Of a DNA stretch of 61,590 nt, positions 1 through 61,590 are shown piece after piece. The notes beneath the pieces were generated by a model. It was not told the origin of the DNA and did not search any database. It was given only the letters and a program-made list of their open reading frames with translations. The stretch is taken from positions 1 to 61,590 of the IMG/VR virus record IMGVR_UViG_3300032053_000072; one strand, written 5' to 3'. The position numbers and the translations under genes were made by a program. This DNA is from a virus (taxonomy: Duplodnaviria; Caudoviricetes). The first letter of the stretch is position 1; every line of letters starts with the position of its first letter.

Positions 1-127
1 GGTTGGCCCCGGTGGTGAGCCGGGGTCTGAGTGCGTGGGGAGCGGTTGGGCTAGGGAGTCACCCCCGCCTTCCGGCATAGGCGCCGATACTCGTCTTTTA
101 CTGTCTGGGGTAGGCCACCTTGCCTCT
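1..127. repeat. Terminal 127-bp direct repeat, identical to 61464-61590 (circular assembly overlap)
   Basis: Direct sequence identity; extends past the intergenic repeat into unique coding sequence; 127 is a common assembler k-mer. Confidence 0.92.
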
Positions 128-494
128 GCATCTGGTCCGCCATCTCGGCCCCGCTCTCTCTGTAGCCAGTGTTGGCAATTGCCTGCTCTCGGCATTGCCA
201 GCGGGTCTGCTCATCGGGGTTCTCGCCAGTGCCATGGCATTCGGGGCATTTTCCCCACGTGTACCAGTCACCACTTCCCTGACATAGGCGACACAATTGC
301 TCCTTGACTTTTGGCGGGTCGTACGTGGTGCTCATTGTAGCCCCCCTCTCGGCTAATGCCCGCGCGTCGAGTTCGCGCAGGGCTAGGCGGATTGTGTCAG
401 TTGTGGTGCGTAGGCCGAGGCCCTCGCGCAGTCTGGCGATGACTGCCCTGTCCTCGGCCGTGAGGCGGATCGACGTTTTTGGATATTTGGTCAT
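51..494 (-). CDS. Ribbon-helix-helix-like domain fused to a CxxCxGxG zinc-finger region
   Basis: N-term TSIRLTAEDRAVIARL...DTIRLALREL; CRLCQGSG and CPECHGTG; internal RBS and in-frame ATG at 335. Confidence 0.75.
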   Translation of the reverse strand: MTKYPKTSIRLTAEDRAVIARLREGLGLRTTTDTIRLALRELDARALAERGATMSTTYDPPKVKEQLCRLCQGSGDWYTWGKCPECHGTGENPDEQTRWQCREQAIANTGYRESGAEMADQMQRQGGLPQTVKDEYRRLCRKAGVTP

Positions 495-495
495 G

Positions 496-1209
496 CTATG
501 ACTCCCGATTGCGGCGCGTTTCCAGCAGCGCCAGCAGCCTAACAGCGACCGGCGCGTCCTTGGCTACCCGGTAGCCGATGCCGATCACGGCATTGCTCCG
601 GCTCCAATCGTCACCATCCGCGCCGTTGGCCTGGATGAACCAAACGTCATCGGCGCCGATGATGAACGTGCTGCCGCCGCCATAGACGTCGAATGTATCT
701 AGGAGCCGTTGGCCCTCTGGGGCCAACACGCAATGCGGCATCTCGCCAGCCGAACGGAACTCCGCGATAATGCTCTCTAGCTCTTGGGCGCGAGCCCTGG
801 CGGCCTGCCGTTCCTCTAGCGCCGCCATAGCAGGCGCGGCTTCCTCCGGTGTGGCCTGCCGACAGTCGGCCCAGTACACCCGGCCCGATTCATCGCCAAC
901 CCCAAAACTCATGCCCTCCTCGCGGTAGTACTGGGAGCCGGCGCTGAGCACGTACAACCACTCTGGATAGCCGCGTGCCAGAAGGCGCTCGTTTGAGTGG
1001 ACGATCTGTGCCTGTGTCCATCCGGTGTAGCCGTAGCCCTCCCCACCACTCAGGCGCCAGGTGAGCTCACTGCTCACCGGCTTTGGCTTGGCTATAGGGC
1101 ACTGGACGTGCGAGGCATCCCGGCCTCGCTCCCAGTTGATTGAGGCTCCCGGTGTGATCTTGCCGCCGCATTTGCCGCATTTACCTGCGTATCGCGCCGT
1201 GATGACCAT
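496..1209 (-). CDS. Hypothetical protein with N-terminal Zn-finger (CxxC...HxxC)
   Basis: 237-aa ORF, RBS GAGGGAG, coupled to its neighbours. Confidence 0.75.
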   Translation of the reverse strand: MVITARYAGKCGKCGGKITPGASINWERGRDASHVQCPIAKPKPVSSELTWRLSGGEGYGYTGWTQAQIVHSNERLLARGYPEWLYVLSAGSQYYREEGMSFGVGDESGRVYWADCRQATPEEAAPAMAALEERQAARARAQELESIIAEFRSAGEMPHCVLAPEGQRLLDTFDVYGGGSTFIIGADDVWFIQANGADGDDWSRSNAVIGIGYRVAKDAPVAVRLLALLETRRNRES

Positions 1210-1384
1210 TGCTGACTCCCTCCTCCTCTGTGAGTTTCTTCGTGGCTACCCATCTCCGACCCCACTTGTCGGCCCTCGCGGCTGCGCGTCGCGCCAGGGA
1301 CAGCCGGCCCTGGTCGAGGTATCGCTGCATGAGGTCTACATTGCGGCCATACTGCTCATGGGCCTGTGCCAGGTTGTTGTCCAC
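1181..1384 (-). CDS. Small hypothetical protein, first gene of the accessory operon
   Basis: AGAGGAG RBS and GTG start directly downstream of a consensus promoter. Confidence 0.7.
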   Translation of the reverse strand: MDNNLAQAHEQYGRNVDLMQRYLDQGRLSLARRAAARADKWGRRWVATKKLTEEEGVSNGHHGAIRR

Positions 1385-1411
1385 GTTCGTCTCCTCTATC
1401 TGTCTAGGTAC

Positions 1412-1440
1412 ATTATAGGCCGCCGCGCCCTACCTGTCAA
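1412..1440 (-). promoter_or_regulatory. Perfect sigma70-type promoter TTGACA-17-TATAAT driving the accessory cassette operon
   Basis: Plus strand tgtcaa 1435-1440 and attata 1412-1417, 17-bp spacer. Confidence 0.92.
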
Positions 1441-1526
1441 GAGACAAACGGGGGCCAAATGGGCGTATGGGCCGAAACACACCCACCAATTGTGAAACGC
1501 GCGGATCACTGGAGATGAACTGCAAT

Positions 1527-1555
1527 GGGAAAGGGGCCGGTGACAAGCCGGCCCC
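1527..1555 (-). terminator. GC-rich hairpin GGGGCCGG-cttgtca-CCGGCCCC followed by TTT
   Basis: 8-bp perfect stem (1533-1540/1548-1555); U-tract is short. Confidence 0.55.
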
Positions 1556-1695
1556 CGCGAAGAGGAGGAAGGGATGATGACAGCGCTGTACGGAGCCTGA
1601 TGCGCCAATCAGGGGGGATGCCCTTCTCACTCGCCCTGGCGTCGCACTACGTCTGTGCGGGACTGGCATTACTACACGCCGCTCCGTATCAGGAC
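1530..1695 (-). ncRNA. Candidate structured small RNA with an anti-Shine-Dalgarno tail
   Basis: Own promoter; 8-bp closing stem TACGGAGC/GCTCCGTA; nested stems; TTCCTCCTCTT segment; terminal hairpin. Confidence 0.5.
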
Positions 1696-1701
1696 GTGAC
1701 C

Positions 1702-1730
1702 ATTATAACCTAGATCATACGCCGTTCCAA
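1702..1730 (-). promoter_or_regulatory. Promoter TTGGAA-17-TATAAT overlapping the endolysin stop
   Basis: Plus strand ttccaa 1725-1730 and attata 1702-1707. Confidence 0.7.
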
Positions 1731-3203
1731 CTCGTAAGCTGGCCCGACGATGTGATCCAGCAGCCGGCGCCTCGTATCCTCCAGTTCGATGCGCATCCGC
1801 TCTATCTCGCGCACGCTCTCCTCGGCATTCCAGCGCAGAGCCGTCGCGTCAAGCGTGACAGGGACAGGCACCGGATTTGGGGTCGGTTGTGGGGTCGGCG
1901 TGGGGCCAACGCTCTCTCCTTTCAGTAGCGGCATCGGGTCAGTCCACCCATTCATCCCGGCCGGGAAGATGCCCAATCGCCGGACGCCGAAGTGCAGGTG
2001 CGGCCCGGTCGAGTTACCGCTGTTGCCGGAGCGCATGATCACATCGCCGGCCCGCACCGTCTGCCCGTTCCGCGCCAGCGTCTCCAAGGCGTGGCCGTAG
2101 AGCGACCAGCCCCAGATGTGCGACAGCCATACCGCGTTGCCATAGCCGCTGCCGGACTGCTGCACCTTCACCACCTTGCCGGCATCGCAGGCGCGGATGG
2201 GCGTGCCCGTCACGACCGAGAAGTCCAGGCCGTTGTGCCCCTCGACGCCGAACTGGCGGTAGTAGCCGGGGTTCTCGCCGAACTTCTGTGTCATGCGATA
2301 GGGCTCCGGCACCGGGCACGTTAGTTTCGGCACCACCACCAGCGACGCCACCGGCGCGCTCAGGCGGTCGAGGAGATCAGGCCGCTTGAGCAACTCCACC
2401 AGGTCGAAACTTTCCCACTGGTTGTTTTCATAGTCCAGGACAAAGAGGCAATACCCCCGTACCTTCGGCGAAAGGAGCGCCGTCGCCATGCGCAGCATCT
2501 CGACGTATTGCTCGAGCGTGACCGCGCCGCGCCAGCCGCGGTTGCCCTGGCCGTCCTCCACGTGGCGATCCATGCCGAACTCGCCCATGATCACCTTGCA
2601 GTCATACGGGATCTGCCAATGCCGGCCCACCAAGTAGGGGTGCGAATCCTTGCCGGCCAGCGGCCCGTAGGGGCCAAAGTACTCGTGCGCTGACCAGTAG
2701 TCGTTTGGCCCCAGCAGCGGGAAGATGGGCGCCATGTAGTCGAACCAGTTCACGTCGTCCGTGCCAATCGAGCGCGGCCAGCCGGTGTTCGTGTTGCCCA
2801 CCATTTGGCCGTAGACGCCCCGCTGTTTGCCGAGGCGCAGACCCTCACAGGTGTAGTCCACCCAGCGCTTAATGAAGTCGGTGCCGATCCAGAGGTGCGG
2901 CTCGTTCTTCCGCATGAAGACGCACTGGCACCAACCGGCATCCTGCCAGCGCAGGAACGCCTCGATCTCCTCCCGCGCTAGCGCCTTTGGGTCTTGCGTC
3001 TCGAGCGCGGCATGGTTGTCCACCAGTGCCCCGTCCACGGCGACGATGATGGTGCCCGGCGAGGAAGCGTGCCAGGCGGCGATCTGTGTTGCTGATGAGC
3101 AGCCGACCCTGACCTTCATCACCGGCGGCTTGTGCGTCGCCACGTACTCGTCTATCAGCGCCGGGAAGTGGCGCGGTAAGGTGTACCAACCGGGAACCAT
3201 CAT
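1710..3203 (-). CDS. Endolysin: glycoside-hydrolase-like N-domain plus M23 peptidase
   Basis: M23 motifs HNGLDF, SLYGH and STGPHLHF; PTPTPQP linker; HEY...GEFG in the N-domain. Confidence 0.85.
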   Translation of the reverse strand: MMVPGWYTLPRHFPALIDEYVATHKPPVMKVRVGCSSATQIAAWHASSPGTIIVAVDGALVDNHAALETQDPKALAREEIEAFLRWQDAGWCQCVFMRKNEPHLWIGTDFIKRWVDYTCEGLRLGKQRGVYGQMVGNTNTGWPRSIGTDDVNWFDYMAPIFPLLGPNDYWSAHEYFGPYGPLAGKDSHPYLVGRHWQIPYDCKVIMGEFGMDRHVEDGQGNRGWRGAVTLEQYVEMLRMATALLSPKVRGYCLFVLDYENNQWESFDLVELLKRPDLLDRLSAPVASLVVVPKLTCPVPEPYRMTQKFGENPGYYRQFGVEGHNGLDFSVVTGTPIRACDAGKVVKVQQSGSGYGNAVWLSHIWGWSLYGHALETLARNGQTVRAGDVIMRSGNSGNSTGPHLHFGVRRLGIFPAGMNGWTDPMPLLKGESVGPTPTPQPTPNPVPVPVTLDATALRWNAEESVREIERMRIELEDTRRRLLDHIVGPAYELERRMI

Positions 3204-3400
3204 TCCTCCTCTTGCCGCTCGCTAGCGGCTACCGGCACCCGCATTGCCAGCACCTGCTGCTTCGTCGCCTCTAGCGCGGCCAGGACCTCGCCCACGCTTG
3301 TCCCTGGCTCGGAGTCAGACTCGACGTGCCAGCGGGCGATCTGCTCGGCGGGCCTGGCCGGGTTGGGTTCCACGGTTATGACTACACGCCATGTCCTCAT
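3200..3400 (-). CDS. Small hypothetical protein
   Basis: Overlaps both neighbours by 4 nt; contains the endolysin RBS. Confidence 0.6.
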   Translation of the reverse strand: MRTWRVVITVEPNPARPAEQIARWHVESDSEPGTSVGEVLAALEATKQQVLAMRVPVAASERQEEE

Positions 3401-4596
3401 CCCGTCTCCAGTAGTTGCTCTTCAAGGAGCGCCAGCCGAGCACCTTGTTGCCTTACCGCGCCCACTAGCAGCATGGAGAGGCGCGTGAAATTTACCATGG
3501 CTCGCGGTCCATCATCGTAGAAGTTCACCACGCGCTCACTCTGTAGCGCTCGCGCATGTTCACCCATCCACTCCCCGAACCCATCGCGTATAGGGTCGCG
3601 GCGCCGCGCGAACTCGGTTTCTAGTGCTCCCAGGAGGGCAACATCGTCGTGCTCGTCGAAAGGTACCCACTCCACATCCGCGTGTGCTGAGCCCTCGACG
3701 TCGAACAGGAACCTCATGAGGCCGTTCGCACCCTCGCCGATAGCGACCAGGTTGGCGTTGGCGCCAGGCGTGGTTATTGATGTGCCCGATTTCTTGGCCG
3801 AGTATAGCTCTATGTAGGCACGCGCGGAGGTGGTTTTTGCAGAGTCGTCAATGACGCCGGCGCCAAACAAAACAAGCGCCTCTGTCGCTTCGCTAAACCC
3901 GGACACTTGTAATCCGCCCGTGGTGGCGGCGGCTTTCCTAAAAGTGGCGAAGCTGTCCACTTCGGTGAACGTCGTCATGCCGTGGTCAACGTCGCTGGAT
4001 TTGAGGGTCAGTATCTCATCGTCAGCCGTGCCCTGGTCGAGCGTCAGTCCGTCCGTCATCTTGGTATTGTGGGTGGCCGTGCCGATGCGCATCTTAGCGC
4101 CGGTGAGTGAGAGTTGATTGTCGGTATCGTCGAACGTGAGCAATGGCCCCGCTGCCTGGCCTATCGTGCCTCCGTCTACCATTGTGATGCGGTTCGCGGC
4201 CCCAGCAGCAACGCCGATGCCTAGCCCTGCCAGTTGCAGGTAGCCGCTGGCATCCGTCTTCAGTATCGCCGCTGCCGCGCCAGGGTTGCTGCTCGGCGTC
4301 AGCTTGGCGATGGTATTGGCCGCGCTCAGCCCGAACACATCCAGAGCAGCGCCGCCCGTGTAGGCATGCTTAGTCAGAATGTTATGGGCGGCAAGGTCAG
4401 CTTCTACGTCCGCCCGGAACGTCGGATCGGCAGCGGCGCCCGAGACAGGGCCGCGTAAGGCGGTGTTGGCGGCCTGGCTGTCGAGCGTCAGCGCCTGGGT
4501 GGAGAGGTCGAGCACCGCCTGGATCGCGGCATCGCCGAGAGTGAGGGCATCGTGGAGTTCTGTTGAAAACACCAACCGCTTCCAAGTGGCTGCCAT
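3397..4596 (-). CDS. Tail fibre/spike with a C-terminal chaperone-like coiled segment
   Basis: G/A/T-rich; C-term VNFTRLSMLLVGAVRQQGARLALLE resembles S74-type chaperone tails; position in tail module. Confidence 0.7.
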   Translation of the reverse strand: MAATWKRLVFSTELHDALTLGDAAIQAVLDLSTQALTLDSQAANTALRGPVSGAAADPTFRADVEADLAAHNILTKHAYTGGAALDVFGLSAANTIAKLTPSSNPGAAAAILKTDASGYLQLAGLGIGVAAGAANRITMVDGGTIGQAAGPLLTFDDTDNQLSLTGAKMRIGTATHNTKMTDGLTLDQGTADDEILTLKSSDVDHGMTTFTEVDSFATFRKAAATTGGLQVSGFSEATEALVLFGAGVIDDSAKTTSARAYIELYSAKKSGTSITTPGANANLVAIGEGANGLMRFLFDVEGSAHADVEWVPFDEHDDVALLGALETEFARRRDPIRDGFGEWMGEHARALQSERVVNFYDDGPRAMVNFTRLSMLLVGAVRQQGARLALLEEQLLETG

Positions 4597-4835
4597 TAGG
4601 CACCGCCTAGATATCGGGCTTTGGCTTGTGCTATCGTCTCGCTCACCAGTATCTCTAGGACAAGCAACACTTGGGGCAATGGCAAACGAGAGACCGAGAT
4701 GAACGTAACGAACTGATTGTGCAGTTGTCCCATCTGTTCATCCAGTGACTCTTTGTACGCTTCGCCTAAGTGCTGTAGCAACTCAGTCTGTCGCTGCACT
4801 GCCAACGCTGCATCTCGCTCGGTAGCTTCTGTCAT
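4596..4835 (-). CDS. Small helical protein, possible fibre assembly chaperone
   Basis: Translationally coupled between two fibre genes. Confidence 0.55.
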   Translation of the reverse strand: MTEATERDAALAVQRQTELLQHLGEAYKESLDEQMGQLHNQFVTFISVSRLPLPQVLLVLEILVSETIAQAKARYLGGA

Positions 4836-5536
4836 GCAACCGCCGTGCAAAGATAGGCCGCGAGCTCAGCGGTTGACCAGAGAATCTTGCCGAGCACTGG
4901 CGTGGCGTAGGCATTGACCGCGGCAACATTCGCCACTGTCTGAATGACCTGATCTGTAAACCAATAACCGCCAAGAGCGGGATTAGCCACGGCAACTGAA
5001 TGCCCGCTCAAAGCGTGGGCAGTAGCAGGATAGGTTGCCGGGGTTCCGTGCGCATGGTCTCGGCGGGCGGCAACTACAGCAGTGCCGGCTGCGGCCGCAT
5101 CGCTCGGTGCAATGGTGCCGGGGACGGTGGCGTCAAACAAAGCCTTCCAAGAGGGCGTGGTTTCGCCGTTGGCTACTGCAAGATGGTTTATCAACCCTGC
5201 TGCCGGAACAGTGATTGCCAGCGATGCCCACTTGGGAGTATCGTTGCCAAAGACAACATCGCCAGCGGTTACACTGTCAGCGAGAGTGTCATTATGGATC
5301 GTGCCCAGTAGGGCATGTGCAGCAGCGGCGGCAGGGGCAGCACTCGTCCAATCTGTTGCATCCGATACCAGAACATTCCCCGCGGTGCCAGGGACGACGC
5401 TCGGCACGTTATGTGAGGCTAGAAGAGCCGCGGCAGTCGCGAACTTGGTATCGTTCGTGCCGGTATCCAGTTCCGCCCCACTCGCTTTGACAGGAATCTC
5501 GTCGAAGTACGCCAGTTTCTTCCAGACGGCAGCCAT
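4832..5536 (-). CDS. Tail fibre-like protein
   Basis: ARRDHAH motif; N-term MAAVWKKL parallels MAATWKRL of 3397-4596. Confidence 0.65.
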   Translation of the reverse strand: MAAVWKKLAYFDEIPVKASGAELDTGTNDTKFATAAALLASHNVPSVVPGTAGNVLVSDATDWTSAAPAAAAAHALLGTIHNDTLADSVTAGDVVFGNDTPKWASLAITVPAAGLINHLAVANGETTPSWKALFDATVPGTIAPSDAAAAGTAVVAARRDHAHGTPATYPATAHALSGHSVAVANPALGGYWFTDQVIQTVANVAAVNAYATPVLGKILWSTAELAAYLCTAVA

Positions 5537-5548
5537 TTCATCGTCCTC

Positions 5549-5881
5549 CTAGATATCCGTGCAGACCATCACAACTTTGCTTGCTGAGTTGTAGTAGATC
5601 GCCCCCTCCGCATCAATCAACGACGCCAGTGCCGGCGTCAACACAAGCCCACGCAAAAGTATTGGCTCAGCAGTTGCTTCCCATCTAGCGCTAACCGCAT
5701 TGTAGCGAATGAAGTCACCAGTAGTTGTACCGGTATAGAGGATGCCTCCATGGGAACTGTCGCTGTGATTATGCACCGTCACGGCGGCACCGCTGCCCGA
5801 TGGCTTTGCCGCCTGCACGGCGACGAGAGGGGCCACTTCCTCTTGGTAGTCCTGCGAATGCGTCAGATCGCGTTTCGGCAT
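5549..5881 (-). CDS. Minor tail/fibre-associated protein
   Basis: GDFIRYN...W and EGAIYYNS fibre-type motifs. Confidence 0.6.
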   Translation of the reverse strand: MPKRDLTHSQDYQEEVAPLVAVQAAKPSGSGAAVTVHNHSDSSHGGILYTGTTTGDFIRYNAVSARWEATAEPILLRGLVLTPALASLIDAEGAIYYNSASKVVMVCTDI

Positions 5882-5884
5882 TGT

Positions 5885-7348
5885 CTATGCCTCGAAGTCC
5901 TCATACGCGGTCAGCAACGTGTCGGCCCCATCATCTGCCACGCTGTAGGCGTCGCCATGGGCCAGCCAGTTGAGCGCTTTCAGCTCGAAGACCTGCGGCC
6001 CGCCCGCCGGGTCGGTATCGGCCAGGGTGCAGGAGTAGAGCGGCGCCCCATCGTCTCCGAGCGCGAGCGAGGCGATCCGTCCCGCCCCCCGCCAGCGCAG
6101 ATAGGGGTAGATATGTGTGATCACCCAGCGGCGACCGAGCAGCTCGGCCAATCCGACCCCATCCCGAGCGCCTTGATCGTGCCCGTGATACGTTGCGAAC
6201 TCGTGCTCGTACCAGCATGGGGATGCCTTGAGTACCGCCGGCTTCATCGCCTCCAGGTCGTCAGCGATCTCATCTATCGAGCCGTCTCCCGTGGCCGGCG
6301 TCTGATCGCCATACACGAACTCGCCTAGCGCGGTTGTGCGCGTCACACCCGCCAGATCGTTGAGATAGATGCGTGCCACGTCGGCAACCGGTTTCGTGCT
6401 CGGTCCATTCAAGCGCCCGATCTCGATGCAGTAACGCGTGCCGACCGTGTAGGCAGAGAGATCGGCGTCTAGCACCTGGGCTGCGTTGGTGACATACCTG
6501 GCCAATTCTGCCAGGCGCGCCCCGGGCGCCTTGTGTGGGTATTGCTCGTCATCAAGGTAGACAATAATGTTGCTGTCGGCGTCGCAGAGAGAGGTCGTCA
6601 TCTCCAGGTGTAGGTTCTGTGCCCCTCCTAGCCGGAACGTCCAGCGGAAAAGGCATTGCTCGTCATCATTACCCGGTTGGCCATGGCTTCCGATTCCGCT
6701 CTCACTGCCCAGCCACGGCCGCTCGTTGCACTCCTTGAGATACATTGCCGCCGTGCGGAGCATATTGAACTCGGCAGCCGTATGCGGCGTTGCCGTCGTC
6801 CAGGCGGGCCACGTCGGCCAAGTGAGGAACCCCGTCGTCCCCGTGAGCAGGGCGCGATAGATAAAGGCGCTGGTCACACCGCTGACGCCGTCACCATTGG
6901 TGATCAGTCGCGCCCGCACGACGTCGCCAGTGGCGTAGTTGTAGGGTCCGCCGCTGATCGAGAAACTGATTACGCCTGCTGTGTCTTCGACATCGTCAAA
7001 CCAGTGTGCGCCGGCACTGGTGTCCGTCTTGTTGCCGCCAACGTCATTCCAAGCACCCGCGTAGTAGAGTTGGAGTTTCGCATAGGCAGCGAGAGCAGGA
7101 TTGGGCAAGTCCACCCAGGCACTAAACTCGAAGGTCGGGTGCGCCGTCTGGTAGACCGTCTCCCCTTCCCAGCAGGTCTTCACCCCCTGGCCTGGAGGCG
7201 CGTACCACGACTGCGACTGCAGGCCGAGTAGCCCATGAGACATTCCGTAGGCTCCATCCGCATCGCGGGCGATGGCGTTCAACCACGAGCGCCCGCCGAG
7301 CATCATCCCCGTGGCTAACTCGACTACGGGCTGCCAACTTTCGTGCAT
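5885..7348 (-). CDS. Minor tail protein
   Basis: Likely start MHESWQ at 7348 (TGATG coupling with the upstream gene). Confidence 0.7.
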   Translation of the reverse strand: MHESWQPVVELATGMMLGGRSWLNAIARDADGAYGMSHGLLGLQSQSWYAPPGQGVKTCWEGETVYQTAHPTFEFSAWVDLPNPALAAYAKLQLYYAGAWNDVGGNKTDTSAGAHWFDDVEDTAGVISFSISGGPYNYATGDVVRARLITNGDGVSGVTSAFIYRALLTGTTGFLTWPTWPAWTTATPHTAAEFNMLRTAAMYLKECNERPWLGSESGIGSHGQPGNDDEQCLFRWTFRLGGAQNLHLEMTTSLCDADSNIIVYLDDEQYPHKAPGARLAELARYVTNAAQVLDADLSAYTVGTRYCIEIGRLNGPSTKPVADVARIYLNDLAGVTRTTALGEFVYGDQTPATGDGSIDEIADDLEAMKPAVLKASPCWYEHEFATYHGHDQGARDGVGLAELLGRRWVITHIYPYLRWRGAGRIASLALGDDGAPLYSCTLADTDPAGGPQVFELKALNWLAHGDAYSVADDGADTLLTAYEDFEA

Positions 7349-10300
7349 CAGAAACCTAGTCTCCCGTAACTGAGTCTGCTCGTCCCCACCTTGAATGCCC
7401 CCGCCGTTGTGCCCGTGCTCACCGTGGCATACTGGTACAACTCGTCTTGCGGTATCGCCAGCCACGTCTCCTCATAGCGTAAGGCGTAACTGCCCTGGCG
7501 GTGCAGCAGGATCACCAGTTTGTTGATCTGCGAGATGCCGGCCGCGATGTTGACCGTGATCGCACTGCCCACATTCAGCTCCGGATTGCCGGGCAGGGGC
7601 CCCACTGTCAGCAGGACGGGTGGGTCTTGCAGGCGGTAGGCTTTCAGTTCCGCGACCAGCGCCGCCTGCGCCTCGTGCTGCAGGCAGGCGCGCGCCTTCA
7701 CCTCGTTGGGCTTAACGTCGGTGCGCCGGTGCACGACCAGATAGTTTTTGTCCGCCTTATACTCGCGGTTGGGCAGTCCCTCGATAGGCCGCCCCAGCAC
7801 GTCAAATTTGCGGATCACCATGCCATGATTCGCGCTGGCATTGGCGAACTTCACCCGGCTGCTCACCGCACCTTCCGGCACCCAGGGCGTGCTGTCGTCG
7901 GCATTGCTGACCGTCAACTCCACACCCTCAGTGAAGCCGACGCCGCCGCTCGTGGTGGCCACCACCTCATAACTGTCGTACTCGGCTATCGGGTAGTGGA
8001 AGCGGATCGTCAGCGTCTTGGTGCAGAGCGGTGCTATGAGAATCGGAGTACCCAGTTGGTGCAGGTTCATCAGCCGCCCGGTGCGCCGTGGCTGGTAGGT
8101 GACGTTCACGACATCAAACGCCTGCCGGTAATCATGCCGCGGTCTGACGTTCTCTAGGAGAGTGCGGGTGTATGTGGCCTCACTCGCTGCCCCGATCCAC
8201 TTGGCCCAGGCCCAGAACTCCAGGTTGCCCGTCTTAGGATTGACCCAGACGATACCCGCCTCGCTCTCGGCGATCTCGCGCATCTCCGCCAGCCCATCGT
8301 CGGCGTCAGCATAGTGATAGGGTACCACCGTGTAGCCGCGATCGAGCGATGTCCCCGTGAAAGCAATGTCCGTCGCCACATCCGCGATCAACTCGTCCGT
8401 GCGATGGTCGGTCTGTGTCAGCGTCTCCGGGCGCTGCTGCTGAATGTCGAAGTCGTACCCCTGGCAACTCAGCGTCGCCGTGGCGCTGGCCTCGTCCTCC
8501 TGCACGTCCTGCACTCGTCCAAGAAACACGACCGCCCGCTGTGGCGTGCCGCCGGAATCGTAATAGCCGGGCGAGAAGCGGATCGGCGTCTGGAAGATTC
8601 CGTTCACTTGCGCTTGGCTGCCCGTGCGGTCCACCGAGAATCGCCCGTCGCTGTTGTCCATGCGCAGACTCATCTGCGCCACCGGCCCCTCGCCTAACTG
8701 GCTGAGACTGCCGCCCGGCGAGATGATGCCGTAGGAGTAGTTGACGCCCAGAAAAGCATTGCTCGTTTCTTCCGTCCAGGTGCCGTTGCGCGGCCAGTCC
8801 ATCTCGATGATGGCTGTCTGCAGTGCGAATGGCTCCTGACTTAGTTGACTGAGTGTCCGTGAATCCGAATACGCAAAGATGTTGTCGATGTCAAAGAACA
8901 CGACATTGGTTTCATTGATCGTATAGTCGCTGGGGCTCGACCAGGTAATGCTCAACTGGCCCCAGTCAAGCCAGTACCACTGCCACGACATGTACTCGTA
9001 ATAGACGGGGTCGCTGTGATAGTAGTCGGAGATGAAGTCGTGCGGTCTTGCTATCGTGTGTGAGCCGATGGTCGCCCCGTCCAAGTAGTACTCGAGAGTG
9101 TCGTTTACTATGTCCGCAACCACCTTGAACGTTCGCCATGCGCCGGTGCGCGCGAATGAAATAGCCGCGCCAGTGCTCAAGCAAGGCAACCCCTCGTCCA
9201 CGTAGAATGAATCAGAGGTACCATCATAGGCCAGACGGAATAGGTATGTGGCTGGACTGTAGGAGTTGCCGTTGCCGTCTATCTCGGCGTCTATGTAGTA
9301 AGAAGGGCAACCCTCCAAGTAGCATTTTGCGATGGCCTGATCGTCACCTGGATCACCTGCTGACTCAACACGGAAATCGAACGAAAAGGTTTCTATGGCA
9401 CCCGTCTGCAATGACTTATCAACATACGCTGGAATCGGCCCCTCAAAGTAAATGTTATGTCCGTTGATGTCCGTGAAGTTCATGTAGTGATTGTCGCCTT
9501 CTGTGAGCAGAGGCGAAGGCCAACAACCGTCCCACAAATTGTCGCCTACACACCAACAGAACTTACGAGGATACCTCCAGGAAGAAGTGGAATCCTCCAA
9601 GTCCTCCTGGAACGCCCACCCCTTTTCATAGGTGAACTCCAAATCGTCTATGTCATAGACGATTGACATCTCCCACAGCATCACCTCCCACTCGTAGTAC
9701 GGCGTCAGAGGGAAGTAAAAGCTGAAGTGCCCCAGATAAACCTGCTCACCGCCAACCCAAACCTCTCTCATGCCAGTCCGAGCATCGAACTTGAACTCAA
9801 ACTTAGTCCAATCGTCCGGACGTGGTACATAAATAGTGACCCAATCGTCCTCATGCTCAGGGTCAGCCGAATCACGCTCGTCGAACTCGAACTCAACCAT
9901 GTCAGGGTAGTCAGGATCATCCGCGCCAGTGAGGTAGACAGCCTCACTTACGACGTACTCATCCCACATGAAGCTGTCCCACCCAGTAGCAAGTGGCTCT
10001 GGAATGCGCAGGTAGAAGGACAAAGACCACACCATCGGGTAGAACGGTATCATTAACTCCATGTCGGCATTGCCGGTGATCGGGAACTGGACATACCAGT
10101 CCCCACTATGCGCCGTGGGGTCATTCACGAATTGAATGTCGTGCTCGAAGTATTGCTGAACCCAACCATCTTCCCAGGCCGTGCCTTGACTCCACTGCGC
10201 GTGAATCGCATCTATCCCGCCCTCGAAGTCCGTGCTGAGGTTGATATCCTCGAGTACACCCGGCGTGAAGTACTCCGAGCCGTCCGGCACAAGCCACACG

Positions 10301-10923
10301 CAGACGCCGCAGTTGTCATCGGATGCAGACATTGTCAACGTCAATGGTGTCTGCGCACCGGTCGTTCCTTGGGCAGATTCATAAGCGGCCGTAATGCAGA
10401 CATCATTCGCGCCCGTGTTGGTGCCGCGGTCGTACATGTGAAACCGATAACCTGGTGGCAGGAATGTATTGTTGCCATTACCTGCACCAAACAGAACATA
10501 CGAAGTGTGTCTGATGGTGCGTGTTCCGGCTGGGGCTGTAACATAGACCGAATGGCCACCACCACTCTGAGCTGTATGGATGTGGATCGGAGTTGCCTGA
10601 TCAGCACCCTGCATGACAACGATTGCACCAGCGACCGGCCTTGCCGTGCTCAGTGTCCACGTATAAGTCACGCTGCCGGAAATGTCTGCACTCGTGGCAA
10701 TCCGATACGAAACGTTCATGCCGACATTCAACACGGCTGGCACTTCGTCGTGAACCAGAGTCCAGCCACTTGGCAATGTGACTGTGTCGCCGGTCTGACG
10801 CTGAGCTGATATCGACGCCAGCAGCAAGTCGCCCGCACGACAGACAGGCACTGTCAATGCATGGGTTGCGGACGACGCTCCTACGTAGCTAAGCCAGTTT
10901 CTGGCGCCCGCGGCCACCGCCAC
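7348..10923 (-). CDS. Large tail-tip/hub protein with long N-terminal beta-rich extra domains
   Basis: 1191 aa; C-terminal half has hub-like motifs (MDNSDGRF, VFLGRVQDV, EIAESEAG); lies downstream of tape measure and distal tail genes. Confidence 0.75.
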   Translation of the reverse strand: MAVAAGARNWLSYVGASSATHALTVPVCRAGDLLLASISAQRQTGDTVTLPSGWTLVHDEVPAVLNVGMNVSYRIATSADISGSVTYTWTLSTARPVAGAIVVMQGADQATPIHIHTAQSGGGHSVYVTAPAGTRTIRHTSYVLFGAGNGNNTFLPPGYRFHMYDRGTNTGANDVCITAAYESAQGTTGAQTPLTLTMSASDDNCGVCVWLVPDGSEYFTPGVLEDINLSTDFEGGIDAIHAQWSQGTAWEDGWVQQYFEHDIQFVNDPTAHSGDWYVQFPITGNADMELMIPFYPMVWSLSFYLRIPEPLATGWDSFMWDEYVVSEAVYLTGADDPDYPDMVEFEFDERDSADPEHEDDWVTIYVPRPDDWTKFEFKFDARTGMREVWVGGEQVYLGHFSFYFPLTPYYEWEVMLWEMSIVYDIDDLEFTYEKGWAFQEDLEDSTSSWRYPRKFCWCVGDNLWDGCWPSPLLTEGDNHYMNFTDINGHNIYFEGPIPAYVDKSLQTGAIETFSFDFRVESAGDPGDDQAIAKCYLEGCPSYYIDAEIDGNGNSYSPATYLFRLAYDGTSDSFYVDEGLPCLSTGAAISFARTGAWRTFKVVADIVNDTLEYYLDGATIGSHTIARPHDFISDYYHSDPVYYEYMSWQWYWLDWGQLSITWSSPSDYTINETNVVFFDIDNIFAYSDSRTLSQLSQEPFALQTAIIEMDWPRNGTWTEETSNAFLGVNYSYGIISPGGSLSQLGEGPVAQMSLRMDNSDGRFSVDRTGSQAQVNGIFQTPIRFSPGYYDSGGTPQRAVVFLGRVQDVQEDEASATATLSCQGYDFDIQQQRPETLTQTDHRTDELIADVATDIAFTGTSLDRGYTVVPYHYADADDGLAEMREIAESEAGIVWVNPKTGNLEFWAWAKWIGAASEATYTRTLLENVRPRHDYRQAFDVVNVTYQPRRTGRLMNLHQLGTPILIAPLCTKTLTIRFHYPIAEYDSYEVVATTSGGVGFTEGVELTVSNADDSTPWVPEGAVSSRVKFANASANHGMVIRKFDVLGRPIEGLPNREYKADKNYLVVHRRTDVKPNEVKARACLQHEAQAALVAELKAYRLQDPPVLLTVGPLPGNPELNVGSAITVNIAAGISQINKLVILLHRQGSYALRYEETWLAIPQDELYQYATVSTGTTAGAFKVGTSRLSYGRLGF

Positions 10924-11224
10924 CTCTACCCGTATTGGGCCTGAGTTTCACTATTGCCAACTCGGCAATCCTCGGCGAGTTAGTTAGGCCACGCTCCTTC
11001 GGAAGGTTGTCTAGTGCAAGGAGTTCCTTCAGCGCTTCATCGTCTCGCAATATCTGTCCTGCTAGGCGTTTGGGGTGCTCCACGCCGCGCTCGACTAGTA
11101 GAGTGAACAGGGCTGCTAGCGTAGTAGGATTTGGGCGTCTGCCCTCGGCCAATGCCTTCAGCGCCCGCCGTTTGTGGTCGCCACTCAATTCCCTGGGTAC
11201 CTTGCTCCTTACGATAATTGCCAT
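10889..11224 (-). CDS. Hypothetical protein in tail module
   Basis: Fills the gap between coupled tail genes. Confidence 0.55.
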   Translation of the reverse strand: MAIIVRSKVPRELSGDHKRRALKALAEGRRPNPTTLAALFTLLVERGVEHPKRLAGQILRDDEALKELLALDNLPKERGLTNSPRIAELAIVKLRPNTGRGGGGRGRQKLA

Positions 11225-11225
11225 G

Positions 11226-11567
11226 CTATGCCGTCGTCTCCTCGAGCGTGGCGGTCACCCGGAATGTCGCATCGTCTATGAGGACGCCCTTGCTCCAGGC
11301 CGTTACCATCATCGTCTCCGTGTTGCCGAGGTGGTCGATCACGGTCTTGGCCACATAGTAAGCAGCCCGCAGCGCCAGTATCAGATTGGTATGGTTAGCA
11401 CCGGAGCAGTCCCAGGCGTAGTCACCGCCCAGCCCCTCTCCCAGCCGGTGGGCGCCCTTCGAGCCGTCGAGGAACTGCCACTTCTCGCCAACCACCAGGC
11501 CCTTGATGCTGTAGCCACCCTCTACTGGGTCGGGAAGGCCCGAATAGGCACCTATCGTCATGCTCAT
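11226..11567 (-). CDS. Distal tail protein (putative)
   Basis: Small beta-rich protein immediately after the tape measure. Confidence 0.6.
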   Translation of the reverse strand: MSMTIGAYSGLPDPVEGGYSIKGLVVGEKWQFLDGSKGAHRLGEGLGGDYAWDCSGANHTNLILALRAAYYVAKTVIDHLGNTETMMVTAWSKGVLIDDATFRVTATLEETTA

Positions 11568-13813
11568 GGCGATGCTCCCGGCATCGGGATGCCGAAGTAC
11601 CCGTGCACTACACTAATGATCACATCCCGCACCGTGTTGTTGAATGTCGTGCCGGGGGTCTTTAGCGCTGTGCCGAACCCGGTAACGAGTACCGCGCCGG
11701 CGTCTTTGCCGGCCTTGCCCCAGTCCTGGTCTAGTAACGTCTCCCGGAATGTGCCCGCGAAGTCGATGGCGCCCATAGTGCCTGCCCCCGCGAAGTCGAA
11801 GGCGGCCATGACCTCCGGGTTCTCCGGCCCCAGGCCCGCTGCCGCCAACTGCTCAGCACCTATGCCCATGATGCCCTGCCAGTTGAGTTTGCTGGTCATC
11901 TGCTCGTCAAAGGCGGTGACAAAGGCATCCCAATCTATCGCCTCGGGTCGCATACCCATCCCGAACTCGCGCATGAAGTTCAAGCCGAAACCTTGCGCCT
12001 GCTCGACACTTAGTCCCGGCGGCATCCCCGTTTCTGCCATGAACTCAGGGAACCACGGCTGGCGCATCGTGTTGGCCGTGTCGCGCGCCAGTGCCTCGGC
12101 CCGATCATAGTTCTCCTTCCACGTGTCCCGGTGCATCCCCATCTGGTCTTCGAGCGCGGTCAGGTCGGCACCGGGTGGCTGGAGGATGCCAGAGATGGCC
12201 GACTGGTAGTCGGACATGTAGCCTTCCATGTCCTTCAGGGCGTCTTTGTAGGCGCTAGCGCCACCACTCGCGGCCCGCTGCGCCTCACTGATCTGCCAGT
12301 CGGCCAGCCGTTTGCTGTAGTCATACAGAGTCTCATTGACGCGCCTCACCGGTTCCGATGAGCCGGCCACGATCTCGGCTATCTGGTAGGCCGTGTCCCT
12401 CTGAAGATCAACTATCTTGCGTTGCTCCAACAGTTCGTATTGATACTGGGTGTACACGCCAGGTGCGGGCATCTGGAGCTTGGCCAATGCACTTGCAGCC
12501 GGCCCGTGGTAGCCTGGCGCGGCGGGGCCACCCAGCATCTCTATCTGCTGTTGGATGTGCAGGCGCAGGTAGACGTCCTTATCGCTGAGGCCGGCGAGTC
12601 GGACTTGCAGCGCGGCTATCTCCGCGGCTGCCCTCTCTGCCGCGGAGCCTACTCCCTGCTCCATACCCATGAGCCGCTGGCTGGTAGTAATCATGGCCTG
12701 CTGTTCTTGTACTGTATCTTGTGTCTCCATCCACAGTTTCCGCAGGGCAAGGGCCGCTGGCAGTGACACTTGTTCCAACCGTCTTGCCGCCTGGTTCATC
12801 TGATCCATACTCATAGTCGCTAGCGGCAAGTAACGGCCCAAGTCCTCAATGTCTGCTGTCCATATCTCGAAGCCAGGGCCACCTGGCACTATCATCTGCC
12901 GCAATGATTCGGCCAAGAGACCAAACCCGGCGGATAACTTGGTGTACGGAGCGCCAGTCGCCATGTCTTCCATCATCCGGCCAATACCGAATAAGCGGTC
13001 TTCGTACTGTCTCATGCCTGGGATGTTCATAACGATCATATTGGCCAGTGAATTGGCTACCTTGTCTAGGGTTGGCGCCGCCGCTATCTGTAGATATTCT
13101 GTCAGGTCTTCCATGACCACCCGTAGCCGCATGATGCCGCCACCGGCCATGTCCGTCCCCGATTCCCAGTCGCCGAATCTCTTGGTAGCTTGATCTTGCA
13201 CTGCTATCCAGATGGCCATCGAACGCTCACCTTGAGTCAACTCATTGGCCACCTTGCCGATACTAACAGCGTACGACTCCATCGCCGCCGTCTGGTCTAT
13301 GACGATCCCGACCTGCATAAGCGAGCGGGCGTAGCCACGGGCTACACCTGTGCTGATCGCCGTCGTCAGGCTTTCAATGTCCCCCATGCCCCTGGCGGAG
13401 GCAGCTACGGCGATCTGGATCATCTTCGGATACTCGGCGGCTAACTCCGCACCGGCCATCACCAGCGTCTTGTTGAACTGCCGCGTCATGTTGTCCAGGT
13501 CGGCCATGCCCTGGGTCGCCTCAGCCATCTGCTGCTTTATCGTATCGCCTGACAGGCCAGCTTGCTGAGTCAGTAGTTGGAAGCCGTTCTCGATGCGGAT
13601 GAGCTCGGCGCCGGCCGCGCCAAAGTCGAACACCTTGTCTATGGCAACGCCGATGCCGGCTATCGCCCCAACGACACCGGCGACGCCAAACAAGCTCGTA
13701 ACGTTGCTGGTGAAGCCACGAATCTGCCCTTCAGCGTCCTTGAGGCCGGACTGTAGGCCGCGCACATCGGCGCCGACGGTGCACAGGAGTTGGGCTACCT
13801 CACCCGCGGCCAC
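11564..13813 (-). CDS. Tape measure protein
   Basis: N-term VAQLLCTVGADVRGLQSGL; helical and Ala/Gly-rich; follows the chaperone genes. Confidence 0.9.
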   Translation of the reverse strand: MAAGEVAQLLCTVGADVRGLQSGLKDAEGQIRGFTSNVTSLFGVAGVVGAIAGIGVAIDKVFDFGAAGAELIRIENGFQLLTQQAGLSGDTIKQQMAEATQGMADLDNMTRQFNKTLVMAGAELAAEYPKMIQIAVAASARGMGDIESLTTAISTGVARGYARSLMQVGIVIDQTAAMESYAVSIGKVANELTQGERSMAIWIAVQDQATKRFGDWESGTDMAGGGIMRLRVVMEDLTEYLQIAAAPTLDKVANSLANMIVMNIPGMRQYEDRLFGIGRMMEDMATGAPYTKLSAGFGLLAESLRQMIVPGGPGFEIWTADIEDLGRYLPLATMSMDQMNQAARRLEQVSLPAALALRKLWMETQDTVQEQQAMITTSQRLMGMEQGVGSAAERAAAEIAALQVRLAGLSDKDVYLRLHIQQQIEMLGGPAAPGYHGPAASALAKLQMPAPGVYTQYQYELLEQRKIVDLQRDTAYQIAEIVAGSSEPVRRVNETLYDYSKRLADWQISEAQRAASGGASAYKDALKDMEGYMSDYQSAISGILQPPGADLTALEDQMGMHRDTWKENYDRAEALARDTANTMRQPWFPEFMAETGMPPGLSVEQAQGFGLNFMREFGMGMRPEAIDWDAFVTAFDEQMTSKLNWQGIMGIGAEQLAAAGLGPENPEVMAAFDFAGAGTMGAIDFAGTFRETLLDQDWGKAGKDAGAVLVTGFGTALKTPGTTFNNTVRDVIISVVHGYFGIPMPGASP

Positions 13814-14004
13814 GCCTGCCTCCTGATTTGACTTGACTCATTGCCTTCCTCTTAGCACCTTCCTGCCTTTGCCTGCCTTCCCGATAGCGCAGGAAGCCGT
13901 GCCAGCTCACGAACTCCGGCATGGGCATCTCCGCTTCCAGGCGGGCGACTGTCGTATGCAGGTTCTCCGCTAGCTGGTACAAGTTATACAGCGCGGGGTC
14001 ACTT
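13800..14004 (-). CDS. Tail assembly chaperone extension (gpT-like), probably made by +1 frameshift
   Basis: YQLAENLHTTVARL...MPEFVSW; open in the +1 frame back into the upstream gene; no clear own start. Confidence 0.65.
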
Positions 14005-14406
14005 GCGAAACCGCTTCTCCGCGTCGTCTACTGCCACCTGTGTTATCTGCCCGAACCGGTTCATCCCGGACAACATCCAGATGCGGTTCAGGAGCACTTG
14101 CACCGCCCCCCAGGTCTTCTGGCGAAGCTGCTCAGCTTGGTCAAGAGTGATAATCGGCTCTGCCAGGCCATATACCAGGGCAAGCCGTTCCATCGCCTCG
14201 TCGTCGATGTCACCTCCTGGATCGAGTGTGCCATCGGCCTTTTTGTCAGGCGGCCTGGTGGCCTCCCTGAGCATCCTGGAGTGCGTCGCCTTGCTAAAAG
14301 CTTTGATCCGCACCTGCCCGATGCCAGGGAGGTCCAACAACTCCGTGATCTGGTCCGCGTCCGGCACAGCCAGCAGTTCTTCTATGCTGAGTATGCGCTT
14401 CTCCAT
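13999..14406 (-). CDS. Tail assembly chaperone (gpG-like)
   Basis: Between tail tube and tape measure; ends CGG TTT CGC AAG TGA. Confidence 0.8.
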   Translation of the reverse strand: MEKRILSIEELLAVPDADQITELLDLPGIGQVRIKAFSKATHSRMLREATRPPDKKADGTLDPGGDIDDEAMERLALVYGLAEPIITLDQAEQLRQKTWGAVQVLLNRIWMLSGMNRFGQITQVAVDDAEKRFRK

Positions 14407-14410
14407 ACGA

Positions 14411-14788
14411 TTACACCCTCGACAGAGTGCCGGCACCGCTCAAGGCGACGGTGAACGTCACCTTGTCGCCGGAGGTAGCCGCAATTGAGTAACTCTCAAT
14501 CCAGCAGTTCACCGTGAATGCCGTCGTGGCTTGTGGCTTGAAGATTACGGCCGTTGGTGCCGAACTGGTCAGGGCTGCCCACAGTAGACCGTCGGCGGTC
14601 TGGTCGTAGTCGCCATCGCTGGTGAACTTGCAGTCCTGTAGGCCCGCGACACGCGCGATAGCCGTTGACGTCAGCACCTTGATCTCGGCGAGCTCGCGCG
14701 ACAGATCCATGCTCGCCGATTCGATGTAGCCACCAAATGCGGAGCCGATTGACAGCGTTGCCGCAATTCCATGTCCGAATGTTGCCAT
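14411..14788 (-). CDS. Tail tube protein (short paralog)
   Basis: RVAGLQDCKFTSDGDYD tube-like motif; position. Confidence 0.75.
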   Translation of the reverse strand: MATFGHGIAATLSIGSAFGGYIESASMDLSRELAEIKVLTSTAIARVAGLQDCKFTSDGDYDQTADGLLWAALTSSAPTAVIFKPQATTAFTVNCWIESYSIAATSGDKVTFTVALSGAGTLSRV

Positions 14789-14804
14789 TACAGCCTCCTA
14801 TGCG

Positions 14805-15524
14805 TTAGTTGCGCATCCAGCCGACGAAGAAGGTCGCCGCCTTGCCCGGCGTAATCGTCCAGGTGACTCTGATATACTGACCAACGTCGCCAGTCGCCGA
14901 CTTTTTCTCGCTGGTTGGACCTGTAACATGCGTGACATTCGTAAATGCTACTAACTGCACCCAGGTTGCGTTATCATCGCAATGCTCGATCTTACAAGTC
15001 AGCGTCGCTGCAGCAGCGGATATAGCGGTGCACTCAAGATAGGCTTGGTAGCCAGAGTGGCTGTCCGCACTATTGTTAACAGAAGCTGTGCTGCTGTCGG
15101 TCGTGCGCTCCGTCAGCGGGTGGAGAACGATGCCCCTGTCCGTGTCCGTGCTGGACATGGCCTGCACCGGCATCTTTACAGCGTCGTCGCCGGCATCGGC
15201 GCCCTCACTCGCCAGCATCACTTTGCCCAGGTAGGCGGTATTGCCGGCAGTATCACCGTCCGGCAAGAAGGCGAAACAGCCGTCGATGATAGCCGCTGGG
15301 CTGATCATGTTCCAGACTTTACCCTCTGCATCCGTGTCGTACACACCTGCCAGGGTCAGGCTCACGTCGCGCAGTCCGGCCACGCGCTGCACAGCGGTGG
15401 CTTCCAGCACCCTGATCTCCGCCAACGCCCGACTCGCCTCGAACGTCGCCTCCTCCACATACGGGCTCATGTTCTGATTGTGGACGTACACCCTTGCACT
15501 AATGCCGTGCCGGAAAGCCATCAT
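14805..15524 (-). CDS. Tail tube paralog with a C-terminal beta-sandwich domain
   Basis: N-half aligns by eye with 14411-14788 (HGI...LAEI.VL...RVAGL.D). Confidence 0.7.
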   Translation of the reverse strand: MMAFRHGISARVYVHNQNMSPYVEEATFEASRALAEIRVLEATAVQRVAGLRDVSLTLAGVYDTDAEGKVWNMISPAAIIDGCFAFLPDGDTAGNTAYLGKVMLASEGADAGDDAVKMPVQAMSSTDTDRGIVLHPLTERTTDSSTASVNNSADSHSGYQAYLECTAISAAAATLTCKIEHCDDNATWVQLVAFTNVTHVTGPTSEKKSATGDVGQYIRVTWTITPGKAATFFVGWMRN

Positions 15525-15937
15525 GCCACCTCAATCTTGAAGTCACTGCTCACGTGCTGATAGAAGACACCGGCGTTCTCCTCAACAAAGGCCATTCCGC
15601 TAACCCGCTCGCACACCCAAAAGGTGTAACCGGTCACGGCCAACGTCACTCTGTTCAGAAGAGTGTCTATGCGGCTCATGGCTGATATTGCCACCGTGTT
15701 GTCGAGCCCCTTGCCAACACACTTAATCTGGTAGCGGTACCTGGTCCTGATACGTTGGGTGAGTGTGTATACATCGTCGCTATCAACCAGATTGAGCACG
15801 ACGAATGGATATGTCGCGGCGTATGGAGCAACCGTGTTGTACACGCCACTGACTATCGTCATCAGTTTGCCGGCGGCGGTGTCTGCCGTGAGCGTGGAGT
15901 ACAGGATCGCCTCAATCGCGTTCTGCGCTGAACTCAC
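15521..15937 (-). CDS. Tail terminator/completion protein (DUF3168-like)
   Basis: AILYSTL...GVYNTVAP...YPFVV pattern; position. Confidence 0.75.
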   Translation of the reverse strand: MSSAQNAIEAILYSTLTADTAAGKLMTIVSGVYNTVAPYAATYPFVVLNLVDSDDVYTLTQRIRTRYRYQIKCVGKGLDNTVAISAMSRIDTLLNRVTLAVTGYTFWVCERVSGMAFVEENAGVFYQHVSSDFKIEVA

Positions 15938-16341
15938 AGCTTGACGATCTCCTCCAGGTCGGCTATCAACTTGTCGCGGTTCTTATCAACGGCAGGGCGC
16001 ACAAATGGACGCGGCAGGAGGGTTGTCGTGCCAAACTCCAGCCAGAACCCGTACAGGATGCCCCAAATCTCCCTGGTGAGTTTCGCCACTCGCTTGACAA
16101 CGAGGCTGTTGGCCAGCGTTCCAATGTCTGTGGCGGGAGCCTCACCTGGCGCTGATGCCTGGTGCTCGACATTACCGCGCCTGTAAAGGCGTCCTGTCTT
16201 TGGCCCACTCTCGATGGCATCCTTCATGTCCGTGACCATTGTCTGAGCGCCTTGCTCGATGATCTTGGCCGCACGAGGCTCGACTTGCTTTTCTAGCAAG
16301 GTAAACTTGCTCCACACCACCCTGATCTCCCCCTGCACCAT
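15934..16341 (-). CDS. HK97 gp10-like neck protein
   Basis: HQASAPGEAPATDIGTL and WLEFGT...PRPFVRPA. Confidence 0.85.
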   Translation of the reverse strand: MVQGEIRVVWSKFTLLEKQVEPRAAKIIEQGAQTMVTDMKDAIESGPKTGRLYRRGNVEHQASAPGEAPATDIGTLANSLVVKRVAKLTREIWGILYGFWLEFGTTTLLPRPFVRPAVDKNRDKLIADLEEIVKL

Positions 16342-16703
16342 TACTTCACCTCCGTGCAGAGGCAGCGCCGCACCACTTCCCAAGTGCGCGCTACTATGTC
16401 GTGGACCTCAAAAGTCCGGCCAAGTGTTACCACCCTGTCCGTAGGCCGTACGTCCGTTCCTACCTGAAAGGTAATCGTCCAGGCGGACGTGACGCCTAGC
16501 CGCTCTGCCAGCAGCCGCTCGTTTGGCCCGCCGCCTTGCTGTACCCGGCATTCGGTCGCCGTGGTGACCACCGCCCATGCCTCTGTGTATCCGCCAGCAT
16601 TGTTGCTGGTCAGCGTCGGCCTGGAGACGTTGCAGGTGCCGGGCAGAGCGTCCTTGCCTTCGCGCTTCATGTCCGTGATGTCAGTGGTCGTGAACATCAC
16701 CAT
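16341..16703 (-). CDS. Head closure/stopper protein
   Basis: GGYTEAW...GTDVRPTDRV...RTFEV. Confidence 0.8.
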   Translation of the reverse strand: MVMFTTTDITDMKREGKDALPGTCNVSRPTLTSNNAGGYTEAWAVVTTATECRVQQGGGPNERLLAERLGVTSAWTITFQVGTDVRPTDRVVTLGRTFEVHDIVARTWEVVRRCLCTEVK

Positions 16704-16712
16704 CGGTTGTCT

Positions 16713-17135
16713 CTATTCCTCATCGTCTGCCGCGGCCGTAACTGGGTTGTCATACATGCCCTTCTTGAATGATGGCTGAATCAGGTCGGTGTCTTCCTCG
16801 TAAGTTTCCCACTCGGCCTCGCTCAGACCAGCCGCCCATGGTGCGACGGCAGCAGATGCCTGAGCTCGCAGGGCAATGGCCCGTTTGCGGTAGTTCTCCG
16901 CCTGTTGGCTGAAGGACACTGAAAGCCCGTCTATGCTCTTGTCCACCCGCCGGGCCAACTTGGCAGCGATGGCCTCGCAGGCCGCCGCCGCTGCACTGAT
17001 TATGCCAGCTTCTATTGTCTGCAGGTACGTGAGCTCGCCGTCTTGGAGCAACTGGTCATTCGTGTCCGTGTCACCAGAGAGGAAGCGAATCTTGTCCCTC
17101 GCAAGGGTAAAGTCGGCGCTGTAGGTCCAAACCAT
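16713..17135 (-). CDS. Head-tail adaptor
   Basis: DKIRFLSGDTD...LLQDGEL pattern. Confidence 0.8.
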   Translation of the reverse strand: MVWTYSADFTLARDKIRFLSGDTDTNDQLLQDGELTYLQTIEAGIISAAAAACEAIAAKLARRVDKSIDGLSVSFSQQAENYRKRAIALRAQASAAVAPWAAGLSEAEWETYEEDTDLIQPSFKKGMYDNPVTAAADDEE

Positions 17136-17139
17136 CAGA

Positions 17140-17562
17140 TCATCCCGTTGCCTGCATCCCCACGCTGAAGGTGAATGTCTGTCCATGTGCGCCGCCATCG
17201 GTAATCAGCCACTTCACGCGCACATCCGGCCCATGCGGCCCCTGGATAACGCCCGCGGCCATCGTCGCGTCTGTGGGCGCACCCTGTGATGTGGTAGGAG
17301 CAGCACTCCTGACCCAGTGAGCCAAGTACTTCTTCACCGGCAAGCTGCCCAGCACCTGAGTAAACCTGCACAGGTCGTTCCAAGTGCTTCCCACATCCAC
17401 TGACGACTGCACGAAAACGTCCAGTAGATCGCCAGCCACAGCCCCGCCAGTTGTCACGTTCAGCATGAAGATGGCCGAATCCGCCCTGGCGAACTCCGGC
17501 AGGTCTAATGCAGCAGTAGCGCTACTTGCCGTTCTCAGTCCTGATGCCAGTATCGTTCTCAT
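17140..17562 (-). CDS. Virion beta-sandwich protein, similar to the C-domain of 14805-15524
   Basis: VQSSVD.GSTWNDL.RFTQV and VRVKWLIT. Confidence 0.6.
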   Translation of the reverse strand: MRTILASGLRTASSATAALDLPEFARADSAIFMLNVTTGGAVAGDLLDVFVQSSVDVGSTWNDLCRFTQVLGSLPVKKYLAHWVRSAAPTTSQGAPTDATMAAGVIQGPHGPDVRVKWLITDGGAHGQTFTFSVGMQATG

Positions 17563-17571
17563 CGAGTCCTC

Positions 17572-18318
17572 CTAGAAGCTCCGCAACCGTTCCTCAAAAA
17601 TCATCCCACCAGCGGAAATGCTGACCGGCTTTTCTTTCGCCATGTCCGCCTTCGCCTTTTCGTATGTCGCCCTGGTGATCTTCTGTTCTCCGCAGTGCGG
17701 AGACTCCAGGCCGAAATCGCAGAAATGCGGGATGCCGCTCCTGTAGCACGAAAGGCCAAAGTAGATGTCTTCGCCCGGCTGCGTGTCGAAGGCTGGGTTG
17801 TAGACCAGCCGGAACCAGGGCCAGACGAGCTTACTCTCCTGCAACTTGGTGAACACCCATCGTTGAATCGCAATCGCCCCAGTCCCAACCATAGTGCACT
17901 GCACCAGGCCAGCGGACGCGGGCAGGCTGCTAATGTCCATATTGGTGAAGCCGTCCTCTACCTTGACGAAGACGCAGGGATCGTATGGGTGGCTGCGGCG
18001 GAAACACAGAGCCCCAACCACGCCAACGTTGTGCACTACCAGCCGCTCGATGATGTCACATGGGTGATCGTGGTCGGCATCAAGCATTACCAGCGTGTCC
18101 TTCGGGTTGCGACTGTATTCCATGAACAGGCGGCTGATCTTGTTCCTGGCGTCGTCAGTTCGTGTCGGATCTATCGACAGGTGCCGGTAGTCGCGGATGC
18201 CCGAACGGATGGCCACCGATAGGAAGTTATTGAACGCGGAGCCGCTGCCAGCGCCAGTACGCTCCGGTAAAGCGGCCCACCAGACTGTCTTACCGGCATC
18301 ACCGACGACGGCATTCAT
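17572..18318 (-). CDS. GT-A fold glycosyltransferase
   Basis: DARN, MLDADH (DxD), VGTGAIAI.R.VF and GEDIYF. Confidence 0.8.
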   Translation of the reverse strand: MNAVVGDAGKTVWWAALPERTGAGSGSAFNNFLSVAIRSGIRDYRHLSIDPTRTDDARNKISRLFMEYSRNPKDTLVMLDADHDHPCDIIERLVVHNVGVVGALCFRRSHPYDPCVFVKVEDGFTNMDISSLPASAGLVQCTMVGTGAIAIQRWVFTKLQESKLVWPWFRLVYNPAFDTQPGEDIYFGLSCYRSGIPHFCDFGLESPHCGEQKITRATYEKAKADMAKEKPVSISAGGMIFEERLRSF

Positions 18319-20300
18319 GCGGCCGTACACAGCGGCAGGTGTATCCGCTCGTCGTTCCTGGCCAACTTCAGACTGTAAGCGTCGGTAAGCGACCCATCGG
18401 TAGAGATGCCCCACTTCTGACTAAACAACTGCCAGTTCTTCTCCATGCTGGCTTTGAAGTCAATGCCCAACCGCTCGAATGTGGCTTGGCCGACGTGGTG
18501 AATGAAGACGTCCTGGGCCACGGCACAGTGCCAGCCAGCCGCGGCGGCACGGATACAGTAGTCGTCATCGTCATAGTTCCCCAGACCGTACCTGGTATCC
18601 AGGGCCCCGACCGCATCTAGCACCTGCCGTCGCATCAAGAGGCAAAACCCGACCAGGCGCGGATAGGCTGTCACCTGGCCGGCGTGATCGGCAGCCCAGG
18701 CGTCCGCGAAGGCATCGAAGGATGCAGCATCCTTATAGGCGGCGGCCGTTTGCTGAGGACCACTAACGTTGTTGCTCATTGGCCCGACCAGGCCGACTTT
18801 CCCATGGCGACGCAACACGCTTATCATCCGCCCTAACCAGCCGCGCGATACAACTGTATCGTCATTGAGGATGCAGACGTATTTGCCGCTCGTGTTCCTG
18901 AGTCCCAGGTTCGTACCAACGGCAAACCCCCAATTTTCCGGGCAAGACAAGTGCACGATCTTCCCGTCCTCGGCCAACTTGCCGAGCCAGGCCGTCATCA
19001 ATTCGCCGCTACCGTTGTTCACCACATACACCTGGTGTCGCTCAGGTGTGTTGTTTGCAATGCTGTGCAGGCATGACTCGAGTTGCTCGCGGCCGTCCTT
19101 TGTGAGAATGACGATATCAGTCAGCGGCTCCTCACACTGCCGCAGCAGCCTGGCCGGCACACCCACCACCGTGGCACATCGAGGCACGTCGTGTGTTACG
19201 ACGGACCCAGCCCCGATTATGGCGTCGTCGCCGATCTTCACGCCTGGCAGGATGACGACGCCCTCGCCAATGAATACGTGATTGCCGATCTCCACCGAAC
19301 GGACAGTCAGCGCTTGCCCATGCAACTCACGCATTACGTCATACCCATGCTGGTGATCGGCAATCGTCACGTGCCCGGCGATGATGCAGTCCCTGCCAAT
19401 GCTGACCCTTTGGGCACAGCCAATGTGCAGGAACAACTCGGCGGATGTGCGCTCGCCGATAGTCAGCAGCGGTTCGTACTTCACTCCAGCGTACTCTGTG
19501 ATGCACTCAATCCGAGCCCCAAAGCCAATCACAGACTGCGCCCCAAGCTCGAAGCACTGCGGATTCGTCAGCATCAAAGGCTGGATGATCCTACACCCCT
19601 GACCCATGCGCTTGAGTTTCGGGCCGCTCGCGCTGGCCCTTTTTTCCTCATCGGCGGTATTGCCCAAGAAGGTCTTGATCCGGGTCAAGATCATCTTCCT
19701 GTGGTCGTCGGTCGCATACTTGAAAGCGAAAAAGGCGTGGAAGCCCTCATAGTGAAAATTCTGCAAGACCATCGTGTCGTAACCCAGCGCCTTGAACTCA
19801 TCCGGCGTCCAACGACTGCGGTGGTCGTGCAGCTCGCGCTGCCCATGCGGGTGAAGCGCCAAACCTTGCTCGCGGAAAATCTTGAACTTCTCCGTCGCAA
19901 TAAGGTCGTCCGTTTCCCAGGGCACCAACAGGATGATCTCGCGGTCGGCTATCTTCTCGACTTCTTGCAGCAGCCTCAGTGAGTCCTCTTTCGGAAGGTG
20001 CTCAATCACGTCGAAGATCGTCACTGTATCCCAAGTACGGTTCCCTGCTGCCGCCTCTGGCACGAACTCGCGGAGATCCCGCTCGTGTACCTCGGCGAAA
20101 CCCTGCTCCCGCAACTTCACCACCGACGGAGCGAACAACTCGACGCAGGTAATCCTCTCATGGGGGAAACCTCTCAGCGTCCGCCCGTCGTTGCTCCCCA
20201 AGTCGAGATGCTTCCCGCTGTCCAACGCATAGAACAACGCTTGCAAGCTCAGCGGATTCTGTGCTTGCTCAAGGGCTGCCTTGCGTTCGTTCCAGAACAT
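18315..20300 (-). CDS. Three-domain SAM methyltransferase / hexapeptide acyltransferase / GT2 glycosyltransferase
   Basis: LDLGSNDG...DVIEHL; IGNHVFIGEGVVILPGVKIGDDAIIGAGSVVTHDVP; VVNNGS, ILNDD, GNYDDDDYC. Confidence 0.9.
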   Translation of the reverse strand: MFWNERKAALEQAQNPLSLQALFYALDSGKHLDLGSNDGRTLRGFPHERITCVELFAPSVVKLREQGFAEVHERDLREFVPEAAAGNRTWDTVTIFDVIEHLPKEDSLRLLQEVEKIADREIILLVPWETDDLIATEKFKIFREQGLALHPHGQRELHDHRSRWTPDEFKALGYDTMVLQNFHYEGFHAFFAFKYATDDHRKMILTRIKTFLGNTADEEKRASASGPKLKRMGQGCRIIQPLMLTNPQCFELGAQSVIGFGARIECITEYAGVKYEPLLTIGERTSAELFLHIGCAQRVSIGRDCIIAGHVTIADHQHGYDVMRELHGQALTVRSVEIGNHVFIGEGVVILPGVKIGDDAIIGAGSVVTHDVPRCATVVGVPARLLRQCEEPLTDIVILTKDGREQLESCLHSIANNTPERHQVYVVNNGSGELMTAWLGKLAEDGKIVHLSCPENWGFAVGTNLGLRNTSGKYVCILNDDTVVSRGWLGRMISVLRRHGKVGLVGPMSNNVSGPQQTAAAYKDAASFDAFADAWAADHAGQVTAYPRLVGFCLLMRRQVLDAVGALDTRYGLGNYDDDDYCIRAAAAGWHCAVAQDVFIHHVGQATFERLGIDFKASMEKNWQLFSQKWGISTDGSLTDAYSLKLARNDERIHLPLCTAA

Positions 20301-21022
20301 CAGGAGACCTCTGGCAGTGCCGGCGGCACTGGTGTGCAGATGGCGGACAGCGGTCGCACTTCTTCAACATCCTCGGCACACACCAGCCGGAGGTATATGG
20401 TTGTCGCTTCCTGTGAATGCTCGATGGCAGGTGCTTGGGTGAACTCTTGGTCGCTGTGACCGGAAAGGCCAGTGATACCAGGCGAGAGCTCTGGGGTAGC
20501 CGAGCGGGCTACAGCGGAACTACAAGTCACGGACATGTCACAGGCGGCTGGTGCCACTGTGGTGGGAGCACTGTTTGTGTAGATCCAGGATGGTTGGTGC
20601 CAGGGTAGACAAGGCATTGGTGAGGACCGTACCGGCCACGGCTCCCATGGCCACCAGTCGTAATGGAAATGGTGAACGTGCTGAGTCACGACTATCGGCC
20701 TGAGCCCCGGTTTGAACGTGACCGCGATGAGCCCTGACTGGGAACCCTTGCTGCCACCGGCCTTGCTCGCCTCAGCGCTGCCCAACTTGTAGAACGTGAA
20801 GTGGCCATCATCATTGGCGGGTCGCTCTACCTCAATGGACGAATGCGGCTCGACGCGCCACGTGCCCACGTGCGTTCCATCCACCTCCACCCGCGCATCA
20901 CAGCACACGCTCTGATCATTGCGGAGGCGGATGGAGTAGGTCTGGGCATGGCGCATACGCACGTACCCGCCGGCCACCTCCAATCCGCCTACAACTCTTA
21001 CTGAGAACTGATTCACGTACAT
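20300..21022 (-). CDS. Hypothetical beta-rich protein
   Basis: 240-aa ORF with RBS AAGGAG, coupled to the glycosyltransferase fusion. Confidence 0.75.
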   Translation of the reverse strand: MYVNQFSVRVVGGLEVAGGYVRMRHAQTYSIRLRNDQSVCCDARVEVDGTHVGTWRVEPHSSIEVERPANDDGHFTFYKLGSAEASKAGGSKGSQSGLIAVTFKPGLRPIVVTQHVHHFHYDWWPWEPWPVRSSPMPCLPWHQPSWIYTNSAPTTVAPAACDMSVTCSSAVARSATPELSPGITGLSGHSDQEFTQAPAIEHSQEATTIYLRLVCAEDVEEVRPLSAICTPVPPALPEVS

Positions 21023-21067
21023 GCAAGTCTCCTTGTGGTTGGAGTCTGTAAACTCATCGGATAGCCG

Positions 21068-23113
21068 CTACGATAGGGCTGCCCCCGCCTCTAGCGGCGC
21101 GTAATGCAAAGTCCACTTGATCTGGCCCGTCTCGGTTTGGTTGGCAACCAACATCTGGAACGCACCAGGCGGTAGGATGAACGGAGCGCCGGCGGCAGTC
21201 GCCGTAGCGACAACGCCAGCCGCGGAGATCACACCGGGGTTGGCGAATGTGCCAGTAATGGTAAACGTGCTGTTGACGGCCGCCGAAGCGATATCCACAT
21301 TGGCACAGACGTCCACCGTGCCCCCTGTGGTGGCGATATGCTGGAGCTTGGCATTGCAGACAGCGTTAGATGAGGCAACTGTCCACTCGCCAAACAAGTC
21401 CTTCACCAAGACGTGCCCACCGGCTACGGTGGCGATTGCCAGGGCTCCAGTACTCGGTATTACCTGCGCGGCCTTGAGGAAGGCGATACCTCGATCAACG
21501 CGAGTGACTGCGGTCGCGTCGAAGGTTGCAGCATCAAAAGCGGCGTCGGCAATCTTGGCGGCTGTGATTGCATCAGTGTTGATATTGAGGGCACTGAGCG
21601 CATAGTCGCCGATCTTCGCCGAGGTAATGGCCGCCGTGTCGATCTTGACTGCGGTGAGTGCATAGGTGGCAATGACGGCAGCGCCAATGGCGTAATCGGC
21701 GAATGCCCCGAGATCAATGGCGTCGTCACCTATAGCTGCCGCATCGATGGCTCCAGCAGCGAACGTAGCAGAAGTAATAGCCCCTGTGTCTATCGCAGCA
21801 GCATTGATCGCATCGGCTGCAAAGGTTGCGGCGTCAATAGCACTGTTGGCGATGGCGGCCGCATCAATTGCACCTGCCGCGAACGTAGCAGAAGTGATAG
21901 CCCCAGTATCTATCGCGGCGGCGGCGATGGCGTCAGCGGCAAACTTGGCGGCTGTGAGAGCCCCAGTAGCGATAGTGACCGCGCCAATGGCATAGTCGGC
22001 GAACGCACCTAGGTCGATGGCATCATCGGCGATTGCAGCAGCGTCAATGGCGCCGGCAGCGAAGGTCGCCGAGGTGATAGCACCCGTGTCGATGGCAGCA
22101 GCGTCGATGGCATCTGCTGAGAAGGTTGTCGCTGAGATGGAGCCGGCGGGGAACGGGCCAGCGGCGGTGCGCGGTGAATCCACGCCCGCCTGGTCAATAG
22201 CATCGGTCTCCTTGTTGTTGTTACACTTGAGCGACCCTGGGTCAAAGATCGTGCCCAACGTGGTGCCATACATCATGTTGCCGACAGCGTTGCCCGTGCA
22301 GGCGCTGGCGATCTCGATGGCGTGATTGCCGGCGTTGACGTTGGAGACGATGTTGTCGATCAATTGCAGGTCGGTCAGAACCTTGCCCGCCGGGTTGTGG
22401 ATGCCTGCATCTGCCCAGTCGCCCTGGACGATGTTGTCACGAAGGACAACGAAGCTGGCCACCTCGCCCAACTCGATACCGGCGTTGCCGCCAGAGGCGG
22501 ACTGGAAGATTTTGCAGCCGATCACACCGCTGCGATCTACAGCGTTGGCACCGGAGCCGGTCAGATCCACACCTACGAGGAACTGCTTGGCGCTGCCCTC
22601 GCGCAACTCGCATCCGATTAGGAGATCATCCGCGGCATTGATGTCCACGACGATCTTCTGGTTGTCAATGTTGTTGGCAAGGAGCACGTTGTAGACGCGG
22701 CAGCTAGCCGCGCTGAAGTTGTACTCCGCATCCACGTGTGTGAAGGTGAACGTAGGCCGGCTGGCACCCACGCCCAACCCGATTACAGTCACGCCAGCCA
22801 CGTCCATGTCGGGCGATAGTGCCGCTGACGAGATCGTCTCGGCGTGCCCTTCGGCCAGGACCACCACATCACCGTTGCCGGCAGTGGTCTTCGCCATAGC
22901 CGCATTGATGGTGGCCATAGGGCGGTCGGGACTCTTGCCGGTGTTGTTGTCGCTGGTATTCGTATGGCCATTGTCTACGTGGTAGACCTGGCCCTTCACC
23001 CACCACCACGGGTCGCCGGCACCAAGCACCGGCATCCCCATCGAATACAATCCGCCGCGCGCATCAATCGCGCCCCGGCCAACGAACTTCCGTCTTGCTA
23101 CGTCAGTACCCAT
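21068..23113 (-). CDS. Head fibre/spike-like protein with beta-helix and decapeptide repeats
   Basis: Beta-helix start (TGKSPDRPMATINAA); ~200 aa of 10-residue repeats such as GAITSATFAA. Confidence 0.7.
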   Translation of the reverse strand: MGTDVARRKFVGRGAIDARGGLYSMGMPVLGAGDPWWWVKGQVYHVDNGHTNTSDNNTGKSPDRPMATINAAMAKTTAGNGDVVVLAEGHAETISSAALSPDMDVAGVTVIGLGVGASRPTFTFTHVDAEYNFSAASCRVYNVLLANNIDNQKIVVDINAADDLLIGCELREGSAKQFLVGVDLTGSGANAVDRSGVIGCKIFQSASGGNAGIELGEVASFVVLRDNIVQGDWADAGIHNPAGKVLTDLQLIDNIVSNVNAGNHAIEIASACTGNAVGNMMYGTTLGTIFDPGSLKCNNNKETDAIDQAGVDSPRTAAGPFPAGSISATTFSADAIDAAAIDTGAITSATFAAGAIDAAAIADDAIDLGAFADYAIGAVTIATGALTAAKFAADAIAAAAIDTGAITSATFAAGAIDAAAIANSAIDAATFAADAINAAAIDTGAITSATFAAGAIDAAAIGDDAIDLGAFADYAIGAAVIATYALTAVKIDTAAITSAKIGDYALSALNINTDAITAAKIADAAFDAATFDATAVTRVDRGIAFLKAAQVIPSTGALAIATVAGGHVLVKDLFGEWTVASSNAVCNAKLQHIATTGGTVDVCANVDIASAAVNSTFTITGTFANPGVISAAGVVATATAAGAPFILPPGAFQMLVANQTETGQIKWTLHYAPLEAGAALS

Positions 23114-23178
23114 GCTAGTTTCCTGTGCCGTTACCGACCACGGTCATCGGGTCGTCTCTGTACTCACCCAGTCTGGTG

Positions 23179-23493
23179 TCACCCCAACGGGGCGATTTGC
23201 TCTAGCATGTGTTCCTCGCGGTCCATCGCCTGGTCTTCTTGCAGGGCGTTCTTGGCCCTGGTTGGATGCCGCTTCTCGAAGTGAAACTGCCGCTCGGCCA
23301 TGCCGACAAACTGCGCCCCACACTTGGGGCACTGGTGCAGCTCGGCCTTCGCCTCTACTTCACCGAAGTAGCCCAGCCGCACCAGTTTGTCATCGTTGAC
23401 AGCCCCGGCCAGAGTCACCACTTGGCCCCGGTCGAGAGCCTGCCCCGCGTAGCCAAAGGGCCGCTTGGCCCAATGCTGGATAATCCGCGCCAT
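23179..23493 (-). CDS. Small protein with C2H2-like zinc finger
   Basis: CPKC-x12-HFEKRH; RBS CGGAGG. Confidence 0.65.
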   Translation of the reverse strand: MARIIQHWAKRPFGYAGQALDRGQVVTLAGAVNDDKLVRLGYFGEVEAKAELHQCPKCGAQFVGMAERQFHFEKRHPTRAKNALQEDQAMDREEHMLEQIAPLG

Positions 23494-23527
23494 TGTTAGC
23501 CTCCGTTACAAGGGTGTCGCATGGCTG

Positions 23528-24484
23528 CTAGGCGACAGCGCCCGATACGAACAGGCCGGCGCTGGCGCTGACGGCTTTCATGTCGAAGTAGCTGTTCGAC
23601 TCGATAATATCCACCTCTCGCTCTTCGTCTCTCATCCGCTTGATCCACTGCAACGCACCCGCAACCCGGCGCCAGACGAAACAGTAGCCGGCCGCGGGCG
23701 TGAGCAGACTAGGACGGGCGGGCACGGCCAGCATCAGCCCGTGCTTGCCCCAGATGCGGCTGTAGCTCACGGAGGCCTCAGCGGTCCCCTCAGCCGTCGT
23801 GGTCACGAGCGACCTGCCAATGAGCACCTTCTCGAACTCCGCGAGAGAAGCGAACAGGTCAGCGCTCATCACCCCCTTTTGCGTGTACTTGATGGTGTCG
23901 ATCAGGTCGGGGTGCCACTTCAACTGCAACCAGACCTGCTTGCCCAAGACCAAGACGTTCGGCTCCACGCCGATCAGGGCCTCGACCGTATCGCGGTAGG
24001 TGGTCAGATCGACAAGCGGCGTCGAGCCGGCGTAGTCGGACCAGACTGTGAAGTCGGTGCCGCCGGTCTTGGTCGTCGTCCAAGGGGTCGTGATGAAGAA
24101 GTCGGTCGCGAACGCGCGTTCGCGTCGCATCAGGAGCTTGTCGGTCACGAACTCGGTGGCATCGCGGTCGAGGTTGAACGGAGCATCGGCGTTGCCACGC
24201 TCCTCGTCGGATACTTCCTTGCGATAGGAATAGCGATCGCAGAAGTATTTCATCGTTACGTCCACGGTCCAGCCGCCACCCTGGGACTTGGTGCCCGGGG
24301 CGCGCAAGCGGGCCTCATCGCGGAACCAGTGGCTTTGATCGTACTGCGGGATGATGTCAGACTGGCGCATCACCTCGACAATCGGGAACACCTGGTCAGC
24401 GATGTAGGCCGGGTTCTTGTACGCGATAGACAGGTTGGTCAACAGCGAATCTACGTGGAGATCACTTGCCGTAGGGGTAGGCAT
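23528..24484 (-). CDS. Major capsid protein (lambda gpE-like family)
   Basis: VDSLLTNLSIAY...YIADQVFP; strong RBS GGAGG. Confidence 0.92.
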   Translation of the reverse strand: MPTPTASDLHVDSLLTNLSIAYKNPAYIADQVFPIVEVMRQSDIIPQYDQSHWFRDEARLRAPGTKSQGGGWTVDVTMKYFCDRYSYRKEVSDEERGNADAPFNLDRDATEFVTDKLLMRRERAFATDFFITTPWTTTKTGGTDFTVWSDYAGSTPLVDLTTYRDTVEALIGVEPNVLVLGKQVWLQLKWHPDLIDTIKYTQKGVMSADLFASLAEFEKVLIGRSLVTTTAEGTAEASVSYSRIWGKHGLMLAVPARPSLLTPAAGYCFVWRRVAGALQWIKRMRDEEREVDIIESNSYFDMKAVSASAGLFVSGAVA

Positions 24485-24532
24485 GCCTTATTCCTCCTAA
24501 ATTACCAAGAGCGTGGCCATTGCAGGCCATCG

Positions 24533-24937
24533 TTACGCGTCTAACGCGGTGCGCCATGGCACACACGCCGGGTACAGCAGGACGCGGATGATAGTGCCGT
24601 CCGCACTGGAGGCATCCATTGCCATGCCCTTGACCGTGTAGTCAGCCGTTGCCTTGGCGATGCATTTGCCGGTAGCACTGGTTCCCACTAGCGAGCCAGC
24701 ACTGATGCCGCCCGCCGCCGTGCCATCGGATACCCATTTCGTCATGCCCATGATACGCACCTGGGCAGCGTGGCTGGTCGTCGGATCATTCTGGAGCACG
24801 CCGATTACCTTGTCCGCAATGCCATCGCAGGCGTCTACCTGGTCGGCTGCCGACAACTCCACGGCGTAGTATTGCTTGCTCGACAGATCGTTCTCCGCCT
24901 TGAAAGACTCATCCCAGAAGTAACTTTCGGTCGCCAT
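24533..24937 (-). CDS. Capsid decoration/cement protein (DUF2190-like)
   Basis: AENDLS..QYYAV...IGVLQN.P; directly upstream of the capsid gene. Confidence 0.8.
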   Translation of the reverse strand: MATESYFWDESFKAENDLSSKQYYAVELSAADQVDACDGIADKVIGVLQNDPTTSHAAQVRIMGMTKWVSDGTAAGGISAGSLVGTSATGKCIAKATADYTVKGMAMDASSADGTIIRVLLYPACVPWRTALDA

Positions 24938-24976
24938 GTCAAATCTTCTCCTTGAAAGTCACAACCCGTTCAGGGG

Positions 24977-25846
24977 TTAGACTTTCACCGACACTTCCTG
25001 CTGATATTCCCTGTAGAGTCCGGGATTCTCATCCATCACCCTGCTGAGAGCGTCAGACATGCTCAACCCGGATTCCTTCTGAACGAGTGACTTCGCCATC
25101 TGCTCTAGCTTTTCCATCGCTGAGCCAGCAGACTGGGCGCCACTCTTGCCTTTTTCCTTGAACAGGTCGCCGGCGGTTATTGCCGCATCCGCCGCCTTCA
25201 GGACCTCTTCGATTCTCTTCAGCTCGTCAGGAGCCTTCTCCTCAAGGGCCTTCAGGATCGGCCCAAGATCATCGGGCTTGATCGCCAACGAGTTGTACTC
25301 GGCGGTAGCCTTGGCGATCCACTCCTTGGTCAGGCGCTGGTCGCGCTCCGCCTTCAGGATTGCCTCCATCTTGGCCACCTTAGCGACAGCTTCCCCGTGC
25401 TCTTTCCACAGGGCCTGGATAGCCGGACGCACTGCCTCTGGCACCTGGGCGAGATCCAACTCGCCCGCCTTCTTCGTTTCGCTCACAGGAACCTTCTCCT
25501 CTAGCTTCTTCTTCTCCTCATCGGTGAGCTCCGCCTCATCCCAGGGGAACCCGCCGGCCTTGGCGAGGGTCTTGAGGATGTCCTCTGGGAGTTCCTCTCT
25601 GTACGCTTGAAGGAGGCGGACGGCTCCCTTCACCGCCTCCTGCGCCTTCTGCGACAACTGCTTCTGCTTCAGTATCTCATCCACTTCGACCTCGTTCTCC
25701 AACGGGGCCTCCAGAACGGCCTTCAGGATTGCACTACTCATGGGCTCGCCTCCTGATTTCAGCACTAGGAACTTTTTTCCCGTGGCCGCTTTGGCCACGA
25801 GACTTATTTCGACTGCTTCCAGATCTGTGAGTTGTTTTGGCATCAC
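24977..25846 (-). CDS. Scaffold protein with an N-terminal XkdF-like segment
   Basis: LTDLEAVEISLVAKAATGKKFLVLK followed by a charged helical region. Confidence 0.75.
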   Translation of the reverse strand: MMPKQLTDLEAVEISLVAKAATGKKFLVLKSGGEPMSSAILKAVLEAPLENEVEVDEILKQKQLSQKAQEAVKGAVRLLQAYREELPEDILKTLAKAGGFPWDEAELTDEEKKKLEEKVPVSETKKAGELDLAQVPEAVRPAIQALWKEHGEAVAKVAKMEAILKAERDQRLTKEWIAKATAEYNSLAIKPDDLGPILKALEEKAPDELKRIEEVLKAADAAITAGDLFKEKGKSGAQSAGSAMEKLEQMAKSLVQKESGLSMSDALSRVMDENPGLYREYQQEVSVKV

Positions 25847-27291
25847 GCACTCTCCCTGTTAGCCCAGCCACCGACCGAGAACCCGGAATACTCACCCTGC
25901 TTGACGGACTTCCAGAGCTTGGCGTCGGACACGTGCACGCCGATCACCCATGAGCCGCTCTTCACGGTCTGCTCGCCCACGGTCATGTTGGCTGGCGCTG
26001 TATAACTCTCGATCACCTCGACCGGTGCCAATGTCTTGTGCCCGTCCCCAACGACCCGAGACTTGACCAGAAAGTTGTGCGCCGCCTTGGCGATCTCGTC
26101 AGCGGAGATCGTATCGTTTTGCTCATCTACGGTGTCCGGCTCGAGTACCACGCCGTATATCTCTTGCTTCTCGTCATCAGCTTTGAGAATCGTGCTCGTG
26201 TACTCTTTGCTCACGCGACTGCCAGGTCGCTCACTGTCATCGAGCGGCTGAGTCGCGTTCAGGGCCTTCCTGATTTGCTTCAATTTGCGTGCTACCTCGC
26301 CTGAGTCACCCATCAGGCGCACCGCCGTAGGATGAGGGAGCGTAAAATCCGCCCTGCCGGCCAACGCCCCGCGTGCGACCTGGCCCAGGGCGACCACTAC
26401 CATGGGTGAGCCGCTGTCAATCTCAGCGTGCAGGCTCTTTTGGCAGCCTTCAATCTCGTCTTCGTCCGGCTCCCTGACCTTGCCCTTCTCGTCAAGCAAC
26501 AAGTGATCAACCACAAACAGGAGACGAGTATCCTCGCGCGTCAAGCCAAGAGGCTCCAGGTAAAGACTCTTGAACACCTTGCCGCTAGGCCCGACCATGG
26601 CTTCCTGCCGAGCCGCTTCCAGGTGGCCGGGAGATGCGGCAACGAAGGTGATCCGTGGTTGCGCCTTGGCGACTGAACCCTGTTTCTCCCCGGGCCACGT
26701 ACCCACTACGATCTTGTGCGCCATCGCACACAGACCCTCAGCATCTGTCACCCAACTCCAACCGCTCACCAGATCCCTGCAGGCCGTAAAGAAACCCGGA
26801 TCATTGCCGATCTTGTCAGCGATGCGCTGGGCTGCATTCTCCATCCCGTCGGCCTTAGTGATTTCTTCCGGCACGTTTGCTCCTTCAGCGCTTTCGCCCG
26901 TGGCCTGTAGCTCGGAGTTGTCTTCCAAGTTGGCCTCATCCCCCAGATCAGCCCAGGTAGCGCGGAGCGCGGCAGGCACGTCTTCCATTGCCCTCCTCAC
27001 CCGCTCTGGCAATGCCTTGTCCGCCAGCAGGGCAGTCAGGTCTATGAGCATCCGCCTGGCGCGGTTCTTGATCGTGGCGGCCTTGCTTACGTTCCCTGAG
27101 TCTGGACTGCCTTTGCCAACGCCAGACTTGCTCGCGTTCTCACTCGCCCATATCGCCCCTATCTGCGCCTGCGCCTTCTCGCGAGACTCGTGGCAGCCGA
27201 GGGTATCACCGAAAGGCTCATTATCCTGACCTTTCCTGTAAACACAGAACCGCTTGTCGCCAGAGCCAGTTTCAGCAACGGTATAGGGCAT
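25843..27291 (-). CDS. XkdF-like prohead protease polyprotein containing a UDG-like domain
   Basis: C-term IYGVVLEP..D.QND...H...GFSVGG; central UDG-family motifs. Confidence 0.8.
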   Translation of the reverse strand: MPYTVAETGSGDKRFCVYRKGQDNEPFGDTLGCHESREKAQAQIGAIWASENASKSGVGKGSPDSGNVSKAATIKNRARRMLIDLTALLADKALPERVRRAMEDVPAALRATWADLGDEANLEDNSELQATGESAEGANVPEEITKADGMENAAQRIADKIGNDPGFFTACRDLVSGWSWVTDAEGLCAMAHKIVVGTWPGEKQGSVAKAQPRITFVAASPGHLEAARQEAMVGPSGKVFKSLYLEPLGLTREDTRLLFVVDHLLLDEKGKVREPDEDEIEGCQKSLHAEIDSGSPMVVVALGQVARGALAGRADFTLPHPTAVRLMGDSGEVARKLKQIRKALNATQPLDDSERPGSRVSKEYTSTILKADDEKQEIYGVVLEPDTVDEQNDTISADEIAKAAHNFLVKSRVVGDGHKTLAPVEVIESYTAPANMTVGEQTVKSGSWVIGVHVSDAKLWKSVKQGEYSGFSVGGWANRESA

Positions 27292-28169
27292 TACGCCTCC
27301 ACCATCTCCCCAGGTGCCTCAACGACAACCTCCTCGCCGCTGGGGAAGACGAGACCGGTATCGCACCTGCAACTACAGTGCAGTGGTGGCATCATGATCT
27401 GCTCGCCGTTTCCGCCCGGCTCGGTGAACGGCTCCATGATCCCCACTTCCTGTCCGTCCATGGCGTTACAGCGGTCGCAAGTTCTCTCGTCCTCGGCAAC
27501 GATCCATTTCCGCTTCGTCCCTATGTCCAGGTACCCTAGACGCAGCCCTTCCTCGTAGCCCTCCTGATTGCCGCGGCTCATGGCGGTATGCATCTCCGTG
27601 CGGGCAATGTTGTCCGCACGCAAACGCAACGCCTGTGCATCGTACCGCTCCACCATCCGCTCGAGCCGTTCTCCTGCCATTCCATCGGCTTCCAACCGAC
27701 GGCGGTAATTATCAGAGGCGATGGCCTGCCGCTCGGTCAGACCTACCATCGCCCGTATCTGGCGGCTTGCCCAGTAGGGATGACGGCCTTCCTCAATGGC
27801 TCGCATGGCCACCCCACGAATGGCTTGCTTCGTCTCGTCACTCACCCTCGTAACCATGGTGGCCATGTACTGGCTGGCCCATTCTTGGGTTCGTGGCAGT
27901 AGGTGCTGACCACCGAATCCCAGCATGACAGCGGTATTCGTGGAGGCGAGACCAGTTGCCTCAGAAATGATTGCCTTGAGGGGCTGGAAGTGGCCTAGTA
28001 GCAACTCCCAGGGCACAGCACGCACCACGCCATCCACGTCGTTGCGGGCAAGGGCACGTTCAATGTCCGTGATCGCCGTCGCCTTACCAAGGCGCCGTAG
28101 CGCACGGATTATCGCCGCCACTGCCTGCTTGACGGTTGCTGGAGCCTGCTTCGTCACAGGAACGATCAC
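27291..28169 (-). CDS. MuF/SPP1 gp7-like minor head protein
   Basis: RADNIARTE, KRKW...DERTCDRC and PPLHCSCRC. Confidence 0.9.
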   Translation of the reverse strand: MIVPVTKQAPATVKQAVAAIIRALRRLGKATAITDIERALARNDVDGVVRAVPWELLLGHFQPLKAIISEATGLASTNTAVMLGFGGQHLLPRTQEWASQYMATMVTRVSDETKQAIRGVAMRAIEEGRHPYWASRQIRAMVGLTERQAIASDNYRRRLEADGMAGERLERMVERYDAQALRLRADNIARTEMHTAMSRGNQEGYEEGLRLGYLDIGTKRKWIVAEDERTCDRCNAMDGQEVGIMEPFTEPGGNGEQIMMPPLHCSCRCDTGLVFPSGEEVVVEAPGEMVEA

Positions 28170-28195
28170 GCGATTACTTCCACCATCTGGGAACG

Positions 28196-28219
28196 AAAAG
28201 AGCGCCGGGATCGGCGCAC
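28196..28219 (-). terminator. Intrinsic terminator-like hairpin
   Basis: GCGCCG-atcc-CGGCGC followed by TCTTTTCGTT. Confidence 0.55.
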
Positions 28220-28281
28220 TTTTGGCGCTATCTCGACGCTCAAGGCGTACTTATTCGGTTGGGTCGCTATATCAGGCTAGC

Positions 28282-28542
28282 CTAGCTCGTAGACCCCGAA
28301 TGGCTGGCTTCATACACGGCATTATCCGAGCGTTCTGTCTGCTCCGATTCCGGTTTCTCCCCGCACCGCTCATCATAGTGCTGCATCAGCGCGGTGCGCT
28401 CAACATTGGCGGCCCACTTTGCAAGGCACGCAAAACCGCAGAAGTCGAATTCCAGCCTAGACGATACAGTCAGCCAGAGTCGGTCTGTCGTCTCTTCGGG
28501 ACATTCCCGACCGCACTGGTCGCAGCGTAGTATCCGGCTCAT
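28282..28542 (-). CDS. Small Zn-binding hypothetical protein
   Basis: CDQC...CGFAC; RBS AAGGAG. Confidence 0.6.
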   Translation of the reverse strand: MSRILRCDQCGRECPEETTDRLWLTVSSRLEFDFCGFACLAKWAANVERTALMQHYDERCGEKPESEQTERSDNAVYEASHSGSTS

Positions 28543-28543
28543 C

Positions 28544-28708
28544 TCAGGCGCACTCCTTCTGGCGCTCTTTCAGGGCCAAGATTTCGGCCCGCAATTCCTC
28601 ATAGTCGAGCGTCTCAACATCATCCACGGCTGTATCACGATCTAGCAGCAGGCATACCAACCCGCGCCAGATAAACGGATTCTGGTACTCATTGCTCCGG
28701 CTGGTCAT
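28544..28708 (-). CDS. 54-aa hypothetical protein (below the ORF-track cutoff)
   Basis: MTSRSNEYQ...ERQKECA; RBS AAGGAG; TGATG coupling. Confidence 0.6.
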   Translation of the reverse strand: MTSRSNEYQNPFIWRGLVCLLLDRDTAVDDVETLDYEELRAEILALKERQKECA

Positions 28709-28896
28709 CAGGCGCACTCCTTTGCGTGCTGGCGCTCTCGCTCTTGCAGCAATTGTACCACATCCTCAAGCCGAATCGAATTCGTATGCTTCACCCCGCC
28801 GTGGCGACTCTCGATCACGAACACCCCATCATGCACGCGGGCGTATGGCTGATGGCAGTCGCCGCAGCGGATGTAGCCGCGCTCGTCAACGGTCAT
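28708..28896 (-). CDS. Small Zn-binding protein
   Basis: IRCGDC...RHGGVKH. Confidence 0.6.
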   Translation of the reverse strand: MTVDERGYIRCGDCHQPYARVHDGVFVIESRHGGVKHTNSIRLEDVVQLLQERERQHAKECA

Positions 28897-28960
28897 ACGA
28901 CCTGCTGAGGCGTTTGCTCAGACGGCTGAGCCTGCGGTTGCAACACCAACAGATCAGGCA

Positions 28961-30874
28961 TTATCGCTTGTGCGATTGGGTCCACCGGGCATGCTGACCG
29001 CCAATACGTCGCCCCAGGTATGAGTTGAAACTGTCATGAATAGTCTGAGCACTACTGAAATCCCATTTACCAATCTGGGCACTAATGGCAGGCACTGAAA
29101 CTGCCCGTGAGAGGCGATCCAGAACCAGACGCTGGCGGGCATGGTCAGCAACTAGTTCTGTCGTCGGATTACGATGGCCCATCAGTTCCAGGACACTACG
29201 CGAACGCTCTGTGTCCAGTGGCACAGCGCTAGCATCATTCAGCACTTGGTTCACCACATCAGCCGTGTTGTATTTGCGTCCAGCAATCGTACGATTCTCA
29301 CCGCCTGTAGCGTTGCCCTCAGGCACTCCATTACCTGTGCTACTACCACTACTGCCCCCGCCATCGGGCGCACTCCCCCCCATTTCCCCTGGCCTGCCGG
29401 CGTGTCCCCAATTGCCGCTGCCGGGGCCGCCTTTCGCAACAGCATTGGTCTCTCCAGACGCTTGCCGCTCTGCAGGCAGCACGCTAGCCTGCGTCTGCGT
29501 TTGCTCCTGGGCGGCCTGTTGCGCTGCCGCCTCAGCCGCGGCCGTCCGTTCGTCCTCAGTGGCCTGTTGCTCCGCCTCCTGCATCGCCCTTGCTTCCTCC
29601 GACTTCTCGGGCAGCTTGGCCGCCTGGCGAATGTACGCCTCCAGCGCCTCGTCGGGGAACAACGGCATGCCAACCCCCGCCATCTTGTTCAAGAACTCTG
29701 ACAGTACCACCAGGTCTGGCGTGTCTATCTCACTGACCTCCAGCGTCGGGTTCAACTCCTCCGGAAAGCCATTCAATGCCGTAAGACGCGGAATCGCGTA
29801 GCGATTGAACACGGCGGCAATGTCGTTTGCCCAGGCTTGCAGGGCCATGCTAAACAGCCGTGTCTTGCTAGTACTGAGTGCAAACGACCCAACAGCCTCG
29901 TGGCCTAACAGGATGAAGTCAGCGAGCACGGTCATAGCAATGCGCTGGTCGTAACGCGCGATCACCTTGTCCGTGTCAAACTGGCGCGACCCTCCCGTAG
30001 AGAGCAGCGTCAGGTCATAGACCTTGTGGCCTGCCTCGTCGTAGGCCACCGGGAAGATCACACCCTCCTGCGCATCGCGCCGGATGTTGGCGACGATCTG
30101 TTTGAGCGCCGTGAGCACCGCCTTGTCCGCGGCCGGCGCGTTGGAATCCAGAATGCGAGGCGGCACCCAGGCTACCGGCAAGCCTGCCAGGTCGCGCTCG
30201 ATGCCCACCGCCTCGATCTCCTGGATACGCTTCTTGAAATAATAGGGCTGATAGCAGGAACGCAAGACCGAGCGGCCTTCGGGATTGCCCTTCTGCGCCT
30301 GCGTCCTGAATAGCAAGGCTTTCTCGATCGGGATCGTGATAATCTGGTAGTCAGGGGGAGAGGATTGGATCATGGCCTGGACGCCGCCAGTCTCGTCGAA
30401 TACCCATTCCTGCAGCGTATCCTGAGCGCGAATCGGTATCTTACGCCAGCCTATCTTGCCATCGCTGTACTTAGATCGCTTCGTCGCGTCAGCGTTAGGC
30501 CCCTGCCGAAGCTTGTAACAGATCTCTGTATAGGCCCACCCGTAGACAAGCAGGGAGAGGATGCCGGAGATCATCTCCTCCCAGGTCATACTCATGTCGC
30601 CGCGGCAGGACTCCACGAACTCCGCCACTTCCTTGGCCTTGGGAGTCGTATCTGCTGGTTCCACACGCCAAGTGGCCTGCCGAATAAGCATGTCCACGGC
30701 AAAGAGGACAGCAGCAATGACGGGATCGTTCGCGGACATCTCCTTGTAGACTTTTGTGGCCCGGTTGCCGCGCAACTCAAGCAGGAACTCCTCGTAGACG
30801 TAGCCCCCTGTCCGAACGAGCCCCGTTTTCCCTAATTCTGCGAGATCTACAGCAGGTTTAGCCACCACTCTCAA
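28961..30874 (-). CDS. Portal protein (Mu gp29/DUF935-like) with C-terminal extension
   Basis: GNPEGRSVLR, GIERDLAGLP and GSFALS; extension begins GGPGSGNWGHAGRPG. Confidence 0.9.
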   Translation of the reverse strand: MRVVAKPAVDLAELGKTGLVRTGGYVYEEFLLELRGNRATKVYKEMSANDPVIAAVLFAVDMLIRQATWRVEPADTTPKAKEVAEFVESCRGDMSMTWEEMISGILSLLVYGWAYTEICYKLRQGPNADATKRSKYSDGKIGWRKIPIRAQDTLQEWVFDETGGVQAMIQSSPPDYQIITIPIEKALLFRTQAQKGNPEGRSVLRSCYQPYYFKKRIQEIEAVGIERDLAGLPVAWVPPRILDSNAPAADKAVLTALKQIVANIRRDAQEGVIFPVAYDEAGHKVYDLTLLSTGGSRQFDTDKVIARYDQRIAMTVLADFILLGHEAVGSFALSTSKTRLFSMALQAWANDIAAVFNRYAIPRLTALNGFPEELNPTLEVSEIDTPDLVVLSEFLNKMAGVGMPLFPDEALEAYIRQAAKLPEKSEEARAMQEAEQQATEDERTAAAEAAAQQAAQEQTQTQASVLPAERQASGETNAVAKGGPGSGNWGHAGRPGEMGGSAPDGGGSSGSSTGNGVPEGNATGGENRTIAGRKYNTADVVNQVLNDASAVPLDTERSRSVLELMGHRNPTTELVADHARQRLVLDRLSRAVSVPAISAQIGKWDFSSAQTIHDSFNSYLGRRIGGQHARWTQSHKR

Positions 30875-32285
30875 ATCTCCAGGGGTTCACTTGCTCAATG
30901 CTGATAGGGACAGGAATGGAAATGGCATCCGGCTGCTCGCAGGCTGCCCAGGCAAGGGCCAATGCCATCACGGTGTCATCGTGGTTCGTACCCGCCGCAG
31001 CCAAGCGCCACAGCCCCCCAGCCGTCTGGCTGGCCACAAAGTTTGCCAACTCGTGCTCCAGCACCGGACAAGGCTGTAATTGCAACCCTTTCTCGTGCAG
31101 CCCTTCATGCAGGGTTGCCATGATGTCTGCCTTGCTGGCATTGGTGGTCTCGAAGGGTCGCACTACCAGCCCCAGCTTCTGTAACTCCTCGATATTGACC
31201 CCACCAATGCTATTGTCCTCGGCAAGCAGAAATGACAGATGCCAGCGGCCATAGCATTCGGCAATGCGCCGGCGAATCTCCCCCCACGGTAGATGGCGCA
31301 CGTGCAGCAACTCTACGTGTCGCCTTGCCGTCTTGTCCACCACCACCAGTGCCGTGTAGTCATTCGCCTGTCCAAAGTCCAGGCCGGCGCGGTATTCATG
31401 CCCCTTCTGGTGCTGAGTTGGTACAGGTGCCACGAAACAGTCCGCGACGTTGCCGAAGTAGCTGTCGCCGCTGGTCAGGAAGCAATTGTACGGGTCTTCC
31501 GGGTATTCTTGAATGAAAAACCCTTTGAGTTCGGCCTGCTTGCCGCGACGCCATTTGATCTGCTCTGAGGAGAGGCCATGCCGCTCAGCCATCCCCTTCT
31601 CCTCTGGCGTGTAGGCCAGCGTCTCGCCAGGTTCTAGCGCTATCCGATAGTCGTCATCCCACCACCACGGGTAGAAGTGCAGCTTCCAACCACCTTGCCC
31701 GAGAAGCGCCTCCATGCACTTGTCGTAAAACCAACCTTGTGCGCCGTTAGGCGTGCTCTCCAGCACCGTGTCAGGTGAGCCGCCTTGCATAGCGCCGGCC
31801 ATGATCCGCTCGGCATCCGGCCAAAAGGCGACCTCGCTGCCGTGGCAATCTGAGTAGGTGTCGCCGCGACCGATCTCGACGCTGCCAGCGGTAGCGATGA
31901 TGGAGGTGCTGTCGAACTCTGGATAGGTGGCCAGGCTGGCGTTGCTGTATCGACGCGCCGGCTGCGCGTTGCCAAAGCGGCAATGCTCCCAGAAGCGGTC
32001 AGCCATGCGCCGGAGTTTCTGGGTGCTCTCATAGTCGTGAGCCATCGTCATCGTCGTGCGCGTGGTCGTCACCGTCCGCCGAAACAACTCGCCCTGTATC
32101 ACGGTGCTGAACCCCAGTTGCCGCGCCTTGAGCACCAGGTCACGGCCGGTGCGATTGGCCATGAAGTCGCGTTGGGCACGATTGAAGCGAAACCGCACCA
32201 ACTCTTTGTCCTTGTCCAATATCCACAAGAAGTGACGGGCAAAGAGGGCGGGATCATTCAGGACTTGGGATGGCGTGACCATCAC
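30858..32285 (-). CDS. terL: Terminase large subunit
   Basis: LKARQLGFST, SEVAFW, ESTPNG, GLDFG and HDDTVMALALA. Confidence 0.95.
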   Translation of the reverse strand: MMVTPSQVLNDPALFARHFLWILDKDKELVRFRFNRAQRDFMANRTGRDLVLKARQLGFSTVIQGELFRRTVTTTRTTMTMAHDYESTQKLRRMADRFWEHCRFGNAQPARRYSNASLATYPEFDSTSIIATAGSVEIGRGDTYSDCHGSEVAFWPDAERIMAGAMQGGSPDTVLESTPNGAQGWFYDKCMEALLGQGGWKLHFYPWWWDDDYRIALEPGETLAYTPEEKGMAERHGLSSEQIKWRRGKQAELKGFFIQEYPEDPYNCFLTSGDSYFGNVADCFVAPVPTQHQKGHEYRAGLDFGQANDYTALVVVDKTARRHVELLHVRHLPWGEIRRRIAECYGRWHLSFLLAEDNSIGGVNIEELQKLGLVVRPFETTNASKADIMATLHEGLHEKGLQLQPCPVLEHELANFVASQTAGGLWRLAAAGTNHDDTVMALALAWAACEQPDAISIPVPISIEQVNPWRFESGG

Positions 32286-32682
32286 TCTCCACTTTCCGCA
32301 CGAAGTCTGCCCAACTCAGAGCCACGCCTACTTGTCCGCTATGCTCTTGCTGTATGCGAGTCGTCTCACGGTATATCTCCGGGCGATGTGCCTTGAGCAA
32401 AAAGATCAGCAAGAGGTCACTGGAGGACCGTGCCCGCTGCCAAGCTTCCGCCGCCAGCACGTCGCAAGCGTCCTCTAGCGCCTCGTCCCAGTGCCGAGCG
32501 AAGCCCTTGTATTGATGGCGGTTCCGGTAGGCCGTACGGCGGTCGATGCCGGCTGCCTGGCAAGCAGCGCGCACATTGCCACTATTGCGCAGCGCGGCTA
32601 GGAAACGCGGCCACCACTCCCGCCCTTTTTCTGGTGTGGCATTCTCGGCTATCGTGGCGATGTTGAGGCGTTCGGCGTTCAT
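32254..32682 (-). CDS. terS: Terminase small subunit (HTH)
   Basis: FLAAL..GNVRAAC.AAGI.R.TAY...SDLLLIFLLK.HRPE.YRE; adjacent to terL. Confidence 0.85.
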   Translation of the reverse strand: MNAERLNIATIAENATPEKGREWWPRFLAALRNSGNVRAACQAAGIDRRTAYRNRHQYKGFARHWDEALEDACDVLAAEAWQRARSSSDLLLIFLLKAHRPEIYRETTRIQQEHSGQVGVALSWADFVRKVESDGHAIPSPE

Positions 32683-32699
32683 GCGGCGTCGGCGCAAGC

Positions 32700-32735
32700 A
32701 AAAGCGCCCGACCAGACAGGCAGAGGTCGGGCGCT
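32700..32735 (-). terminator. Intrinsic terminator-like hairpin upstream of terS
   Basis: 11-bp stem AGCGCCCGACC/GGTCGGGCGCT followed by TTTGC. Confidence 0.65.
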
Positions 32736-32754
32736 CAGCAGGAGTGGATAAACG

Positions 32755-33552
32755 CTAGGGCAGATAGGCGCGTAGATCCTCTTTGAGGTAGTAGCGACAG
32801 CCGAGCGATTCCAGCAGGTCGCGCACTTGCCAGGCAAAGAGCGGCCAATCTGTTTGGCGAGCGCGCTCGTGGTAATTGAGCGTCCCGACCTTGTACTCAT
32901 CCACGAACGTGTGAGTCTCGCGGACGATCTGCATGGTGATATCGGGGTCAATGACAGGTTCGAGGCTGACCCACGTCGGTATCCCGCGCTGGTGGAAGTA
33001 GCGCAGCGTGTCGATACGATCCTCAGGCGCAGCGGCTCCCGGTTCCCACTCTGAACTATTGCCCTTGTCCAGGAATGTGAGCGTAGAAGCGAAGGCATCC
33101 TGAGGCGTGAAGAGATCCGCGTCGCGGATCGCGCGGCTGCCGCCCTTGGTAAGGACACTGAATGGGACGTTGTAGTGCCGGCAGAGTTGGAGCGCCTGGC
33201 GAGTGAGTTGCTCACGAATATCGAGGCGCTGGTAAGGGTCACTGGTGAAACTGAAGAGCACCTGGCGCTGGTCGCCGGATTCGGCGTAGGTGCGGCATTC
33301 CGCCTCCAACTTAGCAATGATGCCAGGGCGCGGCTCGGGCTTTCCGAACGCTTCCCGCGGCGAATGGATAGCGCCCGGAGCGTAGCAGTAGACGCAGCGA
33401 TGGTCGCAGCCGCGGTAGAGGTTGCAGGCGAGTTCCCGATACTCACGCGCCCGACCTTTGGCCTCATAGATGATCTGTCCGTTGCGGAATGGGGTGGAGA
33501 CACGCCACCCTGGCCTCTGAGACTCAAACATTCCGAGTTGCGCTGGATGCAT
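32755..33552 (-). CDS. Radical SAM protein (SPL/Gp37-Gp68-like)
   Basis: NLYRGCDHRCVYCYA; SDPY; WVSLEP. Confidence 0.85.
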   Translation of the reverse strand: MHPAQLGMFESQRPGWRVSTPFRNGQIIYEAKGRAREYRELACNLYRGCDHRCVYCYAPGAIHSPREAFGKPEPRPGIIAKLEAECRTYAESGDQRQVLFSFTSDPYQRLDIREQLTRQALQLCRHYNVPFSVLTKGGSRAIRDADLFTPQDAFASTLTFLDKGNSSEWEPGAAAPEDRIDTLRYFHQRGIPTWVSLEPVIDPDITMQIVRETHTFVDEYKVGTLNYHERARQTDWPLFAWQVRDLLESLGCRYYLKEDLRAYLP

Positions 33553-33598
33553 CGGATGCCTCCTATGCTGGCAAACTGCTTAGCTTTGTATACTATCA

Positions 33599-34231
33599 TT
33601 ATACTATACTTCTTGGCAGTTTGTCTAGTAGGAGGCCGCCGTAGAACATGGTATTTTGCCTCACTCTTTTGGCCACCACACCCGAAACGAGCTTGATGCC
33701 CGCGATCTCAGTGAGCGAACGCACCATCAGGTGGACAATAAGATCCGCATAGCGCGTCAGCAAGCGATAGTCCGAAAGCCCCCTGGCGCCGATGCTGACG
33801 CGTACAATCTCATTGCTCTGATCCTTCATACCCCGCTCTTCGCCACAAGTGAAAGCGAGCCCAAAACGTCCATCTGCCCGCCTGTGAAGAATACGCCGCG
33901 CCACCAGCCAGGGGCTGACATAGCAATCCAGATCGTATACGTTGTACTCGTCTATGGCCAAGCTCTGCACCGCTCGCTCCGCTGACATGCGCAGTGTGGT
34001 GGCGTGGTTGTGTGGCTGCTCTTTGTCCACGCCCAGGTAAGCCTCAGCATCACGCCATACTTCCTGCCACATCCGCCCCGAAGCGCCGCAATAGAGGTCT
34101 AAGACTCGCGGGCTGGGCAACGTATCCATGAGCCAGCGACGCACGGCCACTTTCTGCCAAAGTCCCGTATTATCATACTGTGGGTTCGTTGCTGACTTCA
34201 ATGCGCACCCCAAGCGCCCTGAGCTGCTCAA
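33599..34231 (-). CDS. Class I SAM-dependent methyltransferase-like protein
   Basis: VLDLYCGASG...YDLDCYVSPW; exact start uncertain. Confidence 0.7.
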   Translation of the reverse strand: MSSSGRLGCALKSATNPQYDNTGLWQKVAVRRWLMDTLPSPRVLDLYCGASGRMWQEVWRDAEAYLGVDKEQPHNHATTLRMSAERAVQSLAIDEYNVYDLDCYVSPWLVARRILHRRADGRFGLAFTCGEERGMKDQSNEIVRVSIGARGLSDYRLLTRYADLIVHLMVRSLTEIAGIKLVSGVVAKRVRQNTMFYGGLLLDKLPRSIV

Positions 34232-34769
34232 GGATTGGCATCACATCCGGCAATAACTCATAACCGAAGGTGGCCAAGCACCAGACCGGTCTCTCCGGCA
34301 AGGTCTCAGCATCTATCTCTTCCAGCGTCCTATCGTCCATGTCACCATCGGCTCTCAGCCCCGCATCGTCAGCAAGGTCGCTCAGCATCGCGGTGATCGC
34401 CGCGCTGTCCGTCGTGACCTCGTGGAGCAGCGCGTCTAGTTGTTGCTTGTCCGCGATGGCGAGGGCGCTGAGCGGGTCGTAGGTCGCAAGAATGAGCGCC
34501 TCTTCCTGCTCAGTTAACTCCACATACGTAACGGGCACGGTCGGCTGATGCTCTCGCATGGCCAGGGTAACGCGAAGGTGGCCATCGACTACAGTGCCGC
34601 TAGTCCTGTTGACGATGATATTCTGGACGATACCAACCTGGTGTAGTACAGCGGAGAGTGCTTCCTGTTGAGGTCGAGGATGGACCCTCCAATTACGGCT
34701 GCTAGCTAGGAGTTGGTCTGTGGCTTCTTCACCATAGCCAACAATCCTATTAGCCCAGGGGTTTGACAT
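34173..34769 (-). CDS. ParB/sulfiredoxin-like N-terminal domain protein
   Basis: NWRVHP..Q...IIVN...VVDGHLR. Confidence 0.85.
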   Translation of the reverse strand: MSNPWANRIVGYGEEATDQLLASSRNWRVHPRPQQEALSAVLHQVGIVQNIIVNRTSGTVVDGHLRVTLAMREHQPTVPVTYVELTEQEEALILATYDPLSALAIADKQQLDALLHEVTTDSAAITAMLSDLADDAGLRADGDMDDRTLEEIDAETLPERPVWCLATFGYELLPDVMPILEQLRALGVRIEVSNEPTV

Positions 34770-34821
34770 GCTGGCACGCTCTGCCTTTGACTTGGACCAT
34801 TTTGTAGATGTAGCAATTGCG

Positions 34822-35073
34822 TTACGCTTCGCCACCTACGCCCCCCGCCAGCCGGATAAGCCCCTCGATCCAGTCCTCGGCACCGCGCAACGCCAACTCC
34901 CACTGCTGTACCGCCATCTCGTCCGGCGGCGCCACGTCCTCGCTTGCTGCCGGTGCACCGAGCACCTCGCGGCCAACGCCCAGCAACCGCAGCGCCGCCC
35001 TGAGCGCACTCGCAAGGCTGTGTGCCTGCAGGGGAGCGAGAGCGGGCAAGCCGATGAGACCGAGCTCACTCAT
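34822..35073 (-). CDS. Hypothetical protein
   Basis: Coupled to the upstream membrane gene. Confidence 0.5.
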   Translation of the reverse strand: MSELGLIGLPALAPLQAHSLASALRAALRLLGVGREVLGAPAASEDVAPPDEMAVQQWELALRGAEDWIEGLIRLAGGVGGEA

Positions 35074-35369
35074 GGCTCGCCATTCTCCTCATCATCTTCG
35101 TGCCATGCCGGTACGTGGCCCATATCAATGATCTGGCCGCAGAGAAGTCTCACTCCCCGGCGAAATGACGCGATGCGCCTGCGCAACGTCGCCACCTCGC
35201 ATTCCAGCGCCGTAATCCTTTCGTTGAGTGGCTTGAGCAACAGAAGCACCGCTTCGGTCGTGGCCTTGTTAGCATCGGCATTGCTCCTGCGCCTGGCGGA
35301 GAGGGCGACGATCAGGCCGGCCAGGGCGGTGATGATGGCGACGATGAAGCCGGTATCCATGCCCACCAT
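35070..35369 (-). CDS. Single-TM plus coiled-coil protein (lysis accessory, putative)
   Basis: N-terminal hydrophobic helix followed by a coiled coil. Confidence 0.6.
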   Translation of the reverse strand: MVGMDTGFIVAIITALAGLIVALSARRRSNADANKATTEAVLLLLKPLNERITALECEVATLRRRIASFRRGVRLLCGQIIDMGHVPAWHEDDEENGEP

Positions 35370-35372
35370 GCT

Positions 35373-35627
35373 CTATTCTCGCAGGGCCTTCTGGCCAGAA
35401 TAGAGGCCGGCCGCGGAGAGACCAGCGATGATGCCCGCCAACACCACTAGCGGCCAGGCGTCAGTGAGAACGTCGCCCGCTTTGAAACCGATAGCAGCGA
35501 CGATGCCTAGCACCACCGAGAGGAGGGAGGCATACCGGCCAGTCATACCGCTTTCCTTGGCAACCTGCACGAGACCGACGATCACGCCAGCGGCAAGCAC
35601 CTCGAATACTGCCAGACTCATATTCAC
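35373..35627 (-). CDS. Holin-like membrane protein
   Basis: Three hydrophobic segments; GLSAAGLYSGQK. Confidence 0.75.
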   Translation of the reverse strand: MNMSLAVFEVLAAGVIVGLVQVAKESGMTGRYASLLSVVLGIVAAIGFKAGDVLTDAWPLVVLAGIIAGLSAAGLYSGQKALRE

Positions 35628-35638
35628 CTCAGACGTGC

Positions 35639-35675
35639 AAAAACCGGGGCATCTACTACCCCGGCTATCATCATA
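35639..35675 (-). promoter_or_regulatory. Candidate late promoter -10 (TATGAT) immediately followed by a terminator hairpin
   Basis: atcata 35670-35675; CCGGGG-N9-CCCCGG followed by TTTTT. Confidence 0.55.
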
Positions 35676-35717
35676 CGATATCAGATACCCGATTCCATGA
35701 GTTTGAGGGAAAACCCA

Positions 35718-35957
35718 TTACACCAATTCGCGCGCGGCGATCACCTGCCACTTCCCAGCCGCGTCCTGGTAGATAGGAATGACACGTGAGATAGAGCAGA
35801 GCATCTCATAGGCACCATGCGGAGTGAATCCTGTCAGCAAACCCGCCTGGTGGTTACTAACGGCATCGCCATGTGCCAACGCCCATACAACTTTTGCAGT
35901 TGCTTCCCTCGTGGTTAGTCGCTCCTCTCCCATACACTTCTCCCTTGCCTCTGCCAT
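35718..35957 (-). CDS. Small HTH-like protein, candidate late regulator
   Basis: Last early gene before the late promoter; weak HTH pattern. Confidence 0.45.
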   Translation of the reverse strand: MAEAREKCMGEERLTTREATAKVVWALAHGDAVSNHQAGLLTGFTPHGAYEMLCSISRVIPIYQDAAGKWQVIAARELV

Positions 35958-36126
35958 TCCCGTCTCCCTCAATTGCACACCGGCCAGCACAGCAGCAGTC
36001 CCTCGCATTCCCGACTCACTTCGCGCTGCCGTCGCGCCCAGGTCGACCAGGCAATGTAGCGGCCCAGGAGTGGGACAGTGTACAACCAGGCAGCCAGGAC
36101 GCGTGCCATCCACAGACCGTCAGGCG

Positions 36127-36699
36127 TCATGTTTCCTCCGTTGCCAATATCGCGCCCATGACGCATCCAGGCGCGTGGGTGTTGCTTCCTCCACAGTGAG
36201 GGCATGGCACTCTGGCATAGGCTCTAATACGCCGTATGATCTCGTGCAGCGCTGCCAACCGCTCCTCCGGGGTAGTCCACCAACGCACCTCTTGTGTCAT
36301 GGGCCTTCGATTACCTTGGTAGAACGTCCGGTAGTCATGCCAAGGGCAACCGAGGAAATGCACTGATGGTGCCTTACAATATGGGCACTCATAGCGCCCA
36401 TAGTGCTCATAATACCCATAGCGCCGAATTCCAGCCTCCTCGATAAGTTCGGATACTAACTTTGGCCCTGGAGGCGGGTCGGCGGATACCCGTTCCAAGT
36501 CGATCACGAATGCTTCTAGGATTTGCTCCAATTCTGCGATCTCTGCGACAAAGCTTTCCTCCATTGGCCTAACGATCTGGCCCATTCCCCGGAACTGCCA
36601 ACAATCGCAACCATCCACCGCGCAGGAGACATACGCACCATCGCCCAGAATGTGCTCCTGATTTAGATGCCCACAGAGGCAACGTACCAGCATCGTCAC
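36127..36699 (-). CDS. Cys/His-rich hypothetical protein
   Basis: Repeated CPxC...H..GC motifs. Confidence 0.6.
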   Translation of the reverse strand: MTMLVRCLCGHLNQEHILGDGAYVSCAVDGCDCWQFRGMGQIVRPMEESFVAEIAELEQILEAFVIDLERVSADPPPGPKLVSELIEEAGIRRYGYYEHYGRYECPYCKAPSVHFLGCPWHDYRTFYQGNRRPMTQEVRWWTTPEERLAALHEIIRRIRAYARVPCPHCGGSNTHAPGCVMGAILATEET

Positions 36700-36712
36700 T
36701 CCTCCTCAATGC

Positions 36713-37147
36713 TCATGTTCCACTATCACCAGCCCCAACCAAACCCCGCAGGTGCCGACCGCAGTAGGGACAGAATGTCGCTTCCGGGATTAGGTGGAAT
36801 GCTGTGTTGCGTCCTATCTCGAGGCGTCGGGCAGCCAAACCGTTTGCCATGCCTTCAGCATAGAGTCTGGCATACGTCTGAAACCCAGGACTGTTGGTAT
36901 CAGGAATTTGCCTGTTCCTGTAATCAATGGCATCGGCGGCATGGCCACCACGGGCAACCCAGGCATCGTGAACTAAGTTGCCAGTATTACCATCGGCATC
37001 ATTCGGTTCTCCATACCTAAACCGACCGTCTTGATAGCCATCGGAATACGGTGTGCCAAGCATAATGAGCGGCGGTTCCGGGTTAGACGCCACCTGAGCG
37101 ACGGACGGACAGAGTAGTTCGCGAAACTTGGCAGCCAATCCCATCAT
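36713..37147 (-). CDS. Hypothetical protein with C-terminal Zn ribbon
   Basis: FCPYCGR; RBS GGAGGG. Confidence 0.55.
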   Translation of the reverse strand: MMGLAAKFRELLCPSVAQVASNPEPPLIMLGTPYSDGYQDGRFRYGEPNDADGNTGNLVHDAWVARGGHAADAIDYRNRQIPDTNSPGFQTYARLYAEGMANGLAARRLEIGRNTAFHLIPEATFCPYCGRHLRGLVGAGDSGT

Positions 37148-37378
37148 TCCCCCTCCATCACCGTAGAGGCACCACGTGTTGCCTGATCTGCTGCAGGTCC
37201 CGCTTGATCTGCTGGAGCTCGAGTAGGATCCGCTCCAAAATGTCGTTCGGATGCGGCTGCTTCGCACAAGTGTGGGTAGACTCAGATACCCATGCTCCAC
37301 AATTTAGACAGCACCAACCAGATATAGCCTTTCCGGTATAATCGCTCGCGGGTCCGTTCTCAGTCATTGTTCCCTCCC

Positions 37379-37687
37379 TCAGCGTGCCAATGTGGCAACG
37401 ACGCTTTCCCAGTCGGATGGTCGCCACAAACGCACCTCACATTGCCCTGTTGCTAATAGTGCGTCCAACCATGCCGCCTGGTGCGGGGATACCCTGCCCC
37501 GTTCGCTCTTGAGTTCGGCCCAGACAATGCGACGCCCACGCACCATCGTCAGATCAGGATACCCAGCAGGGCTATGATCAGAACGCCAGGTATGGTAAGT
37601 GCGCCATCCCATCCAGGCAGCCAATTCGAGAACCGTCGCCTGGAACTCACGCTCTGAAATCGCCAAGGTCGGCGCGAGGATTCTCAT
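37379..37687 (-). CDS. VRR-NUC domain nuclease
   Basis: EREFQ...GYPDL...AELK...GRVS..Q..W. Confidence 0.85.
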   Translation of the reverse strand: MRILAPTLAISEREFQATVLELAAWMGWRTYHTWRSDHSPAGYPDLTMVRGRRIVWAELKSERGRVSPHQAAWLDALLATGQCEVRLWRPSDWESVVATLAR

Positions 37688-37710
37688 CCAAAGTCCGCAG
37701 TCGACGGACG

Positions 37711-40700
37711 TTATGCGGCTTGGACCATTCGCATCAGCGCATCAATGGCGTTGCGCCGTGCTTCCGCCATCACACCATAGTCAATCTCGCCTCGCACATT
37801 CGCCCTGACAGCGCTTTCGACGCGCGCCACTTGGACGATGACAGCATGTCGCAATTGCTGGTCGGTCACTTCGCTTTCTCCTCCTGGCGCACGTCGAGCG
37901 CCTTGAGAGCGGCGCGTAGATCGCAGCGATACGACGTCTCGCAGAGACGACCACAGTAGTTCAGACATCGCTTGGCGGCATCTACTGCCACTTGCATCGC
38001 CACCACCTCCGCCTCGGCTTGGGCGGCGATATGACCAAGAAAGGCGCGAATCGTGCCGAAGTCTAGGCTCATATAGTTGCTGTCGGGTGCTTCCACATAG
38101 TCGCTTTGCCACCGATGCCAACGTTCCAGTTGGTGCTCACTCAGCATTTTGCTCATCGTTCACCTTCTTCGCCGCGACTGGCAGTCCCGGCAACCAGCGC
38201 CAGTGAGTGATGAGAGACTCCCATCCACCACGGGCATCAAGATGCCACCGCATATCGGTAGTGATCCAAGCCAGTCCGTATCGCTCACCGTCAGTGACCA
38301 GTACGGGCTTGCTGTAGTGACGGTCCCTCTCAATGCACGGCAGGGTATTTGCCACCGATACCCATAGGCCCTGATTGTCAGGACAATCCCAGCATCCACT
38401 GACCTCACGAACCATCGTCTGACTCATTGCTCTCCTCCTTCGCACCCAGTGCAGCCAGGGCCTCTCGCGTTGCAATGCCCTTGTCCAGGAGTTGCTTGTA
38501 GGCGAGGTGAGTGGCGGCCAGGGCCTCCGCGGAATGATCAGCACTCGCCTCCGCGACGCGGACATTGACCCAGGCAGCCAGGGCCTTATCGCATCCCATA
38601 GCCGTCTCTGCCACCGCCTGCAGCCGCACCAACTCATCGAGCATGGCCTGGCCGGCAGTGCCGGAGAGAGCGTCTTTGCCCATCTGCAATGCCTCGTGTG
38701 GCCCGTAGCATCTCTCTTCCCATGCGAAGCTATGCGAGTGATCGTCATAGTCCAGAACGGCACCCAAGCTACGCTGCACGTGCCCTAGCGCCTCCCGCAT
38801 TGACGCCGCCTCAGCCTGCGTAGCCGCCAGCGCCTCGGCCTGGCCCTCTATGGCTCTGGTCTGACAGTCTGAGATGTTGTCGGCGAGCGTCAGCGCGGCT
38901 TTACAATCCGCTAGAGCCTCATCCTGGGCATTGATGTGCAATAGCAAAGAGCGAATATCCTGTTCCGCTTTTGCCAGCACAACTCCGGGATTGATGCATG
39001 ACTCCTCAACCCAGTCCTCATACAGCAGATATAACTCCCCTTTACTGAGTACCATCGCTCACCTCCCTCGTGAGTCTGAAACTCGCGCCAATCTGATCGA
39101 AAGCCGCTTGGAGCCGCGCCACCTCATCGAGCATGGCCTTGCCAGCGGTGCCGGAGAGAGCGACACGTATCGATTTGCAGGTCAAACAGTCCTGCCACCG
39201 TACAATCTGACCCGGATCGTCAACCCGAATCCCTACACATTGCCGGCCTTCGCCTTTACAATTGGGGCAGCGACGCAATGCTGCCTCCAACTCACTCCGC
39301 ATCGCCGCGGCCTCTGCCTGTGCCATCGTCAGCTCCTCGGCCTGGGCGGCGACGTGACCATATGCCCGCCGAACGAAATCATCTGCATCCAGATGCTCCG
39401 CTGTCTCTCGCCAGTTAGTCAGTTCCCGCTCACTCAGCATCTTGCTCATCGCTCGCCTCCTCCATGCACTCTACCGAGCAATAAGTCTGCGCGTCATCAA
39501 TCTCTCGCTCGCAAACAGGGCAGTGTTTGCAGGTTAGGCCAGCGTAGCGGCTATTTACCGCGTTATGTTGCGAGGGCAGGAGAGGACGCCGGTAGCCCTC
39601 ATCACATTCCTGCTTGATTTTGTCTATCCAATCATCCTTCATCGCTCGCCTCCTGTGCTCTGCGACACCCGGCACATACATCGGCTGTCCCCAGCCGTTG
39701 GCAATCGGCACAGTCGCTCTGATCATCCGACGATAGAGGCGGCACACACCTCTGCTCCGCCTCCTCCTGTGGCAGGGGGAACAGGCCTTGGAACCAATGC
39801 GTCACCGCCGCCTCTCCCTCAAGGGCCTCGGTCGTCTCTGAGTCGAACCATTGAGAGAGGCCATCCCAGTTGGTATACCAGGCCTTGCGCCACTCGGTGC
39901 CCGTTATCACCGGCAGATCCTCAGAGCAGTAATCCTGCTCAGGATCGGTTGTGGGCAATCTCTCGCTCGCGGCCACCCAGCGGGTCTCAATCTTCGCCAT
40001 CGTCACCCTCCTCAGCCATAGGCAACGGCGGCATACCTCGCAGCCAGTGAGTCACAGTCCCGCAGACGTGCGCCCACATTGTTGTTCCAGAATGCCATCG
40101 TCCTGTCTCCATTCCAGGTATACCGAGTATCAGACTGATGACCGGAACCTCGTCACCGAGACCATTCTTATTGACGGTCGGCAACTCGCCGCTGCTCACG
40201 GCCACCCAGCGCGTGGCATCGGGGAGCGAACAATCTGGCGAGAGCCAGCACTTGTCGCCTACCGATATAGCGGGTAATTCCACTTCCTGTGCCTTACAAT
40301 AGGGCGCACCGCCCTCTGCTTCCGGCTCCCGGTAGTGATCACAGTCGCGACAGTCGGTGATATACATAATCTTGGCTGGTAGATTTATCATTGCCTCACC
40401 CTCCTTTAGCGCCTAGCGCAGCAATGGCAGCATCAGCGGCATCGTCATTCCCTTCTCGTCGCCTCTCGCGCCTAACCCGGCTTTGTCGTCACCATGTGGA
40501 ACTCGTGCTCTTCCTCGCAATTACAGTCCGTGCGATATGCGGGCTCACACTCAGTCTCGTCGTGGTCACGCCAGCCTACACAGGTCATCAGGTCATCGAG
40601 AACACAGCCACATTCGCCATAGGGCTCAAGTAGGCCATCATATCCGTTCGCCACCAGGTATGCCGTCACGATGTCACGGACGGTCGCCATTTGTGTTTGC

Positions 40701-41953
40701 CTCCCCCTCGTCCTCATCATCCCTCCCCCCATCAGCGGCCGCACGCCCCCGCCACCGCGCTCGCTTTCCCGCTCGTCCGGTTGCACGAACCCACAAGTGA
40801 TGAGCGCCAGACGGAGATCATAGCCGTCACACTGCTCCGCTGGCGTGTAACCGCTGCATACCTCGTCCTTGCACTGCTCGCAGTACATGTTCAGCACGGC
40901 AACCGAGAGTGCCGCAGTTTTGGCAAAGGCTATTGCCTCGTCCTGGGTGTACCTCATCCGTTTCTGCGTCACCGTCCCTCCCTCATCAGCAGCCTTCGCC
41001 ACTCACCACCCCCCGGTGCCCCTCGTGTCGCCCGTTCCATCTTTCGCAGACATCTGGGGCAAAACGGCCTCCCGGCTGACCATTCCGTTGCCCAATGATC
41101 CCAAAACACGCGCGAGCCACAGATGGCTGGGTGATCGTGCCAACCCAACCATAAGTGCAGGACACGACCGCCCCAACATCTACCAATAGTGAACCTTTGT
41201 GGCCGAATATGTGCCCTGTACCCCGCTAAGAGTTGCCACTCTCTCTCGGTTATCATCTCTCTCCCATCACCGGCCGCGCGTCGCCGCCACCCGGGCCTCC
41301 ACGGGTTATTTCGGTTATACTCATCCCAATGTCTCCCTGATGATCGGTGCTACGACGTTGCGGTCAAAGTCCACATGTACAGCCACGATCTTGCCGGGGC
41401 CTTGGCGGTTCACCGGATACCTCCTGTTATTCCCAGCCCCAGCAACCGCAATAGAAGCGGTCGTACCGTTCTTTCGGCTTGTGCTCGAAGAAGGCCAGGT
41501 CCGGGCTGCTATCTTTCTGACACAGGCACGGTTCGCCGCGCCTGCAGCCGTAGTTGGATTCATGGTTACGGCCCTTAGGGGTGGAGCCATAGTGAGCGCA
41601 GCGAGCTCGTCGTCCCGCGAGGTCGGGTGGCTCCACCGGGACGTTGTAGCCGGTGTCGATGCCGAAACAGATCACACACACTGGCAAGCCGGTGTGATCG
41701 CGTCCCTGAGCGGCGTGGCCGCACTTCATCATTTGGGCCATGGTGAAGCCTCCTGTGTCTGGCCCCAGTGGTTCTCGGCCATAGTGGCCGGATGGCGAGC
41801 TTCGCGTGTTGCGTTGGTGAGCCGCAATCGGATGATCCGCTCCTCGAGGGCCATGATGCGTAGGACGTCGTCGTGGTGGGCCACGACGTAGACGACCCGG
41901 GCGAGAAGCGCGCTGACGAAAGCGCCGGCGAGGAATGCGGCGAGATAGGTCAT
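37711..41953 (-). other. Cluster of about 13 small, coupled, mosaic hypothetical genes including three DUF551-like paralogs
   Basis: W.....LP...THW...P motifs in ORFs ending at 38137, 39632 and 39987; paralogous MSKMLSE genes. Confidence 0.65.
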
Positions 41954-42095
41954 GGTGAGTCCTCCTTTGTTCCGGGCCACGTGGCCGATAGGTGCAACTC
42001 GAGGCCGGCGGGGCCGATGATGACCTTGTCTCCCTGGCGCCAACCTTCGCTGCCCACGTGCCTCCGCCTGAGCGCTGCCACGATCTCCTCGCTGG

Positions 42096-42995
42096 TCATT
42101 TCTCCTCCAGCGACTTGAGCCAGTTACCGCGATCCAGGCTCGGGCGCGCGTCGGCGTCGCCCATGTCCGCCACCAGGAACCGGCCGTCCAGCAGTCGGCT
42201 GATGATCGGAGCCTCGTAGCGGGAGTTGGGCAGGATGTGATAGGTCCGCGTCACCTGCCCCGCGTGGTTGCGATCGCAGAGGCGGTTGTTACTCGCCAGC
42301 ACGGTGAGACACTGGCCGGCGCGGCGATAGCGGTCGTCCAGGAGTTGGTAGAGCTTCTCATCCGCCCATTCGGTCATCGAGATCTTGTCGAGCTCATCTA
42401 TCGCCAGGACCTGGACGGCGAGCATGCGGTCATAGCGTGCCGTGTAGCTCATGAGCGCCTTCGGGTCGAAGGCAGCCTTGAGGTAGTCCAGGAAACCGGC
42501 CAGGGTGGTGTAGTGGACCTCCTTGCCGGCCTTGCGGCACTCGGAGCAAATGCCGGCCAGCAGGTGGGTCTTGCCGGTGCCGAGGCCGCCATGCAGGGTG
42601 AGGAAGCCCACCGGCCGGCGCACCACTTCCCAGGCGGCCTTGAGCCCGGCCTCGGAGTGCGTCCCGTGCTTGCGCCGGAAGTTGCCCAGGCGCCAGGTCT
42701 TGATGTCGCCCGTGATGCCCGTGTTCTGCTCCGCTTCGCTGGTGGCCTTGGCCGCGCTACAACTGGGGCACCAGATCGTCCGGTAGGTGTGGGGTGAGAC
42801 TTGGACGCAGACGTATTGGAGACCGAGGCAATGCTCGCAGCGGTAGGATGGTGGCGGTTCCAGCTCGGGTGCCTCCGGGCTGACCATCGGCGGCTTGTTG
42901 CGCCATCCGCGCGATCTGCCAGCTTTGGCAGCGGTCGCCTCGGCCATAAGCTGCACTTGTTCAGCCAGGGGTCTCATGTGAAAGGGCGTCGTCAT
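42096..42995 (-). CDS. DnaC/IstB-like AAA+ ATPase (helicase loader)
   Basis: Walker A GGLGTGKT, LAIDELD, LDDRY and SRL; start uncertain (42995 or 42977). Confidence 0.9.
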   Translation of the reverse strand: MTTPFHMRPLAEQVQLMAEATAAKAGRSRGWRNKPPMVSPEAPELEPPPSYRCEHCLGLQYVCVQVSPHTYRTIWCPSCSAAKATSEAEQNTGITGDIKTWRLGNFRRKHGTHSEAGLKAAWEVVRRPVGFLTLHGGLGTGKTHLLAGICSECRKAGKEVHYTTLAGFLDYLKAAFDPKALMSYTARYDRMLAVQVLAIDELDKISMTEWADEKLYQLLDDRYRRAGQCLTVLASNNRLCDRNHAGQVTRTYHILPNSRYEAPIISRLLDGRFLVADMGDADARPSLDRGNWLKSLEEK

Positions 42996-43785
42996 CCTCG
43001 TCGTTAGCCTCCTGCAGCCATCCTTTGGGGAAGTCCGCGATGGTGCGCTCGAGCGGAATGGGTTCGCGGGTGTTGCCGCGACGCGGTTCCAGTCCACCCT
43101 TCTCGAAGCATTCCAGTAGGCCCGTAATGTTGCGCGGGTTGTAGCCGCGGCCAATCCAGTCGGTGCACACACGTTCCCACAAGGCCAACTTAGTATCGAG
43201 ACCGCCAACTCGCGCCTCGATCTCGCCATACAGCGTCTTTGGCGGGTAGCGTTGCGTCGCCTTCCTGTAAGTCGCCACCGCGGGTGGGACGGGTTTGGGC
43301 TCGCCGCGCTTGCGCGGCGTTACGTCTCTTCTACTCTCCTCTACTCTACTCTCCTCTACTCTACTCTCCTCTACTCTATTGTCGTTACACCCGTTACACG
43401 TTTCAGTAACGACGTTATGTGTCGTTACATTAGCTAGTTTCTTCTTAGCTCGATACTTCCGAACCCTTGCCGCGACGGCTTCAGGCTCTGCGCTTGGCGT
43501 TGTTGGCTGGCGCTTGACGAAATGGACTAGGCGCCATTGCTCGTCCTGACAATCGGCGATGTTGAGGCCCCGTAGGGCTTCGAGGTCGATACTGAGTTGC
43601 TCGGCATCAATACGCAGTTGAAAGGCCATGTCGTCTATGGGCATAAGGCTGCCATCGTCGTCCACGATTCCGGCTAGGGCGAAGAGGTTGATGCAGACAC
43701 GAAACTGTCTGTCGCTGAGCTCGTGCATTTTGCGGTCATGAAGCATCTCGGTCCACAACTTGACCCATTGCTTCACGGTTTGCAC
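42961..43785 (-). CDS. Replication initiator (replisome organizer type)
   Basis: WVKL...D.K N-domain; central repeats; directly upstream of the DnaC-like gene. Confidence 0.85.
   Translation of the reverse strand: MQTVKQWVKLWTEMLHDRKMHELSDRQFRVCINLFALAGIVDDDGSLMPIDDMAFQLRIDAEQLSIDLEALRGLNIADCQDEQWRLVHFVKRQPTTPSAEPEAVAARVRKYRAKKKLANVTTHNVVTETCNGCNDNRVEESRVEESRVEESRRDVTPRKRGEPKPVPPAVATYRKATQRYPPKTLYGEIEARVGGLDTKLALWERVCTDWIGRGYNPRNITGLLECFEKGGLEPRRGNTREPIPLERTIADFPKGWLQEANDEDDDALSHETPG
43320..43432. repeat. Candidate replication origin: GTTAC/GTAAC iterons plus a 15-bp tandem repeat x3
   Basis: Several GTTAC copies in a locally AT-richer patch; ctactctcctctact x3 encodes RVEES. Confidence 0.6.
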
Positions 43786-43813
43786 TTAGCGCGTAGACGC
43801 GGACAACTCCGTC

Positions 43814-44167
43814 TCATGGCGCCTCCTGTGACAGATGCAGCGCCAACTCACCGCGCCGCAGCACGACGTCCCCCACCTCCCAGCCCATGCGCCGCACGTC
43901 AGCATCGCTATAGACGTAGAGCCACCGGCCGGCCGGCAGGTGCCCCGTCACGAGTGCCCACGCTAGAGCCTGACTCTCCGCGGTCGCCAGCGCATCGGCG
44001 TAGTACCCATCGGCAAGGACCTCAGTTAGGGTTGCGCCAAAGCGACCATCCTGGACTCTCGCCTGCATCGTTGTCGCCACCAGGAGTGCGGCATCAGGGC
44101 CGAGTACGCCCACCTCGCCGGCGAGGACTCGGGCGATGAGCTGAGCGGCAAGCAGGAGCGCGATCAC
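43814..44167 (-). CDS. Secreted cell-wall-hydrolase (SleB)-like protein
   Basis: Signal-like N-term; IARVLAGE...VATT..AR...F..TLTEV. Confidence 0.5.
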   Translation of the reverse strand: MIALLLAAQLIARVLAGEVGVLGPDAALLVATTMQARVQDGRFGATLTEVLADGYYADALATAESQALAWALVTGHLPAGRWLYVYSDADVRRMGWEVGDVVLRRGELALHLSQEAP

Positions 44168-45033
44168 GTCTGCCCCTTGCTGGCCAGAATTGCCCGTCCG
44201 ATCACCTCGACGAGTTGCGGAACGACTGCATTGCCGAGCATTCGCAGTCGGTCCATCCTGCTGAGTGCCAGCCTTTTAGGGCGTTTCTCCGACCCAACTC
44301 GCTCAGGCAAGGCTCGGGCGTCATTCAATCCACCTCCGTCCATTTCGTTGGAAAACCCATCATGTCTTCCACGAACTCCGGATTGAGTTTGCCGCCGTAG
44401 AGGCCCAGCAACGTCGGAGTTGGTCGCGGTGCTGTGGAATTGGTTCGCGTCCAGCGCGAGGCGTTCGGGGTTGGCAGGAGGCGGCTGGCATAAGCTGAGA
44501 GATGCAGCGTCCCCCGCCCATCCCGCGAGTTGGGGCCACCGTGCTGCCCGTCGCTCGCTCTCGGTGTGGGCCACAACCCAGACCCTATCTCTCCTGTGCG
44601 GCGCACCGACGGCACAAGCCGGAAGTACAACCGCCCATGCGGTGTAGACCGCGGCTTCCAGGTCAGATAGGCAGCCGTCGAGGCCCATGCTGATGAGCCC
44701 AGGAGTGTTCTCAAAACAGCACCAACTCGGTCTGAGCTCGGTAACAACGCGAAACATCTCCGGCCAGAGCCAACGGTCATCTGCCTCGCCTCTGCGCTTC
44801 CCGGCAAGGCTGACCGGCTGACAGGGGAATCCGCCGCAGATAAGATCAACTGGCTCAAGGTTGTGACTTCCGACATTGCGCACGTCCTCATACCGTTTCA
44901 CATCCGGCCAGTGCTTGGCGAGTACTTGCCGACATTGGGGATCGAGCTCGACTTGCCACCGACATGTCATGCCGACACGCTCCAGGCCAAGATCAAAACC
45001 GCCCACTCCTGAAAAGAGACTCCCGAATGTCAC
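44164..45033 (-). CDS. DNA cytosine-5 methyltransferase, large subunit
   Basis: SLFSGVGG, GFPCQ, ENTPG, HRRDR and LGNAVVP; motif IX not apparent. Confidence 0.92.
   Translation of the reverse strand: MTFGSLFSGVGGFDLGLERVGMTCRWQVELDPQCRQVLAKHWPDVKRYEDVRNVGSHNLEPVDLICGGFPCQPVSLAGKRRGEADDRWLWPEMFRVVTELRPSWCCFENTPGLISMGLDGCLSDLEAAVYTAWAVVLPACAVGAPHRRDRVWVVAHTESERRAARWPQLAGWAGDAASLSLCQPPPANPERLALDANQFHSTATNSDVAGPLRRQTQSGVRGRHDGFSNEMDGGGLNDARALPERVGSEKRPKRLALSRMDRLRMLGNAVVPQLVEVIGRAILASKGQT
44325..44891 (-). CDS. Alternative-frame second subunit of the C5-MTase (motif IX)
   Basis: LWPTP.ASD and LNPEFVEDMMGFP..WT, nested within the MTase gene. Confidence 0.7.
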   Translation of the reverse strand: MRTCAMSEVTTLSQLILSAADSPVSRSALPGSAEARQMTVGSGRRCFALLPSSDRVGAVLRTLLGSSAWASTAAYLTWKPRSTPHGRLYFRLVPSVRRTGEIGSGLWPTPRASDGQHGGPNSRDGRGTLHLSAYASRLLPTPNASRWTRTNSTAPRPTPTLLGLYGGKLNPEFVEDMMGFPTKWTEVD

Positions 45034-45064
45034 GTGTGCCCCTCACTCTCCGGTAGAAGTGCGA

Positions 45065-46060
45065 TCATGTTTCCGTCACACCAAATCGCAACAGATAGCG
45101 TGGATCACTGATCGTCATCTTCATCGGACTGGCACAGTACCGACAGTTATAGGACGGCTCTCCACATAGCATCCTCCTCATCGCTTGTATCTTTTCTCCA
45201 TTCCAAATCTCCGCCATCGTCTCCCGACGGAGATCGCCCAGGATAACGCTGTCTACAAAGTCCATGCAGCAGGCACCAACGCGGCCATCGGCATAGACGT
45301 AGAGGTGGTTGAATGGATAGGTGCAGTAAGGGGACTTGACTGTAGGAACCAAAGGTCGGGAGAAGAGCCCAGGGGACATGAAAAGGATGCCTTTCTCTTG
45401 GCAGAATTGCGCCGCCCTCTTGAACATCTGATCCGACAGTTCCTGGTGATAGTAAAGACTCTCTTGGCGATCTGCCTCGCGGTAGATGATGTTGTGATAG
45501 GCAATCACAGATGAGATGTGGTAATGGTCAGCCAAACGCATCACGTCAGGTAACTCGGTGATATTCCTCACCGAGGCACCAAAGTTCAGGCAAAGCAACG
45601 GCAAGGTGGAGTTGTGCCATGCCTTGGCTCCCGTTAGGAATTGCAGGGCACTCTCCAGCGTTTCTAGGGTACCGCCGCGCCGAATAACGCTGTAACCATC
45701 AGTGGCATCGCAGGAAAACGAGAGCGAGTGTAGACCACCTTCAACCATCGCCTCGGCTAGGTCTGGAGTCATCAATTGCAGGTTGGTTGTGGTATGGGCT
45801 TTCGCCCCAGCGATAACAACGTCGCGCATGAAGGTTAGGAAATGTGGACTCATGAGAGGCTCGCCGATACCCACGAGGTAGACGTTTTCAAGTTGACCGA
45901 GGTAGGGTTTGATTTTGGCATTCCACAAGTCTGGCACCATTATGGCGCTGATGTGACCGGGCAATTTGTTGAAGCACTGTGCACAACTGAGATTGCAGAT
46001 GCTAGAAACCTCAACTTGCAGACTGTGCAACTTGTGGAACGGGAGCATTTGGTCGGTCAT
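45065..46060 (-). CDS. Radical SAM protein with SPASM/twitch domain
   Basis: CNLSCAQC, GEPL, C..P...DGRVGACC...CRYC. Confidence 0.9.
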   Translation of the reverse strand: MTDQMLPFHKLHSLQVEVSSICNLSCAQCFNKLPGHISAIMVPDLWNAKIKPYLGQLENVYLVGIGEPLMSPHFLTFMRDVVIAGAKAHTTTNLQLMTPDLAEAMVEGGLHSLSFSCDATDGYSVIRRGGTLETLESALQFLTGAKAWHNSTLPLLCLNFGASVRNITELPDVMRLADHYHISSVIAYHNIIYREADRQESLYYHQELSDQMFKRAAQFCQEKGILFMSPGLFSRPLVPTVKSPYCTYPFNHLYVYADGRVGACCMDFVDSVILGDLRRETMAEIWNGEKIQAMRRMLCGEPSYNCRYCASPMKMTISDPRYLLRFGVTET

Positions 46061-46106
46061 GTGGCTCACGTCCGCGCCTCGCGCTCCGGCTGCCTCGACG
46101 TGGTGT

Positions 46107-46346
46107 TCATTCTGGCGTCGGCTGGGCCGGCGGAGAGATTTGCTCGAATGTGAATCCCGTACTTCTGCAAGCGACGCATTCCACATCGCTAGTCTCGTTG
46201 TAGGGATACCCCCATTGCTGCCGCCGATATCGGAAGTGGCCGGTTCCTCCACAGCGATCACAGAGTACCGGTTTCAATGCTTCGTTTTTCATGTTGGCTA
46301 GAAACTCGCGCTCCATCACACCTAATCTCGTCTTAGTTTCATCCAT
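46107..46346 (-). CDS. Small DnaJ-type Zn-finger protein
   Basis: CDRCGGTG...CVACRSTG; RBS AAGGAG. Confidence 0.6.
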   Translation of the reverse strand: MDETKTRLGVMEREFLANMKNEALKPVLCDRCGGTGHFRYRRQQWGYPYNETSDVECVACRSTGFTFEQISPPAQPTPE

Positions 46347-46704
46347 TGAAGTCTCCTTTCGCCTGCCCCTCACTCTCCGGCTGCCACACTCCCGTCTTCT
46401 CCCATTGCGGATGCTTCCCGCGGGGCTCTGTCTCCTGGACGGCCTTGTGCGCCGCGACGTGGGCGAAGTACGCCTGCCGTGCTCGCTCGTATGCCGGCCA
46501 GGCATCGCCATCCCAGATGCGACCGCGAGTGCCGGCACGCATGCTCGCCCCCTGCATCGTCACCCAGAGTACCTGCGCCTCCGGGCAGCGCGGGGTGTAG
46601 CCGCTACCGGTATCGCCCGTGCAGCCACACGTCAGCGGGACGCGAGTGTGGCCGCGCAAGTCCTCTCTCATCATCTCCTCCTCGGTTAGAGACGACACAT
46701 ACAT
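46339..46704 (-). CDS. Hypothetical protein
   Basis: Coupled ORF; probable start at the MM downstream of GAGGAG. Confidence 0.5.
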   Translation of the reverse strand: MYVSSLTEEEMMREDLRGHTRVPLTCGCTGDTGSGYTPRCPEAQVLWVTMQGASMRAGTRGRIWDGDAWPAYERARQAYFAHVAAHKAVQETEPRGKHPQWEKTGVWQPESEGQAKGDFNG

Positions 46705-47426
46705 GGGACGTAGTAGTCCAGGCCGGAAAACAGCGTGCCCTGTTGTGCGAACTGGCGCAGGGACATTTTCCCGCCTGGATCGAAGAAGCTGTTGCCGCCC
46801 TTGCCTGCTGCCCGCCGCTCTGTGCTGGCCTCCTCAAGCCTAGCTGCTCGCTCGAATAGATCAGGGTGCCGCTCCAGTAGGTCACGCCACTGGCGTGGCG
46901 ACTGGAAGGGACACAGCCAGCACGAGCTTTTGCGTGGCACCTCTAGCCCCGCCGCCTGGATAATGCGCGCGCAGGCGTTGCGATCTAGGCCACGGTCTAC
47001 CAGCGGCCGTACCTTGTCCGGCTGGCGACGTGACTCCTCAGCGCTGATGCCTATGAGTAGGGTGGCAGGATCGTGGTCATTCGCCGTGCACCAGGCGTGT
47101 ATTGGCGCGATCTTCCACATGCTGGTACACCACCTGGCGCCGGCGAATGGCGTTACGCGGTAGTGCTCGCAGTAGTCGATGAGAGCCATCCGCTTCTTCC
47201 CTCGTCGCCATTCCGGCCCCAGCATCGTTACCGCCAGGTCGCGGTCAGCGAGCCAGAGCTTGAATGTGTCCACGTAAGCGTCAGTCTCCGGCCACTCACA
47301 GCCCGTCGCCGCCATGACAATCGGACCGTGCCAGCCTTCGCCCACGAGCAGCACCACGAGAGCGATACTGTTGACGCCGGCACCTAGCGATAAAGGGATG
47401 CCGTCGTACTCATGCGTCGCCATCAC
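46686..47426 (-). CDS. PAPS-reductase-like (PP-loop) protein
   Basis: SLGAGVNS, TG.E.PET, RWCT..WK, KSSCWLCPF. Confidence 0.8.
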   Translation of the reverse strand: MMATHEYDGIPLSLGAGVNSIALVVLLVGEGWHGPIVMAATGCEWPETDAYVDTFKLWLADRDLAVTMLGPEWRRGKKRMALIDYCEHYRVTPFAGARWCTSMWKIAPIHAWCTANDHDPATLLIGISAEESRRQPDKVRPLVDRGLDRNACARIIQAAGLEVPRKSSCWLCPFQSPRQWRDLLERHPDLFERAARLEEASTERRAAGKGGNSFFDPGGKMSLRQFAQQGTLFSGLDYYVPCMCRL

Positions 47427-47456
47427 GCCGCACCTCCTGCACCCGATCCGCCGCCA

Positions 47457-47735
47457 TCACACGCGCTTCCATCCGCCCTTGCCCGTTTTGCTGTAGTAAC
47501 AACGCATCCAAGGATTGGTGCGACCTTTGGGGTCCGGCGGGTACTTGATGCGGATGACTTCGATGATGGCTGCCGCGCGCTCCTCGTCGCATTCCAGGAG
47601 GACGGCGGTGCCGGCAATGTCTCTAGGAGTGGCGTCTACAAATATGCGGTTGGGGGTGACTGGAGCGACCAGGCAGGGCAGCGTTATCGGGTCGCGTCTA
47701 ACTACCAAGTCGCTGACATTTACGGCGTAGGGCAT
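47457..47735 (-). CDS. Hypothetical protein
   Basis: ORF starting MPYAVN with RBS GAGG. Confidence 0.5.
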   Translation of the reverse strand: MPYAVNVSDLVVRRDPITLPCLVAPVTPNRIFVDATPRDIAGTAVLLECDEERAAAIIEVIRIKYPPDPKGRTNPWMRCYYSKTGKGGWKRV

Positions 47736-47748
47736 CCTGGCACCTCGC

Positions 47749-48426
47749 TCACTCTGGCATCTCCATCGGCAGCCGCAGTTGGGCCATCGCCGCCTCAATC
47801 CTTGCCCGTGCAATCTTGAAGTAGTGCTCGTCTATCTCGATGCCCACCATGCCAAACCCTTCCTGTGTCGCAGCCTTCCCGGTGCTTCCGCTGCCCAGGA
47901 AGGGATCGAGCACTACGCCACCAGGCGGCGTCACCAGGCGGCAGAGGTAGCGCATCAGGGCAGTGGGCTTCACGGTGGGATGGAGGTTGCGGCGTGGTAA
48001 GTACGCATTGCTGATGCAAGTCGCTTCCTCACCCCGCAGTTGTGAGGCACGGGCAAGTGCATTGGAGGCGACTACCTCTTCTAGCCCATCGCACCCCTCG
48101 TCCCTGTCCGCCTTGCTCGCTTTCGCACAATACACCAGCCGACTAGCCCGCTCGTCCGCGTCTAGCGGGCAAGCCTTGAAGAAGCGGGCAGCGGAACCGA
48201 AGTCGCCCATCGCGTGGGCCGACGTGCCCGTAGTCGAGGACTGTCCCTTGCCGCTACCATAGATCGCCTGCAAGTCCGTGCGAGCAATGCGTTTATGCGG
48301 GAAGTGGCCGCCATCGCGCTCCGTGAATAGGCCAACCACTTCATCGCTAGCGGGATTAGGCAACTTGGTAAAGAGGCGCTGTAACTGCTCTGGCATCCGC
48401 TTGTACGTGGCCTCGTCAATCTTCAT
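47749..48426 (-). CDS. N6/N4 DNA methyltransferase, C-terminal fragment (SAM-binding)
   Basis: HPTVKP..LMRYL and VLDPFLGSGST. Confidence 0.88.
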   Translation of the reverse strand: MKIDEATYKRMPEQLQRLFTKLPNPASDEVVGLFTERDGGHFPHKRIARTDLQAIYGSGKGQSSTTGTSAHAMGDFGSAARFFKACPLDADERASRLVYCAKASKADRDEGCDGLEEVVASNALARASQLRGEEATCISNAYLPRRNLHPTVKPTALMRYLCRLVTPPGGVVLDPFLGSGSTGKAATQEGFGMVGIEIDEHYFKIARARIEAAMAQLRLPMEMPE

Positions 48427-49012
48427 AGCGTCTGCCGTGTACCGCGTAGTGATGCCTGGCACAGAGCGTTTGCCCATTCGACAAATCCCAGAGCGCCTGG
48501 CAGTCGCGGGCTTGGTCGCGGCTCACTATCTCGTACTCTTCCATCAGGACCGCCAGCGGGATCAGATGATGCGCCTCCACGTTTTCCTGGCTACCGCAAA
48601 CAAGGCACTTCCCATCACGCGCCTTTACGGCGTCCATCCATTTGCGGTTTTCGTTGAGAGTGCGGACGGAGGCATTGAGCCTGGAACTACCACCATGCCA
48701 GCGATAGTGATTGGCGCCGCGAGTCTTCTCAGCCCTAGCCCTCACCTTTTCCGGGTTCGTCGCGCACCATGCCTTGTGCGATTCCGATGTTTTGCGCTTC
48801 GAGTCGTCGCGGTGATGGTAGCCCGTCCGGTGATTCGTACCTGCAACTCGCCCCAGCAAAAGGCCAGCCATCTGCGCTTCAGTAATGCCTGCAAGCCTCT
48901 GCGCCTCGGCTCGGTGTTCCATGCAGGCAACATGACGCACCGTCGTTAGTTCGCCAGGGCGCCGGTAGAGCGCCTTATGGCAGATGACGCATTCGCTGTT
49001 AGGCGTTCGCAT
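48416..49012 (-). CDS. HNH endonuclease inserted in the methyltransferase gene
   Basis: RD..CLVC...AHH...N..TLC..HH...H; G.NHYRWHGG DNA-binding motif. Confidence 0.9.
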   Translation of the reverse strand: MRTPNSECVICHKALYRRPGELTTVRHVACMEHRAEAQRLAGITEAQMAGLLLGRVAGTNHRTGYHHRDDSKRKTSESHKAWCATNPEKVRARAEKTRGANHYRWHGGSSRLNASVRTLNENRKWMDAVKARDGKCLVCGSQENVEAHHLIPLAVLMEEYEIVSRDQARDCQALWDLSNGQTLCARHHYAVHGRRYED

Positions 49013-50102
49013 CCATCCACCCCGCTAGCTCCCGCAACTGGCCTGACGTCACGTCGTCACGTAACTGGTACTGGTCTTCGGGATATGAAAGGATCAGGTT
49101 GGCGGGCCAGCGGCCGGCGGCATTCTCAGGCTGCCGCCTATGTTCCTGTGCGGCAAAGGGCATCGAACCGCCCTCCGCTATCGAGCCATCCGAGCGGCGC
49201 CATGTTGACCAATTACCCTCTACTCGGCACGCATCCACATTGATTGCGCCTGTCCCCCAGCGCAGCACATTGGCCGCGACCGTGCCCTCCAGCGACTTGC
49301 GGGCGACGATGATGGGCTCCCAGGCGGGCTTCAGTGCAGTGCCCCAGCCCTGCCATTCGCGGGCGGCGTCGGTGGCGGGGGCGGTGATAAGTGCCGCACT
49401 TAGCCGTGTCTCCGGGGTGCTATTCCCGAAACCTGCACCAAAGTCGCTACCACCGACATGCCCATGTAGGTGATAACCTGGTCGGCTCAGCTTATCCCCC
49501 ACAACTTCCCGTTCCGCTCTCGCCGCCTTGTCTATGGCCTTGCTGACGTCTAGCGACTTCGGGAACCCGCTCCCGTAGACCCACATCACCGTGTCGCGGA
49601 TCTCCCAGCCTGCATCCTCGATAGCGCAGGCCAAACGGTGAAAGGTGCGCGTGCCTCCGAAGGCCAACAAATGCGCTCCCGGCTTGGCAACTCGTAGCAA
49701 CTCAGTTGCCCAAATTGTTGCCCAATCCTGGAATGCCCGCATGTTGGCCTGACGTAGATTCGGGAAGGCTGGGGTATCACATTTGCAGGGGTTCGATGAT
49801 ACCTTCCATTTGCCGCATGACCGGCATCGGACATTACTCCGCTTCTCAAAACTTGGTCTTGGTAAGCGCTTACTACCGTCACGCATTTCTACTGGCGCAA
49901 TGCCTTCATTCCAACGTTTCCCTACATGTGGGTCTTGTTCCCATGGCGCATCCCATTCTTTGCCCATGAACTCCAGGCCATAGGGGGGATCTGTAACAAT
50001 GCTATCCATCGAGTCAGCCGCCAGCGTGGGCAACACCTGGAGGCAGTCGCCCAGATAGAGCACGACTCTGCCGTCCGGACTGCGGTAGGTCGCCTCGATC
50101 AT
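48999..50102 (-). CDS. N6/N4 DNA methyltransferase, N-terminal fragment (catalytic)
   Basis: GDCL, TDPPY, WVYGSGFPKS, LKPAWEP and GRWPANL. Confidence 0.9.
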   Translation of the reverse strand: MIEATYRSPDGRVVLYLGDCLQVLPTLAADSMDSIVTDPPYGLEFMGKEWDAPWEQDPHVGKRWNEGIAPVEMRDGSKRLPRPSFEKRSNVRCRSCGKWKVSSNPCKCDTPAFPNLRQANMRAFQDWATIWATELLRVAKPGAHLLAFGGTRTFHRLACAIEDAGWEIRDTVMWVYGSGFPKSLDVSKAIDKAARAEREVVGDKLSRPGYHLHGHVGGSDFGAGFGNSTPETRLSAALITAPATDAAREWQGWGTALKPAWEPIIVARKSLEGTVAANVLRWGTGAINVDACRVEGNWSTWRRSDGSIAEGGSMPFAAQEHRRQPENAAGRWPANLILSYPEDQYQLRDDVTSGQLRELAGWMDANA

Positions 50103-50591
50103 CGAGACTCCATCGGCAGACGCGGTTGGTGCGTCCGCTCCTCCTGCTCTACCCTGTCCAAGACGGCACTCATGGCTGCCAGTGGCGGTACATGATTGGG
50201 CTCTTGTGCCGTCCGTACAGCACCGCATAGATGTGGCTGCGGGAGTTGTGGTCCCGTTGGCCAGGGTTGTTCCGGTAGTGGCGGCGGCAAGATACTCGGA
50301 ACTCCTCGAGCAGTTTCACTCTGGCACCCACATGGGCGGCAGGCCATGGAGCGCTCGCTCGCGGTTCTCGAGGGCATCCAAGATTGGCTTGATCTGGGTC
50401 ACATGCCGCACCACTCGCTCGTTCCCATGCCGTCTGCCGAGCGCGTAGTACAGTTTCTCTCTTGCATTGACGGCGTTACGGTCAGTCCGTCGGCCATAAT
50501 GACGCCGGCAATCATGACGGAACTCGTCGAGCGGTTTGATTGTGCCCTCCCTGGGGCGCCCACGTTGGCAGGCGCCCCTCCCTCGCGGCGA

Positions 50592-51467
50592 CTAGAATGG
50601 TCGCGGCTCCGGCCCAGGCAATGGAGCCTGTTGTGCCGGCTGCTCCGCCTCCGACTGGCGCTCAATGGCCGCATCAATGACCGCGACCACCTCGTCTACA
50701 CTGCCCAATTCCCAAAGATCGGCCTTGAGGGCTACTTTTGGCAGACCAAGCAGATCGGCGGCTTGCCGCTGGCCGAGGGTGCGCTTCCGCAATTCTGCCG
50801 CGTACCGGTTCTGCTCGCTGGGCGGCCAATGGTGCTTTTCCTTCTCGGCGGGCGGCTCGGTGGTCGGTGGTGCGGCTTGTGGCACAATCTCACCAGCCTC
50901 CGTCACTCTTACCTGTTGGGCCCCGGGCACCGTGCCGACCTCACTTTCGTCGAGCCAACCCAGGCCGACGATGCTGAGCGTCACGCGCCGTTTTGCCTTG
51001 GTCTCGGCTTTCATGATGGCATTGGCACGATCCTCGCCGCGTAGCGGCGTGTAAGTACCATTGCGAGCAAAGTACCGTTTGCCACTTTCCGCTGTCTTCC
51101 ACTCGCCGTTCTCGCGCTCCAATGCAACAGCGCCAACGCTTTCGTCCGTCCTCCCATCCGGCATCGTGGCCCGTGCGGTCACGATGTAGACGCCCTCGAC
51201 AAGTTCTCGCGCCGGCATCGTGATATTCACGTGGTGGTTGTCGCGCAGTTGGTCAGTGCATCCTCGCAGAGCGTAGAGCACCAACTTGCCGTTGAGCTCG
51301 ATGTACTCGAATGGTTTGGTAAGGGGATTCAATGCTAGGCTTTCGCATACAGCCCGGTAATACTGGACACGCTCTTTGGGCGTCAGTTGGGAGAGATCCC
51401 CCTTCACGATCACCGCCTCAATCACGGCGGCATCATCCTGTTTCGTTAGCGCTCGTTCCTCACTCAT
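50592..51467 (-). CDS. ssDNA annealing recombinase (RecT/Red-beta-like)
   Basis: LNPL..PF...LYA and MKAETKAKRR..L...GL. Confidence 0.75.
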   Translation of the reverse strand: MSEERALTKQDDAAVIEAVIVKGDLSQLTPKERVQYYRAVCESLALNPLTKPFEYIELNGKLVLYALRGCTDQLRDNHHVNITMPARELVEGVYIVTARATMPDGRTDESVGAVALERENGEWKTAESGKRYFARNGTYTPLRGEDRANAIMKAETKAKRRVTLSIVGLGWLDESEVGTVPGAQQVRVTEAGEIVPQAAPPTTEPPAEKEKHHWPPSEQNRYAAELRKRTLGQRQAADLLGLPKVALKADLWELGSVDEVVAVIDAAIERQSEAEQPAQQAPLPGPEPRPF

Positions 51468-51468
51468 C

Positions 51469-53549
51469 TCAGTCCTCCAACTGATAGTGCCGTACTCGGA
51501 AATGCGTCGCTTTGCGTTCCAACAGCCGCCCGGTCAACCGGTCGTAGGTGCCGCCCGGTAGTGAGCGATGCAGGGCCTCCTCGATCTGCCGCGCTTGGTC
51601 GTCGAAGAACACCCCGGCGGCGTTCAAGTCTTTGTGCTGGGGCTGGGTTTCAGTGATAGCGATGATCATGTCATCCACTGGCCAATGCTCGATCCCCCAC
51701 GCTTTGCAGACGCGAATCTCGCTCACCGTCCTACCTCCTCACCATGATGCTAGGGTGGCTCATCTCCTCGGGCTCGTCCGGCCTTACATATTCCGGGAAG
51801 AAGTGCTCCACGCATGTTTCGCAGATACCGTCACTCGTGCCGGTTATGCCGTAGCCGGGTTTGGTGCCGAGGTCGGCATTGCACCAGGCGCACCTAACCC
51901 GGATGATGCTCACTCTGCCTCACAACTCGTGATGAGTTGCTCTGCCGGCTTTGATGCTAACTGTTCCTCATCCGCAATCCATCGCTCCGCCGCAGCCCGA
52001 AAGTCCGCCTCGCGTTCGGCCTGCCAACGTGCGGCGATCTCCGCTACTGCCTGGTTGAGGTCGCGGGCGATGGTCACGGTGGGGATCTTGGAGATCGTCA
52101 CGAACGGCAGTCGGAGTCCCTCGGCCACTTTCTCGAAGGCAGCTCGCTTCAGCGACAACAGGTTGCCGTGCTGGTTGGTGATCGCCCATTCGAGCGCCTT
52201 GATCTCGGGATAGGCGAGCGTCGTCAACTCCTTGACGCTCAGGCCGGGTGCCGGATGGCGATTATCGGCACTGTAGTCGGCAGCGCGAATCTCGGCCTCG
52301 ACCTTGGTGACAAAGTCTCTATTCAGGCGGATAAGATCAATCGTGAACTTGTGGGCTGCATCGAACACTGCTTGATCTTGGGCCAACTTAGCTTGCAGCC
52401 TGGCCAATTCCGCGCGATGTTCGGCCAAGTCATAGACTGCCGCGTCCAGCTCCAGTGTCTCCATCTCTCCCTCCCTATGCCGCGCGCTGCGGATAGAATG
52501 CGCCGGCGCGGTCAATCTCTTCGGGCGTGGCACCGAGACTCTGCGCGGCACGGATGCTGCGTCTCGTCTCGTCCTCCCATGACGCCCACATTCCCGGATC
52601 GCACTCGTACCGCGATGTAGCCAGCCACTTCGCCTCATTCGACCGACGGCGCACCTGGCCTAGCGCGCGTGCAAGCGCTTTGTCCATCGTCATTGCCTCC
52701 CTCACCAGGCGCGCCAGCAAATCCGAACGAGTGTGTCAGTCTCTTGTTCGAATTCTAGTCCCCGCATAGCAGCTCGGTCAGCAACCAGGGCAGCTTCCTC
52801 GCTGCTCGCGCAGCGGACACTGAGGCTGCTATCACTGACCGTGACCATGCGAGAGTCCGGTACGTCCTCTAGGGCTGCCAGCAATTGGTATAGGTGGCGA
52901 ATCGTCATCACACTACCTCCCCTACCTCCCCGTCTTGTAGTTGTGTCATGACCATTTCATCCAGGGTGTCCTTGATGGCATCGATGTAGTCGCTATGAAC
53001 GTTGTAATAGAACGTCGTGTCATCCACATTCCTTACCGCCATGCTCCAGACCGGCTCTACCTTTCGGCGAGACGGACGATCTATGAGAATCCGATTCGCT
53101 CCAGCGACGTTCACGTCCTGGTATTCACCATCCGCGAGTTTGACCCACATCGTCACACCTCCCCTACTTCAGTCGTCGCCGCTCTTGCCGGCGTATCTCA
53201 TCGCGCGCATAGGCAACCATCAGGGTGCCAGCGCTACCCAGCACCGCTAGTAGGCCGTAGAAGACGAGCCAGACGCCGAGGTCGGTCATAGCGCCGCCAG
53301 CTTTGCCCGCGCCTTGGCGAGAGCATCAGAGTCGCTCTCTGCGCAGAATGTCTTCGTCCAGTCGGCCTTGTCGCGCATGTCGCGCACGAGCCAGTAGCGG
53401 CGGGGGCGACCCGTTCGCCCGCGGCCATCGCTGCGCAGCAGGTAGTAGGCATCGTCCGGCGTGGCGGCAATGCGACGCCAGATGAGCATGGCGAATCGGC
53501 GGTCAAGGTCCTCAATTTCCCACGATGCCTGCAATGTGCCAATGGTCAT
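51469..53549 (-). other. Run of small early hypothetical genes (e.g. 51469-51726, 51731-51913, 51910-52464, 52702-52911, 52908-53156, 53286-53549)
   Basis: Coupled ORFs with GGAGG-type RBSs. Confidence 0.6.
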
Positions 53550-54247
53550 CGTCCGCCTCCCCGCATCTGCCACAGGCGCAATCCGGCCCGGATGATCACC
53601 CAGAGTGAGTAGACCGCCAGGAGCGCGATGAGTCCCATGGTCAGCATCGGCGTGACTCCGCCCGCAGCCGTGACTCTTCGTACATGGCGTGTGTGGCAAT
53701 GTGCCGGGTGGGGTAGTCACCCATCGCGTCGAGGGCATTGAGCAGGCGGCACAATTCGGTGAGCCATGCCTGTGGCTCGGTAGCGATGGGATTCAGCGGC
53801 CGCTTCGTGGGATTCGTCATCGCCGCCTCGTCTTTCCCGTGTGCAGGTAGGAGTAAGCCACCAGGAGCGCCGCCATTGCCGTGTAGGCGATGGCTATTGG
53901 GAGTGCTACCGTGACCGAGGCGAGACCGACAAGGTAGACAGCCAAATTGCCAAACATTAGGCCGGCCCAGATCAGGATGATGTCGTGTATGCGTATCGTC
54001 TGGCTCATCGCCCATCCCTACGTTGCCGACCGCGCTGGATCTGCCACCAACTCCCGCCGACGCCCACGATTGCCACCGCTAGCCATAGGATCACCAACAA
54101 CACCACATCCATGCGCCACCTCCTGCATAGACTCTCGCACCCGCCGCAGCAGTTCGTGCAGCGGCGCACATTGCAGCGCCCACTCACGCCATTCGTCGGG
54201 CGTGGGAATGTTCTCCTCGAGGAGCACATAGGGGCGGGGACAGCGCC

Positions 54248-54667
54248 TCATGCTGGTGCCTCTGCTGTCGCAAACAGGCCAACTGGTAAGGTGCGGCCAC
54301 GAATCCGGTAGAGTAGCCTTACCCATTCCCGTTCATTGAGTCTTGTCGGCTCTTTTACGTAGAGGTGTGCAGCCAAATTCAGGGGCGTCACCCGCCACCA
54401 ACTGAAGTCGCCGGCATAACGGACGGCGAAGACAGGGATGGTTGCGCGGCTACCTAGATCGGCCAATGCTCGGTAGGAAGGATGGGATGGTCTTTGCGGC
54501 GCGGCACTCTCGTGTTTGTACTCTACGAGCGCCATGACTTGGGCATGGTCATACTCGACCAGCACGAAATCCAGATCCACAGCCGGACAGTCCAGGCCCC
54601 AGTAACCATGCCAGTCACTCAGCGCAGCGTCACGCCAACCCGTTCGTTCCGTTCTCGCGTTCCGCAT
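54248..54667 (-). CDS. PD-(D/E)XK nuclease-like protein
   Basis: DLDF...VEYKH pattern; TGATG-coupled to the MTase. Confidence 0.55.
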   Translation of the reverse strand: MRNARTERTGWRDAALSDWHGYWGLDCPAVDLDFVLVEYDHAQVMALVEYKHESAAPQRPSHPSYRALADLGSRATIPVFAVRYAGDFSWWRVTPLNLAAHLYVKEPTRLNEREWVRLLYRIRGRTLPVGLFATAEAPA

Positions 54668-55875
54668 CAAGCCATCTCCGCCAACCGTGCGCGCGTGGTT
54701 GCTATCGCTTGCGGGTCTAGGTCTATTCCTAGGAACCGCCTGCCGAGCGCGGATGCCACAACGGCAGTCGTACCACCACCCAGGAATGGATCGCAGATGA
54801 GTTCGCCTGGCTGGCTGAATCGCTCCATCAGGTCGGCAATGCCGCTCTCGCTCTGGCCCCAATCGTGGTGTTCTTTGTCGGGCCGTTGCGACTTCGTCAC
54901 GTCCCACATCCATTCGCCAGCATATTCACCATTCGTGAACCAGAGTACCGGCTTCCACCCTGTCATTACGTGCCGTTGCCATAGTTGGAGCGTCGCGCCC
55001 GGCGTCAGATAGGCGAGCGTCCAATGATAACGAAGGTGCGGCACCATCAGCGCTAAGACTTCCGGCAGGTAGGACTGGCCCACCATGACCAACGCTGAGC
55101 CACCGGGCTTGAGCCATTCGGCGGCGCGGCGCGCTAGGGTCTTGTAAAGTGGCAGGTACTCGCGGGGGTATGGTGGGTCGGTGAGAATGAGGTCTATGGT
55201 AGCCGGGTCGATTGTCACGTCGGCTATGTCCGCTGTCAGGAGCCGGTAGGAATTGGCCTCTGCGGGCGCCGGCATCCTAGCAGCGCGTTCCAGCTCTCGT
55301 CCCCGGCGTTTCATTGCCTTATAGGCGTCATGGACATTGTCGGTGGCGTCCATTTGCTCAGCGATGGCGGCATAGGCATCGGGCTCGCGCTCAGCCGCCT
55401 CTACCACGGCGCGCGCCTTGGTGTAGGTAGGCCGCGACATGCCGACGGCGGCGGCGACTTTCGCTAACGTTTCGCCTTTCTCTGGCTCCGAAAATTTTTC
55501 GGAGCCAGTCTGACGGTTGCCTTGCGTAGCAGCCATGCGACTAGCCGCCGCCTTTTCCTCCATCGGCTCCAGCGTCCGGCCGATGGCGACCGCCTCGGTC
55601 GGTGTGAAGTCCTTGCGGCACACGTTCTCCGCTCGCTCGCCACGGGCGATAGATGTCAAATCTATGATTGTGGCTGCTATCTCACTCCAACCTAGGAGGC
55701 TGCAAGCGGCCAGACGGCGCTCTCCGGCGATGAGCGTGCCATCTGGCCGCACGACGATAGGATGCAGCAACCCCACCTCAGTGATGCTTTTCGCAAGGCC
55801 GGCCACATCGCCGAGGTCTGTACGGTGCCGATCACTGATGCGAACGTCAGCCAGTCTGAGTATTGTGGCCGTCAC
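54667..55875 (-). CDS. ParB-like domain fused to an N6/N4 DNA methyltransferase
   Basis: LIAGERRL..C; TDPPY; DPFLGGGTT. Confidence 0.9.
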   Translation of the reverse strand: MTATILRLADVRISDRHRTDLGDVAGLAKSITEVGLLHPIVVRPDGTLIAGERRLAACSLLGWSEIAATIIDLTSIARGERAENVCRKDFTPTEAVAIGRTLEPMEEKAAASRMAATQGNRQTGSEKFSEPEKGETLAKVAAAVGMSRPTYTKARAVVEAAEREPDAYAAIAEQMDATDNVHDAYKAMKRRGRELERAARMPAPAEANSYRLLTADIADVTIDPATIDLILTDPPYPREYLPLYKTLARRAAEWLKPGGSALVMVGQSYLPEVLALMVPHLRYHWTLAYLTPGATLQLWQRHVMTGWKPVLWFTNGEYAGEWMWDVTKSQRPDKEHHDWGQSESGIADLMERFSQPGELICDPFLGGGTTAVVASALGRRFLGIDLDPQAIATTRARLAEMA

Positions 55876-56219
55876 GCCAGCGCCTCCTTTATGGGCACGC
55901 AAGGCATACATGCCTTTGCGCCGGCGTCGCGTGCGTCTGGTGGCTCGCCAGGGGCATTAGGGAGCATGGCGGCGTCACGCGCCTGGGACGTTCTGGCCTT
56001 CTTCTGGGACACGCAAGGCACAAACATGCCATTGAGCTCGTCACCCAACATGTCGGCCAGCCGGAAGGTAAGCAGTGCGACAGCCGCCTCGGTCACTGGG
56101 TAGTCGCCATCGCGCAGGCGCCGCAAGTGACGGACGGAGTAGCCCGTAAGCATGGCAAGATTGTCGAGGCCGAGTTGCCTTTTCTTGGCCCACTCAAACA
56201 ACTGGGTTTGGTATCTCAT
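55872..56219 (-). CDS. Cro-like HTH regulator
   Basis: LAMLTGYSVRHLRRLR HTH; first gene of the early operon, divergent from the repressor. Confidence 0.75.
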   Translation of the reverse strand: MRYQTQLFEWAKKRQLGLDNLAMLTGYSVRHLRRLRDGDYPVTEAAVALLTFRLADMLGDELNGMFVPCVSQKKARTSQARDAAMLPNAPGEPPDARDAGAKACMPCVPIKEALA

Positions 56220-56251
56220 CGCTCCCTTTCTGGCTCACATCTGGGTGAGTG

Positions 56252-56314
56252 TGTCTCAAGTCTGGGACAAGTATAGCCGAGGTGGGACACAATGTCAATA
56301 GGTTGTGATAAGAT
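56252..56314. promoter_or_regulatory. Lysis/lysogeny switch: leftward TTGACA-17-TATACT, rightward extended -10 TGnTAAGAT, and TGGGACA operator half-sites
   Basis: tgtcaa 56293-56298; agtata 56270-56275; TGTCTCA-N4-TGGGACA 56252-56269; second TGGGACA 56283-56289. Confidence 0.8.
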
Positions 56315-56341
56315 GTCCGCAGATGAGTTTTGGAGTTGACT

Positions 56342-56683
56342 ATGGCAAAAGCGCAAGAGGAATACGCAGGCACGCCGCTGGCGCAATGGCTCGTCGGCCA
56401 ACTAGCGAAGCGGCACATGACAGCACGCGAGGTAGCATTGAAGGCGGGGCTTGGCCATGGGACGATCTACCGTTATCTCGCAGGTGGTCAGGCTGCGCCG
56501 CCGAAATGTAAACAATTGGCGGCATTCTTCGGCGTACCGGATGAGCAGGTCCTATACCTGGCGGGGCATATTGACCCGCCCCCCGATCACGACCTCTTTA
56601 CGAGGCAGGTGGGGACCCTGGCAAGAGATTGGCCACCAGATCGGAAACGTCGCTTTCTGAAGCTGGCGGAGAGCTTTGAATGA
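56342..56683 (+). CDS. CI-like XRE repressor without a peptidase domain
   Basis: REVALKAGLGHGTIYRYL HTH; LAAFFGV...LYLAG; only ~113 aa. Confidence 0.88.
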   Translation: MAKAQEEYAGTPLAQWLVGQLAKRHMTAREVALKAGLGHGTIYRYLAGGQAAPPKCKQLAAFFGVPDEQVLYLAGHIDPPPDHDLFTRQVGTLARDWPPDRKRRFLKLAESFE

Positions 56684-56786
56684 CCGAGCTCATGGCATCA
56701 AGCATCCGGGATGGCAGTGCCAGATTGCGGGCACGGAGTTGCCAGTAGAGAGTCTCAGCGAAGTCATCACCAAATGAGGGCAGCAT
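56598..56786 (-). CDS. Candidate SOS-inducible antirepressor
   Basis: GGAGG RBS; upstream TAGCAA-17-TATACT promoter with a LexA-like box. Confidence 0.45.
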   Translation of the reverse strand: MLPSFGDDFAETLYWQLRARNLALPSRMLDAMSSVIQSSPPASESDVSDLVANLLPGSPPAS

Positions 56787-56810
56787 GACTCATTCCCCTC
56801 CCGGAGGGAT

Positions 56811-56856
56811 CGAACGTTTGTGCTAGTAGTATACACCCATTCTGGCCGCATTGCTA
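56811..56856 (-). promoter_or_regulatory. Promoter with a LexA-like box GAAC-N4-GTGC over the start site
   Basis: cGAACgtttGTGCt 56811-56824; -10 at 56828-56833; -35 at 56851-56856. Confidence 0.65.
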
Positions 56857-56960
56857 CGGTTTCGCGCATTTGGTTGGCCTACGAGATGCAGTTGACATAG
56901 CAACCGTGACGCTCTCATGAGGCGCCGTCAATGGCGCGTTGGTACTGGGGAGGTGGAGGA

Positions 56961-57680
56961 ATGACTGAGCCCGACGCAACCAAGATATGTGTATTCTGTG
57001 CCGAGGCGATCAAAGCCGCAGCAGTCGTTTGCCCTCACTGCGGCCGTTGGGTTGGGCTGCCGATGCACTCACGCGAGTCTCTCTTCCGCAAATTGATCAT
57101 TCCAGGCATTGCCCTGCTGATTGTCGTCACGGTGGGTGGTGGGCTCGGCTTCACAGTATTGCATGCCAGACAGCAACGCGATCTTCAGCCCCTACAGAGT
57201 AGAGAGACAACCGTCTCGCCTGATGCCGCAGTCCTAGCAGACAGACCGCTGCCGCCAACGGCCACCATGACATCAAAGACCATGGACTTCGCGGACCCGT
57301 CAGACGCGGCTCTCGCTTACTTTAGGCGTCTACAGCCCTACCTGGATAACTTCAGAAAAGCTTTCGTGCAGTTATCGGCTCTATCTGAGCGCCCACAGCC
57401 TGCCTCAAGCGAGTGGAAGGCTGACCTTATGACTGTGGTGCTCACAATACGTCGTAATCACGAAGCACTGCTGCAAATGCAGGATGTGCCACTGGAAGTG
57501 ATGTACATCCACGAGTTGCTGCTCGCCGCAACCGCTGACTACAACGAAGCAGCCTATTACATTGAAAGCGGAGTGGCAATGAACTCTGCACCGGATCTCG
57601 TGCGGGCAACTGAGTTGATAACAAGTGGCACAACAAAGATAACCCACATCACAGAATTGCTCCCTGCCTTAGAGCCCTGA
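56961..57680 (+). CDS. Zn-ribbon plus single-TM membrane protein
   Basis: CVFCAE.I...CPHCG, TM helix, helical C-domain. Confidence 0.8.
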   Translation: MTEPDATKICVFCAEAIKAAAVVCPHCGRWVGLPMHSRESLFRKLIIPGIALLIVVTVGGGLGFTVLHARQQRDLQPLQSRETTVSPDAAVLADRPLPPTATMTSKTMDFADPSDAALAYFRRLQPYLDNFRKAFVQLSALSERPQPASSEWKADLMTVVLTIRRNHEALLQMQDVPLEVMYIHELLLAATADYNEAAYYIESGVAMNSAPDLVRATELITSGTTKITHITELLPALEP

Positions 57681-57768
57681 TTGCCTACACTAAGGAAAGT
57701 GGCTTTAGGAAGCGTGAGAGGGCAGTGAGGTGCCCGCAATGGCGCGATCGTACTGGGGAGGTGGGGAA

Positions 57769-58398
57769 GTGGCGGAGTTGGAAGCGAAACCTCATTGCGA
57801 GCATTGCCATGCAGAGTTGCCCCCGGCAGGGCTTGTATGTCCTCAGTGCGGTCGTCCTCAGTATGCGCAGCCAACCAAGCGCGTAACCAAGTATCTCTCA
57901 GACCGCACGATCATATCGCTGCTCATACCCATCTCCATTGTCGGTTTCATCCTGGTGGCGCTACTGAGCAAGAGCAACCCGCCAGTCCAGTCCGCCTCGA
58001 GTGGCGGAAGCGGCAAAAGTTCCTATGCCCAAGAGATGCGGACGCCGATGGGTAACTTAGGATTGTGGATTCCACATTTGCGGTCTTTTCTGGAGGAGTC
58101 CGCTAAGGGCAACCCCATAGTCTACTGGTGCAATACGAAGGGGTATGCCCAGGTCTCTTCCGAGGGAAGCCAGATCGTCCGCCAATTGGGCCAGATTACC
58201 CCACCTTCAGACCTGGCTACTGCTCATGGCGGGCTTCAAGCGAGTATCCGCTCTGTTCTTGGCTCCATGGCCGCGGCTGAGGTGGACCTTTGCATCAATG
58301 GCGATATCCCCGCAGCGACAACCCGCATGGATGAAATCACCGTTGGTGTGCGCGGCATGACCAGTTGGCTGCAAGTCATGACCGAGAAGATGCAGTAG
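57769..58398 (+). CDS. Zn-ribbon plus single-TM membrane protein
   Basis: CEHC...CPQCG, TM helix, helical C-domain. Confidence 0.8.
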   Translation: MAELEAKPHCEHCHAELPPAGLVCPQCGRPQYAQPTKRVTKYLSDRTIISLLIPISIVGFILVALLSKSNPPVQSASSGGSGKSSYAQEMRTPMGNLGLWIPHLRSFLEESAKGNPIVYWCNTKGYAQVSSEGSQIVRQLGQITPPSDLATAHGGLQASIRSVLGSMAAAEVDLCINGDIPAATTRMDEITVGVRGMTSWLQVMTEKMQ

Positions 58399-58412
58399 GA
58401 GCCGTCTACCCC

Positions 58413-59891
58413 ATGCCGCGCCGCCGCAACTCCCGCTCCGCTCGCGCGACCGTCCGGCCCCTGCAGGCCGGTGACGAGGTGTGGGCATACCTGCGCGTCT
58501 CGACTGGCAAGCAGGCGGAGGCCGGTTTGCCCATTAACGGTCAGCGCGAGGCCATCGAGGCATACTGCCAGGCGCGTGCCTATCGTCTGACGCGCACCTA
58601 CTCTGACGAGGGTATCTCCGGCACGACCGATCACCGTGCCCAGTTCCAGACGATGGTCGATGAGGCACAAGCGTTGCGCCCGCGCGCCATCATCCTCTGG
58701 TCGTGGTCGCGTTTCAGCCGGGACCAGAACGACGCTGCATTCTACAAGGCGCTCTTGCGCCGGCATGGTGTGGATCTGCTCACGGTGGAGGATGAGGTGC
58801 CCAACGTCGAGGGGTTCGGCAACATCCTGGAGGCTCTGATCCACTGGCGAGACGAGCGGGAGAACGTGGCACGTGGCCAGGCCACCAAACGCGGCCATCA
58901 TGCCCTGGCGCATCTGGGCTACCACCCCGCCGGCAATGGCAACTGCCCCGTCGGCTACCGGGCCGCCACGGTGCTGGTGACGATAGCCGGCAGAGAGGGT
59001 GAGCGCCGGCGCATTGAACTCGACCCCGCCCTGGCCCCGATGGTGCGCCGCGCCTATGAGATGCGCTTGGCCGGCGGCAACTTCGAGGCGATCAACGAGG
59101 CCTGCCAACTCTTTGCCCACCCCAACGACCTCGGTGCCATGTTCCGCAACCCGACCTACCATGGCCGTTACCACTGGGGGGACACCGAGGTAGCCGTGCC
59201 GGCCATCGTCACTGAAGCCGAATGGCAGCGGGTGTACGACGGGCTCTCACGGGGCCGCGGCGGCGCCTACTCGCGCACCAGGGCCAGCGACTACCTCCTC
59301 AGTGGCCTCGTCTGGTGCGGTGTCTGTGGTGCGCGGATGAAGGGCCACTCTTGCTCACCCCGGGGCCGGCGCTGGCACTACTACCGCTGTTTCACGCCTG
59401 ACTGCATCATCCGCGGCATACCACGAGCGGAGCTCGAGGCGGCGGTGACGGAGCGCCTGATCACCCGCTACCTGACGCCACGTCTGGTGGCTGATATGGA
59501 GGAACGGGCGCGCCAGCATCAGCAGGACAGCGGCCAGCAGGAGCGGATCGCGGCACTGCGAGCCGAGGTGCGGCTGCACGACAAGGCGATCACTAACCTG
59601 GTTAGTGCTCTGGAGAGAGCGCCCGATACGCGCGAGTTGACTGAGCGCCTGCGACAGCGCGGCCAGGAGCGCGGGCGCCTACTCTCCAAGATCGCGGCGC
59701 TGGAACATTCCGTTCCCACCGTGCCGAGTGTCGAGGACGTGCTGGGGTTGCGGGAGCGGCTCAAGCAGGCGCTCGTGGACGGGGAGCGGCGCCTTGCCCG
59801 CGAGTTGATCCGGCAGTGTGTCGAGCGGGTCACGGTTGAGGGGTCGCGTGAATGGCGGGTCAAGTGGCGCCTACTCGTTTGTCCACGGTAG
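58413..59891 (+). CDS. int: Large serine recombinase (integrase)
   Basis: YLRVST, DEGISG, SRFSR, recombinase domain, LLSGL..CGVCG...YYRC zinc ribbon, coiled coil. Confidence 0.95.
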   Translation: MPRRRNSRSARATVRPLQAGDEVWAYLRVSTGKQAEAGLPINGQREAIEAYCQARAYRLTRTYSDEGISGTTDHRAQFQTMVDEAQALRPRAIILWSWSRFSRDQNDAAFYKALLRRHGVDLLTVEDEVPNVEGFGNILEALIHWRDERENVARGQATKRGHHALAHLGYHPAGNGNCPVGYRAATVLVTIAGREGERRRIELDPALAPMVRRAYEMRLAGGNFEAINEACQLFAHPNDLGAMFRNPTYHGRYHWGDTEVAVPAIVTEAEWQRVYDGLSRGRGGAYSRTRASDYLLSGLVWCGVCGARMKGHSCSPRGRRWHYYRCFTPDCIIRGIPRAELEAAVTERLITRYLTPRLVADMEERARQHQQDSGQQERIAALRAEVRLHDKAITNLVSALERAPDTRELTERLRQRGQERGRLLSKIAALEHSVPTVPSVEDVLGLRERLKQALVDGERRLARELIRQCVERVTVEGSREWRVKWRLLVCPR

Positions 59892-59926
59892 GCACGGTGA
59901 ACACGGCGACGACCGTAGGCAAGCAA
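59875..59926. other. Candidate attP
   Basis: 52-bp imperfect inverted repeat (17/25 pairs) centred on GTG-AA-CAC at the 3' end of int. Confidence 0.6.
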
Positions 59927-59928
59927 GG

Positions 59929-59965
59929 GGCCCCGGTGGTGAGCCGGGGCCTGGGTAGTAGGCTA
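59929..59965 (-). repeat. Cassette repeat copy D (hairpin only, no RBS)
   Basis: CCCCGGtggtgagCCGGGG at 59931-59949. Confidence 0.9.
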
Positions 59966-60277
59966 GTCGGGGAAATCCTGTTGGTCCGCTCCTGGAGTGC
60001 ACTCGTAATGCCGGGGCCTGGAGTCGGCGAACGACGCGTACCAAGGTGCGTTCACGATGATTGCTCCGCAAACGGCGCAGCGAGGGACAGCGGCCGTCTC
60101 CGCCGGGTGGCCATCCACATACGTGCGAACGCACCGCTCGCCACAGAAGGGTCGAATATCATCGCGCCGTCCGTCTGGCGACCGGCGAAATAGGTAATAC
60201 ATCGGGCGGCTTCGGATGCCGCACCCGGTATCACAGACCAGGCACTTCACTGCTCCATCGGTTCTCTCGTGGTTCAC
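59963..60277 (-). CDS. Cys-rich hypothetical protein (cassette gene)
   Basis: GTG start from the repeat C RBS; three CxxC/CxxxC motifs. Confidence 0.7.
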   Translation of the reverse strand: MNHERTDGAVKCLVCDTGCGIRSRPMYYLFRRSPDGRRDDIRPFCGERCVRTYVDGHPAETAAVPRCAVCGAIIVNAPWYASFADSRPRHYECTPGADQQDFPD

Positions 60278-60279
60278 GT

Positions 60280-60349
60280 TCTGCCTCCTCATTCTGGTTG
60301 GCCCCGGTGGTGAGCCGGGGCCTGGGTGCGTGGGGTGGGAAACGCGCTA
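60280..60349 (-). repeat. Cassette repeat copy C
   Basis: Hairpin at 60302-60320 plus CCAACCAGAATGAGGAGG. Confidence 0.92.
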
Positions 60350-60688
60350 CTCGCTGTCCTTCTTGTCCAGGTTGAACTCGTCTATGTTGTCGAGTACCTG
60401 CTCCCAGAGGTAATCGCTGGCTGAGTCGCGCAGGTAGCTCTCGATACTGCGCCGAAGGCCGCGGCCAGGTGGGTCGCCAAAGATGCCCTGCTCCAACGTC
60501 ATCACCACGACCTCATCCTCGGCTACCGGGGTCAGTGAGGACTGCGAGCCGAATCCATAGTGAGGTTCGTAGGTTATGATCGGCTCATTCCTCACCCGAC
60601 GGCGGTAAAGGTCGTTTGGGTGAAACTGATCGGCATACGCTTGCGCGGTAATGGCGGCGAAATCTCTGCGGTCGGGGTCACTACTCAC
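60347..60688 (-). CDS. Acidic hypothetical protein (cassette gene)
   Basis: GTG start from the repeat B RBS. Confidence 0.7.
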   Translation of the reverse strand: MSSDPDRRDFAAITAQAYADQFHPNDLYRRRVRNEPIITYEPHYGFGSQSSLTPVAEDEVVVMTLEQGIFGDPPGRGLRRSIESYLRDSASDYLWEQVLDNIDEFNLDKKDSE

Positions 60689-60754
60689 AGTCTGCCTCCT
60701 CATTCTGGTTGGCCCCGGTAGTAAGCCGGGGCCCTGGGTGCGTGGGATGGGCTA
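60689..60754 (-). repeat. Cassette repeat copy B
   Basis: Hairpin at 60713-60731 (loop tagtaag) plus RBS. Confidence 0.92.
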
Positions 60755-61072
60755 GGCGGTCGCGGCATTGATCGGAGCGCGGCCGTCGTATTCGTTCGCG
60801 CATTGCTGGCAGAGGTTGTACCCGCTCCAGTCCGGGTTGGTGCTGTGAGTCGTGGCGGGCACGCCATGCTCGCCCGTCGCGGCGCATGATTCGCACTCAA
60901 TTACATGAGTCTCCACAGTCTGCCTCCTCTCGGTGATGCCCCGCGCGTTGAGTTCGCGCAGGGCCAGGCGGATGATACTGCTGACGTGCTCCCTGCCAGT
61001 ACTGGCATGGAGCCTGGCGATGATGGCGCGGTCGTCGTCGGTTAGCCGGATGGTGGTGATCTTGGTTTTCAT
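60752..61072 (-). CDS. RHH-like domain fused to a Zn-finger region; paralog of 51-494
   Basis: TTIRLTDDDRAIIARL...IIRLALREL; internal RBS and in-frame GTG at 60916. Confidence 0.75.
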   Translation of the reverse strand: MKTKITTIRLTDDDRAIIARLHASTGREHVSSIIRLALRELNARGITERRQTVETHVIECESCAATGEHGVPATTHSTNPDWSGYNLCQQCANEYDGRAPINAATA

Positions 61073-61082
61073 CAGGCCGCCT

Positions 61083-61142
61083 TCACCTGAGGTCGGCCCG
61101 AATCATGGCGGCTACCGTTGCGTGTGCGCTCCTCGTCTTCAT
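61083..61142 (-). CDS. 19-aa peptide MKTRSAHATVAAMIRADLR
   Basis: AGAGGAG RBS 8 nt before ATG; fills the intergenic gap. Confidence 0.45.
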   Translation of the reverse strand: MKTRSAHATVAAMIRADLR

Positions 61143-61169
61143 GGTTTCTACTCCTCTAGGTCTGTTGGG

Positions 61170-61442
61170 TTAGGCTACCAACACTTCCTCGCGATCCCAC
61201 TGCCATAGTGGCCAACCGTCATCATCTGTCGTCTCGCAACGAAGATTCACGAGGCGGTATACCTGACCATTCATAGTGCCAGCGAGGCGCTTGGCGCTGG
61301 CGATTGTCGCGCAATGGCGACACATCACGTCATTTTCACTGGACTGCCACATGACGTAGTAGCGCGTGGGCTCGTGTCGGTCGTGACCGCCGTCGGCATT
61401 GTAGGGAGTCTCCATCCAGGTATCGCCTGTTGCTGTTTTCAT
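61170..61442 (-). CDS. Hypothetical protein (cassette gene)
   Basis: ATG start from the repeat A RBS GAGAGGAGG. Confidence 0.7.
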   Translation of the reverse strand: MKTATGDTWMETPYNADGGHDRHEPTRYYVMWQSSENDVMCRHCATIASAKRLAGTMNGQVYRLVNLRCETTDDDGWPLWQWDREEVLVA

Positions 61443-61446
61443 CGTT

Positions 61447-61516
61447 CCGCCTCCTCTCATTCGGGTTGGCCCCGGTGGTGAGCCGGGGTCTGAGTGCGTG
61501 GGGAGCGGTTGGGCTA
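61447..61516 (-). repeat. Cassette repeat copy A (its part from 61464 on recurs at 1-53)
   Basis: Hairpin at 61470-61488 plus RBS. Confidence 0.92.
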
Positions 61517-61590
61517 GGGAGTCACCCCCGCCTTCCGGCATAGGCGCCGATACTCGTCTTTTACTGTCTGGGGTAGGCCACCTTGCCTCT

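Follow-up and report, generated by a model that had tools for sequence, protein, structure and literature searches.

What is encoded in the short stretch of DNA between the endolysin gene and the accessory genes of this phage, and what could it act on? A sequence-only reading of the locus had proposed a promoter-driven structured RNA with a pyrimidine tail that would silence the endolysin start. In our analysis the promoter-to-hairpin unit without a credible reading frame stood, while the structured domain and the endolysin as its aim did not; the features that had seemed unusual are those weakened by the evidence. We tentatively favor a candidate short non-coding RNA unit, running from promoter to hairpin at the boundary of the late and accessory operons and carrying a general anti-Shine-Dalgarno (anti-SD) seed, a reading which we consider quite possible.

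The boundary between the late and accessory operons

The window (the whole stretch of DNA analyzed, 61,590 bp) is a complete virus record with ends that overlap by 127 nt. Nearly all of its long ORFs are on the minus strand. The phage looks temperate, judging from a recombinase gene and a repressor-like gene with a facing promoter-like site. ARAGORN found no tRNA or tmRNA genes across the window. The candidate unit is located between the late operon, with structural and lysin genes, and the accessory operon. The features of the phage and of this locus are as follows.

58365-59891, plus strand: large serine recombinase gene
56330-56683, plus strand: HTH_3 repressor-like gene, facing a minus-strand TTGACA-17-TATACT at 56298-56270
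1710..3203, minus strand: endolysin gene, 497 aa, M23 peptidase domain; it closes the structural/late block
3213-3198, minus strand: endolysin SD and start AAGAGGAGGAATGATG (16 nt), the target proposed earlier
1730-1702, minus strand: promoter P1, TTGGAA-17-TATAAT
1583..1695, minus strand: the core, 113 nt closed by a long terminal stem, absent from the relative L022 described below
1579-1560 (feature span 1559..1579), minus strand: pyrimidine anti-SD/anti-start tail CATCATCCCTTCCTCCTCTT (= CAUCAUCCCUUCCUCCUCUU)
1556-1532, minus strand: GC-rich hairpin of 8-9 bp (9 pairs in the MFE structure) with loop CUUGUCA, followed by UUUCCC
1440-1412, minus strand: promoter P2, a perfect TTGACA-17-TATAAT (12 of 12 consensus bases) preceding the accessory operon
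1181..1384, minus strand: first ORF behind promoter P2, 67 aa, with a GTG start and SD AGAGGAGAC

The endolysin was identified by Pfam Peptidase_M23 (5.9e-23) and by the PHROG families endolysin and metallo-endopeptidase. Promoter P2, 120 nt behind the terminal hairpin, heads a set of small ORFs, the first of which (67 aa) had no family match in Pfam and PHROG searches. PADLOC analysis of seven proteins encoded behind promoter P2 returned nothing convincing, with a single row at E 0.006, and a defence function of these genes was dropped.

Like every sequence feature named in the sequence-only reading, promoter P1 was found where that reading had placed it, at the endolysin stop. Its -35 box lies within the last endolysin codons and its -10 box just beyond the stop codon (1710-1712), which the promoter overlaps. 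We defined strong sigma-70-like sites as those with at most 2 mismatches to the 12 consensus bases, at most 1 of them in the -10 box. Four such sites were found in 61.6 kb, all on the minus (gene) strand: promoter P1, promoter P2, the site at 56298-56270 beside the HTH_3 repressor gene and a site at 33627-33598, the last three ahead of genes. TATAAT occurs three times on the minus strand of the whole genome, two of them at this locus. The promoter motif is beyond chance. An independent sRNA gene would be expected to have a sigma-70-like promoter directly upstream, and in the window promoter P1 provides one with 10 of 12 consensus bases and a 17-nt spacer.

The tail is likewise beyond chance. 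Its pyrimidine run (1574-1559), at 16 nt, exceeds all other homopurine and homopyrimidine runs of the genome; 13 runs of at least 12 nt, this one included, were counted over both strands. The 11-mer AAGAGGAGGAA occurs exactly once per strand. Read on the plus strand, the tail corresponds to an SD sequence followed by ATGATG. GAGGAGG is present in 22 copies on the minus strand versus 2 copies on the plus strand, and one of the plus-strand copies is the complement of the tail.

The terminal 8-bp hairpin of the sequence-only reading was recovered as well. It is a presumed terminator, both of transcripts from promoter P1 and of the late operon. The 3' tail of this hairpin is weak, with just three consecutive U residues, and a terminator scan did not call it either in the window or in L022. 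A conserved 13-mer between the hairpin and promoter P2 (CACAATTGGTGGG) was considered as a possible operator and rejected, since its palindrome has 3 matches versus 1.3 expected and 12 of 100 shuffles were equal.

Relatives of the locus and the lack of a conserved reading frame

Endolysin scans identified four metagenome loci and one genome locus. One of them, L019, stops before the 3' end of the endolysin gene, which leaves L018, L020, L021 and L022 as informative loci. In L018, L020 and L021 a different small ORF directly follows the endolysin gene, and the motifs of the unit were absent even with up to 2 mismatches allowed. L022, a contig of 3.8 kb listed under a Dehalococcoidia MAG, has an endolysin that is 86% identical as protein and 82% as DNA (1237 of 1501 columns). 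The binning of L022 with an uncultured Dehalococcoidia bacterium is the only pointer to the phage host.

Behind the endolysin stop L022 has TGGTATAAT, 10 bases, the tail sequence TCATCCCTTCCTCCTC, the hairpin, the spacer and promoter P2 with its RBS. All 16 tail bases are identical to those of the window, and the hairpin of L022 has an extra T on its 5' arm and an extra G on its 3' arm, an indel which preserves pairing by adding one pair to the stem and does not alter the loop. Identity is about 66% (60 of 91 columns) in the spacer that follows the hairpin and 72% over the final 300 nt of the endolysin gene, so the tail and hairpin are better conserved than what surrounds them. The TATAAT of promoter P1 is also kept in L022, with TGG directly before it, an 18-nt spacer and a weaker -35 box (CTGGAA); since this box matches only 3 of 6 bases, the promoter scan does not call promoter P1 there. 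Because L022 lacks the whole core of about 113 nt yet keeps the remainder, the core would be a lineage-specific insert, outside of the conserved unit. The genes behind promoter P2 in L022 differ from those in the window.

We also followed the sequence in DNA contigs of sediment runs X2-X5; a search of sequencing runs for the sequence listed no RNA run. One contig each from X2, X4 and X5 spans the core, with about 2% differences; X3 had none over this part, and none of the contigs from X2-X5 is joined across the core. The matching records are these.

1553-1832: X4 record 17, 6 different letters and 2 gaps
1529-1815: X5 record 25, 6 different letters and 2 gaps
1394-2318: X2 record 1, 66 different letters and 26 gaps

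The X5 contig matches through the hairpin, diverges at 1529 and continues with 621 letters that do not fit, while the fit of the X2 contig ends near 1394, just before the first ORF behind promoter P2. Together with the different genes behind promoter P2 in L022, these divergences point to two mosaic junctions, one past the hairpin and one past the RBS behind promoter P2. The unit of promoter, core, tail and hairpin would therefore travel with the late operon. Conservation is assessed here from one readable diverged relative (L022) and three near-identical run contigs.

Searches of further collections returned no other copy of the unit. In a collection of viral contigs the endolysin protein had no relative, and an alignment of three endolysins gave 34 pattern hits, none of them a relative. 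DNA patterns of the tail with hairpin, of promoter P2 with its RBS and of the hairpin with its loop gave no hits in these contigs; TATAAT, a gap and the tail gave four, in contigs with 30-37% G+C and without the hairpin, which by a rough estimate is about the number expected by chance. A 237-aa protein encoded behind promoter P2 led to 16 distant loci, none of which has a comparable unit in a scan for a pyrimidine run and hairpin. Among 401 genomes of the class G001 was the sole significant match, and 11 short matches with E values of 4e-4 to 9e-3 per genome were taken as chance. The search of 93 genomes of the order gave one match, the genome itself, and the endolysin protein was found in one of 401 genomes. 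A phage collection gave one irrelevant 90-nt match.

Two ORFs on the minus strand cross the region of the proposed RNA.

1669-1430, minus strand: ORF of 79 aa, running through the hairpin and spacer into the -35 box of promoter P2
1608-1396, minus strand: ORF of 70 aa, running through the hairpin and spacer and crossing promoter P2

All three of the covering runs (X2, X4 and X5) lack one nucleotide at 1576 (inside CATCAT) and another at 1612 (C6 to C5), and these 1-nt deletions shift the frames of both ORFs. Compared across these sequences, neither strand has a conserved reading frame. The earlier observation of about 165 nt without a convincing ORF is thus borne out, with the frames broken by 1-nt deletions in every covering run.

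Predicted folding of the core and pairing of the tail

The core is closed by helix P1, whose arms (UACGGAGC and GCUCCGUA, 1688-1681 and 1596-1589) are extendable and give a terminal inverted repeat of 8-13 bp when extended. For the whole RNA (176 nt) the fold has z -1.07 and is equalled by 26 of 200 shuffles; for the core alone the values are z -1.98 and 8 of 200 shuffles, and the complement of the core has z -1.45. In these models the fold signal of the core is borderline, and the fold is not clearly more than chance. The four-helix multibranch proposed earlier was calculated at -28.6 kcal/mol versus -44.7 kcal/mol for the MFE structure, i.e. 16 kcal/mol worse. Two of its helices are favored, with pair probabilities of about 1.0 for helix P1 and 0.86-0.96 for CGCAC/GUGCG, whereas GGCGU/ACGCC (p 0.05) and CUGAU/AUCAG (p 0.02) are not.

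Rfam 15 gave no matches at gathering scores for the whole window, either to riboswitches and ribozymes or to phage sRNAs such as C4 and DicF, in agreement with the sequence-only reading, which had not recognized the core as any known riboswitch or ribozyme. At E values up to 10 the region 1350-1850 gave two chance rows, both on the plus strand and below the cut-off: Rhino_CRE with 16 bits (cut-off 45) and sR17 with 11 bits (cut-off 36). A structure with compensatory changes was not found in the core, of which the sole diverged relative is devoid and the other holders differ by about 2%. Missing entirely from L022, with a borderline fold and two of four helices favored, the core does not hold up as an unclassified structured domain belonging to the unit.

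Exact complementarity between the tail and the endolysin start was found for the 11-mer, as claimed earlier. We compared this site with all others by pairing the 24-nt tail with 30-nt segments of the minus strand (n = 12,312; mean -8.5, sd 4.3 kcal/mol). The endolysin start, at -23.5 kcal/mol, was about the 20th best after merging neighbors, so that about 19 other sites pair better. The best partners include 40735-40706 (-34.1 kcal/mol), 40990-40961 (-29.9 kcal/mol) and 31610-31581 (-28.0 kcal/mol), and are purine-rich SD regions with ATGATG or GTG starts. The first two of these are starts of small genes inside what the ORF listing joins as one ORF. Among 113 crude ORF-start rows the endolysin ranks 7th, with one higher row being the same site. 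The SD region of the endolysin differs in L022 and L020, and the tail is unchanged in L022. Better-pairing starts and a changed endolysin SD opposite an unchanged tail suggest that the tail is a generic anti-SD/anti-start sequence. A specific link between the tail and the endolysin, and with it the endolysin start as the particular target, is not supported by these sequence comparisons. Since any pyrimidine run complements SD sequences, pairing scores prove nothing about function.

Whether the tail would be free to pair was examined in predicted folds. It is unpaired in the predicted fold of the short L022 RNA. For the window the outcome depends on the assumed 5' end: in an RNA started at 1700 the MFE structure has helix P1 closed and the tail free, while in one started at 1696 tail bases 1573-1562 are predicted to be paired with 1632-1621 (p 0.41-0.88). 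A duplex between tail and core was calculated at -17.7 kcal/mol; because 25% of 1,071 genome segments pair at least as well, masking of the tail by the core was dropped as a significant feature. In a modelled read-through RNA of L022 the tail pairs with the SD and start of the first accessory gene with a summed probability of 5.9 of 9, compared to 0.01 of 9 for the window. An action of the tail in cis on this gene, predicted for L022 and not for the window, was dropped as well.

Candidate explanations for the unit

In the reading that we tentatively favor, the conserved unit would consist of the host-type promoter P1, a pyrimidine stretch of 16-20 nt and a stable GC hairpin. Promoter P1 would fire, and the hairpin would end the short transcript and also the late operon. 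In L022 the RNA would measure about 50 nt and expose the pyrimidine stretch at its 5' end; in the window it would measure about 165 nt, with the 113-nt self-closing insert between the start site and the pyrimidine stretch. Such an RNA would most likely act by base-pairing and block ribosome binding on several mRNAs of the phage or host, rather than on the endolysin in particular, because the stretch complements the SD and ATGATG starts of many phage genes. We count against this reading that three of the four informative loci (L018, L020 and L021) are without the unit, that the hairpin has no proper U tract, that promoter P1 of L022 is not called and that the tail is predicted to be paired in the window RNA (p 0.4-0.9).

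Should the RNA prove real, this temperate phage would carry a very small anti-Shine-Dalgarno regulator of general action, and the locus would illustrate how such a gene can tolerate an insertion or make use of it. To our knowledge, and as far as a non-exhaustive literature search went, no phage sRNA has been described in Dehalococcoidia.

The main rival is an operon boundary and nothing else, which we find credible though doubtful. The hairpin would then be the late-operon terminator and promoters P1 and P2 tandem promoters, with read-through feeding the accessory operon; the pyrimidine stretch would have no antisense role and could be a spacer, a protein site or terminator context. The unit lies exactly between the two operons, promoter P2 follows the hairpin by 120 nt, and the weak U tract suggests leaky termination. 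In addition, the tail is predicted to pair with the first accessory start in read-through RNA of L022, though not of the window. The entire intergenic stretch, including the spacer and promoter P2, persists in L022, which leaves the tail just modestly more conserved than its surroundings. Yet the tail is identical at all 16 positions compared to about 66% in the spacer, and no other pyrimidine run of the genome is as long. A promoter some 20-165 nt before a strong hairpin would also be an odd feed for an operon that already has a perfect promoter of its own.

As for the core, it would be a lineage-specific insertion, perhaps functionless or, more boldly, a mask for the seed. The plainest version of this idea, an insertion of selfish or accidental origin (an element with palindromic ends, or a scar left by recombination) that has no function and is tolerated as it folds on itself, appears somewhat unlikely to us. 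It is consistent with the presence or absence of the core between close relatives, with its extendable terminal inverted repeat of 8-13 bp and with the lack of a match to any family. Against it, the core is single-copy in the phage and does not recur in those loci of relatives that were examined, and no clear target-site duplication is visible. A search with the core alone in 401 genomes of the phylum gave one 27-nt match with unrelated flanks and long ORFs over both strands, which was taken as chance; apart from this match, searches of 401 + 93 + 401 Chloroflexota genomes did not recover the core.

A version of the original proposal in which a sensor- or ribozyme-like structured domain is joined to a tail that specifically silences endolysin translation seems improbable. 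The 11 contiguous complementary bases, unique as an 11-mer on each strand, speak for it, as do the high rank of the endolysin among the crude ORF starts, the strong prediction of helix P1 and one core hairpin, and the retention of the core with about 2% differences in three other sediment runs. These points are set against the absence of the core from a relative that keeps the rest of the unit, a fold not clearly above chance with two of four helices at p <=0.05, and Rfam searches with nothing beyond two chance rows at E up to 10. About 19 sites outpair the endolysin start, whose SD is not the same in L022 and L020, with no corresponding change of the tail, and relatives with the 1576 deletion lack one base of the part supposed to pair with ATGATG.

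A gene on the plus strand, for which the tail would be a strong SD with ATGATG, is the most serious alternative reading because GAGGAGG is so rare on that strand; with two plus-strand copies in the genome, this one is ideally spaced to ATGATG. The SD and ATGATG open an 8-codon ORF, and its TGA overlaps the start codon (ATG, 1600) of a second ORF of 37 codons, which encodes a hydrophobic peptide and ends in a CTAG that is also part of the endolysin stop. The SD and ATG are kept in L022, and a 62-aa plus-strand ORF is recorded as a called protein of this record. However, the sequence after the ATG is unrelated in L022, where it forms a 9-codon ORF, and the 37-aa ORF lies in the insert missing from L022 and is frameshifted by the 1612 deletion in all three runs. 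A promoter scan and a genome-wide consensus search found no promoter-like site on the plus strand here, nearly all genes are on the minus strand, and the 62-aa product found only itself among 5.8 billion proteins (34-109 aa). We consider a plus-strand gene very improbable.

The least probable reading is that of a gated anti-SD RNA, in which an ancestral RNA of about 50 nt, serving as a general silencing seed, gained the 113-nt insert, whose SD-like purine stretch (1632-1621) could mask the seed. The RNA would switch between a state with helix P1 closed and the seed free and a state with the seed sequestered, predicted to lie within about 1 kcal/mol of each other, and temperature, a ligand or co-transcriptional kinetics could decide when this temperate, Chloroflexota-associated phage damps translation of strong-SD mRNAs.

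The short promoter-to-hairpin RNA that we prefer can be compared with several known RNAs. The c4 RNA is released by cleavage from the leader of the operon that it targets. As described in PMC12197685, c4 of phages P1 and P7 is a short antisense RNA that blocks translation of ant mRNA by pairing around the RBS via complementary sequences that are likely in RNA loops. Both c4 and the candidate are short phage RNAs, and the candidate would likewise act at the RBS, yet its seed is a linear stretch of pyrimidines for which many partners are possible. The sar and OOP RNAs each run from their own promoter to a terminator, and each is encoded opposite its target and perfectly complementary to it. A table in PMC12197685 gives very short lengths for sar of P22 (68/69 nt) and OOP of lambda (77 nt), with sar listed as trans and OOP as cis. 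The candidate is similarly short, at about 50 nt in the L022 form, but overlaps no gene on the opposite strand and has partial complementarity.

DicF acts by pairing at the ftsZ start region. In the description given by PMC12197685, it is a 53-nt trans-acting RNA of the Qin prophage with a terminator-like 3' hairpin and inhibits ftsZ expression. Unlike the candidate, DicF is a product of the dicB operon transcript with defined host targets, and neither sequence nor Rfam links the two. PAK_P4as15 of Pseudomonas phage PAK_P4 is presented in PMC12197685 as a proposed endolysin repressor, a cis-antisense RNA of about 550 nt. The candidate is encoded behind the endolysin gene, on the strand of that gene, and is predicted to pair better with other sites than with the endolysin start. 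In Firmicutes, sRNAs of the RsaE/RoxS type use C/U-rich single-stranded motifs to pair with G-rich SDs of several mRNAs; these seeds are in hairpin loops of chromosomal sRNAs with curated families. The C/U-rich seed of the candidate is alike, but no such Rfam family matched it. By analogy, the simple form of the unit in L022 resembles the minimal RNAs of phages and prophages with an action at ribosome binding sites, such as c4, sar and DicF.

Mosaic junctions around the hairpin and the P2 promoter

Two mosaic junctions were found, at window positions ~1529 and ~1394 (in L022, a diverged relative on a 3.8-kb contig filed under a Dehalococcoidia MAG, from 1935 onward). At ~1529, a contig from sediment run X5 departs from the window immediately beyond the hairpin presumed to terminate the candidate small RNA. 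At ~1394, L022 and a contig from a second sediment run, X2, depart immediately beyond the RBS and P2, the conserved promoter-like site ahead of the accessory operon; the same promoter therefore carries differing cargo genes. One short element lies between hairpin and P2:

1484-1496, minus strand: 13-mer CACAATTGGTGGG (minus-strand reading)

The L022 copy of this 13-mer is identical and the sequence is partly palindromic. A genome-wide search for the palindrome gave no significance.

Predicted partners of the tail and an endolysin homologue

The top predicted pairing partners of the tail, the pyrimidine anti-SD stretch of the candidate RNA, are two purine-rich SD/start regions of the GGGAGGGA type, within one listed 176-aa ORF:

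40706-40735, minus strand: SD/start region
40961-40990, minus strand: SD/start region

These regions probably mark separate small-gene starts, and they may be part of the “cassette repeats” whose RBSs are named as possible targets in the sequence-only reading. In the metagenome locus L020, an endolysin homologue (3004-4493, 92% identical) is broken across two reading frames (3004-3882 and 3603-4493); the cause is a frameshift or else an error in the assembly.

Further promoter-like sites and lifestyle

Two additional promoter-like sites were noted:

L022 3542-3570: perfect TTGACA-17-TATAAT, the third such site, in the context GCCTATAATGTA common to P2
33598-33627, minus strand: TAGACA-18-TATAAT, the fourth strong site, in an AT-rich gap

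Since the ATG follows the -10 element of the L022 site by only 7 nt, its mRNA may be leaderless; by eye, the encoded product looks like a helix-turn-helix regulator. The gene downstream of 33598-33627 has an AGGAGG RBS, and this site may be the promoter for a later transcription block.

56330-56683, plus strand: HTH_3 repressor-like gene
56298-56270, minus strand: TTGACA-17-TATACT promoter-like site facing this gene
58365-59891, plus strand: large serine recombinase (Resolvase, Recombinase and Zn_ribbon_recom domains)

The 115-aa ORF behind the TTGACA-17-TATACT site had no family match. The region 56194-56683 is likely a lysis-lysogeny switch, and the phage is probably temperate because it encodes the large serine recombinase.

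Ends of the record

Positions 1-127 and 61464-61590 are identical (127 nt). This identity is more in keeping with an assembly overlap, from a genome that is circular or circularly permuted, than with true terminal repeats; the overlap length is presumably tied to the assembler word size.

Follow-up and report, generated by a model that had tools for sequence, protein, structure and literature searches.

What do near-identical structured units do between the small genes of a phage operon, and do they take part in the exchange of these genes or only accompany it? This question is raised by a temperate phage from sediment with an accessory operon of small genes without known function, several of which are separated by copies of one intergenic unit. 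The whole stretch of DNA analyzed here, called the window, is 61,590 nucleotides long. Our analysis suggests that the units probably punctuate expression and mark the places where genes are swapped.

Layout of the operon and its genes

The phage record is classed as 100% complete and has direct terminal repeats, with positions 1-127 of the window repeating 61464-61590. The operon lies on the minus strand, between the lysis module and a convergent serine integrase, and crosses the circular junction, with its promoter at one end and the integrase at the other (Table 1). A perfect promoter across the circular junction (1440..1412) had been proposed as its start in a previous reading of the DNA, made without database searches (the sequence-only reading), and this is confirmed. 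A promoter scan returned this promoter as its only strong site and found no promoter-like site in any unit, and the sole internal match in the operon reaches 9 of 12 consensus positions and lies inside P5. Since the units are devoid of promoters, all genes of the array would depend on the one upstream promoter, and the operon is probably a single transcription unit driven by it. Judged from its sequence, it is a 'moron'-type accessory operon of a temperate phage.

Table 1 Features of the operon and its borders, in the direction of transcription of the operon.
Feature	Positions	Strand	Description
Fifth hairpin	1533..1555	-	8 G/C pairs and 7-nt loop, then TTTCCCATT; between the endolysin stop (1710) and the operon promoter
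Operon promoter	1412..1440	-	TTGACA-17-TATAAT; sigma-70, 12/12 consensus positions
P1	1181..1384	-	67 aa; first gene of the operon; from the ORF list, without significant family match
P2	496..1209	-	237 aa; Cys-rich N-terminal part; phrog_1581 (function unknown)
P3	51..494	-	147 aa; TAG stop; ribbon-helix-helix (RHH) N-terminus in frame with a CxxC zinc-finger part
Unit D	61443..61513	-	Hairpin 61468-61490 (identical to 5-27); C-rich box, ribosome-binding site
P4	61170..61442	-	90 aa; TAA stop; no full unit after it in this genome
Spacer 3' of P4	61073..61169	-	No hairpin; unit-like ribosome-binding stretches and a 19-codon mini-ORF; repeat family D5
P5	60752..61072	-	106 aa; TAG stop; RHH and zinc-finger paralogue of P3
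Unit C	60689..60751	-	Hairpin 60711-60733, loop CTTACTA
P6	60347..60688	-	113 aa; TAG stop; acidic C-terminus; without family
Unit B	60278..60346	-	Hairpin 60300-60322
P7	59963..60277	-	104 aa; TAG stop; Cys-rich; weak DUF7576 match below the Pfam cut-off
Unit A	59892..59962	-	Hairpin 59929-59951, at the end of the operon, then CCTTGCTTGC
Integrase	58365..59891	+	Convergent large serine integrase; Pfam Resolvase, Recombinase, Zn_ribbon_recom; phrog_95

Searches of Pfam, PHROGs, PADLOC, NCBIfam, and Atlas returned nothing usable on the functions of the array genes, and the anti-defence role suggested for them finds no match in PADLOC, NCBIfam, Pfam, or Atlas. The Pfam matches of P3 are weak (RHH_1 and DnaJ_CXXCXGXG), its RHH assignment being below the Pfam cut-off, and P3 has no match in GenBank phages. 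P3 also shows weak matches to Q-like antiterminators (E 0.0016 and 0.0068), which look like generic CxxC matches. P3 and P5 share 38% identity in protein and 66% in DNA, and the interior of P5 (60914-60929) holds a copy of the ribosome-binding stretch of the unit with a GTG (repeat family D3). For P2, 16 distant relatives are present in IMG/VR (30-52% identity), and none of the 4 loci examined among these 16 has a comparable unit. P3/P5 is the one related pair among 28 protein pairs, the other 27 being unrelated, and thus the units mostly delimit unrelated small genes, as had been claimed.

P5, P6, and P7 share one reading frame, interrupted only by two TAG codons, which suggested stop-codon read-through. 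This possibility was rejected, because P3 and P4 are out of frame, the junction of P7 with the zinc-finger part is out of frame on X2, a reconstructed 206-nt contig of a relative (manual count), and no tRNA or suppressor gene was found.

Anatomy and conservation of the units

The hairpin pattern CCCCGG-N7-CCGGGG matches at 7, 59931, 60302, 60713, and 61470, all in the same orientation. Only 0.35 matches are expected by chance, and five matches were reached in none of 100 shuffles. The matches at 7 and 61470 are one copy, because of the terminal repeat, which gives four distinct copies (A, B, C, and D), exactly where the sequence-only reading had placed its four intergenic units. The full stem is 8 bp long (GGCCCCGG/CCGGGGCC) in A, B, and C, and has one outer mismatch in D, which is A.C in the coding-strand RNA and a G.U pair in the opposite strand. 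The coding-strand loop reads CTTACTA in C and CTCACCA in the other three copies. A scan for perfect stems retrieved 12 hairpin places, including A, B, C, and the hairpin at 1533..1555, the mismatched D coming from the pattern search; hairpins with 8 G/C pairs and a 7-nt loop occupy five places in the whole genome, namely A to D and 1533..1555.

On the coding strand, units B, C, and D consist of a C-rich box, CCCACGCAC(C/T)CAG, the hairpin, the stretch AACC(A/C)GAATGAG(AG)GAGGC(A/G)GA, and the start codon. The unit takes up the 63-71 nt between the TAG stop of one gene and the start codon of the next, and the succession of stop, C-rich stretch, hairpin, and ribosome-binding site that had been described is thus present in all three. 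Copy A has neither the ribosome-binding site nor CCAACC, also as described. TAG is the stop of 4/4 genes that precede a unit, against 10 of the 53 other minus-strand ORFs. The stop-to-start spacers are 92% identical between B and C (58/63), 83% between B and D (58/70), and 79% between C and D (52/66), and A is 66-71% identical to the other three. This high identity beside diverged or unrelated genes would point to constraint or homogenization.

We also searched for the unit elsewhere. GGTTGG followed by the hairpin occurs at only 5 unrelated chance sites in IMG/VR; with the loop fixed, metagenome and genome contigs gave 0 matches each. A distant blastn search of the array against GenBank phages found no match.

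The hairpin and its probable role in mRNA

Unrelated IMG/VR contigs carry this stem and loop at 33 distinct sites. Of these, 22 have at least five T in the next 10 nt, counted in the polarity of the operon coding strand (loop reading CTYACYA), and are canonical U-tailed terminators. We conclude that the unit hairpin shows, in its predicted fold, the form of a terminator-type stem-loop. The array copies have the G/C-rich hairpin of a canonical intrinsic terminator and lack the direct U tract. The 10-nt tails hold one T each in B, C, and D, four in A, and five at the hairpin at 1533..1555, and a terminator consensus scan of the window lists none of these five.

The hairpin at 1533..1555 is a probable terminator of the upstream late/lysis transcript. 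Two of its stem pairs are changed on both sides relative to the array hairpins (47/48 cells paired), a compensatory change that concerns this one hairpin, whose homology to the array hairpins is uncertain. These compensatory pairs, and the retained stem with a changed loop in the relative L143 described below, suggest that structure is kept rather than sequence.

We propose that each unit would act in the mRNA. Copy A, at the end of the operon, and the hairpin at 1533..1555, after the lysis genes, have a T-containing tail and would probably terminate transcription. The internal copies B to D have no U tract, and a shared strong Shine-Dalgarno sequence and a start codon follow 9-10 nt on, which would make them most likely attenuators or stabilizers or processing points of mRNA 3' ends. 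Weak pairing may occur between the C-rich box, which precedes the hairpin on its 5' side, and the region of the Shine-Dalgarno sequence and start codon, and this pairing would tie the translation of the downstream gene to upstream translation or processing. In predicted folds, the probability that the Shine-Dalgarno sequence is unpaired is 0.26, 0.02, and 0.21 in the three units, compared to a median of 0.60 and a lower quartile of 0.30 for 28 other genes of the phage. The z-scores of the extended-helix fold are modest or absent (-2.55, -1.76, and +0.53), and contig X2 joins a full ribosome-binding stretch to a hairpin with the less C-rich 5' box of unit A, which weakens the anti-Shine-Dalgarno idea. 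Rfam at the gathering threshold gave no match in the whole window.

Gene content of relatives at the units

Portal relatives of this phage are only 44-57% identical, and the 5 near-complete ones tested include 0/5 with an integrase match and 0/5 with a repeated G/C hairpin family. By protein, no close relative was found in IMG/VR for the integrase, P6, or P7. The portal found no match in genome contigs, searched for a host, and GenBank phage matches at about 50% identity span many host genera.

One closer relative is L143, a metagenome contig whose integrase is 94% identical. It matches positions 56791-59955 of the window, which cover the integrase flank and hairpin A, at 96.5% identity. The similarity ends 4 nt past hairpin A, where L143 has a different ORF that also ends with TAG. 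The stem of hairpin A is kept in L143 and extended by an A-T pair, and the loop consists of 8 other nucleotides in place of 7. At the level of assembled contigs, this comparison shows the replacement of a gene at a unit in a relative, in the last slot. The claim that relatives differ in gene content at the units finds support in this contig, with the last gene replaced and the hairpin and integrase flank retained.

Logan contigs from three other sediment runs, of low depth and possibly chimeric, have joints at the units (60323>60748, 60338>61165, 59922>60693, and 60929>59929), and 8/8 joint ends are located within intergenic, unit, or ribosome-binding stretches. They show gene loss, replacement, and reordering at the units, to be read with the nature of these contigs in mind, which are 151-835 nt long, have a depth of 2-7, and were built from 31-letter words, allowing chimeric paths through near-identical units. 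The contigs of the source sample, from which rare variants are dropped, show no credible variant joint, the only one being a 151-nt record of depth 2. Two relatives, L143 and L144, have a mosaic structure throughout the early region, with junctions at gene ends or unit-free ribosome-binding sites. Such unit-free junctions at gene boundaries are found near 44164-44180/46066-46082 and at 46683-46689; therefore, the junctions at the units may reflect selection for intact genes rather than recombination mediated by the units.

The units, about 65 nt long and 79-92% identical, would coincide with the sites of whole-gene differences between related phages, and recombination between units would probably be of the ordinary short-homology type, without a dedicated recombinase. 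A scan of 20 early-region proteins revealed neither an annealase nor another dedicated recombination function, which speaks against the shuffling by a phage annealase that had been suggested.

Alternative explanations

Taking these observations together, we lean towards a reading in which the units are RNA-level intercistronic punctuation or regulatory cassettes of one accessory operon and are also homology patches for recombination; we infer both their RNA function and the mechanism of recombination. Another reading, which we regard as possible but tentative, is that of a promoter-less, PeSL-like shuffling platform built of dedicated linker units. Beside the integrase, one consensus promoter would drive a row of ORFan slots, and the bounding unit would supply each slot with a TAG stop, a hairpin of the terminator type, and a ribosome-binding site ready for use, so that a newly recombined-in gene would be expressed at once. 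The new gene would also be translationally tied to its neighbor through a clamp between the C-rich box and the Shine-Dalgarno sequence, and the footprint of such a platform would be the placing of P7 in at least three different neighborhoods among related sediment phages. The units could also be purely regulatory punctuation, a hairpin with a ribosome-binding site, that has no causal part in gene exchange, selection removing the recombinants in which genes are broken. The mosaic of L143 and L144 at sites free of units argues for this explanation, as do the lack of a dedicated recombination function among the 20 early proteins and of a credible variant joint in the source sample contigs, without their rare variants. 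Nevertheless, the identity between L143 and the window stops within 4 nt of the conserved hairpin block, all eight joint ends of the array fall in unit, intergenic, or ribosome-binding stretches, and blocks of 58-63 nt with 83-92% identity are long enough for homologous exchange by phages, making a purely regulatory role doubtful in our opinion. For the T4 system, a homology requirement under 50 bp is cited in excerpts of the PeSL paper (PMC2839356).

Three further explanations are less compatible with the data. It is improbable that the dyad GGCCCCGG-N7-CCGGGGCC is a DNA site for a phage protein such as P3 or P5, that is, an operator or 'stoperator' blocking or tuning transcription of the operon. 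Its perfect 8-bp arms, the single orientation of all copies, the conservation of flanks beyond the stem, and the presence of two RHH-type proteins in the same operon would fit such a site, but the RHH assignment is below the Pfam cut-off, no copy lies at the promoter, and identical hairpins elsewhere are ordinary terminators. Moreover, L143 keeps the arms and spaces them by 8 bp instead of 7, a change that would hardly suit a protein binding DNA as a dimer, and the hairpin at 1533..1555 changes two arm positions in a compensatory manner. Another idea is that the units serve for site-specific recombination, as integron-like sites or as pseudo-att sites of the neighboring integrase, and that the genes between them are true mobile cassettes. 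It draws on the integrase gene that adjoins the array and on the cassette-like gene differences at the units. The attP of a large serine integrase is about 50 bp long, has an imperfect dyad around a fixed central dinucleotide, and is specific to its integrase; the unit is unlike such an att site. Nothing in the analysis identified the attP proposed in the sequence-only reading. That L143 has a spacing of 8 nt instead of 7, with an integrase that is 94% identical, argues against the hairpin as the attP core. Together with the joints, which fall at varying positions of the unit, carry 9-13 or 311 extra letters, and show no single crossover point, it also argues against the shuffling by the serine integrase put forward in the same reading. 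As the integrase is also a promoter-distal, convergent serine recombinase and the perfect 8-bp stem is not an attC-like imperfect fold, we consider site-specific recombination very unlikely. Finally, the repeats might be passive relics of tandem duplication of a gene with its downstream spacer, devoid of a function of their own, given that P3 and P5 are paralogues and that the units following them, D and C, share extra bases right after the stop codon. This origin appears highly improbable: the two most similar units, B and C (92%), stand between unrelated genes, the P3 and P5 genes have drifted to 66% DNA identity with their units still at 79%, and the hairpin block is also retained in relatives.

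Significance

To our knowledge, conserved regulatory linkers that direct recombination to safe sites have so far been worked out mainly in virulent T4-type phages, as PeSLs, and we know of no function for the SAS/ESAS of mycobacteriophages. The present locus would provide a compact example from a temperate phage, in which the linker combines a hairpin and a ribosome-binding site. Natural variants of the array are already visible in metagenomes, in low-depth contigs of which some are possibly chimeric, and with its four units and seven genes the array is a small, testable system. It bears on how newly acquired ORFans stay expressed and insulated in phages, and on the question of whether gene flux is driven by short structured repeats or only marked by them.

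Comparison with known systems

Integrons, like this operon, have one promoter, a row of small genes without promoters of their own, a folded repeat after each gene, and a recombinase gene next to the array. Here, however, the recombinase is of the serine type and convergent at the distal end, and not a tyrosine IntI with attI and Pc at the promoter-proximal end. There is no attI and no attC architecture, the stem being a perfect 8 bp without the extrahelical bases of an imperfect palindrome, and the joints in relatives lie at several positions rather than at a fixed site. The integron analogy that had been drawn therefore fails on every defining feature.

Intercistronic hairpins, such as the RNase III sites of the T7 early genes and the REP elements of the E. 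coli mal operon, stabilize or process polycistronic mRNA, and such elements can set differential stability or expression without full termination. The units resemble them as repeated structured elements between the cistrons of one transcript. They differ from RNase III sites in that the 8-bp stem alone is too short and the prediction of a longer helix including the C-rich box is weak.

The SAS/ESAS of Cluster K mycobacteriophages comprise, according to excerpts of their description, 93 sites across Cluster K genomes, distributed through the right half of the genome (PMC3203893). As characterized in these excerpts, they resemble units B, C, and D in having a conserved asymmetric sequence with a Shine-Dalgarno core that ends a few bases before the start codon, just upstream an inverted repeat with a short variable spacer (4-13 bp in ESAS), and one orientation in a non-structural part of the genome, before genes of different families. 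In comparison with the same excerpts, the units have 8 perfect G/C pairs and not imperfect 17-bp repeats, also contain the preceding stop codon and a C-rich box, and are confined, in four copies, to one operon. The 13-bp SAS consensus GGGATAGGAGCCC has one match with two mismatches in the window, at 45358, which is not at a gene start (1.81 expected).

The PeSLs of T4-type phages are described, in the published excerpts, as conserved composite intergenic motifs with a G-run/C-run stem-loop that flank small ORFans in a variable region, and close relatives differ by insertion, deletion, or replacement in these motifs (PMC2839356, PMC4122927). So far as these excerpts go, our units are likewise short conserved intergenic motifs with a terminator-type stem-loop of a G-run and a C-run (predicted here as 8 G/C pairs and a 7-nt loop in four copies), flank small ORFans in a variable region, and may coincide with junctions of gene differences between relatives. 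Based on the same excerpts, a PeSL holds a strong sigma-70-like early promoter, so that each PeSL cassette is its own transcription unit, whereas the units here hold a shared ribosome-binding site instead; the hosts are T4-like myoviruses, in contrast to the temperate phage with a serine integrase studied here. The units thus do not belong to either family, having no promoter and lacking the SAS consensus, but the PeSL and SAS parallels drawn in the sequence-only reading stand as working analogies.

Genome setting and operon layout

The window is a complete virus record assembled as a circle, with a G+C of 0.60, in which bases 1-127 recur as a direct repeat at 61464-61590, leaving a unique length of 61,463 bases. 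The minus strand carries nearly all of the genes, including the operon that contains the four hairpin-bearing intergenic repeats (units A-D) and encodes proteins P1-P7; it spans the circle junction and runs up to the convergent integrase gene. In the lysogeny block, two adjacent genes encode similar N-termini (MARWYWGGGG… and MARSYWGGGE…) and CxxC motifs, and their mutual match appears as a 'goes back' joint in the read-laying output. The early region (42000-56000) carries at least four DNA methyltransferase-like genes, together with a PAPS-reductase-like and a radical-SAM-like gene, and also the longest perfect inverted repeat found in our scan of the genome. In the relative L144, about 18 kb of this region is shrunk to 8 kb, several of these genes are missing, and one of the deletion joints coincides with a near-repeat of 17 nt found at the ends of two genes.

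Coordinates of the features of the window and order of the operon
Feature	Position	Strand	Remarks
Portal	28961-30874	minus	
Large terminase	30858-32285	minus	
Endolysin-like gene	1710-3203	minus	
Plus-strand (lysogeny) block	56330-59891	plus	repressor-like gene, two paralogous Cys-rich genes, large serine integrase
Block neighbours with CxxC motifs	56931-57680; 57730-58398	plus	
Large serine integrase	58365-59891	plus	
Methyltransferase-like genes	54667-55911; 48999-50228; 47749-48477; 44164-45033		first fused to ParB-like domain
Palindrome	55482-55508		perfect, 12 bp, 3-nt centre, in ParB-like/methyltransferase gene
Operon promoter	1440..1412	minus	TTGACA-17-TATAAT, 12/12 positions
Operon order		minus	P1 (67 aa), P2 (237 aa), P3 (147 aa), unit D, P4 (90 aa), hairpin-less spacer with 19-codon mini-ORF, P5 (106 aa), unit C, P6 (113 aa), unit B, P7 (104 aa), unit A
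Hairpin-less spacer	61073-61169		after P4
Internal ribosome-binding stretches	333-352 (P3); 60914-60929 (P5)	minus	
P5-P6-P7 frame	59963-61072	minus	370 codons
Hairpin outside the array	1555..1533		between endolysin stop and operon promoter
Non-coding stretch	1441-1730		270 nt, behind endolysin gene
Promoter-like site	1730..1702	minus	10/12 positions
Alternative ORF	1525-1713	plus	62 aa

Anatomy and conservation of the units

The core CCCCGG-N7-CCGGGG has five matches, corresponding to four distinct copies, where 0.35 are expected, and none of 100 shuffles reached five. Units A, B, and C have a stem of eight G/C pairs, D has one outer mismatch, and the coding-strand loop is CTCACCA in three copies and CTTACTA in C. 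In B, C, and D, the repeat extends far past the hairpin: a C-rich box (CCCACGCAC.CAG) lies on the 5' side and AACC.GAATGAG..GAGGC.GA, then the start codon, on the 3' side; the repeat units described in the sequence-only reading are thereby confirmed. These spacers, measured from the first base past the stop codon to the last base ahead of the start codon, are 63-71 nt long, with identities of 58/63 (B-C), 58/70 (B-D), and 52/66 (C-D). The likeness of unit A to the others is confined to the portion ending at the hairpin's end. All four genes preceding a unit stop with TAG, compared to 10 of 53 other minus-strand ORFs, an excess that would have a probability of about 0.001 for independent events, which these are not since P3 and P5 are paralogues.

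Only one of the 28 pairs among the seven array proteins and a partial ORF of L143, a metagenome contig from another related phage, is related, namely P3-P5 (38% identity, E 1e-15), both of which combine a ribbon-helix-helix and a zinc-finger part. Their ribbon-helix-helix parts share 66% DNA identity, whereas the units behind them are 79% identical, and the two units most alike, B and C (92%), are flanked by unrelated genes, indicating that unit likeness is probably maintained by constraint or by repeated homogenisation.

The boundary between the two parts of P3 and of P5 coincides exactly with an in-frame start codon and a ribosome-binding stretch, which in P5 is an exact copy of that of unit C, and in a relative's contig the zinc-finger part stands behind a full unit, as an independent gene would. 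A possible explanation is internal initiation or the fusion of two formerly separate genes. The spacer after P4 lacks a hairpin and contains two degenerate copies of the unit ribosome-binding stretch, and resembles a scar left by the loss of a cassette or of a hairpin; a contig from the sediment-metagenome run X3 has a full unit behind P4, unlike this spacer. P5, P6, and P7 share one frame broken by two TAG codons only, and, if read through, the hairpins would encode Gly/Pro-rich linkers (…GPGSPPGPT…). No tRNA gene is present in the phage. We consider this shared frame a coincidence, because the P3-P4 junction is out of frame, as is, by our own count, one junction in a reconstructed X2 contig.

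Hairpin type and predicted folds

Perfect G/C-rich hairpins occur at 12 places genome-wide, and the build with eight pairs and a 7-nt loop is found only in A, B, C, and the hairpin 1555..1533, the mismatch-bearing D being the fifth. The hairpin 1555..1533, which is followed by TTTCCCATT, has compensatory changes at two pairs relative to the array stems. An identical stem and loop (19 nt) recurs in unrelated IMG/VR contigs, where 36 stretches (L027-L062) represent 33 distinct sites, in a scan that covered this one loop. At 22 of these 33 sites, at least five T occur in the 10 nt past the hairpin on the CTYACYA strand, which is the polarity of the operon mRNA, so the unit hairpin is, as judged from these sequences, apparently a standard terminator hairpin. 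The contigs concerned range from 38 to 70% G+C. In the window, the 10-nt tails contain one T each in B, C, and D, four in A, and five at 1555, and a consensus terminator scan listed none of these hairpins. A promoter scan found no promoter-like site inside the units, and Rfam holds no such element.

In the predicted folds of B, C, and D, the hairpin tips an interrupted helix between the C-rich box and the region of the Shine-Dalgarno and start codon (helix z-scores of -2.55, -1.76, and +0.53). Partition-function folds give the Shine-Dalgarno a probability of being unpaired of 0.26, 0.02, and 0.21, respectively, versus a median of 0.60 and a lower quartile of 0.30 for 28 other phage genes with start sites from a crude ORF call. 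The box is less C-rich in unit A, which has no gene downstream. We take these folds as a weak sign of occlusion, which we hold loosely because one relative's contig links a unit-A-type box to a full ribosome-binding stretch. Behind the endolysin gene, a CCUCCUC-rich segment directly precedes the hairpin 1555..1533, and this non-coding stretch may give rise to a ~170-nt small RNA that carries an anti-Shine-Dalgarno segment, or may instead hold a plus-strand ORF.

Gene exchange at the units

No close relatives of the array were found in IMG/VR, GenBank phages, or the genome collection. L143 (5,653 nt) encodes an integrase 94% identical to that of the window, and its DNA is 96.5% identical to 56791-59955. 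The spacer past the integrase stop is that of the window, as is the 8-pair stem, which has an extra A-T pair and encloses an 8-nt loop of different sequence; identity ends 4 nt past the hairpin, and the gene in front of it is an unrelated Cys-containing ORF stopping with TAG. This appears to be a clean swap of the last gene at the unit, and shows a stem that seems to be kept while the loop is free in sequence and length. Such a pattern fits an RNA structure and is hard to square with a recombinase core or with a protein-binding dyad of spaced arms.

Parts of the stretch were found in eight sediment-metagenome runs, one of which, X1, contains the whole and is probably where the sequence came from. 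A 5,440-nt contig of X2 is L143-like, then carries 311 other letters that lead into a unit and into the 3' end of a P6-like gene. A 206-nt contig of X2 joins the P7 end and hairpin, through nine unit-like letters, to the ribosome-binding stretch and zinc-finger part of P5, a gene order different from that of the window. An 835-nt contig of X4 connects position 60323 with 60748 through 13 intervening letters, so that P6 is missing between a P5-like end and P7, and continues past hairpin A into sequence unlike the integrase. A contig of X3 joins 60338 to 61165, again with 13 letters between, so that P4 immediately precedes a unit followed by P7. Each of the eight joint ends falls in unit, intergenic, or ribosome-binding stretches, in contigs of depth 2-7 built from 31-letter words, whose paths may be chimeric where they cross near-identical units, although the window lacks the additional letters present at every joint. 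No credible variant joint was seen in the contigs of X1, which drop rare variants. Among five near-complete members of the wider portal family (portal 55-57% identical), none has the unit-type repeat family or the integrase, suggesting that the array architecture is not a trait of that family.

Function of the units

The joint reading that we favour, somewhat above an even chance, is that the units are RNA-level intercistronic punctuation and short-homology exchange points. The terminator-type hairpin would act as a terminator at the operon end and, inside the operon, as an attenuator, stabiliser, or Shine-Dalgarno clamp, each unit would add a shared translation start region, and the units would double as short-homology exchange points. 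It is rather unlikely, in our estimation, that the units are regulatory only, marking gene flux without causing it. This explanation gains from L143 and L144, whose early regions are mosaic throughout, with junctions at gene boundaries that carry no unit, so a boundary junction alone is no proof of unit-mediated exchange.

DNA-binding, site-specific, and relic readings jointly take up the remaining probability. A spaced protein-binding dyad is disfavoured by the stem kept in L143 while loop sequence and length change. Units acting as integrase sites are difficult to reconcile with a serine-type, distal, and convergent recombinase, with arm spacing that shifts in L143 beside its near-identical integrase, and with joints scattered rather than at one point. 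The sequence-only reading, whose interpretation is partly supported, had proposed an exchangeable accessory or anti-defence gene platform shuffled by the integrase or an annealase; different genes do occur at the units in relatives, but no annealase family was found among 20 early proteins scanned, and an anti-defence role is a guess because Pfam, PHROGs, PADLOC, NCBIfam, and Atlas leave the array genes as ORFans. Its candidate attP was not located, since no host or prophage junction was found.

Comparison with known systems

Three analogies had been drawn, of which that with integrons is abandoned because the units fail every defining feature tested. PeSLs of T4-type phages, as described in the available portions of two articles, are conserved composite motifs of a strong promoter and a G...C stem-loop terminating transcription, which flank ORFans in variable regions and serve as crossover sites for indels between close relatives and for mini-circles (PMC2839356; PMC4122927). 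As far as these portions allow comparison, the present units resemble PeSLs in stem-loop, ORFan context, and junction pattern, but have a common ribosome-binding site in place of the promoter. The start-associated sequences (SAS/ESAS) of Cluster K mycobacteriophages are, in the available part of their description, conserved Shine-Dalgarno-containing sequences 3-7 bp ahead of start codons, often with inverted repeats upstream that are separated by a 4-13 bp spacer, and of unknown function (PMC3203893). To the extent of that description the units share this layout, whereas the SAS consensus is absent from the window and the arms differ. We class the units as conserved intergenic regulatory linkers coinciding with modular exchange.
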